A stretch of 64,000 bases of DNA. Source: Marsupella aquatica (Eukaryota > Plantae > Marchantiophyta). A program made the translations under genes and the position numbers. Shown here one piece after another: positions 1-64,000 of this stretch (within the stretch, counting starts at the first letter, position 1; every line of letters begins with the position of its first letter). The notes under the pieces were generated by a model. The model did not search any database and was not told where the DNA came from. It worked only from the letters and a program-made list of their open reading frames with translations. The stretch covers positions 16,174,699-16,238,698 of the forward strand of contig OZ316894.1 of assembly GCA_973895155.1 (NCBI GenBank). Reading direction: 5' to 3'.

Positions 1-159
1 TAGTTCGTACACTTGGAACTCGTTATAAAATCATTATATTACACTCTGCTTCGTACAGGACATAGTACAAACAGTCATCAGACTGCAACGAACAATAACC
101 TGCATTAATTTGAAAGTTCTGAAGGCCGCAAGCATCCAAACACACCAGGAACCTAATGT

Positions 160-1931
160 CTAGTTTCTTATATTTGCTTTCTGACTTTTGAGGGTTTGGG
201 AAATATGTGCAATTAACTGGTCTTTTGATTGTGCTCCTTCCTGATGTCAAACGTGTCAAAGTCAGTCCATGTCTCAGATATATGTGACACCATTTCTAGC
301 TAAGTATGAAATTCTACACAGACAAGAGCAGACGGCCCTGATCTGAAGAGCGCATCATGAGATAATTTGCACAAAATTACAGGCCACACAACAACCTTCC
401 TCAAACCACCAAACATCAATAATGGTCCACAGGATAATATCATATAGTGCTGCTCAAGATCCTATTCGTCGTGCGCACTCCCTTCCTGACCAACATCATA
501 GAGAAATTCGGATTTGATAGAGAATCGAACACAAAGTCACATTTCTCTGACACGTTGGCAACATCTTATGACATGTATCGAAGAGGATAGGGAGCAAGGA
601 ATCATACCAGGTAATTGATGGGTTTCCCATTAACAAAAAGTACAAGTGTGGGTAGCGCATGTATCCGATAGCGGCTTGCCACTTGATGGTACTTCTCCGT
701 GTCTACCTTAACCTACAGTAAGTCACACCCCGTTCGGTGCAAATCGTTAGAATGAAGCCTCTCGTCTGGAATAGCATCAAAGATCCTCAGATTGGATACT
801 AAAGTTGGCACCTCGAAACCTATTAGACTGCAAAATCCATGTGTACCTACCAAGACTCAGCTGTTGTGAACGCTGTGCAGGTTCTTAAGATGTATTCAAC
901 CACTGAAGGAGTTCATGACTACAGCCTCTCAAAAACGAATCACACCTAAGGCCTCAATAATAACCGGTCACTACAACACGGGTTTGAATAGACAAATGAG
1001 ACTTACGACAATGATCTGGTCTTTTAAATCAGCACCAACTTCGTTGAGAATAGAAGTCATTAATTGACATGGGCCACACCTGAATTGAGAATCCAATAGA
1101 GTCATAAATAAAGTTTATATTACAATTTGCAACTGTCAACAGTCTTCAACAGACACGGATGTCTGCGGTGTACACCCAATAATCTCCCAGGTCGCAAGAA
1201 CAAGACACATAAGACCTGGCCCGCTCAAAGACATGCAAACAGAAACCCTACACGTTTTACTTCGAAGTATCAATTAAACCATGGCAAAGTTTCATCTGAA
1301 GGCGAAATTGGGACTTGAGAAAGGTGCCACATAAAAATTAAGCGGTCTTAAAGCCTTGCATGAATCACAGCTCATGCTCGACATCTAGACTATTCGGGAC
1401 ACGCATGAATATACAGCCTAAAAGACGATGTAACATTTCAATGATGAGCAGATCATGACAAAAGTCAGATTCGTGTTCAGGCTAATAAATCCAGATAATT
1501 AAATATCGAGAGGAGCCAAACATCCCCGGCGGTTAATTTAGGGCTTACCAAGTTGCATAGAAGTCGACTAGGACAGGAACATCAGAATTACTGATCATGT
1601 CATCAAAAGATTTGAACGTCTTCTTCGATGCATGTATCTGCATCGCATCACAAAACCCATTACTTCAAAACCCAATCCAGTAAAGAACCTTCCCAGTCTG
1701 CCACAATCGCAGACACACAGAAAGAAAGACAAGGTTCCAAACCTTCGAAGTCGGCGCGCTCCGTTGTCTCACAGCACTATGCAGGCCACCGAAGGTAGCA
1801 GAAGGAAGGACGCCACTCTTCGTCGGAAGACTTGTAGTACTCAAGTATGGAGATGAACAAGCAGCCAACGAAAAGAACGGTGCAGCGGTCGTGGAGCGGG
1901 TCAATTGTAGTCTGAGAGCTAGGCCCTCCAT
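160..1931 (-). CDS. TRXy: Plastid thioredoxin y-type, 5 exons (1931-1743, 1637-1549, 1079-1007, 712-608, 240-160), 178 aa
   Basis: Hand-spliced through GT-AG introns with consistent phases: transit-peptide-like MEGLAL...; KKTFKSFDDMISNSDVPVLVDFYATWCGPCQLMTSILNEVGADLKDQIIVVKVDTEKYHQVASRYRIHALPTLVLFVNGKPINYLEG. WCGPC active site plus VKxDTEKY are typical of Trx y. Confidence 0.93.
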
Positions 1932-3300
1932 TGAAATTGATCTCAGTCTCCAAGCGTACAACAGCGAGTTGGAGAAGCGGATTTGTCACAAAGGTCACCG
2001 GACTGCTGGATACTTATTCACAAACTTTGCTGTGGACTCGAAATTTTGCTGTGGAATCGAAATGGCTCTACTACAGTGGCACGTTATCCGTGAGGCAGTA
2101 GACTTGGCTCGCTCCAACCGGCAAACAGGGAACTTCACCTCAAAAAGAAAGATAGAACGAGTGACGGAAAGCGTCGAAAGAGTGACGCCTGCACAGCAAA
2201 TGTCGTTTCTTCATGGTCTTCGCAGGATTTGGCGGTAAAAGCGCGTTACAGTTGTTTACTCTGTACTCTTTGCGGCGACTGTACAAGCCCATTTTAGTTT
2301 GTCATTTTTCTGGTAAGGAGTCCCAATAACCCAGAATCCTTATTTTGCCAAGATGGCCCAATCCGGGTGACATTTCGTTTGTAATATTTTAAAAGAGGTC
2401 AATACCCCAAGTTCATCTTTGAAGATGTTCAAAGAGTCTTCTCTTTTGCCAGAGTGGCCAATGTGTGTGAAGGAGAAGATGCTAAGAACATTTCATTTGG
2501 GTTGGGAAACTGCTAATGGGAAATCAAATTCTCAAAAGTAGCAAATATTTTTCAGTGACTTGCACTTGGGTAAATTTTTATCACTAAAACATGATGTTGG
2601 TCTTTATATATCCCACATTTAAGGAACAAAAACTGGCCAGTTAGAAAAAGGAGAATCCCAAAGACAAGAGACCCAATAAAGGAGGGAGAACATGGGGAAA
2701 ACCCCAAAAGACCCAAGAGCCAAAATGCCACAAATTGCACAAGACAATGGACTTTCATTAGCTCTTTTCTTTTCTTTGTTCCATCCCTCCTGGTGAAGAT
2801 GTTAGAATAGTCCCAATATCCCATTTTTTGTTGATTACAATGTTCAAAGAGTTCCAATAAGACATGTCAAAGCAGCGCCATAACTGAGATACTACCAAGG
2901 CCATAAAATTGTTTTATGGCTAGGAGTAAAGAGTTTAGGGCTACTAAATACAAGCCCCATCAAAATATTAGATATTAGTTTTTTTGGCCCATAGTACTTT
3001 GCTTAGGCCACTCCCTGATATACCCCATTTTTGTTTGTCATATGTTCAAAGAGTCAGTACTACCCCATTTTCGTTTACCCATTACATAATCTGTTCGGGC
3101 CACTGCCAAAAATTGTTGATCCGCCGCCAATCTCAGCGTTTCTGACGGTCACCAAAAGATTGTCAAAATAATCGACGCTGATAGTAGATCCCCATGCTTG
3201 CTTCTGGACGTTGATCTTGACAGTCACTTCTTAACCTCTGTACTCATGCGCTTTATTGAAAAACGGGGTATTGCCAGGATCAGGGCGAGACAGTGCTTAT

Positions 3301-3479
3301 CTTCCCTGCCAGAAGTAGAACCCCTGTTTGGCAATTTCGAGATCACAGCCATAAAACCTGTGGGGAAGTAGGGGCCCAGTTTTGGCAATCTTCCCTGCCA
3401 GAAGTAGGGCCCCTGTTTTGGCAATATAGAGGTCACAGCCCAAAAACCTGTGCGGAAGTTGGAGCCCGGTTTTGGCAAA
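3301..3479. repeat. Two ~89-bp tandem units within a degenerate repeat/TE remnant
   Basis: cttccctgccagaagtag...cacagcc..aaaacctgtg.ggaagt...ttttggcaa at 3301 and 3390. Confidence 0.7.
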
Positions 3480-5563
3480 TTTGAAGTCATGCGCCAATGG
3501 TTATCTAAAAATTTATTGAAATATTCACTTCACAACTAAATTTGTGTAATAAAAGCATGACTGTCTTACTCTCCCAAACAGCCCAAGAAACGGTGGGGAT
3601 GCTCTTGTAGGTGCCCGGTCTTGGTTTGGCATGGAATGGGACCTGATCTAAGTTATTTAAAATTTTAAGTTGTGAATTTCACAGATTCCACCTCTGTAAC
3701 AAGTCTTGGCCAAAAACCTGTGGGGATGCTCTTCTGGTGCCCTCTTGACTTGGCGTGGTATCGGAACCTGATCAGAACTTTTTTTAGGTGGCAAAATTAG
3801 GTCTGGATCGGGACCTGATCAGAATTCTTCTTTGGTGGTGAAAAGGCCACTTACCACCTACCCACCTACCCATTAACCAAATTCTGACACTTATCCTTGA
3901 CACTTATCAAAACTGGGGGTCAGAAATTAATTTAATAAAATTATGTAAGTAAAACTCTTCGCGTCGTCTCCTTCACAAGAGTCGACATTTAACCTTCCTG
4001 GCTAAAAACATTAATCTGAGGTGACATTCGCCACCCTGGCCAAACAAATTAAATCTGCTATGACATTCGCCACCCTGGCCAAAGGATAAACCCTTAAAAA
4101 TTAGGCTGGACCCGATTACTCCTCGCTAGTCTACTGGACACAAAGCTTCCTCTTGCTCCCACAGCGTCTGCCAGAAAAGCGCCCTGCCCTGAGATCCAAT
4201 CCACCGCATGCTGCTACTCGTTCTCGCACCGGGTATGCCAGAAAAGCACCCTGCCCCGGAGAACAATCCACCGCATTTGACTGATCATTGAGTAATGCAA
4301 AAAGGGCATGCCTATCCCCAGGATCCAATTTAGACCACTACGAACGGCTGCTTTATGAGCACAGAACCCCATGTGGAAGCAGTGCAAAGTGGCTCTCTAG
4401 ACCTGAAGTGAATCCCAAGGAGCACGGAGCATCTACGACTGTCACTAGGGCCCTTTCCCAAGGAGCATCATTCTGGTCGCACCCAGAGACCATAGCAGGG
4501 GTAGGCCTGGAGGGCGAAGAAAGTCGACCACACATATTGGGCGTGTTGGTGTCTATATCCTTCCTCCCTACGCATGAACGGGCCTTTCCATTAAACGAGT
4601 TTGTTGCCATTCACGATGGGCCCGATGGCGCAAACGACATGTTCAGGAGGAACTTACATTCGACATTTCAAATGAAATCAGGAAAGGTGGAATCATGCGG
4701 AGTTCGAGGTTCGCAGTAGAGGAGGGGCTTGCATCGTGGATCATTGCTGCACACAGACCTGTATGCCCACGAGGGCCAGTTCTTCCGAAAGCTGTTGTCA
4801 GTGTCAAGTCAGAGGATTATCCTAATGACATCCTGATATGCAATTTCCAGTAGTATTTGCTCTCCATTCGATACCAAGGGCTCTGGTTAAGGCAACAACC
4901 TCCACTTGCCACAGAGATATCATACAGAGATTCGACGTAAATGTCAGTAGGGGGTGTCAAATTTTCACAGTCGTGCGCTCCTCCTGGATGCCCACTTGAA
5001 GCAGCTGAGACAGACAGGGCTACCACTACAGGTATCCTAGTTGTCTTACTCCCTTGCAAGTCCCTCTTTTCCCGGCCACTTTGCAAGACTCCCAGGGCCA
5101 ACGCTTAGTCTGTTACAGCAGCACCTCAGAATACTGAGACACCGACGGTTCAAAGCCCCACCCGGGCCACATGCACGCGGGACGCGCCGCCCACGCTGAT
5201 TATCAGACCAATTTGACTCATCTACAACAACACTTCGTGTTCATAATTCGGGGATTCAGAAACTACATGTCTCATTTCGAATCATTTCGAATCGACTCAA
5301 TGCTTCCTTCAAGATCCTTAACACAGATCGAGCGCAGATATTCCAAACCTGACATTGCCATATGCCAATTTACACAAGCAACCATGAAAGTTGCTTTTAC
5401 ATTTTAAGCCAGAACTTTACACCAACCAGGCTTGGCCTTGTTCTTTCTCGGGTGAAAGAAGGGTGCACTCTCACCAACTCTAACGATCAGAATTTACATA
5501 ATACTACTATCCTACATGATGATTTAAGATGACTTTGAGACTCATAAACCTAGGAGTTCTGTG

Positions 5564-8500
5564 CTATCTTTGAAATCTGTTGGACAGACACAGTAGGCGC
5601 TTAATGCCGTCAGTCCACAATTGGTGCTCAGTAACACTCCTACATTCAAACTCTACATCTCCCCTCGTTGTTTTCAGAGCAAAATATCTTCGTTCATCTC
5701 CATTTTCCAGTAATTGTCGTCCAGGCCAAGCAGGAATGTCTGGATACACATGTAGCAGCAGACCTGAAGTATGGAAAGAACTGTCTCAGATCAAAGCCCA
5801 GGAAGTTTGGCGACATCTTTGCTAGTTTGCAACTGTTATGTCTATTTCAAACATCCATCAAAATCTTCCAGCGACTTAGGTGTCTGAAAGCAAACTGTGA
5901 TTCAAGTCAACACATTCCACTCTACCAGGAAGCGAACTTTACAGAAAGGAATTTTGTCTTTCGACCCCATGAATTAGGATTTCAACTCACTTTTTTTATT
6001 CTTCTTCAAGGCTCCACGCATCATCTTACTTTGCAAGTTAAGGACAACCTGCAAATAACGGCGTAAAGAGACGCAGTTAGCTGACAAATTTCTACATAGC
6101 CTACATCAGCACATAGCAATCAATTACAAGCTTACAAAAGACTCAATTTTGAGCAAAGGATGAGCGAGGACACTTTATCGCTTCCAACTGTACAGGCCGT
6201 ACGCAACTTGAAAGATTTCCAACAGACTTCATTTCAGAACCAGGTTCCAGATGAAAACCATCTCCGTCACCAAGCCATTTGGGATCTCGAAATCAGTCCA
6301 CTCATTGCTTGAAGTAAAGAAAATCCCATTCCCACCACCCCTGGAGTGAATTGACTTTTTGAGCTGGGACCAATAATCAAACATGACCCACAGGATGTAG
6401 GTCCAAATTCCTCTTGGCCTCAAAGGGTCTAAAAATAGAGCTGGACAACGTAGGAATGGCAAATAGGCTGGAAAGGATCTCAGTTAACTGGATAGGACCA
6501 GTAGGTCGTTGCATCCGAGAGCCCGAATCGACATCGGACCCAACCTCCAGCCGAATAAAGAAACGCCCGCAGGGCAGTTCTCGGCAATGCTCAGGGAAAG
6601 GAATGAAAGCCCAACATTTCCTCGGCAGAAATGATGCAATGCCACTAGTAAGTTCTTCCAAAGGAGTATCCTCTGAAGACCTTGGGATGGTATAGAGTGC
6701 ATAATCAAGTGAAGTGCTACGATCTTTACGGATACTATCTTATTTTGAGATGCCAGTAAATCATGAAAGTCGGAAATCTTTAGGTCCTTCTATGAAAACT
6801 TCAGAAAGACTTCTTGTCACGGATACCATCTCATTTGAAATGCCAATGAATCATGATAGACGGAAATCTTGTTGGTCCTTTTTTTTAACTTCACAAACAC
6901 TTATTGTCACACAACACGGAAGGCAATGTTCCAAATAAAAAGGAACGCCATCCCTCCATACAAACTATTCTTCATGTGCAAGTTGGTCTAACCGGAAAAC
7001 TGAGAAATTACCTGACCCTTCTTGTTGAGGAATACAAAGACCATCCGCCATTGTACCTCTCCTGAAATAAACCACCGAACAAGAAGACGTGTCACAGCCT
7101 CATCCTCTGAGCCAATAGCGACTGGGAGACACTGGTTCCCCACACATTGACTGAGAACGAAAGATTGCAAAAGACACGGCTTCAATAGAGTACTCACCGT
7201 TCCTTGTACGCTTTAGGAACTCGGTGCCTCTAGCAAGGATCTCTTGGGCGCTGTAATCAATTTCACTATCTCCATCGCAAATGTAATCACCGCTGTAATT
7301 AGCAGTGCTCGACTGACAAGTAATACAGCGATCATTGCTGGGACTCGGACGTAATTCGCTGCTGCGTTCGTACGGCATCACCGTTGCTACGCTGTGGCGC
7401 ACGTCTTTCATTGTCCTTTGCCTTAATGTTGCCGCTCCTCTCAAGGCTGATGATTCCACAAGATAACCAAATCTTTAGATAGTTTCGACTAATAACGCAG
7501 GTATGAAGACACATACAAGATACGGAGTAGCAAGCAGATGATAATAAAGTGACAGACATTGTCTTAGAAGAAGAGAAAGAGGATCAATCTGGTAAAGTAC
7601 CTGTTGCAGCTGAGGCTGTGAGAGTGAGAATGTCCCCCGCGCTTTTCACACTGACCGCAGAGCTTACTATAGCCGCCATCTGTTCGCGATCGGCACCCAT
7701 ATTCTCTGCAACCTCGACACATTGTGCGGCAACCAATGCTGCCGCAGAAGCCATTGCCATTGCCGTTCTTGTGCTCTGCTCGTCCGATGAGTTGGCAGCG
7801 GTAGCCGCCGCAACGGCAGCGATCGCGGCTGCCACGCCGGCCACTGTCACAGCCGCGTGAACTTGGGCCCTGCGTGTCCGATTCATCTCTTTCTTCCTCT
7901 CCTTCATGTCCTTTAGCCATCTCGCCATTGACTTACCCCCTCGTTGTCCCAGGCCAAAACTTTGCCGGGGGGGCAGGAATTGCTGTACAGAAACCACAGC
8001 AAGATTGAGACACTCAGTTCGCAGTAGTCTTCAGTGGTGTATGCACCGGGAGTGGTAACGGTTATTTTTTTCAAGGCTCTGGTTTTCAAGAGCACTATCC
8101 TCTCATCGTTTCAGACTACTCTCGTTGTCTTCCAGAAACATTCCACCGTGTAAAGAACTAGAAAAACCCAGATTTAAGATAAGCCAGGCTTCCAATAACT
8201 CTGCCAAGAGCATCCTGTGAACGACTCGATAGTTGATAAAAGTCAGGAAGTCAAACTTGAACCTACTTCCTGATAGAGTGACTGACTGCTCACGTACCGG
8301 ATTTCCCTGGAGTCCTCGAGGAGAAGTGGGAGGACTTCCGAAGTTGAGGGGACCGCTACTGTGGGACTTCCTTCTTGAAGTAAAAGGCGACAGCTCCTGC
8401 ACAGTCGGACACGAAGAGACGAAGAGATAGTCAGATTCGCATAGAAGTTCTCCAAAGGGCCAAATGGCAACCATGAATCTGCCGGTTGGGGTAGGTAAAG

Positions 8501-9050
8501 CAAGGGACACTTCGCAAAGCAAGTTTCCTTCGGAAGACAACCAGAAAAAGCTCTACTCAGGCAGCAATTACGACCCCGGCCCAAACTTCACATACTGTCA
8601 TTGAACCAGCTTCCAAAACAAGGAACTTACGGTTCCGGAACTCAGTACTCGATCCATCACCAGTTGTGGAGTGACTCCTGAAGCAAATCTGAAAGGTGGT
8701 GTCTCCAGAGCAGAGTCGGGACTACTATGACTAGGCGGCAATGCGGAGGCCTTCCTGATATCGCTAGAAACTGGGGCTAGCGCTCGTTGAACATCCACAG
8801 CTGAGATACTCCATGACCGTGATAGAAACTCCATTGGTTCTTGCGGAGTCTCAGGTGGTGCATATGCAGAGAGCGCAGAATTTGGCATTGGTTGATGCTC
8901 CTCGATGTTCTGCAAACCTGAATGTGAGAAACTATCCCTGGAGCATTCCATAAGGTACCCATCGTCCCTCCTTTCTACGATCCTAGGGTGATTTCCGTGG
9001 CTGTTTAAGTGATGAGGAGTCTGGGAAATGGTGTCTCTGTAGGTTGTCAT
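5564..9050 (-). CDS. FORKED1/VAN3-binding-like protein (DUF828 auxin-canalisation domain plus plant PH-like domain), about 7 exons
   Basis: [20 protein letters not shown]; [22 protein letters not shown]; [21 protein letters not shown]; [23 protein letters not shown]; [24 protein letters not shown]; [10 protein letters not shown]...[15 protein letters not shown]...QLWTDGI. Approximate exons: 9050-8631, 8396-8298, 7983-7601, 7446-7198, 7061-7012, 6047-5990, 5762-5564. Confidence 0.92.
6725..6910. repeat. Intronic ~93-bp imperfect tandem duplication
   Basis: acggata..atct.attt.ga.atgcca.t.aatcatga.ag.cggaaatctt occurs twice. Confidence 0.65.
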
Positions 9051-10269
9051 GCTCCTAACTTCCTCTGGTGCTTGAGTTGAAACCTCAGTTCAAGCCGGCG
9101 AAAAGCTGGAATAGCGATGCTGGAATACTATAATATCCTCTACACCAAGAGGAAAAGAGGGCGGCGTGAGTTCCAAATTGGGATCCCATGAACCTCCCTG
9201 AACGCTAATCTGCCTAAAAGCGGTGGTGGAATTTGTTGCGAAAATCCATAATCTCGAGGCGAGATAAAGAAATCTTCCTTCCCCTGCACTACAGAAACAA
9301 GAATAATAGAATTACAAGTTAGTATTCTTGGAGCTAAGATTATAATTTGTTCAAAAAGACTTCCGTACTCATTCCAACCGGGTGGCGTCTCCGTGGAAAT
9401 CAACCCGAACTGAAAGCTGATAGAAAACAGCTACTGTTCGTGTCGATTTGGAGATGCATAGCGCTAGTCAAGGCACATTATTTGACTGGCGAGAGTGAAC
9501 TAATTACTACCGATCACACGATATGTGGAAACAGTGTCAGAAACACGTACGAAGACAACATAAACAGTGATGTACTGGAAAGCCATCGTTTTAAAGCTCC
9601 AATGCAGCAGACCTGTCTATCGCTTAAAAATACCCACATGAGATGGGAGAGTTGTTCTGCTCACCGCTCCAAGTCCTAAGTCCCGAGTCTGACGCCTTTC
9701 AGGCGCAACACGTTTAACAACCTCGAGAAGACTCGATAACACGAGGAAGCACCAATGCCCTTGCGGTGCATCCTTCCCTTGCCTACAACTGGAACTCGAC
9801 CTCCCAAACACGACGACCGCCATGAGAAGCCTCCATGATGTCTACTATTTGCCTTCTGCTGCTGACCAAGTCATCTTACTAAACCTGCTCCTGAATCTAG
9901 CCAGTAGTCAACAACAACTCCACAAGAAGCTCATCTCATTGCCAGGCAGACTCCATTTGCAATCCGCAAGCACTGTCCTGTTCTTCCTCTTCCCGGGTTA
10001 TCAAAGAGACCTCCGGTATCCCATGTCGAATCGTATGCATCCAAACTTCCCCAGCAGCTTCCGGCCCGCCACTGACGAAGCGCTGCCTGCCTCGGATACG
10101 CAAGGCAGGATGAACTAGTCAAGCGTTCTTTCATGCCCTGCTACTCCCCTGTTCATCCTGCCAGCCCAGCCCGGTAACAGCAGAGCACTCCGTCGACTAT
10201 AGATGAATGCTTAGCTCAAGCGTTTCGTTTAATCTCCATCAACAAAAGAACGTCCTTGAAAAAACAGGG

Positions 10270-10298
10270 CGACCGACGACGACGACGACGACGACGAC
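10270..10298. repeat. (CGA)n microsatellite
   Basis: cgacgacgacgacgacgacgacg run. Confidence 0.9.
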
Positions 10299-11719
10299 GC
10301 CTGTAACGCGCGTCAAAGCGAGCCACAGCTACTGTAGAAACCACAGGGAGCACAGAGAAAATTCAGCAGTACGACGCGATCAAGGAGAATAACTTGCGTG
10401 CCTGCCTGCCTGACTTGCGTTCGCGAGCGCAAGAACAGACCAGGGGGGACAAGCAATGGAAGAATAATCAGCTGATGCAGCAGTCAGTGGTAGATGAGGT
10501 CGTTCCCTGCCCGTGTGAGAGAGGCAAGCACAAGATACCAAAGTGGCGACTCTCAACAGACACACGACGCAACATTATTGCCTTCTCAGTCTCGTCGTGC
10601 GTAGTTGAGATGAGACTCGACCCCGCCTCCTTCTGGGGACTAGACCTATCTATCTATCTGTCTGGACATCCCCCTGCAAATTGCAGCAAGATGACACCGG
10701 ATCGACACTCAGGCTGCCGGCTTTCCTGTCCTCTTACTCAAAAAGAGAGGCCTAGACAGTCAGCCAGCTCGCGCCGACCTCGCGACCCCTCCAGAGCGGT
10801 GCAATGTGATCCCACCATCCCCCCATCTCCCCCTCCTCTCCCCGGACCCCCCACTCCTGTTGCGACAAGAGGTAAAAGCTACAGTAGCTGCAACATACCG
10901 CAACTCCATTTCAACCAGCCAAGTCCACCATAATTCTGTTCCGCCACGAGGAAAAGCTACAGTCCAACACAACGCAGCTCCATTTCAATCGACTCTACCG
11001 AAGTCCCACGACCGAACCCACCTCCACAATCATGTCCCGCCAAGAGGGAAAAGCTACAGAGGTAAGTACAACACACTCCGCAACTTCAATCAGCTTTACT
11101 CCATTAATTCCAACCAGAATCGACCAATGACCAAAGTGGCAAAGTGTGGCAGTCCACCAGACCGCATTCCACCAGCCCAGTCCCACCACCATCCGTCCAT
11201 CCATATCCTCCGCCAGTAAGCTCGCGCAACAGGTAGAGCAGTGCCGGAGCAGCAGCAGCAGTACTACCGGTCTACCGCTGTGGTCTACTCTACACTGCGA
11301 GCAATGCTGGCTGCTGCGAGTACTGTATATTATAAAATAATAATATGTGGGTCTCGAGTACCGTGCCGACTCTGACAGAGATCGACAGAAACAGTGGCGA
11401 AGTGGAGATTGATCGACTGGATTGCTTCGGTTGTGTGGTGCGCGGTGAAGCCCCTCGTCATCCGCCCCTCCGTCCCGTCGCCAGCGCAGGTAATCCGGCC
11501 CCGGCGAGTTGCCCGACAGCCCATGTTCTTCGTATACGGATGCAGGCAATACGACGCCATGTGAGGATGATCCGATTTCATGGGCCGCTGGCTCGCAGGT
11601 GATACGATTGTTTTGTTTTTCGGTGTGCTCTAATAATAAAGTGCCTCAGCCCTCAGATAGTCAGATTTGACCCGCCGCTTATTAATTACAGTAAGGACCG
11701 ATAAGCGGCTGCTTTCTTT

Positions 11720-13760
11720 CTTTAGGAAGGAGAGTATCCCCATACGACCATACCCCACGCGTGAGTCATGACTTCGGATGAGACGCTTTTCAGATCCCTA
11801 TAGCTATATTATTGCTGCTTTTCGAATTTCTGTTGTGTAAATTCTATGCTCTTGTTTTATAAGGAAACTGTGTTGGAAAGGATGAAGAGTATCTCTACAG
11901 TAGGCCCACACTTGCGTTATTACTTCGGATGAGACACTTTGAAGATCCTGGTTGGAATTTCTGTTTCTGAAATTAGAGTTGTACTTGATGTAGACAAATC
12001 TAGGTGACTGATATTTTGGCAGGATCTAGGGTGAGTTGATCCTTATTTTACTCAAGATTCAAATACGGAGAGCAACACCATGGACAAATTTGGGGGGCTG
12101 CTGTTTTGGCAGTAAATAGGGTGAGTTGAGCCTTGTTTTACTCAAGATTCAAATAGGGACAGAAACACCCCCATAAGGGTTTTGGGATGTGTTTTGCTCT
12201 AAGTCACCATTGGAGTAGAATGAGACAACCAAAATGAGACAACTTGTTTTCAGCTTTAGTCACCAGCTGTTCCATTGGAGCATAATGAGACAACTTGTGT
12301 TCACTAATAGTCTAATGGCAGTCTTGCATGAGATGGTCCTGAAAAAATTGGCCCAAGTAAAATGATGGCATGCCTCAACGCCCTCCTGAGTACCTCAAAT
12401 AAGGACTTTCAAGGACAAGGGCCGGAAAGTTTCTGGCCCTTAAATGTCCCGACCTTTCACTTTGGAATGAGACTGAAGGAACCTCATTTTGCTCCAACAA
12501 GCCCTCCAGACTGCATGCCCTCTAAACTCTGGAAATGAGGAGACACCCTCACACTTTCTGAAGAGAACAAGTAGCATCAACTGATTTTGTGGAAAATCAA
12601 ATTTCACCTTTTTACGGATAACTTAGGAGTGCGAAGGGCCAAAAAAGAGAACGGCCGTAGCACATGCAAGACTGCTCTAAGTCACTGGTAGCTCTGCTGG
12701 ATAAGAATGAGACAACCAGAATAAGAAAACTTGTGTTTTGCTCTAAGTCACCTTAAGTTCTTCTGGAACAGAATGAGACAAACAAAATGAAACAACTTTG
12801 AGTTCATAGCCCTGATGCACTACCATAACCAGAGTTTCATGCATTGATCTATCATGTAGTGTGACAATCTATGGTTACTTGTTTTTTTGGAACAAACTAT
12901 GATCATCATTCATTTCATCCTGTTCTTTTGAATAGGACTCTATTCTAGGTTTTGTTGTTTTAAGGAAGAAAGGAAGAAGAGTATCTCAACACTTTTAATT
13001 AAGACACTTTTAAGACTTTACAGTAAATCCCTGCTCTAATTTCTGTTTGTAAATTCTATGAGTCTTTCTCTTACAATGAAACTGCCTTTGAAAGGAAGAA
13101 AGTATCTCCACACCCCAAAGTGAAGTTATAACTTAGGATGAGACATTTTCCTTGAAATGGTTTTAATTTTATAAAATTTTAACCATGAAAACCCCACGGG
13201 AAGGGGGGAAACACACAGCCCAACCGAAAGGCCCTCAAAAGAAGAATCCCCAGGGGGAAAGGATGAGACACTTTCAAGATCTTTATAGTAAATCCCTGTC
13301 CTATTTCTGTTTGTAATTCTATGTTTTCTTTCCAAGGAAACTGCCTTTGATAGGAAGAAGAGTGGTATCATCTACACCACAAACTTGGGCCATGACTTCA
13401 GATGAGAAACTTTCAAGATCTTTATAGTAAATAAATCTCTGCTCGGATTTCTATTTGGAAATTCCGTACTTTGCTTTGCAAGGGAGACTGAACAAGCTAC
13501 TCAGGTAGGTTATGTATTTTTAACAATTCTTACAGCTATCACAACTGTCACAGAATCATATTACATCTAGCAGAATCTGGAGCACGAGTGGCTCTGCAGG
13601 ATTGAACTTCAATTCTGTTCTTTTTGTCTTTAGGACACTTTTAAGTTCTTTAGAGTAAATGAACTTGAGTTCTCTTTTCTCTGTTAGACACTTAAGTTCT
13701 AACAGATAAACAATCCCTGTTCAAATTTCTGTTTATGAATTCTAGGTTTTTTTATCTACA
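11720..13760. repeat. Degenerate ~150-bp repeat array interrupted by an insertion (~12000-12950) rich in aatgagacaac motifs
   Basis: Recurring gatgagacactttcaagatc.ttatagtaaatccctg...atttctgtttgtaaattctatg...gaaactgcctttgaaaggaagaa units at ~11780, 11930, 13000, 13260, 13400 and 13700; aatgagacaa repeated about 5 times in 12219-12790. Confidence 0.6.
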
Positions 13761-13944
13761 ACGGGAAAGCAGCCAGAAGCCAAGAAGGCACTCTATTCAC
13801 AGGCAAAGGGGGTTCTATAAGCAACAAGGCAGCCTCACTTTTTCTGGACATTAATTTGGAAAACTTCTGGCAGGGTGTCAATGCTCTCTCTGTGGTTAGA
13901 TGTCAAAAGGAACACCCTCATACTTTTCACTTTTTAAAATTATT

Positions 13945-16900
13945 ATTTTTAAAGGGGGAAAACCCACAAGAAACACCCCCAGGGATGAAAGCCACCCAGG
14001 GGAAGAGCACCAACAGGAGCAAACAAGAACACCCTAATCCAGCCATGGGTCAGGGGAAGCTAGGCTCCCTATGGAAGGGGTCCCCCTGATCCCGGCAAGT
14101 CATATGACTGCTATCCCTAAGCTGGCTATCACGGCTCTGGTACAGCAAGTAATTGCTCACCTGCAGGCTCCTAAAATTCCTATTATACTGGTTTTGCCAA
14201 TGTAGAGGGCAGGCCTTGTGTTGAAAATTTTTCCCAGTATCATTGTGGACCTCCTTGCAAGAAGGGGGGCAATGAGGTCGGGGAAGCATCAAGTTGCAAA
14301 CACCAATGTCATCCTTCTTCATCATTGTTCGTGTTAAGGGGGACCAAGATCTTGACCTTATCCCAGGGTTTGAGAGCAGTCTGCACCTTGTGAAACTCCT
14401 CACCCAACTGTCTGCTTTTCTTAGGTGATTGGCTGATGTCCAGCATATAATTAAGGTGGGTCTCCATTTGCCTGAGCACAACCCAGCCAGGGCAGTCTTC
14501 CAAGGAAATGAGAGTATGTAGCAGCGTTTAACTCTTTCCAAATACAATTGCACATCTCCATGAGCATAATCAAAGGGCTTGGCTTCCTCCTATGTCGCTG
14601 AATGGCATTGGTGATTGCTTCAAAAACAGAGCTGTTGGGGTTAGCAGGAGCCCCCTCGACCTCCACCTGTTGGTGACTCTACTACAACTGAAGAGAAGAT
14701 GCTCAGTGTGTTCAAAACAAGATTTGCACCTGGAGCAGATTCCATCGCAAACCTTCCAATGGCTGCCCCTACTGTTGGTGAAGAAGCACTGGTTGAGCAG
14801 CCGCCAAATGAAGAATCTCACCTTTGGTAAGGACCAACCTCCCCATAGTTTTTTCCATATTGAATGCCATCTCTCGGTGTTGCTCAATTGCACCCAACAC
14901 CTGTTCAGTTTTGTGACATCCCAGTCAACAAGCCTGTTGCACCTAGCCCACACCCGATTGGGGAACTTCCATCCCTTGTTCTTGTCTTCCCAGTTCCATT
15001 GCCACCCCTCACATTCCTTCAAATTGTGATCACCAAGGTCTGGGTTGCCTTGCATAATGTTATAGAAATGAGTGAATTCAGTGTTGTCCCTAGATTGGTT
15101 GCACTGGACTCTGTCTTTGAGGGAGTCTGATTCCAGCCAGCCATCCTGTGGTGTCCACAGGTCACCTATACTCCCGATGCCCTGATTAGTCATAAATCTC
15201 CTCAGGTTCACTCCTGCTTGTTTATCCATTTGGTGGTTCCTAGAGTACAGCCAAATGAGTCATGTGGGAAAGCTTACCCGTTCCAAAACCGTAATTAAAA
15301 TGTTGTCTCTTAGAGTATCACCCTTTGAGCAAGGCCCTCAGGGTAGGCGAGCCCTTGGTCATCAGCTCGTGGCTCGGCAGAATAGCTTCAGTCAAGGCCC
15401 AGCGTCTCCTCTCCTTTTTGCCAGGTTTGGACCTTAGTCCCTTTGTAATGATCTCCTGAGCAATCTGCACCCATTCACTCTTCCCACCAAGGATGAGCTT
15501 GGACACATGGTTCAACTTCAATGCTTGAGCTTGCTCAAAAATGGCAGGATCCCCAACCCTCCGACATATTTAGGAGCTGTGATGTCTCCAAGCAATCAGG
15601 GTTTTTATGTCCCTGAGTAGGCGTGCCAACCCCCCCCCCCCCCCTCCCCCCGGCCCCCCCCCCAAAAAAGGAACCATCGGCATATCTTTTCCAACTCCTT
15701 GTATCCAGACAGTTGCAGCTCAAGAAAAATCAGTCAATAAGTAGGAATGGCCCGCAAGACATGCCTCAGAATAATCACCCTGCTGGCCATAGTCAAGCAA
15801 AGCGGTGGGTCCAATGAAATGGCTTTTTCCCAAAATTTCCCAAGAAAAAAATTGGTTTCTTGCAAGGGGTAAATCTTATAGCCAATGGGGCAGCCAAGGT
15901 ACTCTGTGACCTCACCTTCTTGCGCAATCCGACGTCCATTGTGGGTACTTTGCTTCCTCAAAAAAAATAGGGATAATCTTTGACTTCTCCACATTAAGTT
16001 GAGCTCCAAAAAATAATATTTTCATACTTCTGGTTGTCTCCCTAGTGATTTGGAATTCATGTGGTGTCGCAGAGAGGAACATCCTAGTGTTATCAGCAAA
16101 AAGTTGATGGTGCAGACTATTGTCATTTGTAAGTTTTGCCCCAGACCAGCTCCCTTCCTCTAGTTTTGTTTATCAAACCCATCAAGGATTGTGTGGTGAG
16201 CACAACAAGACGGGGGAGTGTGGGCATCCCTGTCTAACTCCTCTAAGTAAGGGGATAGAGTCTGTGAACCGTCTGTTTATGTGGACCTTAGCATGCGGAT
16301 TTTCAACCAGGCCCCAAATTAGAGTGATTGCACAAATCGAGCACAGCCCAAAGAAAAGTGTGCTTGACCCAATCGTAAGCTTTGGTGAATCCAGTTTGAG
16401 GAAGGTGCGAGGTTGCTTGCTGACAGTGGCTATCTCCTGGCATAATTTAAAAGTTAGAATGTTGTCAAGAATGTCCCTTCCAGCCAGGAACCCGGTTTGC
16501 TGTTGGTCAACAACCACCCACTTCACCCGGTTGGCAATGAGATTAGCAATTAGTTTTCCAGAGAGTGTAAGCATTGTCAAGGGTCTCCAACTACTAAGCT
16601 CTCTAGGCCTCTTGATTCTTGGGGATCAATTTGACCACACCGGCCAAGGCCCTGATGGACAACCTCCACATCAGACAATCCAGAATTCTTGAATCATTTC
16701 AATGCATACTTTTGTCATAAAATTCCAGCCCTTGTGCAACACCTCAATAGTAACCTTGTCAATCCCTGGTCAGGAGCCTTATCAGTAGGGAGATCGAAGA
16801 CCATTTCCTCAATTTCCTTCTCATTAGGCACAGATGTGATAGCCTGGTTCTCCTCTTGAGACATCTTACTAGTAATAAGTAAAGGACATCCGCTTGCAGA

Positions 16901-18130
16901 GCCTGATGTGTTTGTGTCTCGGGGTCATCTGTGTAGAGTTCTGAGTAGAAATTGGTAATTTCATGGAGAATCCGGTCCTTGTCATCACAAATTTCCCCTT
17001 TGCGCAGCTTGATTCTCCAAATACTTTCCCAGGCTTGCTTAGCTTTGAGTTGGTTAAAAAACAATTTAGTGGGAGCTTTGCCCAGTTGTAACCATCTGAC
17101 CCTACTCTTCCTTTGGAGTTTCCTAGTTTCTTCTTACTTTCCGACAAGTTAGATCTTCCATTGCCTTCAAAGCATCATGATCTACCTAATTATGGAGCTT
17201 GTCAGCATGAATTTGCATCTCCTGCAGTTCATTCCCTGGATGGTTGTTCTTGGCAAGTTTGATTCTCCTTCTCTTCTTGGTTTGAAGGAGTCCTTTGACA
17301 CCTGCCCAAGTGAGGTCCCAATTCACCCTTGGGTCATGATTCTGATCCATGTGATTCCCCCATATGTCTTCCATAGCCTGCTACATCTCAGTCGAGTCAG
17401 TGATATTGGGGTCCATTTTGAAGTACATGGTTTTTCCTGTGTGTCCCAATGCTGCAAGCCTGTTTGGGCCTGTTCCAGAACCAGGGTAATGGTGATTGGG
17501 ATGTGGTCAGATAGATCCCTACTGCCGTGAGTATAGGATTTAGTATTCTCACACCACTCATTCCTATTCCTACTATAGTTGCGGTCAAGCCAAGATTGGT
17601 CAAAGCGATCGAAATGATGGGCTTGCCTGGTGAAGACCAGCCCCAGCCTCAAGCCAGTGCACAAATAATTATCAACCATGTCAAAGTGTTCCCCAAGCTT
17701 ATTCCAGACACAGATTTCAACACCATGCTTAAGGGCGTGTGGTCCAACAAAGTCGTCGAATAATTCAGTCATATTTGAGTTGCCACACATCAGCCAGTTT
17801 GCATTTGGGAGGTTTGTTATTAGCCACTTCCCAGGCTAATCTGCTATCTCCTCTCATTCGGTGCATAATCCGACCCAATGTTCACCTCTCCAATCACTGT
17901 TTGAACTTGGCCCAAACAAACATGTCTTCCCCTTTCCGGCCATGGTCCAGGACCTTAAAGTGCGCAGGTATCAACATAGGCGCTCCAACTTTCCCTGCCT
18001 GGTTGCTATCCATCAGAATGGTGCCCTCCTTATCCCGGAACTTAATTGAAATTGCGTTCTTTCATCTTTGACCTTCAATTCCTGGAAGCATAAAATAGAA
18101 TTCTCAAGCTTGTTCCTTCTTCTCCAGCTA
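13945..18130 (-). mobile_element. Decayed non-LTR retrotransposon (LINE): APE endonuclease, reverse transcriptase and zf-RVT remnants
   Basis: Fragments ILCFQELK, DLSDHIPI, QQQTGFLAGRDILDNIL..FLKLD, GVRQGCPHSP, YLGCPIG, PKVRFFIWRLL...CSRC...EHTEHLLFSC; many frameshifts and stops. Confidence 0.9.
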
Positions 18131-19374
18131 CCGATTTGTCCATCAAACAATTGTGCATTTTGACTGCAATGACATGAATGAAGAATAGAAGAGCTCTATT
18201 GTGATAAAACTAGCATTTGGGGATCCCAGCAGAGGTCAAAGGTTTAGGTTTTTCCTATGAAGAATAGTATATACGTCCCCGGATTGAGTTATAAACCTTG
18301 ATGAGATGTTCATCAGTATTATCAGGAAATGGAGCAACTTGTGCCAGCAGTCTGCCATTTCCTGCCTAATAAATGCCTAAACAGTTGTGACAATGCAAGT
18401 CTAAAGCATGTGACATGCGCAAGGAGGATGCCTCGAGAACATCTTCTTAATTCCTTGGGGTTTTGAAGCACCCTAAAAGACATGCCTTGTGCATCCTAAT
18501 ATTCCTGACTTCGCTCTAGTTAACCTACCCTCACTAGCCAGTCATCAACAATGAAATTTTTTTTGGGCCTATAGGTGTGCTCATCTCCAGGGTCCAATGG
18601 GGAGCTCCTGGGAACGCGTCCATCTATTTAATAAAGCCTCATAGAAAATTAGGGATAAGGGCCTCTGGTCTGGAGTGAAGCCTCTACCGTGACTCTAGAG
18701 CACAACAATGGTTGAGGGTGGAACTGAAAATGGGCACGATGGTTCTGGCTAGTTACTCCTACTATCAACAATTTTGACAACCTAAGGCTACAGATTGCCC
18801 TTGTTTAAGCTAGTCACCCTAATGTGTAGGCCGCGAGTATGTTTCTTTGTATGCATATATGTTTGATAGGAGCCCCACCACATGCATTGTGCTGAAAGCA
18901 TGTATTCCAAAGGTTGCAGACAATTGGGATGTATGTAATAGTGTTGCGAGCTTATTACATAGCCCTACTCCCGACCCTATGTGCATCCTCTCAGAAATGC
19001 TAGTAGAGCTTAGTGTGCTAGAGACACAAACGTTGTGAATCATCAGTTTTTCCACGTCGTTCATTCACCTCGTCTCTTACCAGCCATTCAAAAAATGGGT
19101 TTCTAGTTCCAGGCTAGTTTGAGATTGCACGTAGAAACCGAGTCCCTCCCTATCCCACTACAGTTGCGTACTTTATGTTTCATTCAAATTTGGATACATT
19201 CACCTGTAAGTATCTGTAAACCTGTGAGTCCACGAAGACGTTGTTTTCTTCTTAGCTAAAGCAGGCAATCCAGAACTTAGATTACTTGGGTCGGTGATAG
19301 CCATTCAATACTGCAAATTCTAATTGGAGCAAAGTTAGAGCAAAGTTTCAGTAAAGAGACATCTCGGGACATTT

Positions 19375-20170
19375 ATGGACTCACCAGTCACTCGAATCAT
19401 TTATCCTAACTGTTTGCGTGTGCTATGCTGTCCAATTCCACTATTGCAGCTTTTGTGCTGTAATGATTCTTTTGGGCAGACTCGCCAGATTTTGAATCTC
19501 ACACCTGCTCCTCCTGGGAATTTGAAGGACTTTAAAATCCACTTACAAACCAGGCTTTCGGCAGTAAATAGAAGTAATGCGAAGGGTAATTTGCAGCACC
19601 TGAAGCCTGGCACGTCACTTCCTGTGGGAAGGCGCCTGCTCTTTCCTAGAACAGGACTTCGTTCTGTACCAGCCTATGGGTACCTTCTGTCGGTACGCAA
19701 CACAGCTCATTATTATTCAGTACAAGATATGCCAAAAGGCATAAAAACAAATTTCCCAGAAAACCCTTTTCAAGTCTGCTTTCGAAATAAATCAAAATGC
19801 AAGCTTCAAGGTAGCGGGACATGTGTACCATAACTCTTGCTAGCCATTAGGCTAGGAAAAAACAAAATGTTACACACTGGGCCCCTGAGATACTTCTTCT
19901 GAGAGTGGATCTGGAAGACTTGAAAAGCTCGAGTTCAAGCCTTCGAGCAGCAGGTATATCAGATCCTAAAAATGAGATTCATAACTTGCAAATCGAGCCG
20001 GACCGATTAAAGATGTTGCTTAGTGCGATTGAAGTCACAAGTCCCATGTCCCATTGAACAAAGCGCTGGACAGGGTCAATTTTACAGTAAGATATTGCTC
20101 GTGCAAATGAATTGATATGTGGAACTTGCCTCCTCACTTCCAGAGACCCTACCTCTCACGTATATGCCAA
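19375..20170 (+). pseudogene. Diverged, internally deleted duplicate of part of CFAP57 (source ~46105-47520)
   Basis: tcacttcctgtgggaag.cgcct.ctcttt (19614 vs 46627), aactcttgctagccat (19832 vs 47193) and gagcagcaggtatatcagatcctaaaa (19945 vs 47305) are collinear and include intron sequence. Confidence 0.88.
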
Positions 20171-20333
20171 AAAATTCCTCAATAGTGTCCTTTGCGGGAA
20201 AATTGGAGGCATTCCACGGCATCAGACACGGAAGGCCATTTCCACAAAGGACTCGTGAATATTCTACTCTGCCTAGCCGTCCTATTTCATTAGATGCACC
20301 GCCTCCCCATTTTAACTCTTGGCAGCGGGCTCC

Positions 20334-21382
20334 TCAAGCAGCGGAAATGGCAATTCGCCCAGCAACCTGGTCCAAATCGCGTTGGCCATTCGAGGTGATT
20401 CTCCTTCCCCTAGTTGGACAGAGAAAAGAGAAACAACATCAGGTATAACGAAACTGGCACTCAAGCAAATTCTGCACATCGCCTGAGACCAAGTGATACT
20501 AGAAGGTTGGAGGAAGTGTTCAGCTTACCCCTTCACGTCCTTCTCAACGATGTCAATTCCCTCGAGCTGCTTCAACACATCTCTGGCGATGGAGCCACTG
20601 CTCTTCGCAAAATGGGAAGGCCTCACACCGTTGCTCTTGCGTCCACCGTAAACTTTACGGAAAGCGCCAACTCCAATCCCGCCCCTCAAGTAGATCTTCC
20701 TCGCCATAGAAGCTGAACCCACCGATCCATGCCAGACACTTAACGTAAGTCCCTTGAAACACAATATCAAAAGCCTTCAATGTTCTCCTGTTAGCACACC
20801 GGGAAAGCACCTTCCCCTGGGTCCACGGACGAGAGGAAATCGCAGGGAAGTAGAATCTTTTTCACCAAAAGCCGATCAAAGAACAGGAAGTCACCTGCTC
20901 TGATGTAATACCAACCAGCGTCATAGGGCGCAAGTTCCTTGAAGGTAGCAGTCTTCACAAGATCGGCCCAAGCTGGCACTTCGATCTGCAATATCGTTTC
21001 AAATTTCAGTCTACAGCACTGACCGCTCACCAGGAAAACCAAGCTCTCGGTATACAAGAGCAAGCATAACAGACCTCCAATAATAAGCAGTTCATCTTTC
21101 TAATGCCATAATCCTTCCCAATTCTTCCAGACAACCTCTGCATGCAAAGCATAGAGGAGACTCCTCCCTCCGTCCAATAGCATATTCCGAAGTGCAAAAT
21201 CAGAATGCAACCACATTCGAAACCCACAACAGACGGCACAAACAAATGTAAAGCAACGTTAGGACAAAAGGATGTTCACAATTTCGCACCTTGCCAGAGC
21301 GTTTCAGATGAGCAGCGTACGAGCGCACGAATTCGTGTGAAGGAACATCCTTCACGGTCTTGGCGGTCGCCGCCGTAGCCAT
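20334..21382 (-). CDS. RPS19: 40S ribosomal protein S19 (eS19), 4 exons (21382-21290, 20985-20895, 20712-20529, 20409-20334), 147 aa
   Basis: [96 protein letters not shown].../[19 protein letters not shown]; GT-AG introns with consistent phases. Confidence 0.97.
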
Positions 21383-23537
21383 TTTCTTCCACCACCTTGG
21401 ATTCGGTGCGATTCAGAGACCACGACGGCAAAATCTTGACAAAAACCTCGAGAGAATAACAAAGCCCTCCCAGAAAAATTCCGTGCGTCCGAATGGTAGG
21501 AAAATTGGTCACAGGGTGATTGGGAGGGAGCGAGTGTCTCTCCGTAACCCTACACGCCGTAACAAAAGCATGGTGGGAACGAACTGTAGACCGTCTCGTC
21601 TCTCACTACAGTCGACTATTCGCGAAGGAAAGAAACAGCCAACCCTAAAGTTCATGGGAAAATCATTACTCGCCTTGAAATATCCGTAACATTTGTTTAG
21701 TAAATAATTAGTGCCAGTGCTCCTGTTTTTAAAGGTTTGCTATTTAAGGATCAAGGGGATGGTGCACCCAATGTAATCTAAAGACCCTGGCGTCCAAAGA
21801 CCAAAAGGGAAGAGAAAACAAACCCCCAAGGACCCAAAGTAAACACCAACCTAAAGTTGCAGCGCAAAAAGTTGAACAAAGGGACCTGTAGTAAGAAGCC
21901 TTGGGCTAGGAATGGGTCAACCCAGAGAGAGCCATGTCATGGGTCCAGTAGCTAATCATCTACATATTAGCATTAAAGGTGTCTTTACGGTGGACCTGGT
22001 TTGCAACTACTATCTAGCCAAGAAAGCTAAAACATATCAGCTCAGGAAATTTATTGGATAGCCTAGAGATGAGCACCAAGCCAGCCCAAATGTAACACAA
22101 TAAAACATGTTTGCTATGGATGTTGAAATCTCATATTGCAGCCTGTTGAAGTCAAGCGCACCCTGGGCAATGCGCCTAGCCTGAGGTGTCGCAGCACGCC
22201 TGGATTGGAGCACCTCATGTGGACTGGTCTCGGGTAGCCCAGGTTGCTCATGGACCAGCCCACGCCTGAGTAATGGGCACAAGGGCGCCTGGGCACTAAG
22301 TTGGGCATAATTAACTAGAAGTCGGGAACTTGAGTCAATTCCTAACAACTTTAGTTCCGCTATGTGTGAAGGACCCACAATTGAAAGTTGAGAATTCTTG
22401 GATCTAAAGCATGGGACCCATTAGAGATCTTGTAGCCCTATTGGGCCTGTTACAAAGCTAGAGACAAGTTGTAAGAAAAAGGAGTCCCTTCAATTGGGAA
22501 GGTGCACAATAGTCTACTTGAGTGATTCATGGATGTGTAGTGCTAGATGCTCATGGGCACTAACAAGGGATCTCTCTTGTGTGGCTAGTACAAGGGGCAT
22601 TGAAATGATGTGCCTTTATGCCTCACTACTATGTGTCTTAAACACGATTTCGAACCGAACGAGAATTATTTCCTCTAAACGAGAAGTGTATTTTCATTTT
22701 CCGCCGAATCTCGCAAAATTGGCAGTTTTTTTCATCAAAAACACGTTTTTGGGGAAATAATGTAATTCGTATCGGAGTTTGGATTGAAACAGCAAATTTA
22801 ATAATGATCAAAACCAATGAAATTCATGCTAACAAACATTCATATTATCAAGGAACAATTAGATCCGAAAAACTTTCTCCTCAACCTCATATTCACGCTC
22901 TCCGAAGATATATGAAAGGTCTTATCTATAAATCCATATCCACGTTTCGAGCCAAGTGCGATAATTGTATCGGACTCCGGATTTGAGCCATGAAAGCTCC
23001 GACCCAATCTCAGTTTTCTCAGTTTTTGGATATTTACCAAAAATATTTTACATCACAGTCGATAAGAATTACTGCACGGTTCGTCAAACTTACCTTGCAG
23101 TTACCTCCGCAATTGACCAGTTACCTCCGCAAGTGACCATAGTCAACATGCCATTCTTTCAACAGCAATGCGCAGTCTGATAAAATTATCGCGAAAACTA
23201 CGGGCGACAAAAATACTAGTCGACAATACTAAGATCCTTTGGTTCATCGGTTAAATTTCAAAATTCCTATCCATATGAAGGAACCACTTTTGCAATACCA
23301 ACATCAGATAAATTTATCGCTTCAATTTCAAATTGCAACTTCCATATGAAGGAACCACTTTTGCAATACCAACATCAGATAAATTTATCGCTTCAATTTC
23401 AAAACTATATAATTTTGCCACGATGCACGTGTGAGAATGAAATTGGAAATCCAAGAAATATACCCTTTTCTGCTATTTTGTCGTTTAGGGTGACAGCCAA
23501 TCAAAAGTGGACATGTGGGCCAACCCCTCAACAGACA

Positions 23538-23547
23538 CTATAAAAGG
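23538..23547 (+). promoter_or_regulatory. Candidate TATA box of the transposase gene
   Basis: ctataaaagg about 120-150 bp upstream of the first in-frame ATGs. Confidence 0.4.
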
Positions 23548-23689
23548 GCCACCGCCGATAAGTTTTTGGCGTCATTATCGAGAGTAGATTTTTGCGAGTT
23601 GTGTTCTTGGAGCAACATTCTGTCCGTTGAGCCTTTCGTTTTCCCTGATTGCGGGAGGAATGCATAGCCCCATAGTGTCTCGGATAGCC

Positions 23690-26600
23690 ATGTCTCAATC
23701 AGACATAGATTCACCTTCCAGTTCAGTTGAATCCTCTCCTTCCAGTTCAGTTGAATCCTCTCCTAATCTTGTCGCTCGCTGTTTGCCAAGTCGCATACTT
23801 AAAGCTCTACCTCTCTCACAGCAAATAGTGCCCGAAATCTCTGACTCAGATTCTGATGCAAGTTCTGGTCCTGAGCCCAGTGCTTACTATGTGTCGCCTA
23901 GTAAACCTGAGAAGCGTCGTCTCTTGAGCATTCCATCGCTAAGAAATGAGAAACTTTCAATCCCAGGTTTAGGTCCGAGACGTCGCTTCAGGCCATCCAT
24001 CCTGGGTTATGGAGAGGGTATCCGGCGACCGATACGCGTATCGCAGTCGGCATTCAAGTCGCCACATTCAACACAAGTTCAACGACGGATCTTTCAGTCT
24101 CCGGCTGAGGATCGAGATACAAAAATACAAAGACCGATACGGCGATCGGTCTTTGCATTGCCTGGATTGGATGTGCGAGCAAGCGAGGGAATCGAACTGC
24201 AAAGTCCAGACTCGGCCCTTTCTTGAATGGTTCGTGGGAATCGTGGTGAACAAGTGCTCAATTTTCCAGCAGCTCGCGGAGTCGTTGGGACTGCACGTGC
24301 GAATCCAGAATCTCCAAGTTCTCAAGGGCGGACTGTCATTGGTTCCAGGCTCCAAGTATTGAGGAGAGGTCTTAGTGGTGTTCGGGTTATGTATAGAGAG
24401 CCACGGAGTCCAATTGTGTTTTCAGATGAGCCAAGTGCATCGGAGGACGAAGATGAGGAAGGAGATAGAGAATCCGATATAATAGCACAAGTTGTGTCTG
24501 AATGTTTAGAAGGAGCTGTCGAAGAGAATAGTTATAGTCGTCTATCCAGTGCCCCTCTAAATGCGTCAAGGAGATCTATAGAGGATGGTAGCTCAACAGA
24601 GAGTGATGCATCTATTCACGAGGCACCTGAAGGACCCAAAAATGCCAATGTTATGAACGGATTTCAGGCTGTAGAGAAGTCAAATGAGCCTAGTAAAAAA
24701 GATAGGGACCAAATTACTAGGAAAGACAATATGATAAATGACAAATTGAATAGAAACAAAATGAGAGAAATTCATAAGTATTCGTGTTGTGATAATTACT
24801 GTCTGAGGAATTTGGGTCTGCTAGCCATGACGAAACAATGCACTTATTACTATCGGCTATCCTACCCAGAGAAGAACGTCCTTCTAAGAGGATGTGTGAA
24901 GGGTGGGCATGCTGGTGCAAGTGGTTACTCAGTTAGCGGTAGATCCTTTTGTCGAAGTGGTTTTAAGAAATTATTTTCACTAGGAAATAATCATCTCCAA
25001 AAAATCTCGCAGAACATGTTTTCTCGGATACAAATCGGTACAGTTTGTCGAGAAAAATCACCCGCACATCTTGGTCTCGTCCAATGGCTGGATGATTTTT
25101 TTTCCACAAATGTCGAGAGTCTCCCCAACAAGGATATCTTTCATTTACTTGACAATTGGACAAAAACATAAGTTTTTGATGCCTTCCAGTCCGAAACTCT
25201 AATGCGCCAAGAACAAGGCATGACATATTCGTGGTTTTTTCGCATTTGGAACAAGGAGTTTCCTCGCGTGCGCATCCCCAAAAGGAGCCGTTTCTCCACC
25301 TGCGCCCCGTGTACTGAATTCAAAGCACTCCGTGACAAGGCAACACTCGAAGCAAAAAAGAGTAAGTTTCTAAACCTGTGTGTTACTCCCGATAATTTTA
25401 TCGGGTTGAGTATTCATGTGCTTCTTCTTTGGCCATGTGAGTGAATATATCGTTTGAACAGTTTGAATACTGAACCTGATAAATTTATCGTTGTCACAGT
25501 TTTTCATTACGGTCTTGTGTTTGAATACTAAACCCGATAAATTTATCGTTGTCAAGGTTTATCATTACGGTCTCGTGTTTGAATACTGAACCCGATAAAT
25601 TTATCGTTGTCAGGGTTCAACATTGCGGTTATCATGTTTTGTCCTAAACATTTTTATTATTGTATGAAAATTCTCAACATTGCTAAACGAGCATCAGAAG
25701 GCACAAGCAGTCGAGAGGGAGAAGTTAGCAAAGCACCGGAGCAAATGTTACAAGAGTCCGGAGAAATATTTGGGCATCTGTATTGATGGAATGGATCAAA
25801 AGAAGACAGAGTTACCTCATTTCATTCGGTGTCCGAAGAATATGGATGAAAAGTATTTCATCCTCGTACACGTAGTGGGTTGTTTGATCTTCAACAAACA
25901 ATTAAGTTCAAATGTTTTTTTGAACTATCCAAATATTCACAATGATAGCAACCTAACCATCCACGTTATCCAGCATATTCTGAATACCTGGGAAGGTCTG
26001 CTCCCTCCAGTGCTTTACCTCCAGCTTGATAACACAGCTCGAGAAAACAAGAATAAATATCTTATAGGATATTTGAATATGTTGGTGGAGATAGGTATTT
26101 TCCAGAAAATAAAGGTTGGTTTCCTATTGGTGGGGCACACCCATGATCAAATTGATCAAATGTTTAGCAAGTTTTCCCCAAAATTGAAAAAGCGGAAAGC
26201 TTTCCGGTTGGACACTCTTTCAGCAATCATAGAGGAATCCTACAATCATAGAGGAATCCTACAATCCTACGGCAAAGATATTTTTTGTCGACGAGGTTGC
26301 CAATTTCAAGAAATTTGTGTCAGACAAGGATCAAGCAAATGACAAGGATATGGATGGTCAGGTTCTACGTACTCTCCACGGCATAAGTGCTCAAAAACAA
26401 TTTCGGATTACTAGAGTACTCGAAGATGGAAGTGCTCGGTCCGTATTCCATGCCAAACATCTTTCAACGACAACCGATTGGGGGGAGACGGTGGATTTTG
26501 TTCGGTACATTCCATCATCTGGAATGTGGGTCGCACCACAAATGGCATTGAAGTCGGCCAGGGGAGCGACAGGAGACAATGAAGAGCAAGAGAATGATGT

Positions 26601-27246
26601 TGAGGAACAAGATGAGCGGGCGGCTCAAAGTTATTTGTCAACTCTTCAAAAATATCGAAGAGCAATTGAAGATGGATTCAATTACTTTGACGACGAAGAT
26701 TGTCTATGGTGGGGTCGTTTTTTTGACAAACAAAAAGAAGTGATTCAGCACCACCTGAAACTTGCACAATGGAGTTTTGATTGGAGTTGGCCCAAGGTAA
26801 ACGTAGAGAGAGAACTTCCGAGTAATCCTACGGAAGCAGCAATGGAACCTAGCTTGGTTGATAAAGTAGCGGGTGTGAGGACAGTCATGTATTCCGGAAG
26901 TCGAAGGAAAGTCACGGAAATTGGAGACTTCAAGGATCTAGAGGTGAATACTAAATTTGCAATGATATGTGTAGCAGCCCATCAGGATCCCAAGGGAAGG
27001 CCATTCTGGATGGCAAAAGTGACTGAGATTCTCACAAGAATTAACGACATCCCGGAGCGGATTAAAATCACTTGGTATGCAATGGATTCGGAGGTAGAGT
27101 CTGCAATTGAAGGCAGATATTATCCGGAGAAAGAGGCTTCGTCTAGCAAAGTACTGGAGGATGAATTGTCCCTAGCAGAAACTGCCGTTTATGCGTATAA
27201 CTTTGCGTTATTGGCAAATAGTACTCTCCCTATACAAACAAGATGA
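23690..27246 (+). pseudogene. Disrupted DDD/DDE-type transposase (DUF7869/Sola-like) with Ser-rich N-terminus and C-terminal SH3-barrel-like region
   Basis: CCDNYC, FCRSGFKKLFSLG, FSTCAPC, ICIDGMDQ, LYLQLDNTARENKN, FLLVGHTHDQIDQMFS. One frame broken by TGA (24224) and TAA (25169); intron from GT at 25362 with an apparently mutated acceptor near 25665; a 19-bp tandem duplication at ~26225-26262 causes a frameshift (removing it restores EESYNPTAKIFFVDEVANFKKFVSDKD). Confidence 0.82.
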
Positions 27247-27625
27247 ATCATTCAAAATGCAATGGAGACTGTAGTCGTTGATAGTCGAAGCTAGTTGCAG
27301 GTTTAAGTTATAATGGTTATCGTTCCCATGAATATGTACAGTGGTTATCGTTCTGGGACTATGTACTCCGCAGCTATAATGATATCTCTTTTTTTGAAAT
27401 AATTGCAATGACAAACCAGTTAGAGCATACAATGCTAAGTCCGATAAGATTATCGACAACTCCATTCCCCCAACTAGAACACCGCGATAGTCCGATATAT
27501 GCAAAGTCCGGTAAATTTATCGCATTAGTAAAGGTGACAAAGGTTCTTCCTCATGGAATACAGAATCCGATAAATTTATCGACAACTCCATTGGTGATTG
27601 ACATTATCCTAACGAGCACACGCAA

Positions 27626-30600
27626 CTAATCTAATAACATGTCATTGAGATCATCCTCATTTGGTGTTCTGGGAGGCTCTTCCTTAGTTTCTTCTTGTTC
27701 CTCTTCGGTCTCCTTCACGACCTCAACTACGTAAGTCGATGTCCCGAGAACACCCAATTGGCCTGCAATTGGTGGTTGAATCTCATGACCTTCAACGTCG
27801 TGCCCTTCAATCTGGGATTCTTCATATAAATTCCACTTTGACTCCAGAATCATGATTCAGGATTTCACAAAATCAATCTGTGCAGAACTCTTATCAACAG
27901 CACAACCCTGGCGAGATTTGAGGAGAGTAGCAGCTAATATCGATCTGGTTCCACAACAAAGATCAATAACCCAATCCTCTTTCTCAGAGAAATGGGAAAC
28001 AAACCAAACCCCCAAACCAACAGGCTTCTGATACGGGTTCACAACAAATCCCAACGGATCAACGGACTTCTTGGTTACACATGGAACCTTGATGATATTG
28101 ACGCGAGACTCATCCGGTTGGAAATTGTACATGTCTATGTTCCGAATGCCTTCCTCGCTATAGAAACCTATCGACCAGTTCTCAAAACCCCACACCAATC
28201 GAGCTCCAGCTGGACGCTCATGAATGTTAGTCTTCTCCCAGATTCCAGATTCCAGCCTCGACCCCACAGTTGCATACACTCTCCAGTGCAGACATCACCA
28301 TATACGTTTGTTGTAGTGAATGCATCACAACAAACCTCCACTGCTTAGCGGTCGTCATCTTTGAGAAACTTGTCAACATGTCTAAAATGTCCTTTTCTGT
28401 GAAGGCCACTTCATCAAACTCCGAACCAGGAGCATTAAAACCATACGGAATATCCGCAACCGCAAGGATGTAAGTCCTTGGCTGAACAAAATAATCCAAA
28501 ATTTGAACATCACCAACATGAAGATAGTAGGGAAAAGAATCCCCGTCTGCATTTTTCCATGTTTGTTCAAACGCTTCTGCTGTGCCCTCGCCTAAGGACC
28601 TCAGCCGATTGTACTTATCGATTGCAGCAAGCACAAAATTCTTAAACACATAAGAGATTTCAGCTGAGGGAACAATCACCTCCCCCGCAGAATTATAAGT
28701 GACAGCCGGAATCACTTTGCTTTTCCTTTTTGAATTAATCTTCAGCTGTAAAAATCTCAGACACATCTACAGTTAGAATAGCGTGAGATGAATGCTAAAG
28801 CCGATAAAAATCTCGCGATGGAGCACGCTAGCTGATAGATGCAATCGCTTAGAAACCAACAAAGGAATAAAGCTGATAAAAATCTCGCGATGGAGCACGC
28901 TAGCTGATAGATGCAATCGCTTAGAAACCAACAAAGGAATGCTAAAGCCGATAAAAATCTCGCGATAGAGCATGCTGTGACAGGAATGCTTACCGCATCA
29001 CTCAATTTCTCCGCCCATATGCCAAGGACCGAGACATTTGTTTCATTGGGAAACATTTCTCTGCATGTTGCCCAATCTGGCTGACCACATATCTGCAAAA
29101 ATAGTTTCTTCACCTTGGCAAGCTTTTTCAACTTCTCACCTTCCTTGTGCATTTGATCCAAAGTGATCACCTTCCCGATAACCCTATTCAAGAGACGCTT
29201 GACATGCTCCTTATTTGACAGTCCTTGGAGACCTCAAAATGAATTTAAGTTGAGGTCACCAGCAAGTTTATTCATTTTAATCTCCCTTACCGTCAAAGGT
29301 TTTACCTTTCCCTTTGCGTTCGTCGTTGCCACAATTTTTTTGGGTTGTCCTAAGACAATACCTTTCTCCCACATCTGGAAAATCTGCTCCTGAATATCCC
29401 AAATTTCACCTGTTCGGAAAGCAATTTGGAAAGCCGGATCATGTTTGGCCATGGAGTCACGAACTCCTGGCGTGTACTCCATCATGCATTCTTGACAACA
29501 TGCTTCGCGGACATCTTTAGTCAAGCCCACACCCATTTCAAGGAAAATATTGTGACAAGCGCAAACTTGGTCAATTTTAGTCATGTTCTTTCGATACTCC
29601 TGGTCATAGTTATACTGGAAGCCTAACTTTCGGACCTCGGATCTCGTAAGCCCAGCGTAAACCCAAGCTTCCAGCTCACCATATATTTGCTTCCCGTACA
29701 TTTTAAACAACTCGGACTTTGCCCGAGCACCATGATTCCCTCCAATAATTCTATACTTCCATACCCTTGACTGCAGGATGTCCCAATCTGCGGTTGTGGG
29801 ACAATCCTTCGGATCCACACACAGCACGAATGGGGCACTGAAGTTGGTGGGGTTTTTCATGAGAAGTATCTTGATATTTTCCACATGCAATCTATCCACT
29901 GGTCTAATCAAAGTTGACAAATCCCCCTCCTCATCAAATATGAGATTGTCGACATGCAGAAGCACAGTTGTCCTTTGCACCCTTTGTTGCATCAAAAGAC
30001 TGAGCTCTGCCTTGATCGCGTCCATCTCATACATCGAAAGAGCCGTCTCCTCCTCCTGATCAGCCTACAAAAGCGTTGCAAATTCAATTAAGGAAAGAAA
30101 CTACGAGATTTTTATCGGAGTTCGTATTTGTTCAACATAACTCCACAATCCGCAATTCAGGAAATAAACAGCGAGATTTTTATCGGATTTCGTATTTGTT
30201 AAACAGTACAACGACGTAGTACTTACCAATGGCGCCGTAGGAACCGCGATTGGAATTGATGGAATTGACGGAGCTCTATCTACTTCTGCAACCACCGTCT
30301 CAGTCCAGCCAGTCCTCTTCCTCTTTGTGCTAAGTCCAGAACCAGATGGCCCGGATCCCTCGGATCCTTTACTTTCGCTTGGTTTAACGGATGGTCCTCG
30401 ACGGTTGCCCCGGCCTCTCCCACTACCGCCAGTTTCCTGGCTCCTCATCCCACGGTCAGAGGTTCCCGTGGCATCTCCCCTGCCGCTACCTCTCCCTTTC
30501 CCTCTTCCACTTCCCAAAACCCGACCAGAAGTTGTAGGTTCGTCCACGTCAATACGTGTAGAGGATTGCAATGGTTCTTTTCGCCCCAACATTTTATCGG

Positions 30601-31195
30601 CATTAGAACCACCGCTGCCACTTGAACCTGGTTTCTTGAAAACAATTTTGCGGACAAGTTTGAACTCTTCACCCACAAGTCTCTTGTACTCTGCATTCAC
30701 CCTTGGAAGCATGATGGCATCACAATCTTGCACATACTGGCCGATCCAAGCCAAACCCATAACATTCATCTCTCTTGCTGCCCGAACTTCGGCAACAAGG
30801 GGATCTTATGGATAACTGTCCATCGATTTCTCATCAAAGTTATCGAGAGTAACAATGAGAGATGTGAAACCCTTGCGCCCACACATTGTCAAGAAACTAA
30901 GGCCCTCTATCAACACTTTTTCCTCCCCGTGGCCAACCATGAACTCGACGATGGCAACAACAATGACAGGGCCATACGAAACATTAACCTTCGCCGATTT
31001 TTGCAACTGGACCCAAAGGATTGGGGTAGCACAATCTTCGAAACCCGTGGACTGTAATCTGGCGTCACGGAAGTACCATGACTTCTTGATACACTTGACC
31101 TCTTCACAAATGTCTTCACTCATCCAAATTGCATTGGTGAGGCTTGTCATGAGACTTTCTGCCTCAGCAGATCCACTCTTTCCACTAGCAGCCAT
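27626..31195 (-). pseudogene. Transposon cargo gene: N-terminal domain, Gly/Ser/Arg-rich linker, ParB/Srx-like domain, beta-class N6A/N4C DNA methyltransferase domain, acidic tail
   Basis: Spliced frame (introns ~30225-30066 and ~28992-28749). ParB-like IRPVDRLHVENIK...YRIIGGNHGARA. MTase motifs in beta order: LAVADIPYG (catalytic motif IV-like), GIWEKTN, NPYQKPVGL, WVIDLCCGTRS (SAM-binding FxGxG-like). Lesions: in-frame stops at 30806, 29234 and 27857, and a 7-bp ctggaat duplication near 28240-28255. Confidence 0.8.
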
Positions 31196-31393
31196 GGCAA
31201 AGTCTGCAAATAAACAAATTCCAATGCAAAGAGCGATAAAATTATCGCCGCCAATCTCACAGCACATGTGGACACGACATCTCATCACACAAGGACAAAG
31301 AGACCCGCAATGCAAATGACCGATAAAATTATCGCAAAAGTGAGCCTTCTTTAAATTGACGGCCGAGTGTACAGGTCGAAGAATCAGCTACGG

Positions 31394-31436
31394 AACCCTA
31401 AATCCAAAACCTTAACCCCTAAACCTAAACCCTAAT
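31394..31436. repeat. Short degenerate telomere-like (AAACCCT)n / telo-box cluster
   Basis: aaccctaaatccaaaaccttaacccctaaacctaaaccctaa. Confidence 0.7.
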
Positions 31437-32145
31437 CATAGTTGAACCTCGCCAGAGCGAAGCATTCGATCCGCTTCTTGGGCCATTGGGGAATATGAGT
31501 GACGCGATGATCATAAGCCCACAGCCAATGGAAATCAACTTCACCAGTCTCAGGATTCACTACTACTACTGAATGTCGGCGTGACGAAATGTCACAACAA
31601 GCATTTGTGCAGCATGGACAGATCTCACCATTGGCAAGGACGTTCGTCCACAGGCAACTTACATAGATCAAGTTAAAGAGCGCACAGACCGGCTGGGGGG
31701 GGAGTTGACGAATCTTGTATGAATATAGTTTCCCACCAGTGTCAATAAAAAACTCGGTGGCAAGAGGATTGTCCAGCTTGTCAATCACATCCTGAATCTC
31801 ATTGAATGCTCTACGTCTGTTGTCGGCATAGAATTCTGGCTCATAAGCAGGATTGCCCTTCACAACATGACAGTAGTGGAGTATAAAACGTCTTATTGCA
31901 CCGGTTTTCAGAAAGAGTAGGATAACTCTTCTAGAAAATCCAACATATCTATCCCACCGAATATAAATTTCTCCCCCTACCTGATCTACGTAGAAGTGAA
32001 ATGCGTTATGGTAAAACGGTTTTACTACCAGCCTGCATATCTTTAAAATTAGTGACTCATCCAGCCTCCTTAGCTGGTCCAGCATGGCTCCATTCCCCCA
32101 TTCTGGAGGATCCAAGTAGGGTACAAAAATGCGTCGCTCGAGCAT
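31432..32145 (-). CDS. Transposon-borne hypothetical protein, 237 aa, with a C-terminal Cys/His cluster
   Basis: Uninterrupted ORF with globular, protein-like composition and EICPCCTNACCDISSRRH; ttcag acceptor just upstream of the ATG. Confidence 0.6.
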   Translation of the reverse strand: MLERRIFVPYLDPPEWGNGAMLDQLRRLDESLILKICRLVVKPFYHNAFHFYVDQVGGEIYIRWDRYVGFSRRVILLFLKTGAIRRFILHYCHVVKGNPAYEPEFYADNRRRAFNEIQDVIDKLDNPLATEFFIDTGGKLYSYKIRQLPPQPVCALFNLIYVSCLWTNVLANGEICPCCTNACCDISSRRHSVVVVNPETGEVDFHWLWAYDHRVTHIPQWPKKRIECFALARFNYD

Positions 32146-32513
32146 GGCCTGATCACTGAATAGAAATCAGGAATAAATTTTGGAGAACATACTAATTACA
32201 ATTCTACAAGTTTCATCCAACTTTACAGTACCTTGTATAACGGGCTGTGAAGCCAATGCACTTGTCAGCTAATCGTCCGAAGAGGCGCAAACAAATACAC
32301 TCTGGACCACACAACCCGAAGTCAAGGGAGGCAGAGTCAATTACATTCAAAGTGTTTCTTTACAAGCTCTTCTCGAGCAAACCTTAGAGCACCCAAAATT
32401 GACTAGAGGAATGAGGAGTGCGATAAATTTATCGGATGTTCGCAGCAATGCCTCATCCACTCAGACTCGTCCATGCCATGCAAGAATTGTCCGCTTCCCG
32501 CTTTCTCCAAGAT

Positions 32514-32991
32514 TTATCCAAACTCTACAAACTGATCTAACTGCTCATACAAAAAGCACCCAAGCATATCTATGGGAGGGAGGAAATGAGTTTCCTCTCG
32601 GAAGACCCTAGCAATATGTATGTTTGAGAGAAGGTCGGCATTAGGAATGCTTGCGAGCATTTTGTTTATGTCATTGATCTCACGGACTGCATATTTCAAT
32701 AGCGCCCAAAATCGTGTACCAACAACAAGATGGTTCCATTTCTTTGAGGTGGCTCCAAGACAAATGATTGTTCTCATTCGAGTCAGTCGTTCTTCTGGTA
32801 GAAGTTTTAGGTCAAGGCCAAGGTGTTCATCTTGTGTGCAAGACAAGGCTAAAAGGGGCCAAATGTGAGATTCAACGAGTTGATCGGGAAGTCCATTCAA
32901 CACCGGGCACTTTTCCTCGAATATATTTCCTACGCTCGTGGGCTAAAACGGATCCCATCTTTGCAACGATTAGATTCTCCGACGCAGCCAT
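32514..32991 (-). pseudogene. Transposon-borne F-box-like protein, probably frameshifted near the N-terminus
   Basis: PVLNGLPDQLVESHIWPLL...IICLGATSKKWNHLV...FWALL resembles the plant F-box signature LPxxL...I...L..VSKxW..LV. The ATG at 32991 is in a different frame. Confidence 0.55.
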
Positions 32992-34499
32992 GAAGTAGAG
33001 CTACCAAAACCACCAATAAAAATACCTTCAATCACCAGGTGTAACCGAACACATCCATAGTACCAACCCTGCATGACAGTTTAACGATTAGGACTCGTGA
33101 CGTATTATATTCGCTGCACAAGGGTAGGACTTGTTTATTTAAATATGTCCTTACAAGACGCGCCTCAATGCAAAGGTCGAAACACTCATCGTGAAAGGTT
33201 CACCCAAGGGTCTTCGTTCCAAATCTTACAACAGAAGTGAGCCTGTTTGTGGTACTTGTTGTCAAGACGACGACAATAATAGTTACAAGAAAACTCCAAA
33301 GAATGTAAACATGCCGTTAACATCAACCTCGAACAAATTGGAACTCTTGCATCATTCATTCAGCAGAATTCAATGCGGAGAGGATTTTGCCTATCTCCAG
33401 GATCAGTACCACCCATCCACAATGCTCCTATACTGATGGGGAGAACTTTGAGCCGCACGAGTCTCTTGTACAACCGGCGTGCACGTTTGACATGATTTTC
33501 AAGGAAGACAGCCATTTGTCACAATACCTGTTGTCCACGGAGTGCAATCGACCTTCCATTGTGCCTCCTAAACCCGGCAACACTGCGACATCAGAGATGA
33601 AGATGAGTCTCCAAACAAAACAAAGGAAAATGATTCTCACAGGAGGATGCGATAAGTTTATCGCACTCCGCATTCGAATTGAAAATATGACTTCCTCAGA
33701 CACCTAAGCCCTGAATTCAATCTTTCACAAAAATGACAACTCCGATAAATTTATCGGATTCTCAATTACTCCTCTTTCCATGAAAGGAATGAAGACTCCA
33801 ATAAATTTATCGGAATGAAGGCAACACCTCTCTAAACACTGGATCAAATGATTGCAACAGAGGAATGTAGAATGCAATAAATTTATCGCAGTCCGCTCGG
33901 ATCTGGACATTTTACACTAAATGACTAGTTAGTCTTACATGGAGAACTTGAACAGGAATGGTTGTTCCGATAAATTTATCGGGTTTTCGGTAGAAAGAGT
34001 CAAATCGCTTGGGAGGAATGTAAGACTCGATGGGAGTTTGGTATTCGCTCTCAGTCAGGAGATATTTGCTCTGGCGAAAGCAAACGTTTTATGGGCAGCC
34101 CGCTCCTCTTTATATAGGAGACGCTCTAAACCATGGTTAATTTCCCCTTAACCATGGTTAAGTTTCCCCTTTACCTGGGTTAGTGCGTGGTCGTTCCTGG
34201 ATTACGCGGTTCGGACCAAGTTACTCGCAGTTCGGACTTTTTCACTGATGGAATGTAAAACCCGATGCACGTATCGCTCCCTGCATTCCCGCGGCGATGC
34301 AATGGAGGAAAGTGGCGTTTCGGAGAGTTTTTGCCAGTTTTATCGGTCATTGCATTGCCTTAGAAAAAAAACGGGATCGGGCTAAACGAGAACTCCGACA
34401 CACTTCTCGGTCGGTCCGAAATCGTGTTCTTAGTATATTGCTAGTAGTCATGCACAACAACACAACAATCTTTTTTGCCTTGAAACATCCAATTGAAAT

Positions 34500-35560
34500 C
34501 CATTCAAGAAGACAACATACAACAGGGTGGCCCACGAAAGGGGGACAACACCCAAAGAGGACCAGAGGTCAATGTGCTAGAAGCTTCCGGGGGGGGGGCG
34601 CCAAGATAGAGACTGGGCCTCACCAAGGATACAACTAAATATTCAACTATTGTAGGGGGGGCAACACACTCCTACAGACTGGTCACTCAAATAACCCTGG
34701 CAGGGGGCCACTGAGTGGGTTAGAGACCAAAAATGAGACTCGTCAATCTAGCTACAAGTCAAACCACTACCTTGCTCAATCAATACTTCTTAGAGCTCTT
34801 GGGGGCACCGAGGGACCTGAAGAATCTCCCAAGGCCAATTCAGAACCATAATCAAACAATATATCAACAAACATACTGTAGGCTGTGGCTTTCCCTACAT
34901 GCAACTTCTGTCTGAGATGGGACCAGTCCCTGCGCATATAAACGGTGAGAATGTACCAGGATTTCTTGATGACTACATGAGGATCCGATTGTGTATGTTC
35001 AATGAAATGCATGCTCATATCCTTCCATACATTTTCCAGGAGACTATGGCTCTAAGAGTGTCCCAAAGAGTTTAGGACACATCCCACACCCTCAAACAGT
35101 TCTTCAACCAACAAAATATGGGCAGGACAGAGTGGGGTTAAACAAAGGGCCAAGAAATCTTCAAACTATATTGAAGTCAGTTCCAGACAAGTCAGGAAAT
35201 GGGACAACTCCAAATGCAACGAACAATATCCTCTTGTAACTCCAGGTCAACCGTGTGCACGAAGTGGTTGAGTCCAATGCAAGGAGGGCTGGGGAGCACC
35301 AGTGTTGGGTGGCAGGGACAATTAAGGTAGACCAGTTACCAAAGGAAGTAGTTCTCAAAGGCAGCATGACAAGGAAGCCAAGTCTGGCACCAAAGAGCCT
35401 AGGCACCCTGCATCTCACGAAGGTGTGCAATATTGGTGTAGAAAAGGGCCTTCCATCCTGCCAACAATATTGAGTAGCAATCTCCAAATCACCACAAGGT
35501 CATCAAATGCGTTGTCTGGCCATCACCTTAGGGGGTGAATGAATCAGCACCAGGTCGATC
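34500..35560 (-). mobile_element. Decayed LINE 3' fragment
   Basis: WKDMSMHFIEHTQSDPHVVIKKSWYILTVY-type C-terminal LINE ORF2 remnant; purine-rich tail like the one at ~13950. Confidence 0.5.
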
Positions 35561-38221
35561 TTTGTCAAATGATGGGATAACACAACAATCTTGTCTAATT
35601 GACTTCCTGACTGGAGATGATGTCTACACTATTTAGATCTGGGATTCAACATCATTAATGTTACATAGCAACTACTATTGATGTGATTTCTAGTTATGAC
35701 CCGGGCCTTGTGTTTGGGGGAAAAGAAATAACTACCATTACTCACTAAGACAACCAGGATTTCATGCAAGGAAATGAGATTCAACAAACTAGCTACCAAT
35801 GTTTTTGGAACACAAAACATGGATAACTACTACAATTTATTTTTTCTAGATGGATGAAACAAACCCTACAACGTCAAGAGGAAGGTGAATTATTTCCCAA
35901 GATTCTCAAGGATTAAAAAGGTTTACACAGATACGTTTGTCCTTTATTTGTCTCTTGTGAAAGAGTAAGCTCAGTACATTGTACATTGTGTGCCACCCAT
36001 TTTTGTTGAATTGTACAATTTATCATTCTTTTTAGTTTAAGTACTAAGTTGTCTCCCGTCTTCCACTGGAGTTTAAGCAAAGTTACTCTACTGAGTGAGT
36101 CTAGAATGATTTAATGGTCAACATCCTGTCAAATTTCATCATCAACTACTCTCATTATCCTCACCCACCGTTTAACAAGGCGGGATAAGGGGTGGGGCAG
36201 CCAACTAAGAGGGAATGAAGAGGGTTGAGGCGCAAGCAAAGACACCCAATTCAATATCTTGGAAACAGTGTTGCAATTAGGGAAAATGACATGGATGATC
36301 ATCTACAAGTCAAACCTGGCCAGGTGTTAACCATCAGCTTGTTTCAAGCTAACTCGAGTTACTTTGCTTTACAAACACTAGAAAAAGGCTTGATAATTAG
36401 ATTAAAGAGTGGCAAAGTGTGTATCTGGACAAATAAGAGCTACCATGTAGTATCAGAAAAAGTAAAATCTCAGCTTGGGTGAATTTGGATTTGTGAGGAT
36501 AGGAAAAAAACAAAAAATAATACTTAGGACAAATTAACAAATCCTAAAGGGAATGATACTAGCCCAATGCTTAAGCACATGAAGTGCTTCTAATACCTAG
36601 ACTCCCAGGCCTATCCATATTTAAAGCATAGCTGAAATATCAAATTTTTTTACAAGATCAATGATGGCCTATATATGGCTTCACTCTAGACATTAGGTCA
36701 TGAGATGCAGATTAGATCACCAATTATAATTTAGAACGTCTAGCCTGAATATTAGAGCTTTGTTCATAAAATCTTACTAATAAATTGCAATCAAACCTAC
36801 TGTTTAGGGCTACGGTCTAGAGTGAAGCCTCTAGACTGTGACTCTGGGGGCGTACCAAACTTTGAGTGGGGATGTAAAATGACAAAAGATTTTGGGGTGA
36901 GTATGCACGGTGACTAACGATCAAATACAAGTCTGTGAACTACAGGAGATGGATTGAATGCAAGTGGCTGAAAGTGCAACCAGTCCATGATTGTTGACAT
37001 TGAAACCAGGACATTGAGGAGTAGCTGGTGCTAGGGAGCTGGTGACCTATCCTCACCTCTAGTTATGCTCAAAAAATGGGTATTTGGGCTAGTAGATGGT
37101 AATACCAATGATCCCCATTTCCTCTATGCCAACTATGCCCCCTCAAAGTGAAGTCTAGAGGCTTTGCTCTAGCCGTAGGCCACTATCCTAAATTTTGATC
37201 AGGCTTTGTTAGATAGGTTAAGGGAAGTGGTTCACTAATAAAAGAAACACTTGGCCAAATCAAGCTCAGCCACATCATCAATTCATACTTCATAATGGTG
37301 AATATAGAGTCTGAGATATTCATACAGTCATAAAGTCTGGGATGTGCAAGGCAATACAGTCAAATTGTGTATAAGAAGGTAGTTTTCTTGTTTCTTGTCT
37401 ATGCCGGAACAAGAGGCCAAAGACCTAAAGTTTGAGTCAGACACTCCCCTAAATCAGTATGATGACTGAACTAGTATTGCTATGAATTAACTTGCTTTAT
37501 CCTTGGTACATTTGTAGGTGTGCAGCTAGCTCTTGATTGTGCGCCTGTTACCTCCTCTTTTGGGAGGTGCTTTGTTTCTGGCCTCTTGCCTTGGTTGTTT
37601 TTCTGGTGGTTCTCCCTTTTTCACTATTGTCATCCACGGGTGTAGGGGGCAACTTGGGTTCCTTTTTGTGGGTTTGGCATCTTTGGCTTTTGGTTCTTGT
37701 GTGCTTTGGCCCCTTGCGGTTTGTTGTTCTTTGTGTCCCGCTGGTCTTTGCTCCCGCAAGCTCTGGAATAAACTGGTGCCCCGTTGCCCTCTGTCTTAAA
37801 AAAGAAAAAAAAGAAAAAAACTAATGGTCCCATGGTTGACCATCACACATATATGACCTCCCATATGGCTCCCTCCATTTGCAAATAGACATATGGTTGA
37901 CCTTTATATGTAATAATGATCCTAGGTTGACATATGGTTGACTTTTATACACACTAGTGGTCCTGGGTTGACATATGGTGGACCTTTATAGGTAACAAGG
38001 GTCCATCTTGGGACCATTATCATGTACAGGAACACCTCCCAAAAGTGAATGTCTCCACTGGGGGTAATATAGGGTGTGTACTCATTGATTTAAATAAAAT
38101 AATGAGGATAATCAAGGTATCGAGGGATCTAGTACAACCTATATGGCTATATGTCACATTTTTATGTGCTTACAAGGACCAATGTTTTCCAGGCCACTGC
38201 TATACACCAAAGACATGTACA

Positions 38222-40181
38222 TCTACATATATCTACATATATAATAAAGAAGCCGGCCAAAAGTAGTCCCTTTACAAACTCATATTTGGTGGGAACAAAG
38301 ACTGACCATTGGATTTATGTTAGGGTTAATTCTAGCCTTTGATCAACTAGAACAAAGTGTACACCAAAGCAAATCGGACCTTAGGGTAGTAGGTGGTACA
38401 AGTTATTAAGTACACCAAAACTTTTTGGTACACATGCTTATATTTAATACAGATACTCAATCATTACATGTTAAAAGCCTATGTATTTAAAAAGGAAATA
38501 GATATAGAAGTAAGAATATAAAATAAACTAAAATGGATGTATAAAATGGGAGTGAACTGGGTATAAATTGTATATACCTTTCTATATCTATTTCCTTTTA
38601 AATACATATGCTTTTATAAAATTTCAGCTTGCCCTTTAGCCTGCTCACAACCGCCTCATAAAAACATAATTAAACTCTATGATGTGGTGGTCACTATCTC
38701 GGGTCTCTATTTTTTATGTGCAATGCACGGGGTATTGAACACGACCACAACAATATATATATATAGTCATTCAAGATCACACATAACATGCCTCACCACT
38801 ACATCGCGTACTTGTTTTTGCCTTACCTTGATATCTTTTTTTACTCTTTACATATTTATTTCTTCCTATCATCTTTACCTTGTCTTGATATAGTTTTATC
38901 ACATTGACATATTTATCTCACCATGACATTTTTTATCACCCTCGACATCTTTTCTTTCCTTGAGATCTTTTTTCATCTGGGTTGACATTTTTTCCTTGCC
39001 TCAACATGTTACTTTTTTCCGATCTTGCCATCTTTTTCTCACCTTCAGATCTTTTCCTCACCCTTGACACTTTTTCTCTCTTTGATATCTTTCCTTCATC
39101 TTTATGTCTCTTTTGTCATCTCACCATCTTTTCTCTCCTCTATATTTTTTCTCACCTTGACTTCTTTCTCTCACCTTGCTTTTTACGGACCCCACTAGAG
39201 GTCCCTTCCAAAATTCCTGGCACCACAGCGTGCCACGTCAACAACAACCGCAACAAACAAGACTCGTCGGTTTTGTGAATCAAACTTATAGTTTTCATTC
39301 GTGTTTGTGTTAATTTGGGTGTAAATTTTGGGATGCCGTGCCGTAAAAAGAAAAATAAAAACATTGGAAATGCAAAGAGCAAGACGGTTAAAACTGTCAC
39401 TATATAACCGTTTTAGTTACATTTTCAATCCCGTTTTCAATTTTAAAACTTAAATTCAAAGATTTATAAAAAGTATATTTCATATAATAAATAATGACTA
39501 ATAACTAACTTGATAACTTCCTTGTTAAACCGTAACTCCCGGTATGTAAGAACCTCTCATATTGTATGGCCATTAATGCTGGGAATAGCACATAGAAACC
39601 CAGGATCGGGGAGGAGGAATGACTGGAATCTTGAAAGTTCATCGAATTTTATACTCAAAACTATTTACTCATTCTCAAAAAAAAAAACACCCAGTCGTAG
39701 ATCTCATTTAGATCTTTCTTTTGCACCCTAGATCGCCTTCTAGCATAGATGAATAAGATTTCCAGAGGCATTGCAAAATGGACGGCAAAGATCGTAAAAT
39801 CAACAAAATCGACAGCTAGGAAGGCTTGGATTTGTTTAATTTTTCATTTGAAAAATATTAACCCATTTGCAAAACGGACAGAACCCATCCATAGATCTAT
39901 TTGAGATCTTTCTTTTGAGCCATAGATTGGCCATTATGATGGACGGACGAGATTTCCGGAGAGAAGAAATGGAGACGGCTCAGATTGACTCTTCCCCCTG
40001 ATTTTATTAGCCAAGGGGTCCACGAACTAATTTTCCTTCTCATAGACATTTTTTCCTGTTTTTTTCATCTGTACATCGTTTCCTCATGTTTTTTTCATCT
40101 GTACATAGTTTCCTCATGTTGACATTTTTTCTTGCGGCAACATTTTTTGTGCAATGCACAAACATAGAAACATAGAGCTAG
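38222..40181 (+). mobile_element. Possible non-autonomous Helitron-like element
   Basis: 5' A|TCTACATATATCTACATATATAATAAAG; 3' hairpin tgtgcaatgcaca followed by CTAG|T; AT-rich, non-coding interior. Confidence 0.35.
38473..38615. repeat. Inverted repeat with ~38-bp arms (MITE-like hairpin)
   Basis: aaaagcctatgtatttaaaaaggaaatagatatagaa pairs with ttctatatctatttccttttaaatacatatgctttt. Confidence 0.75.
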
Positions 40182-40469
40182 TTAGAAATAAAAAAATACT
40201 AGGGGATCTAGTACTCTCCTCTTGGGAATAGCGAGGGCTCTCGAGAAAAAAACCGTCCCTCTGTCCCCAGGGGCAATTCAGGGGTGTCCGTGTATATTTT
40301 CTCAGGGCAAGTGCAAGGGCGAGGAGGGCGATGTGCCCTGTTCGCGGGACAGGAGGGAAATGTTACCTGTTTGCGAGACTCAACCGCATATGAGGACGAT
40401 CCAACACAATTATGAACAAGCGGATGCAGGGCTTTGGCTTACAAGGCGCCTTCTTAGACTCTCGACATT

Positions 40470-40677
40470 GCACAATGTGTTCGGTGCGGCAGAGGAGGAT
40501 TGATTTCACGATGAGCTTGAGGGGATGGGATTGTATGATGCAGCGATGCAAAGTCGCCTCATGTTCAAGAACAACAATGGGCCTGTGATTGAGCGTGTGA
40601 TGAAAGAGCTGGTGCAAATGCACAAGAGATCTGCTGCAGGTGCCAATAACTCAAGTGGTCCTGGGGTGGCGGGATAA
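40470..40677 (+). pseudogene. NBR1-like C-terminal UBA-domain remnant forming a 50-aa uORF (40525-40677) that ends 2 nt before the CFAP57 ATG
   Basis: HNVFGAAEED*FHDELEGMGLYDAAMQSRLMFKNNNGPVIERVMKELVQM resembles the plant NBR1 UBA2 pattern (AEWDPxLEELxEMGFxD...LLxKNNGSIKRVVMDL), recalled from memory. Confidence 0.55.
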
Positions 40678-40679
40678 AG

Positions 40680-43600
40680 ATGGCGACAATTGCGCAATCC
40701 CTGCTTCCAAATCACGTCTTCGGGATCCAGTCCGTGCTCCGTGATGGCTTGCATTTTGTGGATGACACCACTGTGGTTTACACTGCGGGGCACACCGTGG
40801 TGTGGTGGACTATGGACCAAAAGAATCAGAAAGTTGGCGTGGGATCTATGGATACCGAGGCCATTACAGCAATTACTGTGAGCCACAACAGAAAATTTGT
40901 GGCCGTGGCGGAGAGTCAAATGCCGGAGCGTCCCGTGATTCTGGAGCCGAAGAAAGAAGTAAGCGAGCTCTCAAAAGCCGTCGATGCAGCCAAAGCAGCC
41001 CCAGTGCTGGAGATCAAGGGGCCCGTGATCACACTGTTCGATTCGCAGACAGCCAAGAAGAAGAAAGTCCTAATGGGCGGGGAAGTCGGATCACGGTCAT
41101 ATGTTTCCCTCGCCTTCACCGCCGACAATAGGAGCCTGGCAGCTCAAGGAGGGCCTCCGGAGTGGAATTTGATGCTCTGGAGTCTGGATAAATCGAAGTT
41201 GATTTCATCGATCAAAGTCTCCACAGAGCGCGAGGTTTTCCAGGTATGAATAGTGGATTCTTTACATACTCCTAAGCTGGTCCTAATGCGGTCGTCCAAG
41301 CAAGCTTGCAAAGATTTTGCTCTCCTCTAGTTTGCCACTATTGCTGCGGTCGGTGGTTGTTAGCGTCTCAGTCTCAACGGCGACGAATGCGTGAGACATT
41401 TTCTTCCTTTGTCATTCTTGCCTTAATCATAAGCTAGTTGGTATCTAAGAAATCAGAATTTGTCATCGGCATTGCTTTTTTGGGAACACAGAAGTAAATA
41501 GTTATCCTAATGTTGAAAGTTGTCAATATCAATGGTGGCCGCTGAATTCCTCTCTTATGGACACTTAGGTATGGGCCTCTCTGGCAACGACCTCCTTGCA
41601 ACGAAGTCTCTAGCAATTTGAATGAAATCCTTAAGGCTTTAGATGCAATTTCCAGACATATTAGCAAAGAGAGTCCGTCTGGCCTGTCACCGGTGACCGG
41701 ACAAGCAGTAGCAGAATCCCAACCTCTCCCAGAGATGTTTCATTATTAAAAGCCTCGTCTGTTGTGGAGCGTCCTGAAAACTGCTGTGTATTCTCATTCA
41801 AGAAAGGTTCCGTTTTCTTTCGTTTGTAGCCAAGTAGGGAAATCTTGGTACGTTAAAAACGTGGCAGCAGTTTTTTTCTGAACACGTGGTAAGAGAGTCG
41901 ATAAACATTGGTATGAGTCTTCTTGTTTCCACTAGTTTGGAGACATGCTGAATAAGTGCTTAAGCTGGTGGCGAAGGCTGCACCTTCTAGGTCAGAGTAT
42001 CGAATGCGTACACACAGGCTCGTGTGTCCACCTCGCACCGTCCTCCAACACCCCCGTCCTAACAACAATCCCATCGGGCATCAGAATTTTTTAGAGAAAA
42101 GACGAATGCAAAGAAGAGCGCGATCGAGAGTCGTGTGAGATGAGTTAAAATTAAAATGTAGAGATGTCCACGCAGCTGGACATCTTGCATTGAATAGGCA
42201 AAACTGAAATTGCATATCCGATCTTCTAATGTCACGAGAATGGATGGTCTCATTCGTCCGTTTTGGATGGTTGTAATTCAGCAAGTTGTTTTTTTCACGT
42301 CACTTTGCGTGATGAATCATCCCGTGCTTGTCTCTTGCAAGACCAAAACATAGCTCGTGGATGCAGGTCCAGTGCTGCCTCGGTGATGTCACCGTTATCA
42401 CATGTATTGGAGATGGATTTTTTAAGACTTTCAGAGCGACTGATTCATTGCTGAGGCAAATCTCCACAGACATTGGAAAACGTGAAGGGCAGAAAGTGCT
42501 CCACCATTTATGGTTAGCTGGTGAAGGAGGCGAGAAGGGTTCCACTGATAAGGAGAAAGAGAAGGACCGAGTAGACAAAGAGAGGGAAAGTGCCTGTCTA
42601 TATGCAATGGAAGACGGAGAACTTTTGTACACCGAAGGTGGGGTGGTATGTTCTCTTTGTTGATGCAATGGTTCCTGGTAGTGCTTGTTTTGTTGAAGCT
42701 TTTCGTTGTGCTGATTGTGGAATATCGTAAGGAAAGCCGACGTGTGGTCTTATGTTGCCTCCACCTCTCGAGGAAAACGGCATGCAGGTACCGCCAAAGA
42801 GTCATCCCGAACAGTAGAATGAGTGACCTGTCTACTATTACAGACACTCAAACTCTGAGTACATTTCTGTTAACATCCATGCTAATTGCATAGTAGTTTT
42901 ACTTGCTCGCTTGCACTGGCAACAATTGAAGGGATGTTTGAGGTCACGCTGACTATGATCTGATGAATAGAATGAATCTGCAGATTGTTGGAACAGTGTG
43001 TCCTTTCGGTGGTCTACCTGGAGCAGGGGTTGTTGAACTCATGGTACAGTTCTCGAAAGGATTTATAGCAGCAGAAAGGGGAGGCAGCTTAGCTATTTAT
43101 GAGAAGATTGATGAAGAGAACTTTAAAAGAATACGGTCTTTCAAAGTAGACATGAGTGGTGCAAGGATGGTCAGTTTCAGCTTGTCTCCGAGCGAGGACC
43201 TGATTATTGGCGTTCTGGAAAGCAGGCAGATTCTTGTAATACCGTTCCAAAATTCAGAATTCTACAAACCAGATGAAGTTCCCAAAGAAATAACTGTGCA
43301 TGTGAGTACATCGTATTTCATATGAATGCTTTCTGACCTTAATTACCAACCGCCAGCTGATATGTTTACCTCTGAAATCGTTGTTTGCAATGTATCAAAA
43401 GCTGATTGCTTTTAAATGTTGAAGTGTACTAACTTCAAACCGTAGCGAAGATCTGTCCAGTAAAGCGCATCTCCACGGCTTTTCTAACGCAAGAATTTTG
43501 GAAATGCAGGGCTACCACTCTGGAAATATCACAGGTTTAGATGTCTGTGTTAGGAAACCGTTGGCTGTAACATCCAGCTCGGATAAAAGTGTGCGTGTAT

Positions 43601-46600
43601 GGAACTACGTGGATAAGTGTTGCGAGCTTACCAAAATTTTCCCTCAAGAAGCGCTATCTATTGCGCTACACCCGAGCGGTGTGTGCTACCTCTCGTAAAA
43701 TGCTGGTAGAACTTAGTGTGCTCCAGTCAGAAAGTTGTGAATCCTGAAGCTTTCCAATCTGGTTCATTGACGTCTCCTGCCAAGTTCCCAGTAAAAAATG
43801 GGTTTATAGTTCCAGACGAGTCTGATCTGGCATGTAGAAATGGTGTCTCCCCCTCTCCAAGCACAGCTAAGTACTTTGGGTATCATTCCACTTCAGCAAG
43901 GGTTTACTGCTTTTGTGAATGGTTCTTGTTTGTCGGGCAACAGGTTCGACGATGAGTCTGTTTTCTTCTTGGCTCTAGAAAGGAATCTAGAATTTAGCTC
44001 GCCAAGGTCGGCGCTATCCATTCAACAAAGCAAACTCTATTTTTGAGGTCCTAAATAACAACTTAATCTCCAGGTAGTGTTAACGTTAACGAACGGAGCT
44101 TTTTAGGAAAGAAGTGGTTATACCAGAGCTTGCCTATATTTCCGCACTTGGACATAAAGTACAAAACATATGTCTGGGCTATCTGTGCTAAAGAAATACA
44201 AAGCAAATAAAGGGATCAGTTTCAGCAAATTGGAAGGTTTCTCCAGTTCCTGTGATATCAATCATTCTTTTCATTTCATTGCCCATTTGATGAGCTACTC
44301 TTATTCTTGCAGCTGCGGTTCGATCTCTCTGGGTGTTGATTCCTCTCATGATTGTGAATCTCCTCACCTGGGCTAAGATCTAATGTTCAGAATTGAAAGC
44401 ATTTCTCTTGTGTGGTTGCCAGGCTTGCATGTCATTGTAGGCTTCACGGACAAACTCCGTTTGATGAATATCCTAATGGATGACATGCGTGTTACAAAAG
44501 AGTTCAACATCAAATCATGTCAGGACTGTGCTTTCAGCACAGGAGGGCAGTATTTTGCGGCGGTGCAGAGCAACACTGTCTACATTTTCTCAACTTACAC
44601 ATTTGAGAATCTTGGAAACTTAAGAGCCCACAATGGCAAGGTTCGTCGTCGTTCGTCTTAGGCGACCCTGCAATCGGTTGCTATCTGCGAAATGAACTCG
44701 TTAACTAGCACATTAGAAAATATGAATTTTTAACAAAACAACCCGATCTGCGAATGTCCCGCTTCCGAGGAAGTACATATTGTAAACTCATCCTCGGGGA
44801 GTGGACTTGCAAATACATGGATTTTCTATCAAGTCCTGAGTCATCCGAACTGTTTCCTTCAAGCAATCAAGCCAAGGGACTTCTGATGTCCCAGGCAGAC
44901 GTCTGATGCACTCGCGAATTCTTGAGTTAGTGTAAAGAATCCCAGTGAAGGATGGTTTTGCTCAACATCAATTAACGTAGATGCTGTGCACTTAACTTGT
45001 TTCATGAATTATACTTCTCTCAATTTAAGGGTTGAGAAATTTGTATGGGCCTCAAGTGATTGAATGCTTGGAAATGGACATACATGAACAGTCTGGGTCC
45101 GTCCAGAGTCCTGGTCTATGACCGCATAGCTACGACAGGCAATTATGAATTACGACACAATTATCATCAGTAGCAAGGAAAGTTGCATGCAAATGGAACT
45201 GTTTTCCGACTGGCCCTAAACTTGACTTATTTCCCTGTGTGCCCACATCCATAAAATGTGCGAACTCACTGTCAGTCAGTCCTCTGAATACGTTGTTGGC
45301 AGGTGCGGAGTATCTGGTGGTCACCCGATGACACCTGCATGCTAACAGCAGGGGTTGATGGAGCAATTTATGAATGGCAGCTTCGTGACTTCAAACGTTT
45401 CCGTGAGAATGTTATCAAGGGCTGTGTCTATACCAGTGTTGTTGGGGTTAAAGATTCCCAAACCTTCTTTGCGGTGGGATCAGACCACAAGCTGAAGGAA
45501 CTTGATGATACATCTGTGGTCAAGGTATTTGGCTTTGAAACATCTTTTCAGATTAAATCAGGAATTGATAAGTAATCTCTCCACGGAAGAGCAGAGTATT
45601 AAGGAATCCTCAGAGAAAACAGGCGTCTAGAGAGTTGTTGCCAGTCAGGATTTGTCCAATTTTGCTGACTAGCACATGTATTAGAATCAGGAGAGCTTTT
45701 TCTCGTCCCACTTGTAGCTTTTTCCTCCCTTGACATTACATATGTACAACCCAATGATATGATCCCATCTAGATCACCTCTTATGCACTCAGCACTCGAG
45801 ATGTAGTTTCCCTCCTTAAGTCCTCGAAGGTTTTCCCATGTTCCACTTTGGAGCCCGAGGACTACATAGTTTTCATAGTATGGTTTTTGTTTTAATATAA
45901 ACAACAAAATTATATCATTTTTTTTTTACAGTCCTAATTATAACGCAAGTCCACTGGTACGTCATATTGAATGCCGGCATAGGACGTCATGACCTCAGCA
46001 CACCCATGGCACCCCGAGTTTTCAGCACACCGCGCTCCACGCCAGCAGCAGGGTCCTCAGCTGAAGCGAAAACGACCACGTACCAGACCTCATAACTATC
46101 ATGCTGCGCTCACCGGAGTTACTCGCATCATTTTATCGTAGCTATTCGCTTGTACAATGCCTTTCAGTTCCTCCATTGCAGCTTTTGTACTGGTCTGGTT
46201 CTTTTGGGCAGACTTGCCACATTTTCCATTCATTAAATTGCTCCTCCTGGGGATTTTTTGGACTGTAAAATTCAAAGTTCCGAAGATCGCTCACAAACTC
46301 AGGTTCTCCGCCATGGTCGAAAGTAACGCTGTCAAAGGATAATTTGCAGCACATGAATGGCACATCAGGCTGTGGAACAGATGATCCCTGAATCTCCGGG
46401 AGAAATAGCAAAATTTAGATCGATGATAATCTGCTTTGAGTTTGATTTTGTCCTTACAAATTACTGTGGAGATGGTAATCCTAGTGATCTGTGAGAAGGT
46501 TGCTTTGACTGCATATGAATTAGCTACCATAGAGATGGGCGAACACTTGCAGGCACATTTTCAAAAGCTTACGAGTAACTCAATATAATGCAGGAGTATT

Positions 46601-49600
46601 TCAATCCTGTATTGCTAACGCAAATCTCACTTCCTGTGGGAAGCCGCCTACTCTTTGCTGGAACAGAACTTGGGTCCATACGAGCCTATCGGTACCCTCT
46701 CTCAGGCACGTAATACTGGTCATTGTTATTCAATTAGATTCTTCATTTACTCGGGAACAACACAAGCCCAAACACATAGAAATATATCTCCCAAAGAACC
46801 CCCTTTTGAAATCTTCTTTCGAACTAACCAAATCTCTAGCTTCAAGGTAGCAGAACTGCCCTAAAGGATTAATTCGATTCCATTCGATGCCTTCCTGGGG
46901 AAATTTAAAATTTCACTTCAAATATTTTTTGAGCACCTTGGACTTTCCTGTCTAGTGTAGATTTTGATTGTTTAGGTGACGTCTTGTGGCTTCGTGCTGT
47001 CTCTAGTGAGAAAATTGGTTGGGCTAGCCTTGAATCCTTCTTGCAATTTGGGTTGGAAGCAGGGGATTTTTATGAAGTTCAGGCAATCACTTCGCCAGTT
47101 ACCAGACTATGTGTTAGTGCCGACTCCACTTTGTTACTTTGCGCTGGTGATGATGGAGTTGTGGTGATCTTTGATATACGTGATAAAGAGAAAACTCTTG
47201 CTAGCCATGTCGCCCGGAAGGAACAAGATGTTACACATTGGGCCCCGGAGGTGCTTGTTCTGAAAGTGGATCTGGAAGACTTGAAAGCTCGAGTTCAAGA
47301 CCTAGAGCAGCAGGTATATCAGATCCTAAAATGAGATTCTTAACTTGCAATGAAGCTGAACGAGTTAAAGATGATTCTTAGTGCGATTGGAGTGACAAGC
47401 CCCATGTCTCCATTGAACAATGCTCTTGACAGGATCAATTTGACGGTCAGATACTGCACGTGCAAATGAGTTGAGATGTAGAACTTGCCTCCTTACTTCC
47501 AATGACCCCTATCTCTCGCAATATATGCCCCCGGATGCTGCCCGATCCGGTTAGCAAAGGCTGAAACTGGAGACGAAAACTGTCGATGGTTTACAATTCT
47601 AGGGTTGGACGACAAATGCAGCAGATTGAGAAAACAAAGATTAGAGTCTACTATGGTTTCTGATGGCTTTGTTGGATTGCCCCTCGAAACAGCTCATCGA
47701 GGTCCAGACTCATTGTGAGTACCAACTGAAAGTCAAGGATGAAGGTATTGCACTGCATGTCAAGGAATTGACCGATACCTTCAACAAGGAGTTTTCAGAA
47801 TCAAAAGTGGGATACGAGCTACTAATTCAGCAAGGAAAGCAAAAGGTATACATAGCGGATTTCAGAACATCCTTCTGCCCATAGGATCGTAAACATTCCA
47901 AAGAGTTTGAAAAATGGAATTCCGCGAACCTCTCTTTACCATTCACAAGAAGGGGATCTGTTTGTAGTCGTGTGAGGTAAATAAGGAGTTGAAGAGGGGT
48001 TGAGTCTGAATACGCCCAACAGAAATTTGAGCTATAGGGTAGATTGGACCTGTCGTTAAGACGAATCAAGTAACGTGATTTTAGCGTTGTGGCTTCTGTA
48101 CAGGTTTCTTCACCTCTAGATTGTTTAGGTCTATGAGTTTTGCTGGTGTATATAAAATTAGATCGCCTTTTTTCATTTAAGGATTTCCGTGTTGTGACTA
48201 GTTTTCATACATGGAGACTGAATTCAATCTGGTCTCGTCAATTTCCGAATGTTTATATCTCGAATCTGCTGAAATTTTCAGGAACTGGAGTTGGAACTAA
48301 AGCAGAAGCAAATAGAAGAGATCCAGGAATTGAGACTAATAGAGATGGAAGAGCAATACAGTAAGAAAATGATGGTCGAGGTTGCAAGGTAATCAAGTCT
48401 TCTGTGCAATGATTTTTATGCCGATCACGTTGTGTGTTGAGTCTAACAGAAATGATCAGTCAGTACTGCGAAGTTCTCGGGCTTGAATATTTAGCTTATT
48501 GAAAATGTGGGGCCATCCCTCGAATGGTCCTGAAACAAGAATCCTCTTCGTTGAGTACGTGATGAGGTTTGTTGAGGTTCTATCAGGTATCAAGCTCTCG
48601 AGACTGAGAAAGAATTTCTGAGATTGGAATATGCAGAAGATCGTGCAGTCATGGAGGATAAGCATGAGAAGTCTCTCGTTGTAAGGAAGATAGACACCTT
48701 TCTCCTAAGCTGAAAGGCTGATGACTCATTTGTATAGTTTCGTGTTTAACACTATCAATAGAGGACGACTCCCTGTCCCGGACTTTTCTTTCCTTGTGGA
48801 TGAAAATGTTCCGTCAACTCCACAGCCCTGAAGGGAAATAGTCAGGATTACATAAGATTCTCATCATTATTGTCTTATAGAACCTTTGGAGACACGTACT
48901 ACTTGAAAGCAATAATACTGAGGCGTGGTCGAAACAGGATCTCACGGATGCATATGAGAGCAAACTTGAAGCGCATGAAAATGAATATGCAAAGCTTAAG
49001 GAACAATCGGCCCAGGAGCGTCTGGAATTTGAGGAAATTAGACATCAAATGGAAGAGGACACGGACAAAGAGATAGAAGACCTGAAAGAGCAGTTAGCAC
49101 TCTCCCCAACTTATTCAATTGTTTGATTGTCCTTCTCAGGTCACACGTGCTTGATTGGGTGAAAGAAGTACATAGCTTGGGGGTTGACAGCTTATGGTGG
49201 TGGCTAGTGTACAACGATTTGTGTGTAGTATGTCATGGGTGTAGTATGTCATGGGTGTAGTATGTCATGGGTGTGGCTTTCCTGCATGGATTCTAGTGAT
49301 CATCATATTCTGCTTGAAGAATATGGGGAATGACTTCGCAAGAAGCACTAGCACGTATCACCGCCCATCCTTAAGAATGCGTTTGCAATGATTCAAAGGT
49401 CTCTAGGTGCTATAGTCACAAACTGATTTCAAGGAATCTACTAGCTTAGTCTCTTCAGACGTTTTATGGTTTCTCAAATCTGCCTTTGCATTTTAATCAG
49501 GTTTGATTCACAGCTTGCATCTGAGAAGGAAACTGTTATACGCCTAAAAGGTGAGAACGGGATTATGCGCAAGAAATTTCTTGAGTTTCAAAAGGAGAAT

Positions 49601-52600
49601 GAAGAACAGAGAGAGGAGCTCATACAGCTTTTCCAGCAAAAGAAGGAGCTATATGATATAATTGGCTCCTTAGAGCGCGACATTGCGTACTTTTCATCTC
49701 TACACTTAGTTGTTTCATGTCTAGTTGGCAAATATAGCTGATATTAGTCTGTTCATAACCTTGACTTTTGTCACGGGGCACCTTCTACTGCACCGCCCAG
49801 TTATGATGATTACTAAGCATCAGAGTTGCTAGACTTTCTCCGTATTTTGGGCCATACCTTATATATCTCGCTCCTCGATTTCAGATATTGCTCTAGGTCT
49901 TATGACAGTAATTTTGTTTGCTCCCATTTACAGGTTTTCTGGTGGTTGGATCAAGTCATTGTTCTTGTTGGACGCAGAGGCTTGAAGAAAGACATAGAGG
50001 AGCGAGATGAAACAATTGGAGAGAAAGAGAAGCGTATTTATGATATGAAACGAAAAAATCTGGTATGTTGTTCGTACCATGAAATTATATTTTGGCCCCG
50101 TGATCCCGGCCTGTGCTGGAACTGGGAGAACTTGATCTTCGCTTGAGGTCTAATTCTTACTTCTGGGGTTGAGATGTGATCCTGGAGAAACCACAGCCAA
50201 GTTTGATCAGTCGTCTCTCCAAAACAGTTTTCCCTCCAAGCTCCTATGTGATCGAGGAATTGCATAACATGATGACAAGTTTCTGCAATTCAAGTCCACG
50301 TTGGAGAAAGGAGGCTCCGAGATCCAAGAACTGGAAGTAGATCTTTGCAAACCTCATCTAAGCATGGAAGGTCTCAATGAATAACAGGATAGCATATAAG
50401 ATAGAGTCTTTGTCCAGGGGGGATGCAATACAGCCAGAACACCTCTCTCGCTGTGACCATCACCGTCCTTGAGAATGATCTCTTTTACTTAAGAGGCTTG
50501 TATCAACGTTACGAAGCAACAAATTCTGCAAAAGCTGTGTTATCAGATGAGGCAATAGAGGGATCAACAGAATACTCTGATGCGGACACTCATCCTCCCG
50601 CTAAACCTGTGGTTCCAATGAACTCCCTACTATGTGTCATTAACCCGGACTCAGTGCAGTCAGTTGTTCAGAAGTGGATATGCCACATCGGGTCCTCCCA
50701 AGCTTTGTTCAAAGAAAGAGTGAAGCTCTAAAAGTTTAAATGGAACAAACATGTAGATGTGAACCCCTACCTGGAAGAATGCAAACTTTCCCAAACACAG
50801 CAAACCTATGATTCCATCAATCCACAAATTATTTTTTGGAATGGATATCGGTCACACAATGGCTAGGGAAGGCTACTATTCCGTTTGGGTTAATCCTATT
50901 GTATTAATTGTCCCTTCCCAGTGACGTAATTAGAGCTGGAAGTCTCCTAGAGTCGCTTTTTCAGGAACTATTTGAGAGAATTCTAGTTTGACATTCTAGG
51001 AGGGTGCCGCGTCTTGTTTTGGAGATTACCGCATCTACAAGTTAGAAAATTAGGAATTATACTACGTGACCTAGATCAAAACAAAGAGAAGGTTTTTCCT
51101 TAGGCTTTATGATATTATCTAACCGACTACCCATTCTCACCTGTGTATTGGTTTAATTTGTTTCATTCAGTCCATGCACGTCGTCAGGGTCAGGGATTTG
51201 ATTTGACGAGCGAAGCGAGTAATAGATTCGGCGTTCCAACCTTTTGACGTGGTGTCTATAATGGGGAAGCTAATATTGCGATTTTTTTTTCTATACTGAA
51301 TCGCCAAGCACCCTTGTTGGTAGATTCATTATAATTTAGCAGAAACTTGCAGTTCCTCTTAAGAGGGAAATGATTACCCAGATGTCCTCTTAATCATCGT
51401 TTCCTTTGGAGCTGAACATATCAGTGCCCTTTCAGAATTAAGCAGTTGGCTTGCCAAATCTACTCCCTAATTGACGGAGAGAAAGTTTCCAAAATTTGTG
51501 ACGAGCAGGAGCTTGAGAAGTTCAAGTTTGTCTTAGACTTCAAGATTAAGGACCTCAGCGAACAAATCGAGCCAAGAGAAGCCGAACTGCAAGATGCCAA
51601 AGATCAAATCAGGAAGATGGAAACAGAACTAGAAAGGTGGGTAATCCTACGCCAGAATTTCGATCCTGCAAGGTTTCTGGCTTTTTTTCCTTTATCAGCA
51701 AAGAATTTAGCTACCAGCTGCTTTTCGATGTGGACTTCAACCATTGAGGTCTATACTGACTGATATTATGACTATGGAGATATGGGGCTGCAAGATCATA
51801 TACTAACAAATGCGCCCAGTCCACGTGAAATTTGTTTCTGTAACCTGACTGATAGTCGGAGAGCCAGCTAGGTGTGAATGTTTATGTCCAAGTCATGGGT
51901 TCTTCCAAGTGACTTCGAGTTCGTTAACTTTGTACCCGGTGGATTTGATAATTCATGCCTCAAAGTAGATAGCAGTTCTGACAGGCATACTTTTATCATC
52001 ACCAGCTCAACATTGCCAGTAATTGCATGACGTGTTAGTCTTTTAGAGTGAAAAGTTCATTCTCATGACTCATTTGACTGTGCGTGCAGCCAAAGGTTTC
52101 CTCTCAGTATGTGTGGTCCTTGGGGCAGGTTTTTTTTCTCATATAAGTGTTTTCTCTTACATTCTTACCGAGCCGGAGGTTGCTAGTGCAAATGTACTAG
52201 GAAGCAGCTCCATGTGGAAGGGTGAACTCCCTCATGCTAAACTGGTCCTTTTACGGACTTGCCCAAGCCTTTGGTCACTTGCAAGTAGGCCATTGTGTTA
52301 AAGAGACAATCCGATCAAGACGTCTAACATGGGAAAACTTTGGATAGACTTAAGTATAAAGTCCTCTCTCTCTCTCTCTCTCTCTCTCGTGTTTGAAGTG
52401 CCTCAATTCATTGAACAGGCTGTTATGTCGTTGATGGATTAACTAGAGGCTTTGGTTGATACCTGGCTGGATCCGTAGGTCACATTCCACGAGCAACAAG
52501 AAGGACTTGGCAATCTCTCAACTCGAGCTGAAACTTGAAGGAATGGAAAACGAACAAATGGAACTCCGAGCTGCAAATGTGGCCGCCACTACAACGCTTA

Positions 52601-54964
52601 AGCATTTCCAGCACGATTATTACGAGCTCGCGGCCATGATCACTGTCAGTATCTCTCCTGCGTTCCTAACTACGTTACTGCATAGACTAGGTTTGGCTTT
52701 TTTGGTGCGTGCCGTTAATATACAACCTTACTATTCGAATTGACCATCTTCACAGTATCGGGCAAAGATTTCGCACCATCAGTCTGCCCATTTTCTCTCA
52801 AGTCACATTAATAGAACCCTCTGTAACAACCGACTGTCCAAATGCGCGCGTCTGCTAAGGGGTATCCTTTACGTGCAAGAAGATCGCAGCGTTTTGTCCT
52901 GTTCTAGAGTAGGTCTTGTATTATTGGTTGGGTTTTTGCAATCATTCGTTTAGAAGTGATGGATTTGCAATTTTATCTATTGACTTGTATCCTTTGTTGC
53001 GTTTTTCCAATCATTCATGTAGAAGTGATTGATAAGCATTTTCTTCTATTCAGTTTCTCTTGCCCATAGTTTAGCATGTCAAAGAGATGAAGTTCAATGA
53101 TTGCCGAAGTGCTCACCATGAATGGTAGAGAGTACTCAAAAGAGGGTCTTTCCGTATACCTTGTTTTGTTTGTCATCGTGTTGTAGGAGCCCGAGAAGCT
53201 GAAGCCCGCCGTCATCGCGTTATATAAGAAGTATGTCGAAGATAAGATTGATCTCAATCCGATCGACGGAGACCTCGAGAATGACAACAACCGTCAACGA
53301 GATTTCCTGGAGAGATCGGTGAGAGCCATGGGTCTCTTTCCCCCGCTTATGCCATTCCACCAGCTTGTCGGGTCTGATTACTAGAAAATCACAAATAGTT
53401 TCCAGAGATTACCGTTGACTGGAAGCTATAACACCCCGGGAAACTGTTGTCGTTACTGAAAACGCCCCCCGATTACGAAAATGTACGATGACAAGCATGG
53501 TGAATGTCCATTCCTATTGTTTTGATCGCATCCTTTTCGGAGAGTACTACCGATTTTGTGATGTTTTGCTACCTTCACTGTACAGGGCTGCCTGCACTGC
53601 GGTTGTCATTCCCGAGTTCATTGTTCTCTCCCTGGAAACAGCCCGCAACTGCCTTCCTGCTGCTTGGCGGGTTAAATTTCGCCGGGTAGTCAAGTTTTGT
53701 TGGAACTTGTAACAGCTTGCACATTTTAAAGAAATTTCACTAAGCAGATGGAAACAAGCGAACATTGCGGACTGAGCATGTCTAGAAGACAGGTCTCAGA
53801 AATCAGCATTCAATGTTGGATTGCCAGTCAGCCAGGCAGTATCCAGTAAGCGGTTGGACAGCTACGTGCAGACCCCTAGCTTGCTTTCGCAAGCGAGATA
53901 GTGACGACGTCCTCTACAACAATTACGAGTCGGAGGGGGCATACAAATAATTAAATTTGCATGTTATCATAAATTTGAGTGAGTGCATGCAGGTAGCGGG
54001 TCTTCGTCGCAAGCTTCATAAAGAAATGGAAGCGCACCACACGAATCATCTGCATATCATGCAAGAGAACGTCTCGCTGATCAAGGAGTTGAACGAGCTG
54101 CGGCGCGAGTTGAAGACGATGAAACTGAACGCGCACAAGGGGATATTGCAGCAGGGAAAACCCGGCCCCTCTCACCGAGGCAGCAGGAAGACAGTCAATC
54201 TCAGCGAGGGCTCCGCAGCCAACTCAGCCAGCCACCAAATGGAACTGGACGACTTGCGGCACCGGATCATCAGCTTGGAAGAAGAGTTAAGCACCAAATC
54301 AGAACGCATTTTGCATCTGGAGAACGCAGTCCAGGAGCTGGAGAGCGTACAATCGCGTCCCAAGTCCAGAGGCGAGCTCCCGCCCATGGACGGGAGACTC
54401 TTCCAAGAGAACGTCGAGCATGAATATCACCAAATAACAGAACCTTCTGCTCCACGTCCACGTCCACTCTCATCGCCCGGCAAGAAGACGGTCCAGATTC
54501 GGGAACCTCCCGATCAATTCGGTTCATACTCGACACTCGCGTCCGACGCCGTCCCCGCTAGCCCCAAAGTCGGCCAAACGCTCCAAAATTTCACGAATCG
54601 AGGAGGAGGAATCGGAACAGCAGACTCCGCCGCTTGCGAAGTTCATGGTCCTGCCTCCGGGAAGACTTTCTCGACCTCCTCCTCGACAACATTCTCGAGT
54701 TCGACGTCGACGTACGAGCGAATCGAAACAGAGGTCACCGAGGGGACGAGCTGGTCGGACTCTTCCGTCACCTCTGGGGTGGAAGAATCAATGCGCACTC
54801 CGACGAATTCGATGTCAGATCCTGACTTCTCTTCTTCTTTGGGAGGAGAATGGCGTTCTATTGACCATGCACACGATAGCAGTGACAGTCCCACGGGCCC
54901 ATCTGAAATCCCCTGCACTAGCAGCTCGAGCCATCCCTCTGAAATCCTTTGCACTAGACATTAG
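40680..54964 (+). CDS. CFAP57: Cilia- and flagella-associated protein 57 (WDR65/FAP57): WD40 repeats plus long coiled coil, about 18 exons
   Basis: N-term PNHVFGI...[18 protein letters not shown]; [33 protein letters not shown]; [16 protein letters not shown]; [17 protein letters not shown]; [13 protein letters not shown]; [22 protein letters not shown]; [22 protein letters not shown]; [20 protein letters not shown]. Exons are bounded by GT/AG. Confidence 0.93.
49222..49273. repeat. 16-bp tandem repeat x3 (gtgtagtatgtcatgg), intronic
   Basis: Directly visible. Confidence 0.85.
52364..52388. repeat. (CT)n microsatellite
   Basis: Directly visible. Confidence 0.9.
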
Positions 54965-55670
54965 TAAAGCTGTCAAACCAATTACATTGGAGAAACGACT
55001 CCAGTAGCTCGAGCCATCCCTCTGAAATACTTTACACTAGACATTAGTAAAGCTGTCAAAACCAATTACATTGGAGAAAGGACTCCAGTAGCTCGAGCCA
55101 TCCCTCTGAAATCCTTTGCACTAGACATTAGTAAAGCTGTCAAACTAATTACATTGGAGAAAGGACTCCAGTAGCTCGAGCCATCCCTCTGAAAACCTTT
55201 GCACTAGACATTAGTAAAGCTGTCAAACTAATTATATTGGAGAAAGGAATCCAATAGCTCGAGCCATCCCTCTGAAAACCTTTGCACTAGACATTAGTAA
55301 AGCTGTCAAACTAATTATATTGGAGAAAGGAATCCAATAGCTCGAGCCATCCCTCTGAAATCCTTTGCACTAGACATTAGTAAAGCTGTCAAACCAATTA
55401 CATTGGAGAAAGGAATCCAATAGCTCGAGCCATCCCTCTGAAATCCTTTGCACTAGACATTAGTAAAGCTGTCAAACCAATTACATTGGAGAATGGAATC
55501 CAGTAGCTCGAGCCATCCCTCTGAAATCCTTTGCACTAAACAATATAGGGCGGTCATACCAATTACTTTGAAGAAAGGAATCCAGTAGCTCGAGCCATCC
55601 ATTTGAAATCCATTTTACCTGGACAATAGTAGTGCTATCAAACCAAATTACACTGGAGAAAGGAATCTGA
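54922..55670. repeat. 83-bp satellite, about 9 tandem copies; degenerate copies continue at ~56710-57490 and ~58930-59950
   Basis: Unit tagctcgagccatccctctgaaatcctttgcactagacattagtaaagctgtcaaaccaattacattggagaaaggactccag starting at 54922, 55005, 55089, 55172, 55255, 55338, 55421, 55504 and 55586. Confidence 0.95.
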
Positions 55671-57496
55671 AATCCCGAGCCGTCCTTATCAAACACGAGT
55701 CTGTATGCTTTGAATGTCAATAGAGATAAGAATGGTCTATGTTCTCCCTTTCATTTTTGCGCTAATCCTTGTTTTGGTATTCATTGTCTTTATTTTGGTA
55801 TTCATTGTCTTTATATTCATATTTGCGCTAATCCTTGTTTTTGGTATTGATTCTCTTTATTTTCTTATTTATTGTCTTTATCTTCATTTTTACCCTAATC
55901 CTTCAGTTTTTGGTATGAATTGTCTTTATTTTGTTATGAATTGTTTTAATCTAGAGTGAAACTATTTACCTAATTAGTACAAAATAAATTGTTTTTATCT
56001 AGAGTGAAACTGTTTACCTAATTAGTATCATAATGTATTTAGTGTCTTTGCTTAAATAATCTCACACACACTAATAAAGGTTCTCCCACACAGATAATAA
56101 AGGTGTGATTACAAATTTATTATAACTTATTTAGTCTCCCTTTAAATGGTCTCACACACACTAATAAGGGTGTGACTACAAATCTCAAAAGAATATAAAA
56201 AAGAAATTCTTAATTAGTCTCATATAGTGAGTTTTGTTTATTAAACCTAATTCATCATACTTTAATAATGTTCTGAATTTTAATTGACTTTTATATTTGA
56301 TTTTATATTCAAACAAATCTTACTACTGTGATTTTTAAATTATTTATTTAAAGTTAAGTTACACACATTAATTTAGAGTTCATCACACACTATTTGTGTG
56401 TCACCAAAATAATCTTATTTAGTTTAATTTATATTGACATCTATTTATTCTCATCTTTATATAGTCTCACACACATTAATTATGGTGATATCCTTCAAAA
56501 ATTTGCTCCTAAATATTGTGTGTGAGAATAATTATGATAATAAATGTAGACCCACCTCTAGCTTTTGCTCATCCTTTACAAGGAAAACTTATAAAATATA
56601 TCAAGGACAAAACGACAAACTGGGAGATAAGGTCCTAATGGCAAAGTAGCCCAATAACGAGGGCAAAAAGGAAAGGGAAAAGGCCCCCAAAAAACTAACA
56701 GGTCCAACACTAGTAGCTCGAGCCATCCCTCTGAAATCCTTTGCACTTGAAATCATTAGGGCTGTTAAACCTAATTACATTGGAGAAAGGAATCTGAAAT
56801 TCCTTGCATTAGACATTAGTCAGGTGTGGCAAATATTAAATTCTAAACCAACTATATGGGAGAAATGACTGCACTAAACTATAGTGAAATCCGTTGCATT
56901 AGCTATTACATTAGTAGAATCTGTCAACTCCAAAACCAATTATATGGGAGAAATGACTGCACCAGGCATTATTGAAATCCATTGCATTAGACATTAGTAG
57001 GGTGTGTCAAATACAAAACCAATTATATGGGATAATGATAGCAATAGACATTAGTAGGGTCTGTCGAAACCATCCCAGTAATATTGGACAAATCTAAAAT
57101 CCCTTGTACCAGACATTCGTAAGCCACTCGTAAGGCGTGTCAAACCAATTACTAGGGGGGAATGAATGCAAAAACCTTGCACTAGTCATTAGTAGGGTGT
57201 CAAAACCAAATCACATTGGAGAAAGGAATCTGTAATCCCTTGCATTAGACATTAGTGGGGTCTGTTAGAAATGAAAAACCAATTATATGGGAGATAGGGA
57301 CAATTAAAAGGGATGTCATAACGAAACCACTAATATTGGAGAAATCTAAAACCCTCCTTGCACTAGACCTTAGTAAGGCGTGTCAAAACAAATTATGTTG
57401 GAGAAATGAATGTGACATCCCTTTTACTAGGCATTAATAGGGCCTGTCAAACCAGTAGTGGGACCAGTCAAAACCAATTACATGAGATAAGTAATC

Positions 57497-57949
57497 TCAT
57501 CACTTATCATCATCAGTGAGCCTGATATAATCTACCACCTCATCTCAGAGTTGTTGAGTTGTGGCACAAGAAAAAGCAAAATTCTTTTCTGAATTTTTTT
57601 TCAAAATTTAAGTGAGAGTTTTTTTTAATTCTTTTTCACTATGGGGTGTCCGTACTGTATAGACACGGTATGGACCCCCATCTCAGCAAGGTTAGCTCAG
57701 ATGGGCGGGTGTCTGTACAGTACGAAACCAAAAAATTCCAAATTTATTTTTTCAAAATTTTCACTCTTTTTTTGCTTGTATTGTTTTTGTACATACGCTT
57801 ATCTCAGCGAGGTCAGCCAAGATTAAGTCAATCTTAGCACAACTGAGATGTGCCGAGGTGCAAAGGCCCTATCTGAGATACTCAATTGAGTTTCATAAAT
57901 TTTTGAGGTTCAAAATTGATAACTGTTATCAATGACTGATAAGTGATGA
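57497..57949. mobile_element. MITE-like element inserted in the degenerate satellite
   Basis: 13-bp TIR tcatcacttatca / tgataagtgatga; internal inverted repeats (gtgtccgtactgtatagacac vs gtgtctgtacagtacg); no clear TSD. Confidence 0.5.
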
Positions 57950-60289
57950 TGTTGTGTACCAATTATATTGGAGAACGTATTGGGATCATTGCACAAAAAT
58001 ATAATTAATTCAGAATGAAATACTCTCCTTGTGTGAAAAGGGGGAGAGGGAGTACTCAAGTGGGTGGTGGGATTCATGGAGACTAATCAAGGGAAGTGCA
58101 TTTATTGCCATTGGACTGTCCCCTGCCCCCACAAACTAAATTATATGAGATTTTCCTGGTGTCAAGGGCTTTATCTGCTCCGGACCTAGTGCTATGTGAA
58201 GAGTGACATCCTCCCTCCTGGCCTCCCCTCCTCTCCCCCTCTTTTTTGTCGTCCTAATACCCATGTGTGGCGTGATTGTCTTTGCAGGCATGCGATTATA
58301 GCGTTGTTGTTGTGGGCATGTGGTTGTCGCGGCCGTGTTTCCATTGCATCCGTGGTTGTTGTGGCCATATTCTTGTTGCAGCCATGGTGTCGTTGTGGCA
58401 AGGGTGCGGAACGGGATGTGCAACTTTGCAGAGTCCAACACGGTCACATGACAGGAGGGAGATTTTTTATAATTATTTTCTTGTTTCTCGTTTGCTTTGT
58501 TGTTGGGTTCTTTTTCACTTTGTGGGTGTTATGGCAGCCGCCATAGTACTATCATGGTTGCACAGGGCACAGCAGGGTAGCTGAAGCAGGGAGAGGCAGG
58601 GCATGGCAGGTGAGGAGGTGCGGGCCAGGGTACTGCCGAGGAGAAGTGGTAGCTCTAGGCATCATGGAGGCCACTTGATCCAGGCCTGCACGGAGGGTGA
58701 GGAGGAGGGTGTACCTCACCTTGGTCCAAGCAAGGATAACTATGTCTACCAGGCAAAGGCAATAAGGAGGGTGCGTTGAGGGCCTCATTTTTCTGATCAA
58801 ATGGTTGGGGCAAAAACCCCAAGCAATCAGATGGCCATGGATAAATCCCTCTCAGAACTTGTTTTGTAAGCAAAAAACAATGAGAAAAAGGAGGACTTCG
58901 GCATGTGGGGACCTGGTCGTCCCTTGGTCCATTGGAGAAATGATCCTTACACTAGACATCCCACTAGACATTTGTAGGCATTTGTAGGGCATGCAAAAGA
59001 GTTCTATGAGAGAAATGATTGGTGCATGTACTATGATATCACTGATGTTCTGGTGGGCCCAAGCTCATTCATATTTTGGAGATCTGTTGCAATAGTAGGG
59101 CATGTAAAACTGAGTGTACTCAAGAAATTATGGGGAGATGTGCCAAAGTTCAAGTCATCCAAGCAATCTCTTGCAATTTGCACCAGTAAGCATTGGCGCA
59201 AACAAACCCAAGCTTTGAAGCATCCATTGGAACCCCTTGCAATTGGCATTAGTTGGGTGCTGAGGGGTTTCACTTCCACAAATTGACACGTCATGGGGTT
59301 ATTTTATTGGTTCTGAAGGAAGACTTTAAAATTTTCTGCACCAGGGTATTTTGAAAACCAATTTTGAGACTTCTAAGAAGATTAGTAATTTTTAATCAAA
59401 TTTTGGAATATTCCAAGACTATGCCATTAAAGGTTTTAGTTCGATAAATTCTATTATCATAGCATAACAGAAGACTCTTCGCATTTGTTTTTGCTTGCTT
59501 ATTGTTCTAAATAGGGGTAAAACATGAAATGGATTTCTTACATTCTAGGGGGTCTGGGGCCTCAAAATGTTGCAAGTGATGGCCCTGGGAGGCCTCCATA
59601 TAGTGAGAACCCCGAGGTAGGGTGCCTCAAAACTGATTGTGTAGAGAAAATGATTGGCCCAATGATGGGTCCAATGGGCCTCAAAGTGAGTCAACCAGCA
59701 GAAATCCATCACAATCACCATTAGTAGGCATTAGTAGAGTGTGTGTAAACTGATTTTATGCCACAAATCCCTGTCAATTATAGGCACTCTTAAAGTGTGT
59801 CAAACAGATTCTTGATTGGAAATCCCTTTGCAACAGGCAGTAGTAAAGGTGTAGAAAACTGAATTTATTGGAGATATGGTAAGCCAATGGGCCCAAGCTT
59901 GAGCCATTTGTAGGAAATTGATGGGAAGATCCCTTCCATTGGGCAGTAGAGTAAAGATTTTAAGCTGATTTCCGTCTTAGAAATGACGGGCAAAGAAATT
60001 CAAAACTGTTGTCATGAACGTTTGCAAGGGTTGCCCATAAATAACATTAATTATGTAAGTAACTTCAACTAAGTGCACAAAAGAGTGGCATTGTTGCAGA
60101 TTCAGCAATACTCCCTCAGTACAAGAATGCACCTTAGGGTAGGTGGTCATGAGTTTTGATACCTAGTACATTTGCACTTGACGATCCCCTAGAGTGGAGA
60201 AGAAGTGAAACCACTCTTAACAGAAAGTTATGTGAGGAAGAAAGTTCGAAATTTATTGGGCTGGTTCACCATAGCAAAGAAGTGATATA

Positions 60290-60633
60290 TGTTAGATATT
60301 GCTCTAGTCTTGTGACTCATGAGCTAACCACAGTTAGTCTAACTCGGGTTAGGACTTAGCTAATGTTAGCGGTAGTGCTGGTGTGCATATAGCGAGGGCT
60401 GATGTCTGACCCTGGGGGAACTTAGGCTCATTGTTACGGAGCTAGTTGAGAGATAGGGAGAGCTTGTGCTGTGGATGCTTGGAATGGCCGGTCGGCCTAG
60501 AGTGCAGTAAAGCTCTTGTGTGTTCCTGTGGACGTAGCCTCATGTGGAGGTGAACCACGTATCTCTCTGTGTCGACTATTGTGCGTTGGATGGTTCATGG
60601 GCTTGCCGTTACGAATGTCGTCTATGCTCAACA
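60290..60633. mobile_element. Solo LTR (344 bp)
   Basis: TGTT...AACA termini flanked by a 5-bp ATATA direct repeat on both sides (60285-60289 and 60634-60638). Confidence 0.7.
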
Positions 60634-62824
60634 ATATATCACTCTATTCATTAACAATGTATTTTCTTATGTTCACTTTGAGGCCCCTAAATGTTCACTT
60701 TTTGGTGTCTAAATATACACTTTTTACACTAAATGTACACTATAGTGTAGTACTTCAAACCTAAATGGACAATTGTAAATTTGAGGGGACAAAAAGGATC
60801 TTCACTAGAAGGAATCAAGTCCTGGTTCATTTACAAAAGATGAACACTCATGAATGGTGATATGTCTAATGGCCATGACCTTGTTTTGCTTGCCCAAATA
60901 TTTGTAAACTGAATAATTAATCCGTGGACCCCCATGTTCATCCAAGGAATGTGTGTGTGATGAAGTGAAATCAATTTTCAGCAAGGTGATAACTGATGGT
61001 TTTGATTCCCCCAATGGTCTTGGTGTGTGCTCATATAAAAGAGAACGCTTGAAAGATAGAGGAGATCAATATGGTTGAGATGAGCTCTCTAGTTTATCAA
61101 ACGGAAGGTTGAATGTGTAGGAATTGAGTTTTTTGACGGTTTTTGCTTACACATTGGAGAAATCGTGTTTCTACCATTCTTGATTGATTGTTTTGTGAGT
61201 TACATTGAGCATTACGGCCACAAGAAAGACCGAAGGATAGCACTCAATTGTTGGCAGAAGAGCGCACGATACAGACAAGCCATCACGTCACATGAAGGTT
61301 TTGTAATTTTTTTAATTTAATAAAGCTAAAGTGTGAGCGGAGACCAGCAATTGTTTCTTTGACATAGAGGTTGCATTTGGCATCAACCTGTGTTTAGAGT
61401 GAGCTTCAATTGAAGCCTGGAGGGACGCAAGCATTGTGGACAAGCGATGGCGACGTAATCAATGAAATCAATTTGCAGCGGCTAAGTTTGTGACAGTGAC
61501 GGGATTGTGACGTCTTTTCATCAAGAAAGGAAGGTGGGCATTTTTTGATGTTGCATTTCTTGAGTCAGTGACGGTTCTTTAAGTGTATGCAAGTTATACA
61601 ATCATACGGTATCCACCATTCATCTCGCAACTCAAACTCAAAACTCAAAACTCAGCTGAAGATCATTCCTCCGTTTCTTTGATGTAATGTGACAGAATGA
61701 CAATACCCTGTAATTCACAATCATCTCTCGTTGGTATCTTTCTCATCAAAAGAGAGAGGATCAGGTATGAGCCATTATTTACTTATGTTATTTTAGAGGC
61801 AATTGTCTAACTAATTACATAATAAACAATTTAAAAACACTCAAAAGATAACTAATACGGTTATAGTGCAAAAATGACATATTTTCCTTTGTATTCTGGT
61901 TTTTTTTTTGCTTAATACTTACGGCATGGCGCCCCATAATTTACACGAATATGAACACAAACATGACAAGGACCTTTTGTTTTCTAGAAAACCTGGTTTG
62001 TCCTGTTTGTCACCATCCTCGCTGATGTGGCACATCCTTGTGCCAGGGATATTGCAAGGGATCCTAATAGGGGTCCGTAATAATTCACTCAAAATGAATA
62101 TATTGACTAAAATGTAAATAAAGACTTGGCCACTACTTCTATCTTGGCCAATTTTCCAGGATCCATTTGAATCTTTAAACAAACACATCAAAATGGCAGC
62201 CTTTTATAGTCAGGGTCTTCCTTTCATTAAGACCACTCAGGTCTTTTAAGTTCTACAAACCATTTTAATAGGCTCTGACTCTGACATTGATATTTTGGAA
62301 GGTTGGTATAAGGTGTGCATTATGATGCTTTAGGAAGAACATAGACAATGTTAACTTCCTTCATGATTTTCTCATTCTAATTGTGTACTTTCACTAAATT
62401 GAACGAAACAAAACTTTCCGGCCTTAAGTTTACTAATGCCTTGTTACAAGGGAATTATGAGCAATAACAGCTTCTCAAAACTTGAGCTAAGCTCTTTTGG
62501 GTGGCCTTATGATCCTCAATGCCTTTTACAAGGACATTACTACATACAGAACTTTACAAGTTCCAGCTTCTCCAATCAAGAATCTAGGAACAAAAATATA
62601 AGGTCTGCCAAGAGGGGGACCATACAAATTGTGAACTGGTGGGAAGTGCTAAGCTCTACCTTCTGACTGTGCTACTTAAGTCAGTTGGATAGGGGATTAG
62701 CCTGGTCCTAAAGGACACAGGAGTGTGGAGGATACATGTGTGTGGGTGAGCTGGGTTTTCTGGGTAGTGGATGGGAGTTTTGACTATCTCCTCGGCCCCT
62801 GGTTGTCCACTTTGTGGTCCTGAT

Positions 62825-63115
62825 TCTCGGGGGGGGGGGGGGGGGTTGACTATAAAAAATCTTAGGAACCACGTGCGATCCAAAATAGGTATTTTTGGCA
62901 TATTTAACTAAATTTTTAAAAAACGTAGGAGGCAAAAGAAGGTATTATAAACTCATGTTTATAGAATATTCTTTAATATATACCCTTTATAAAGTAAAAT
63001 AGGTTATTAATATTGAAAATAGAGAATATTCTTAGAATATTTAAAATAGGTCTATTTATATTAGGCTAGGATCGCACGTGGTACCCCAAAATATACACTT
63101 AGTTAACCCCCCGAG
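62825..63115. repeat. Inverted-repeat (foldback/MITE-like) element
   Basis: ctcgggg..ggttgacta...accacgtgcgatcc pairs with ggatcgcacgtggt...tagttaacccccccgag; AT-rich interior. Confidence 0.6.
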
Positions 63116-64000
63116 TCCTGATTCAATCATCTCTCTCTTCTGGTGTGGGTCCCTATTGGATAGGTGGGGGCCCACCCTAAAATGTGTTCCCTACAATGAA
63201 TATATGTCACTATTGGGGTGTGGAGAGTCTACCAAATGTTTTTCATTTTTTGCATTAGTGTTCTTCCTTATCTGCATTCAAGACAAACAAAAAAGTGAGA
63301 GGAGCTGGGAGGGAAAAACTACTTGAGGTAGAAGCAGCCAATTGATGTTTGGGCAGGCTTCAAATTTTGGGGGAGAGGTCTTCATCAATGCTTGGGCAGG
63401 CTTTGAATTTTCCGGGGGAGAGGCTTTCGTTACGTACGCTCCCCTCATCTGAATCACTTACTGCTGGTTATAAGCAATGCCCGCAATGCTCAAGAACCTC
63501 CCTACACACTAGGAAGCAGGGCATAAGTGCCCCTCACCAAAGCAAATTTCACTAGTTTTTGTCTCAATCACAGGGTCCCAACCAGCAAATTTCTCTTCCT
63601 GGAAGCATACCCATCCCCAAATGGTCAAGTAAAGGTCTTTTACTGTCAAACAGGCTGTCAAATGGAGCCACACAGTAAGGGTGGCTTTACAAGAGCTTTG
63701 GGGCCGCAATTACTTTTTTTCAAAGTGTGAGATGCAATCATAGCCATTCATATGTAAAAGCTTTCGCTTTACATGAACTTGGGGGCACAATCAAGCAAAA
63801 CCATTACCAAACCTAATCATCTTGCAATGGGTCTCTTGTGGGTCTCTTATGTGTGAAATGTTTTTTTGTCAAAAACTTAGATTTACACTGGGGGTGGTCT
63901 AAAACGCTGGAAGCAAATTGCAGCTTCTTTTCAGGGAATATGGGGGGAATATCTTTGATTATTTCCAGACCTCTAAGGCATTTTCAACTTTTGTGTAAGG

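Follow-up and report, generated by a model that had tools for sequence, protein, structure and literature searches.

A Sola1-type DNA transposon of Marsupella aquatica with a ParB-fused DNA methyltransferase gene and a candidate family-specific palindromic site

The window analysed here, a 64,000-nucleotide stretch of Marsupella aquatica contig OZ316894.1, contains an 11.8-kb Sola1-type DNA transposon at 22641-34428. Its main cargo is a gene for a ParB-like protein fused to a DNA amino-methyltransferase, and palindromic sites with a common frame recur along the element. We propose that a dimer of the ParB-HTH protein loads onto these palindromes and methylates its own element in a VANC-like manner, keeping it usable despite silencing; judged from sequence, the probability of this reading is roughly one half.

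The element and its ends

A sequence-only reading of this DNA had described a multi-gene Sola-type plant transposon, and the analysis supports this, with the additions that the element is multi-copy and that the ParB-fused methyltransferase is the main cargo. The features, in window coordinates, are as follows.

22637..22640, plus strand: left target-site duplication, CTTA
22641..22665, plus strand: left terminal inverted repeat (TIR), 5'-AACAC..., matching the right TIR at 23 of 25 bases
23660..27294, plus strand: Sola1-type DDD transposase pseudogene (exon 1 23660-25361, exon 2 25666-27294)
27626..28745, minus strand: ParB-methyltransferase exon 3, beta-class N6/N4 DNA methyltransferase (motif IV ADIPY, motif I DLCCG)
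28994..30064, minus strand: exon 2, ParB/Srx-like domain (GGNH), helical region and ParB-type HTH; stop at 29234-29236
30227..31195, minus strand: exon 1, conserved N-terminal domain of about 190 aa and low-complexity linker; stop at 30806-30808
31432..32145, minus strand: orphan gene, 237 aa, open frame, C-terminal half Cys/His-rich
32514..32942, minus strand: weakly F-box-like frame (Pfam F-box-like, below cut-off), start uncertain
34404..34428, minus strand: right TIR, pairing with the left TIR
34429..34432, plus strand: right target-site duplication, CTTA
within 22959..34276, no strand: 19 strict sites CGA[TG]-N6-[AC]TCG
first ten strict sites: 22959, 24030, 24135, 25390, 25535, 25593, 27442, 27568, 28802, 28949
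last nine strict sites: 30104, 30172, 31234, 31321, 32421, 33650, 33743, 33968, 34263
further degenerate copies of the site: 23178, 23306, 23377, 25477, 27509, 33799, 33875

The TIRs were previously called intact; they are present but imperfect, agreeing at 23 of 25 bases (22641-22665 against 34404-34428) or, over a longer stretch, at 27 of 32. Both ends are immediately flanked by CTTA, as had been noted, and a 4-bp duplication is characteristic of Sola1 (PMC10741241). This duplication can be read for the window copy alone, the contigs of other copies showing one end only.

The plus-strand gene is a transposase, as first read, matching Pfam DUF7869 with E 9.5e-47. It has the motifs IDGMD, QLDN..ENKN and GHTHDQID, and D40, D121 and D163 are nearly or fully invariant in an alignment of 14 sequences. 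Both the DDD triad and the Sola1 signature are found: compared by eye, YLQLDNTARENKN agrees with the published Sola1 profile consensus around the second D, and the distance from first to third D equals the 124-position length of that profile. The Sola2 profile did not fit at the 25 Sola2 positions compared, and Lanisha was dropped as an identity, being EnSpm-like. By the sequence tests of target-site duplication, TIR and DDD transposase, the window element belongs to Sola1. No relatives of the transposase were found in viral contigs with the patterns used.

Copies of the element and decay of the window copy

Contigs covering the methylase gene are roughly 20-30x deeper than unique DNA. In the read-derived contigs the cargo and the transposase are both deeply covered, so the other copies do not appear to lack it. 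The TIR is likewise reproduced elsewhere and marks a mobile end, the right terminus recurring with other flanks in all four of four runs: contigs depart from the window sequence at 34428-34430 and continue in different DNA at least seven times in run X1, at least seven in X2, and at least once each in X5 and X6. At the left end, a contig of run X7 begins at 22640 and is preceded by 66 different letters. Internally deleted derivatives retain both site-rich ends (joint 23565-33634, run X3). There was no empty site among the matches listed (15 of 69 joints).

The window copy is a dead, decayed member of this multi-copy family, every long gene except the orphan being broken by stops, a 7-bp or 19-bp duplication or a lost splice acceptor. 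The transposase has stops at 24224, 25169 and 27244, a 19-bp duplication near 26224-26266, and has lost its acceptor at 25665, a position that is G in all depth across four runs. Exon 3 of the methylase gene carries a 7-bp duplication at 28238 and a stop at 27857, both of which most or all of the other copies of run X1 lack, and most copies in that run have one extra base at 32528, in the F-box-like frame. Two of the window-copy stops are TGA where relatives have Arg, which suggests that this copy underwent 5mC decay and weighs against the main reading.

The ParB-methyltransferase gene

The gene (31195-27626, minus strand) has three exons and about 1050 aa, and lies opposite the DUF7869 transposase. 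The order of its domains is an N-domain of no known family, a ParB-like domain, a ParB-type HTH and a beta-class N6/N4 DNA methyltransferase.

Pfam N6_N4_Mtase is matched by 12 of 24 aligned relatives (best E 7.6e-18), and the model of one relative, P0055, superimposes on CcrM with Z 23.4 (rmsd 2.9 over 219 residues). As in beta-class amino-methyltransferases, motif IV stands ahead of motif I and the fold is that of CcrM, RsrI and MboIIA; D[IV]PYG is retained in 8/8 aligned rows and DLCCG[TS]G in 6/8. The textbook form of motif IV is (D/N/S)PP(Y/F), and here it is DIPY, a departure that speaks against our main reading. The phage-type methylases of loci L008-L010 have DIPY, DLPY or DFPY.

The P0055 model also matches PadC (Z 10.3, rmsd 2.6 over 98 residues), KorB (Z 8.6) and pNOB8 ParB (Z 7.8), with the ParB-N fold followed by HTH as in ParB/Srx proteins. 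On locus L003, HTH_ParB gives E 7.9e-4 (20 bits, against a cut-off of 22.6). The ParB motif reads GGNHGARA or GGHSREA. Compared with the canonical form it is missing the arginine after GxH, and CTP use and sliding are therefore uncertain. The N-terminal domain can be aligned with L002 and L003 (model pLDDT 76) and had no Foldseek match below E 0.001; its best VIA match was a SANTA domain (Z 5.6), followed by the DNMT1 RFTS (Z 3.4), and both were rejected as below trust level.

With the ParB exon as query, a word-based search of longer proteins gave no relative, and single window fragments gave no useful match among PDB sequences. Relatives of the methylase were absent from viral contigs and prokaryote genomes with the patterns used, and phage records gave distant methylases only (23-31% identity). 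ParB-linked methylases of phages and algae have been named, with no clade in the accessible part of that account that can be matched to the window gene (PMC4738411, Iyer 2016).

Substitution rates indicate that the methylase is under strong purifying selection. For the L004/L005 pair dN is 0.047 against a dS of 0.77, and for the other nine pairs dN is 0.11-0.25 with dS 3.15 or saturated. The methylase domain is better conserved than the ParB exon, where dN is 0.13-0.48.

Gene linkage and the other cargo

The methylase is placed tail-to-tail with the same transposase in four of six close metagenome loci (L001, L003, L004 and L006), and the remaining two stop about 300-360 bases beyond the methylase stop codon; all six (L001-L006) come from one metagenome assembly. 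The order of the two genes is thus conserved in divergent relatives, and pair and orientation are kept in families that are 51-61% identical; the alternative that the cargo consists of single-copy host genes was not borne out. A more distant element, L011, recovered by its transposase alone, also encodes a ParB-like protein (E 2e-10), and a different 14-bp palindrome occurs in it 31 times, in two terminal arrays. Its methylase part looks degenerate (E 3.5e-4), and the persistence of the arrays beside it is an observation against the main reading.

Three convergent frames on the minus strand had been proposed, and all three are there: the ParB-methyltransferase (31195-27626), the orphan (32145-31432) and the weakly F-box-like frame (32942-32514). 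As to their identities, the ParB-methyltransferase holds up but the F-box call is weak, with a Pfam E of 0.045 and 14 bits against a cut-off of 24.3, and no match among PDB sequences. The orphan has three homologues (45-65% identity), no match in Pfam, PDB, structure or Atlas searches, and no likeness to the F-box-like frame.

It might be supposed that the cargo consists of host genes captured passively, as in Pack-type elements, with no role for the element. The window copy is indeed a pseudogene, and the orphan and F-box-like frames were met only in the family of the window element. The conserved pair and orientation, the strong purifying selection and the same transposase-methylase pairing in a brown alga largely refute this for the methylase, and for the cargo as a whole we regard it as highly improbable; for the orphan and F-box-like frames it may hold.

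The palindromic sites

The full site is AAT-N8-CGAK-N6-MTCG-N8-ATT, and embeds the palindrome CGATAAATTTATCG. A palindrome confined to the element had been pointed out, and this is borne out: 19/19 matches to CGATAAATTTATCG at up to two mismatches lie within the element, and 24/25 at up to three. The generalised core occurs 19 times where 0.59 are expected (the maximum in 100 Markov simulations was 3), and 0 times in 52,212 flanking bases. In most strict sites one arm or both carry AAT, 11 bases outward; AAT stands at exactly -11 in 87/140 arms and 65/70 sites, and its count at any other offset is no more than 6.

Seventeen of the 19 sites are non-coding and two coding, though coding DNA makes up 65% of the element (p 1.6e-6). 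There is about one cluster per 1.1 kb; every intron is filled, and clusters precede each gene and sit near both ends. Some sites are amplified as tandem units of 58, 71 and 72 bp. The frame is common to seven elements and the centre is family-specific, being AAATTT-like in the window, CCAAAC in L003 and ACNNGT in L001/2/4/5/6. As for VANC, these are family-specific motifs in the non-coding parts of the element. The CpG observed/expected ratio is 0.81-0.86 in the seven elements against 0.24-0.39 in flanking retroelement DNA. This speaks for the main reading, but the host gene region stands at 0.72, and the high ratio of the elements is confounded by their youth and CG-rich sites.

The repeats are palindromic and intronic, as RNA or DNA hairpins acting in splicing, as small-RNA decoys or as cruciforms would be. 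For the pooled L001/4/5/6 sites the arms pair slightly above expectation (0.59 vs 0.50, p 0.017). However, pairing is not in excess in the window (0.336 vs 0.341 expected) or in L003 (0.388 vs 0.380), and is not significant in L002 (p 0.16). The L003 centre is fixed yet asymmetric, AAT is often one-armed at its fixed 11-base step, and sites are intergenic too. That the repeats are hairpins rather than protein sites is therefore very unlikely.

A second possibility is that the transposase binds the palindromes, while the target of the ParB-methylase is a different one or a short common sequence. In other superfamilies transposases commonly bind subterminal repeats, and a degenerate core does border the right TIR on its inner side (34396). 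The site centre follows transposase and methylase relatedness equally, and so does not reveal which protein reads the site. Against binding by the transposase, sites are found in cargo-gene introns 4-6 kb from either end, and palindromes of 14-16 bp are a typical ParB-family target; we consider it improbable. Such a target has been argued for red-algal elements (bioRxiv 2025.02.11.637652).

Rather unlikely, though deserving more weight, is a role in transposition mechanics or self-restraint, in which the ParB fusion would work as a clamp like KorB, bridging the ends or repressing the element's promoters, with any methylation timing transposition instead of opposing host silencing. A fold resembling that of KorB (Z 8.6, rmsd 9.0 over 132 residues), clusters before each gene and near both ends, the terminal arrays of L011 with its degenerate methylase, and the preservation of both site-rich ends in deleted derivatives (the 23565-33634 joint, X3) would all suit such a clamp. 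It does not account well for sites in every intron, at steps of about 1.1 kb and far from ends and promoters, nor for a methylase dN (0.11-0.25) lower than that of the ParB exon (0.13-0.48).

Proposed function

The reading that we prefer is self-marking, in which the ParB-HTH-methyltransferase fusion likely binds the repeated palindromes of its own element. By analogy with ParB on parS, it is probably dimeric, and its pair of HTH domains would read the 14-bp CGAK-N6-MTCG core. One helical turn beyond this core, the AAT would be contacted, and possibly methylated, by the tethered methyltransferase; the product would be N6-methyladenine rather than N4-methylcytosine because the motif is D-x-P-Y. 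With clusters every 1.1 kb or so, binding or spreading could cover the whole element. The effect would be anti-silencing, as for VANC, and families would be kept separate by a 6-bp centre that changes along with the protein.

Taken together, and tentatively, the sequences may represent a large transposon radiation of non-flowering plants with a private bacterial-style ParB and 6mA system against 5mC silencing, of an origin independent of VANC. Here a ParB clamp would load on parS-like palindromes in every intron, the methylase would write 6mA one helical turn off and along the element, and each family would retune protein and site in step, the latter at its six central bases. The result would be sequence-specific protection from 5mC silencing.

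Relation to known systems

The architecture had been taken as undescribed, and this is not borne out. Sola1-1_Ec32 of Ectocarpus is already in print as a Sola1 element with an opposite-strand gene for a ParB-like protein and N4/N6 methyltransferase, with a self-marking hypothesis (PMC12477816, Genome Biol 2025). Likened by description, its gene of about 1100 aa resembles the window gene of about 1050 codons, also on the opposite strand. The window element differs in being from a plant, in length (11.8 against 21.5 kb), in TIR (25 against 282 bp) and in having two further cargo frames. The accessible part of the Ectocarpus account names no binding site, palindrome, intronic array or family-specific site change.

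The red-algal Plavaka elements, with their accessory genes PAG2/PAG3, are also DNA transposons with a ParB-like protein and a methylase, described as giant, with an N6 methylase and inverted-repeat arrays proposed as the ParB target (bioRxiv 10.1101/2025.02.11.637652). They differ in their EnSpm-type transposase and in having two distinct fusion genes, one joining ParB to a 2OG oxygenase and the other joining the methylase to SET; their repeats are tandem arrays beside PAG3, whereas the window sites are dispersed and intronic. As far as these texts were available, both the design and the self-marking idea are thus already published, for Sola1-1_Ec32 and for Plavaka.

Arabidopsis VANDAL elements likewise encode a protein, VANC, with short, family-specific, tandemly multiplied target motifs in non-coding DNA, the VANC targets being described in introns, intergenic and terminal parts of the element (PMC5735166). 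There the transposase is MuDR, VANC is unrelated and is not a methylase, and the motifs are 8-9 bp and non-palindromic; the function of VANC is experimentally shown, whereas the window system is known from sequence alone. Fungal TET/JBP DNA transposons also carry a DNA-modifying enzyme thought to counter silencing, in their case a dioxygenase, with no ParB and no Sola among the lineages described in the accessible text (PMC12730594). MpDN4MT1 of Marchantia is a further prokaryote-type amino-methyltransferase acting on eukaryotic DNA (bioRxiv 10.1101/2021.02.12.428880), and rotifer N4CMT has the same fold class as the window-type methylase (structure match Z 19.8). As described, these are host genes with an SPPY-type motif and 4mC as product, whereas the window methylase has D-x-P-Y, is ParB-fused and is transposon-borne.

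Significance

For land plants, the literature search gave no paper that treats this cargo or site; it did not extend to Repbase Reports, Bao 2009, Iyer 2011 or the bioRxiv supplements, which may cover the cargo of Sola1-1_PPa. For algae, self-binding and self-methylation had been proposed, in the accessible texts, without a defined site or test. The present sequences offer a base-resolved candidate site, its frame in seven elements, its variable centre, and the setting of a plant that silences repeats by 5mC. An exact candidate site makes the self-marking idea testable: it predicts the adenine that is modified, the oligonucleotide bound by each family, and that swaps switch specificity. If the idea is true, land plants would have a DNA mark made by a transposon, and sequence-specific anti-silencing would be reached by a second route. 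Such elements would then be likely to give rise to localised 6mA signals in the genomes of bryophytes, lycophytes, ferns and Ginkgo, and their enzymes would form a family of compact DNA methylases with long sites.

Structure and copies of the element

The element is predicted to carry a transposase and a ParB-methyltransferase on opposite strands.

Features of the window
8598-11645, minus: host gene with an auxin-canalisation domain (E 6e-14)
14570-17835, minus: decayed LINE, low in CpG (zf-RVT, E 3e-9)
22641-34428: Sola1-type element, CTTA immediately outside both ends, terminal inverted repeats (TIRs) matching at 23/25 bases
23660-27294, plus: transposase gene, two exons, DUF7869 match
31195-30227, 30064-28994, 28745-27626, minus: ParB-methyltransferase gene, three in-phase exons, about 1050 codons
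40650-54964, plus: long WD40 host gene, its protein presumably resembling a cilia protein

The decayed LINE and the two host genes in the flanks place the host among the land plants, and the relatives recovered suggest a bryophyte. The sequence-only reading described intact 25-bp TIRs and a CTTA target site duplication (TSD); CTTA is indeed found at both ends, but the repeats are imperfect. The plus-strand transposase is of Sola type, as proposed, given the DUF7869 match, the CTTA TSD, three aspartates conserved in the alignment of relatives, and a motif at the second aspartate that, compared by eye, fits the published Sola1 profile (PMC5751038, supplement). The Sola2 profile gave no fit over the 25 positions compared. 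Named sources of the 96 longer transposase relatives include Riccia, Adiantum, Ceratopteris and a sea urchin.

Other copies were examined via public contigs over window 22300-34800, with all 30 bins covered in sequencing runs X1 and X3. In X1, two contigs within the methylase gene have depths of 866 and 908 (6/368 and 7/289 differences), compared to a depth of 29 at the left junction, which is unique, and of 40 in one right-flank contig; contig depth is not equal to copy number, but the ratio of 20-30 shows amplification of the cargo along with the element. Contigs diverge from the window into different flanks at the right tip (34428-34430; at least seven in X1, at least seven in X2, and at least one each in X5 and X6), as expected of the transposon originally suggested, and at the left tip one X7 contig diverges. 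Several lesions of the window copy are private or almost so. Among the differences listed, position 27857 is C and 25665 is G in all depth, and a 7-bp duplication at 28238 is missing from most X1 depth. Contig joints at 23565-33634, 27484-33966 and 24109-25349 (X1 and X3) point to internally deleted, non-autonomous derivatives retaining the site-rich ends. At a T-run at 34465-34471, 33 X1 contigs join from differing upstream DNA; this is likely the 3' end of a minus-strand retroposon, 40 bases from the element insertion.

The cargo and its relatives

When the full library was searched with part of exon 3, there were 80 matches; among the 20 looked up, the named sources are Chara, Riccia, Diphasiastrum, Adiantum and Ginkgo. 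The identification of this minus-strand cargo as a ParB-methyltransferase is upheld by N6_N4_Mtase matches in 12 of 24 aligned relatives and by the predicted structure of the intact relative P0055 (pLDDT 77), in which the C-terminal part matches CcrM, M.BceJIV, MboIIA and M1.HpyAVI at Z 20-23, and the middle part PadC, KorB and pNOB8 ParB at Z 7.8-10.3. The ParB HTH match of the exon in L003, a close metagenome locus, is slightly below cut-off. The N-terminal domain (window 30620-31195, minus) is conserved in L003 and L002, and a structure search of its model gave no trusted fold match; its weak resemblances to M18BP1 SANTA (Z 5.6) and DNMT1/MET1 RFTS (Z 2.8-3.4) both fall below trust, though a chromatin-binding role is conceivable. 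The Chara braunii gene model (P0014) comprises two ParB-methylase units in tandem.

Of the suggested minor cargo, the orphan has an open frame of 237 aa and three homologues, all unnamed, and gave no Pfam, PDB or Atlas match. The F-box-like frame scores below the family cut-off. Both are tied to the element by even coverage, in the window element's family only.

A metagenome scan identified ten loci: six close (51-61%), one distant and plant-like (L007), and three phage-like (L008-L010). The close loci, all from a single assembly, are by sequence distinct families, because they have 67-81% DNA identity to one another. Gene order is kept between these families, with transposase and methylase tail-to-tail in four of the six (in L003 the transposase evidence is the last 28-32 residues only, at the contig end); the other two contigs end too early. 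Strong purifying selection acts on the methylase.

The palindromic site

When the spacer of CGA-N(k)-TCG is varied from k = 0 to 14, counts are highest at k = 8, with 21 copies in the element and 3-22 in each of the six close loci; the same scan of the flanks gave no k = 8 peak. The strict site, CGA[TG]-N6-[AC]TCG, has 19 copies in the element, two of them in coding DNA, and none within 52 kb outside, confirming that the motif is confined to the element. Of the 140 arms of 70 sites in seven elements, 87 have AAT precisely 11 bases ahead of the core, against a background of about 2%. The full site is AAT-N8-CGAK-N6-MTCG-N8-ATT, its four triplets spaced 11 bases and so expected to share one helix face. 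The site centre (6 bp) is family-specific and tracks protein relatedness. Arm pairing beyond the consensus was not found in the window or L003; in one pooled set it was slightly above expectation (p 0.017). Site clusters are spaced 1062-1255 bases, with one gap of 1849, and elements with a long first transposase exon have two sites within its low-complexity part. In L002, 3.5 tandem units of 61 bp that contain the site precede the methylase gene (L002:194-409). L007 (L007:78-170 and 1656), a distant methylase relative with motif DSNYG, has another palindrome, CGAGATAG-N3-CTATCTCG, in its upstream non-coding DNA.

Possible function

We propose, at a probability of roughly 0.5, self-targeted methylation: a ParB-HTH dimer would bind the element's own palindromes, and the fused methyltransferase would mark the element, likely with 6mA, a mark likely to counter 5mC silencing. 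Binding by this protein, which is rather probable, is the firmer step, and the anti-silencing purpose the weaker. Counting against self-methylation, motif IV of the predicted methylase departs from the textbook form, and the window copy has likely undergone CpG decay. A distant locus found by transposase search alone also counts against it:

L011:3121-14049: element of about 10.9 kb with a DUF7869 transposase, and a divergent ParB-like gene whose methylase part is degenerate

It has 31 copies of a different 14-bp palindrome in two terminal arrays. A binding-only role is favoured here, because the methylase is degenerate while the arrays are intact. The locus adjoins a Helitron-like helicase. 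Its DNA is animal-like and spliced, and its contig is assigned to a Nitrospirales MAG, likely through bin contamination.

The sequence-only reading did not know the architecture as a described plant TE family. The Sola1-1_Ec32 paper (PMC12477816), on Ectocarpus, already pairs a transposase with a ParB-methyltransferase and proposes self-binding and self-modification; the window element has the same gene pairing, and the two agree in AAC termini and a TSD ending in A. A Bostrychia preprint (bioRxiv 10.1101/2025.02.11.637652) ties ParB-like cargo to inverted-repeat arrays, and VANC (PMC5735166) provides experimental precedent for family-specific motifs in non-coding DNA. A literature search, with Repbase Reports, Bao 2009, Iyer 2011 and the preprint supplements outside its scope, found nothing on ParB-methylase cargo or the site in land plants. 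The window element is real, and a variant of a recently described transposon design; its main value lies in a precisely defined candidate target site that can be put to the test.

What the first reader, a model, noticed from the sequence alone, without database searches (positions are those of the whole stretch)
27626..31195. Intron-containing eukaryotic gene fusing a ParB/Srx-like domain to a prokaryote-type beta-class amino-DNA methyltransferase
Seen in sequence, after repairing 3 stops and one 7-bp duplication: a single ~1000-aa frame with a catalytic-like DIPY motif (~28443-28454) preceding NPYQKP (~28020-28040) and the SAM-binding-like VIDLCCGT(R/G)S (~27940-27970). This order defines beta-class N6A/N4C MTases. 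A ParB-like IIGGNHGARA core lies at ~29720-29750. Established: ParB-N plus N6_N4_Mtase fusions occur in phages and prokaryotic mobile elements; horizontally acquired 4mC MTases are known in Marchantia sperm (MpDN4MT1) and bdelloid rotifers (N4CMT). Inference: a transposon could be a vehicle for non-canonical 6mA/4mC DNA methylation in plants. DIPY is closer to the DPPY type (often N6A) than SPPY (N4C), but the substrate cannot be called from this.
Basis: partly seen in the sequence, partly recalled or inferred. Interest (0 to 1): 0.9.

Follow-up and report, generated by a model that had tools for sequence, protein, structure and literature searches.

The report
Plant transposon's self-marking DNA methylase
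A broken three-exon gene inside an 11.8-kb plant DNA transposon joins a ParB-fold domain to a bacterial-type DNA methyltransferase, which in intact copies likely binds and likely methylates short palindromes scattered through the transposon's own introns and spacers; the gene type is already reported from algal transposons, but here each related transposon family carries its own version of the palindrome, giving a predicted target site to test.

Summary
A three-exon minus-strand gene (31195-27626, about 1050 codons) has 3 stops, a 7-bp duplication and a Gly>Arg change in the SAM motif. Four of these five lesions are absent from high-depth sister copies; the exon-1 stop was not displayed. The N-terminal core folds like ParB/Noc (Z 11, rmsd 2 A). 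A single-ORF homologue folds like CcrM/M1.HpyAVI beta-class MTases. The gene is cargo of an 11.8-kb TIR transposon (22641-34428, 4-bp TSD CTTA, probably Sola1), tail-to-tail with a DUF7869 transposase; 4 of 8 related loci show the same linkage. Relatives occur in Chara, Riccia, a fern, Ginkgo, an amoebozoan and marine animals, and close relatives show purifying selection. The architecture is already published (Ectocarpus Sola1-1_Ec32), so this is a new member, not a new kind. The addition: a 14-bp palindrome (CGATAAATTTATCG type) occurs 19 times in the element (0.5 expected) and never in the 52 kb outside. It lies mostly in introns and spacers, and each related family has its own variant. Best reading: a self-targeting adenine-methylating regulator, like KorB or VANC. 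Binding, activity, substrate and expression are untested.

The parts
22641..34428 (.). 11.8-kb TIR DNA transposon, probably Sola1; the unit that carries the gene
   Evidence: Inverted repeat pair I2; flanks ctta|AACACG ... CGTGTT|ctta; covered end to end by deep repeat contigs in 4 of 4 runs laid
22637..22640 (+). left target-site duplication CTTA
34429..34432 (+). right target-site duplication CTTA
22641..22672 (+). left terminal inverted repeat (32 bp, begins AACAC)
   Evidence: 27 of 32 matching
34397..34428 (-). right terminal inverted repeat; overlaps one degenerate palindrome copy at 34396
23691..27246 (+). transposase gene, broken in this copy (stops, 19-bp tandem duplication at 26224-26266); DUF7869 domain about 25836-26252 with DGMDQKK / QLDNTARENKN / GHTHDQID
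   Evidence: PF25273 E 9.5e-47; C-terminal part 54-55% identical in L002, L004, L006, DUF7869 part 79% in L006. The start codon is my reading
30227..31195 (-). exon 1: conserved ~190-aa N-terminal domain of unknown fold, then a Gly/Ser/Arg-rich linker; stop at 30808
   Evidence: 31-33% identity to L001 and L003, which read open across the stop; no Pfam hit
28994..30064 (-). exon 2: ParB/Srx-fold domain and helical region; stop at 29236
   Evidence: stop absent from most depth in 4 of 4 runs
29585..29974 (-). ParB/Srx-fold domain (ORF residues 31-160); conserved R, GGxH and N, but no canonical GxxR arginine
   Evidence: Z 11.3, rmsd 2.0 A over 95 residues to M. xanthus ParB 7bnk; conservation table
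29357..29584 (-). helical region in the position of the ParB helix-turn-helix; candidate DNA-binding part
   Evidence: AF2 helices; only loose alignment to KorB and Caulobacter ParB, rmsd 6.7 A over 155-157 residues; inferred
27626..28745 (-). exon 3: beta-class amino-MTase and acidic tail; 7-bp duplication 28253-28240, Gly>Arg at 27946, stop at 27859
   Evidence: these lesions absent from high-depth sister contigs
28443..28454 (-). catalytic motif IV variant DIPY
   Evidence: D[IV]PY in 19 of 19 close relatives that cover it, the window included
27941..28039 (-). motif X region NPYQKP and SAM-binding motif I (VIDLCCGT)
30065..30226 (-). intron 1 with two palindrome copies (30104, 30172)
28746..28993 (-). 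intron 2 with a 72-bp tandem repeat holding three palindrome copies (28802, 28874, 28949)
22959..34409 (.). 27 copies (at most 1 mismatch) of the 14-bp palindrome family CGATAAATTTATCG, clustered upstream of genes, in introns and in the spacer between the convergent genes (e.g. 23178-23390, 25390-25606, 27442-27581, 31234-31334, 33650-33981)
   Evidence: 27 of 28 window matches lie inside the element; strict pattern 19 inside against 0.54 expected, 0 outside
31432..32930 (-). third cargo gene of unknown function, upstream of and co-directional with the ParB-MTase gene
   Evidence: intact 244-aa ORF 31435-32166 with 2 homologues at 65%; no Pfam or Atlas family; the 5' limit is my estimate

Best explanation
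This is a dead copy of an accessory gene of a probable Sola1 DNA transposon, and intact sister copies likely make a ~1050-aa protein that likely binds the element's own 14-bp palindromes through its ParB-fold half and likely methylates adenine there or nearby through its beta-class methyltransferase half. Shown: gene structure, both folds, location inside the TIRs, conserved tail-to-tail linkage with the transposase, purifying selection on the coding sequence, and family-specific palindromes concentrated in non-coding parts of each element. Inferred: (1) the protein binds as a dimer, because the sites are 6+2+6 inverted repeats with the geometry of parS or KorB operators (recalled); (2) the mark is 6mA; (3) binding and marking at promoters and introns control the element's own expression, most likely by opposing host 5mC silencing at the two CG dinucleotides in every site, as VANC does for VANDAL.
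For: ParB fold: AF2 pLDDT 88; the top 7 rows are ParB/Noc/PadC at Z 10.7-11.3, above Srx at 8.2; unbiased search of 48,161 chains puts PadC, KorB and pNOB8 ParB first. MTase: a profile of 13 relatives hits M1.HpyAVI (E 1e-10), CcrM, MboIIA and RsrI ahead of N4CMT (2e-4) and PvuII (0.17); the single-ORF 789-aa homologue P0016 folds like CcrM/BceJIV/HpyAVI (E 1e-11 to 1e-9). Selection: L004 vs L005 dN 0.066, dS 0.87; nearly all other pairs have saturated dS with pN 0.14-0.37. Linkage: transposase 3' end converges on the gene in 4 of 8 loci (L001 weakly, L002, L004, L006); L003 and L005 end before it could appear; L007 shows none in about 570 bp; L008 is a weak distant hit. Palindromes: k-mer counting without any pattern found a different top repeat per locus; 50 of 51 pattern matches in L001-L006 lie outside my hand-set coding intervals, which cover about 70% of the bases; 7 of 9 tandem arrays with period >=45 hold the site. 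The four loci with AC..GT cores fall in one clade (99/98) and share a NINxLPSGNR loop, while L001 and the window have other cores and other loops. Literature: same architecture and same hypothesis in Ectocarpus; inverted-repeat arrays beside a ParB accessory gene in Bostrychia; VANC precedent.
Against: No binding, activity, substrate or expression data. The ParB arginine box is missing and the HTH match is loose (rmsd 6.7 A), so a sliding clamp and direct site recognition are unproven. Motif IV is D[IV]PY, not DPPY. The site/protein co-variation rests on three lineages, and kin share labels. A degenerate site overlaps the right TIR (34396) and two matches lie in the transposase's first exon, which fits transposase binding as well. 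The general pattern was written after seeing these sequences. Animal and amoebozoan relatives have eroded catalytic motifs (P0089 DVPN, P0072 DTPT). The window's own MTase was not folded; a 27%-identical homologue was.
Confidence: 0.5

Rival explanations
1. The palindromes are bound by the transposase (or the third cargo protein), and the ParB-MTase is an active but unrelated accessory enzyme with a short target elsewhere.
For: A degenerate site overlaps the right TIR and CGA/TCG half-sites lie at both termini; transposases can act as sequence-specific activators of cognate copies (abstract); the transposase diverges in step with the element too.
Against: Most sites are kilobases from the ends, and seven flank or sit inside the ParB-MTase gene's introns and upstream region; the geometry suits a ParB-type dimer (recalled); the same kind of array was seen beside a ParB accessory gene in an unrelated transposon superfamily.
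Confidence: 0.25
2. The protein targets its own element but writes N4-methylcytosine at the CG of the sites, or represses rather than activates (KorB-like self-limitation).
For: CGA and TCG are invariant in all families, so C is as good a candidate as A; this domain has switched between 6mA and 4mC repeatedly (passage); N4C-labelled viral enzymes are among the fold matches; KorB, a repressor, is a top fold match.
Against: D rather than S starts motif IV in all close relatives; N6A enzymes rank first in sequence and fold searches.
Confidence: 0.17
3. The MTase domain is catalytically inactive or acts on RNA, and the protein works only as a DNA-binding or protein scaffold.
For: Non-canonical DIPY; eroded motifs in distant members; repeated shifts of eukaryotic N6A-MTases to RNA, and inactive MTases in DIRS1 elements (passages).
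Against: Motifs IV, X and I are nearly invariant across 20 sequences at 49-70% identity to the window copy with saturated dS.
Confidence: 0.07
4. The fusion is an artefact of joining separate decayed fragments, or bacterial contamination.
For: Five lesions and sub-threshold Pfam scores in this copy.
Against: Both domains lie in one uninterrupted ORF in P0016 and in a transcriptome-derived protein P0072; intron 2 has the same position and phase in L001-L005; the flanks hold intron-rich plant genes.
Confidence: 0.01

Closest known systems
Ectocarpus Sola1-1_Ec32 accessory gene (Dinatale et al. 2025, PMC12477816; passages and supplement rows read)
   Same: Giant element with 4-bp TSD ending in A and termini beginning AAC; ~1100-aa ParB-like + N4/N6 MTase gene on the strand opposite the transposase; same self-modification hypothesis.
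   Different: Brown alga against land plant; 21.5 kb and 282-bp TIR against 11.8 kb and 32-bp TIR; no target motif in the passages I read; sequence homology to the Ectocarpus protein not tested.
Bostrychia Plavaka accessory genes PAG2/PAG3 (bioRxiv 10.1101/2025.02.11.637652; passages read)
   Same: Transposon cargo with PF01555 MTase and ParB-like domains; tandem inverted repeats proposed as ParB sites.
   Different: The domains are on separate proteins (MTase+SET; ParB+2OG oxygenase); EnSpm/Plavaka superfamily; arrays reported next to PAG3, not throughout the element.
VANDAL/VANC anti-silencing system (Hosaka et al. 2017, PMC5735166; abstract and one section read)
   Same: Element-encoded protein paired with family-specific motifs in non-coding regions that spread by tandem duplication.
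   Different: VANC is not described as a ParB or MTase protein; its motif is a 9-mer arrayed in one orientation, not a palindrome; MuDR superfamily; activity shown there, not here.
Phage ParB_N + N6_N4_Mtase fusions; ParB/Noc/KorB
   Same: Same domain order; viral models align across both domains; ParB/Noc/KorB are the nearest folds.
   Different: Spliced eukaryotic gene, only 24-29% identity to phage MTases over the MTase part alone in the 15 rows shown; no GxxR arginine; no ParA or terminase in the element.
MpDN4MT1 (Marchantia) and N4CMT (bdelloid rotifers) (passages read)
   Same: Beta-class amino-MTase of prokaryotic type in a eukaryote.
   Different: Those are host genes; MpDN4MT1 has TSPPY and N4CMT a chromodomain; the word ParB does not occur in either paper.

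Membership tests
beta-class amino-MTase (PF01555) | catalytic motif IV precedes SAM-binding motif I | tested here: met
beta-class amino-MTase (PF01555) | fold matches solved beta-class enzymes | tested here: met
   homologue P0016 vs CcrM E 1.6e-11, M1.HpyAVI target TM 0.77-0.80; window copy itself not folded
beta-class amino-MTase (PF01555) | Pfam gathering score | tested here: inconclusive
   window copy 14-16 bits, below 26.7; P0046 65.7 and P0016 39.9; 19 of 24 hits carry precomputed PF01555
beta-class amino-MTase (PF01555) | canonical [DNS]PP[YFW] tetrapeptide | tested here: not met
   D[IV]PY in close relatives; DPPY only in P0083 and P0101
beta-class amino-MTase (PF01555) | SAM-dependent 6mA or 4mC formation on DNA | not testable with these tools
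   needs an assay
ParB/Srx superfamily | ParB/Srx fold | tested here: met
   Z 11.3, rmsd 2.0, 95 residues; Z 10.6 in the wide search
canonical ParB CTPase clamp | arginine-rich GxxRxxA box (recalled) | tested here: not met
   GG[NGT]H[SGT]; Arg 16% and 14% at the two following columns
canonical ParB CTPase clamp | helix-turn-helix after the N-terminal domain | tested here: inconclusive
   helical region present; alignment to KorB and ParB only at rmsd 6.7
canonical ParB CTPase clamp | cognate palindromic sites on the same replicon | tested here: inconclusive
   palindromes present; binding untested
canonical ParB CTPase clamp | ParA partner | tested here: inconclusive
   no ParA hit among the element ORFs scanned; short or broken frames were not all scanned
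Sola1 element with ParB-MTase cargo (Sola1-1_Ec32 type) | 4-bp TSD, biased to end in A | tested here: met
   CTTA, one insertion only (reference)
Sola1 element with ParB-MTase cargo (Sola1-1_Ec32 type) | AAC...GTT termini with TIR | tested here: met
   AACAC...GTGTT against AACCG...CGGTT
Sola1 element with ParB-MTase cargo (Sola1-1_Ec32 type) | ParB + N4/N6 MTase gene opposite the transposase | tested here: met
Sola1 element with ParB-MTase cargo (Sola1-1_Ec32 type) | transposase homologous to Repbase Sola1 | not testable with these tools
   no Repbase set held; only the DUF7869 hit; the defining Sola paper was not held
MpDN4MT1 / N4CMT 4mC writers | SPPY-type motif IV | tested here: not met
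VANDAL/VANC-like system | family-specific motifs in non-coding regions, spread by tandem repeats | tested here: met
VANDAL/VANC-like system | encoded protein binds the motif and lowers 5mC | not testable with these tools
   needs EMSA, ChIP and methylome data

The most novel reading that the evidence does not exclude
Land-plant Sola1 transposons run a eukaryotic parS/ParB-type system: a nucleotide-gated ParB-fold dimer loads at family-specific 14-16-bp palindromes, spreads along the element and writes 6mA (or 4mC) through its fused beta-class MTase. This would be a private, rapidly re-coded epigenetic mark that shields each family from host 5mC silencing, and the gene family has travelled among streptophytes, algae, amoebae and marine animals.
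Probability: 0.25. Interest if true: 0.88.

Novelty: new member of a known kind. Interest (0 to 1): 0.62.

Why it matters
Two 2025 algal genome papers proposed, without a test in the passages I read, that ParB/MTase accessory proteins bind and modify their own transposon. This family supplies conserved catalytic motifs under purifying selection and several sister elements, each with its own predicted operator, so swap experiments can test the idea directly. If true, it gives a defined enzyme and site for 6mA/4mC in land-plant DNA, a second transposon self-targeting system beside VANC, and a source of sequence-specific DNA methyltransferases with long recognition sites.

Tried and rejected
No whole genome was held, so copy number and intact copies could not be counted; contig depth (flank 29, element contigs about 850-930 in X1) only suggests tens of copies. 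No RNA holder listed. Word-based search with exon 2 for longer proteins found 0 of 1754 candidates. Pfam found no ParB family in any of 36 aligned members, and a sequence profile found no ParB structure; only folds did. Foldseek gave no match at E<=0.001 for the ParB model, though its top 16 ranks shown were ParB/Srx-fold entries. Viral contigs: 0 of 54 pattern matches were relatives; two further scans could not be built because the alignments were too diverse, so prokaryotic genomes were not scanned and no donor is claimed. The complex predictor was not available, so dimerisation was not modelled. Third cargo gene: no family. One search was circular (the protein was in the alignment) and is ignored. 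The tree has long-branch warnings for all distant members; only the close clade is used. Literature: 10 searches listed no paper on land-plant ParB-MTase elements or their operators; I saw listings, not full texts. Iyer 2011, the published Petroll 2025 paper, Bao 2009 and Yuan & Wessler 2011 were not read (not requested or not held), Repbase Reports are not searched, and bioRxiv supplements are closed (Bostrychia Fig. S13 may bear on the repeat arrays). The chlorophyte ParB-HTH Dam family of Iyer 2016 was considered and rejected: that paper puts it in group 2, apart from the permuted group 1.
Full report
Observation. The gene has three exons, 31195-30227, 30064-28994 and 28745-27626, with GT..AG phase-0 introns, about 1050 codons in all. 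It carries three stops, a duplicated 7-mer and a Gly-to-Arg change in the SAM-binding motif. Public contigs from four runs (two organism labels, two studies) were laid on 27830-29300. The stop at 29236 and the motif-I change are replaced by other letters in most or all of the depth in 4 of 4 runs, and the duplication is left out in X1. In the wider lay-on the duplication is left out in part of the depth in three runs, and the stop at 27859 is replaced in three. The exon-1 stop was not among the rows displayed, but L001 and L003 read open across it. Of the 24 private differences I tabulated, 15 are C-to-T type and 6 are at CG, about three times the CHH rate; this fits decay under host 5mC (inference from few events). 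This copy is a pseudogene of a multi-copy family.

Domains. Pfam barely sees the window's pieces. A full HMMER scan with the intact exon-2 ORF gave 114 relatives; 12 of them also match the MTase exon at E<1e-8, including P0016, one uninterrupted 789-aa ORF. Named members come from Chara braunii, Riccia sorocarpa, Adiantum nelumboides, Ginkgo, a Clastostelium transcriptome, Ptychodera, Saccoglossus, Branchiostoma, Diadema and Haliotis (30 of about 140 proteins looked up). The AF2 model of the window's exon-2 ORF (pLDDT 88) matches PadC, KorB and pNOB8 ParB in a wide search and ParB/Noc best in the second look (Z 11.3, rmsd 2.0 A, 95 residues). The family keeps an Arg, GGxH and an Asn, but not the arginine of the ParB GxxR box (box recalled). 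The P0016 model matches CcrM, M.BceJIV and M1.HpyAVI, and a profile ranks N6A enzymes above N4C enzymes. Close relatives keep D[IV]PY, NPYQK and a DLC[CSA]GTG-type motif I almost without exception. Synonymous sites are saturated in nearly all pairs; the closest pair gives dN 0.066 and dS 0.87.

Context. The gene lies in an 11.8-kb element, 22641-34428, with 32-bp TIRs starting AACAC and a CTTA duplication. A broken DUF7869 transposase converges on it, and a third unknown gene lies upstream. Of 8 related loci, four show the same convergent transposase, L001 only by a short 21-residue match; L003 and L005 end too early, L007 shows none within about 570 bp, and L008 is a weak distant hit. Flanking host genes include an auxin-canalisation-domain gene, RPS19 and WD40 genes, so the host is a land plant (distribution of PF05703 recalled). 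The termini and TSD fit the Sola1 element of Ectocarpus; transposase homology to Sola1 could not be tested.

Palindromes. A pattern drawn from the window's repeats matched 23 distinct sites, all inside the element, against 0.04 matches expected. Counting k-mers in each locus, with no pattern, showed a different repeat per family: CGATCCAAACATCG in L001, CGATAC..GTCTCG in L002 and L006, CGAGAC..GTCTCG in L003-L005. A general pattern written afterwards, CGA[TG]N6[AC]TCG, matches 19 times in the element (0.54 expected, shuffle maximum 2) and 0 times in 52 kb outside. It matches 51 times in L001-L006, 50 outside coding intervals that I set by hand; the distant L007 has one match and L008 none. Two of the 19 window matches are in the transposase's first exon. 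Of 19 tandem arrays with period >=15, 7 hold the site; of the 9 with period >=45, 7 do. In an MTase tree, L002-L005 share a supported clade, a loop sequence after the WxKxN motif and the AC..GT core; L001 and the window differ in both. That loop aligns with the corresponding loop of CcrM and M1.HpyAVI, recalled as contacting DNA. Three lineages cannot show co-evolution.

Mechanism. I commit to a self-targeting regulator. A dimer likely recognises the inverted half-sites, and the MTase likely adds 6mA at or near them. Because sites cluster upstream of all three genes and in introns, and each has two CGs, the likely effect is to keep the element expressed against host methylation. Confidence by step: cargo gene with these folds 0.95; active amino-MTase in intact copies 0.8; 6mA rather than 4mC 0.65; targets these sites 0.55; anti-silencing rather than self-repression about even. 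The main rival is transposase binding: one degenerate site overlaps the right TIR, and transposases can be sequence-specific activators (abstract only).

Comparison and novelty. Two earlier AI notes from this scan pointed to algal precedents, which I then checked in the papers. Dinatale et al. 2025 describe a 1104-aa ParB-like plus N4/N6 MTase gene opposite the transposase of Sola1-1_Ec32 and propose self-modification (passages). The Bostrychia preprint reports separate MTase and ParB accessory genes and inverted-repeat arrays beside the ParB gene (passages). VANC supplies the tested precedent for family-specific non-coding motifs. MpDN4MT1 and N4CMT are different, host-encoded enzymes. The finding is therefore a new member of a recently named kind. 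My ten searches listed no report of land-plant members or of per-family operators for this fusion, but several relevant sources could not be read.

Verdict. Real, correctly read, less novel than scored. Its value is that it turns a published guess into a swap experiment with predicted sites. Interest 0.62.

Noticed in passing
window 31432-33560 (-): Third cargo gene: F-box-like weak hit at 32517-32942 (E 0.045), intact Cys-rich 244-aa ORF with two 65% homologues and no family; further broken frames at about 33050-33560 may be a 5' exon or a fourth gene.
   Followed up: partly
window 26920-27246 (+), also L002, L004, L006: The transposase ends in a conserved domain (FWxAKV...IKITWY) that looks to me like a Tudor/BAH-type chromatin reader; recalled resemblance, no Pfam hit.
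   Followed up: no
window 30630-31195 (-), L001 390-960, L003 643-1180: Conserved ~190-aa N-terminal domain of the ParB-MTase with no Pfam match; not folded.
   Followed up: partly
P0045 cluster: Four abalone species share a 543-548-aa protein with this ParB-like domain, no MTase and a weak Tudor hit: a possible domesticated copy.
   Followed up: no
window 29237-30064, Atlas: Look-alike clusters include fungal DUF3723 proteins (score 0.95), recalled as Starship accessory genes; suggests DUF3723 is ParB-like and another mobile-element cargo.
   Followed up: no
window 31405-31431: Telomere-like TTTAGGG-type repeats between gene 3 and the ParB-MTase promoter.
   Followed up: no
window 54923-55667 and 56700-57450: 83-bp tandem array (9 copies, 93% matches) with decayed copies downstream, next to a 337-aa coiled-coil-like ORF at 53951-54964.
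   Followed up: no
window 19090-21100 and 40650-47510: WD40-repeat gene exons at 40650-47330 with a decayed 75-85% similar copy at about 19090-20150; an RPS19 fragment at 20794-21099.
   Followed up: no
window 7103-9089 (-) and 14573-16625 (-): Auxin-canalisation (PF05703) gene, and a decayed LINE (RVT_1, zf-RVT).
   Followed up: no
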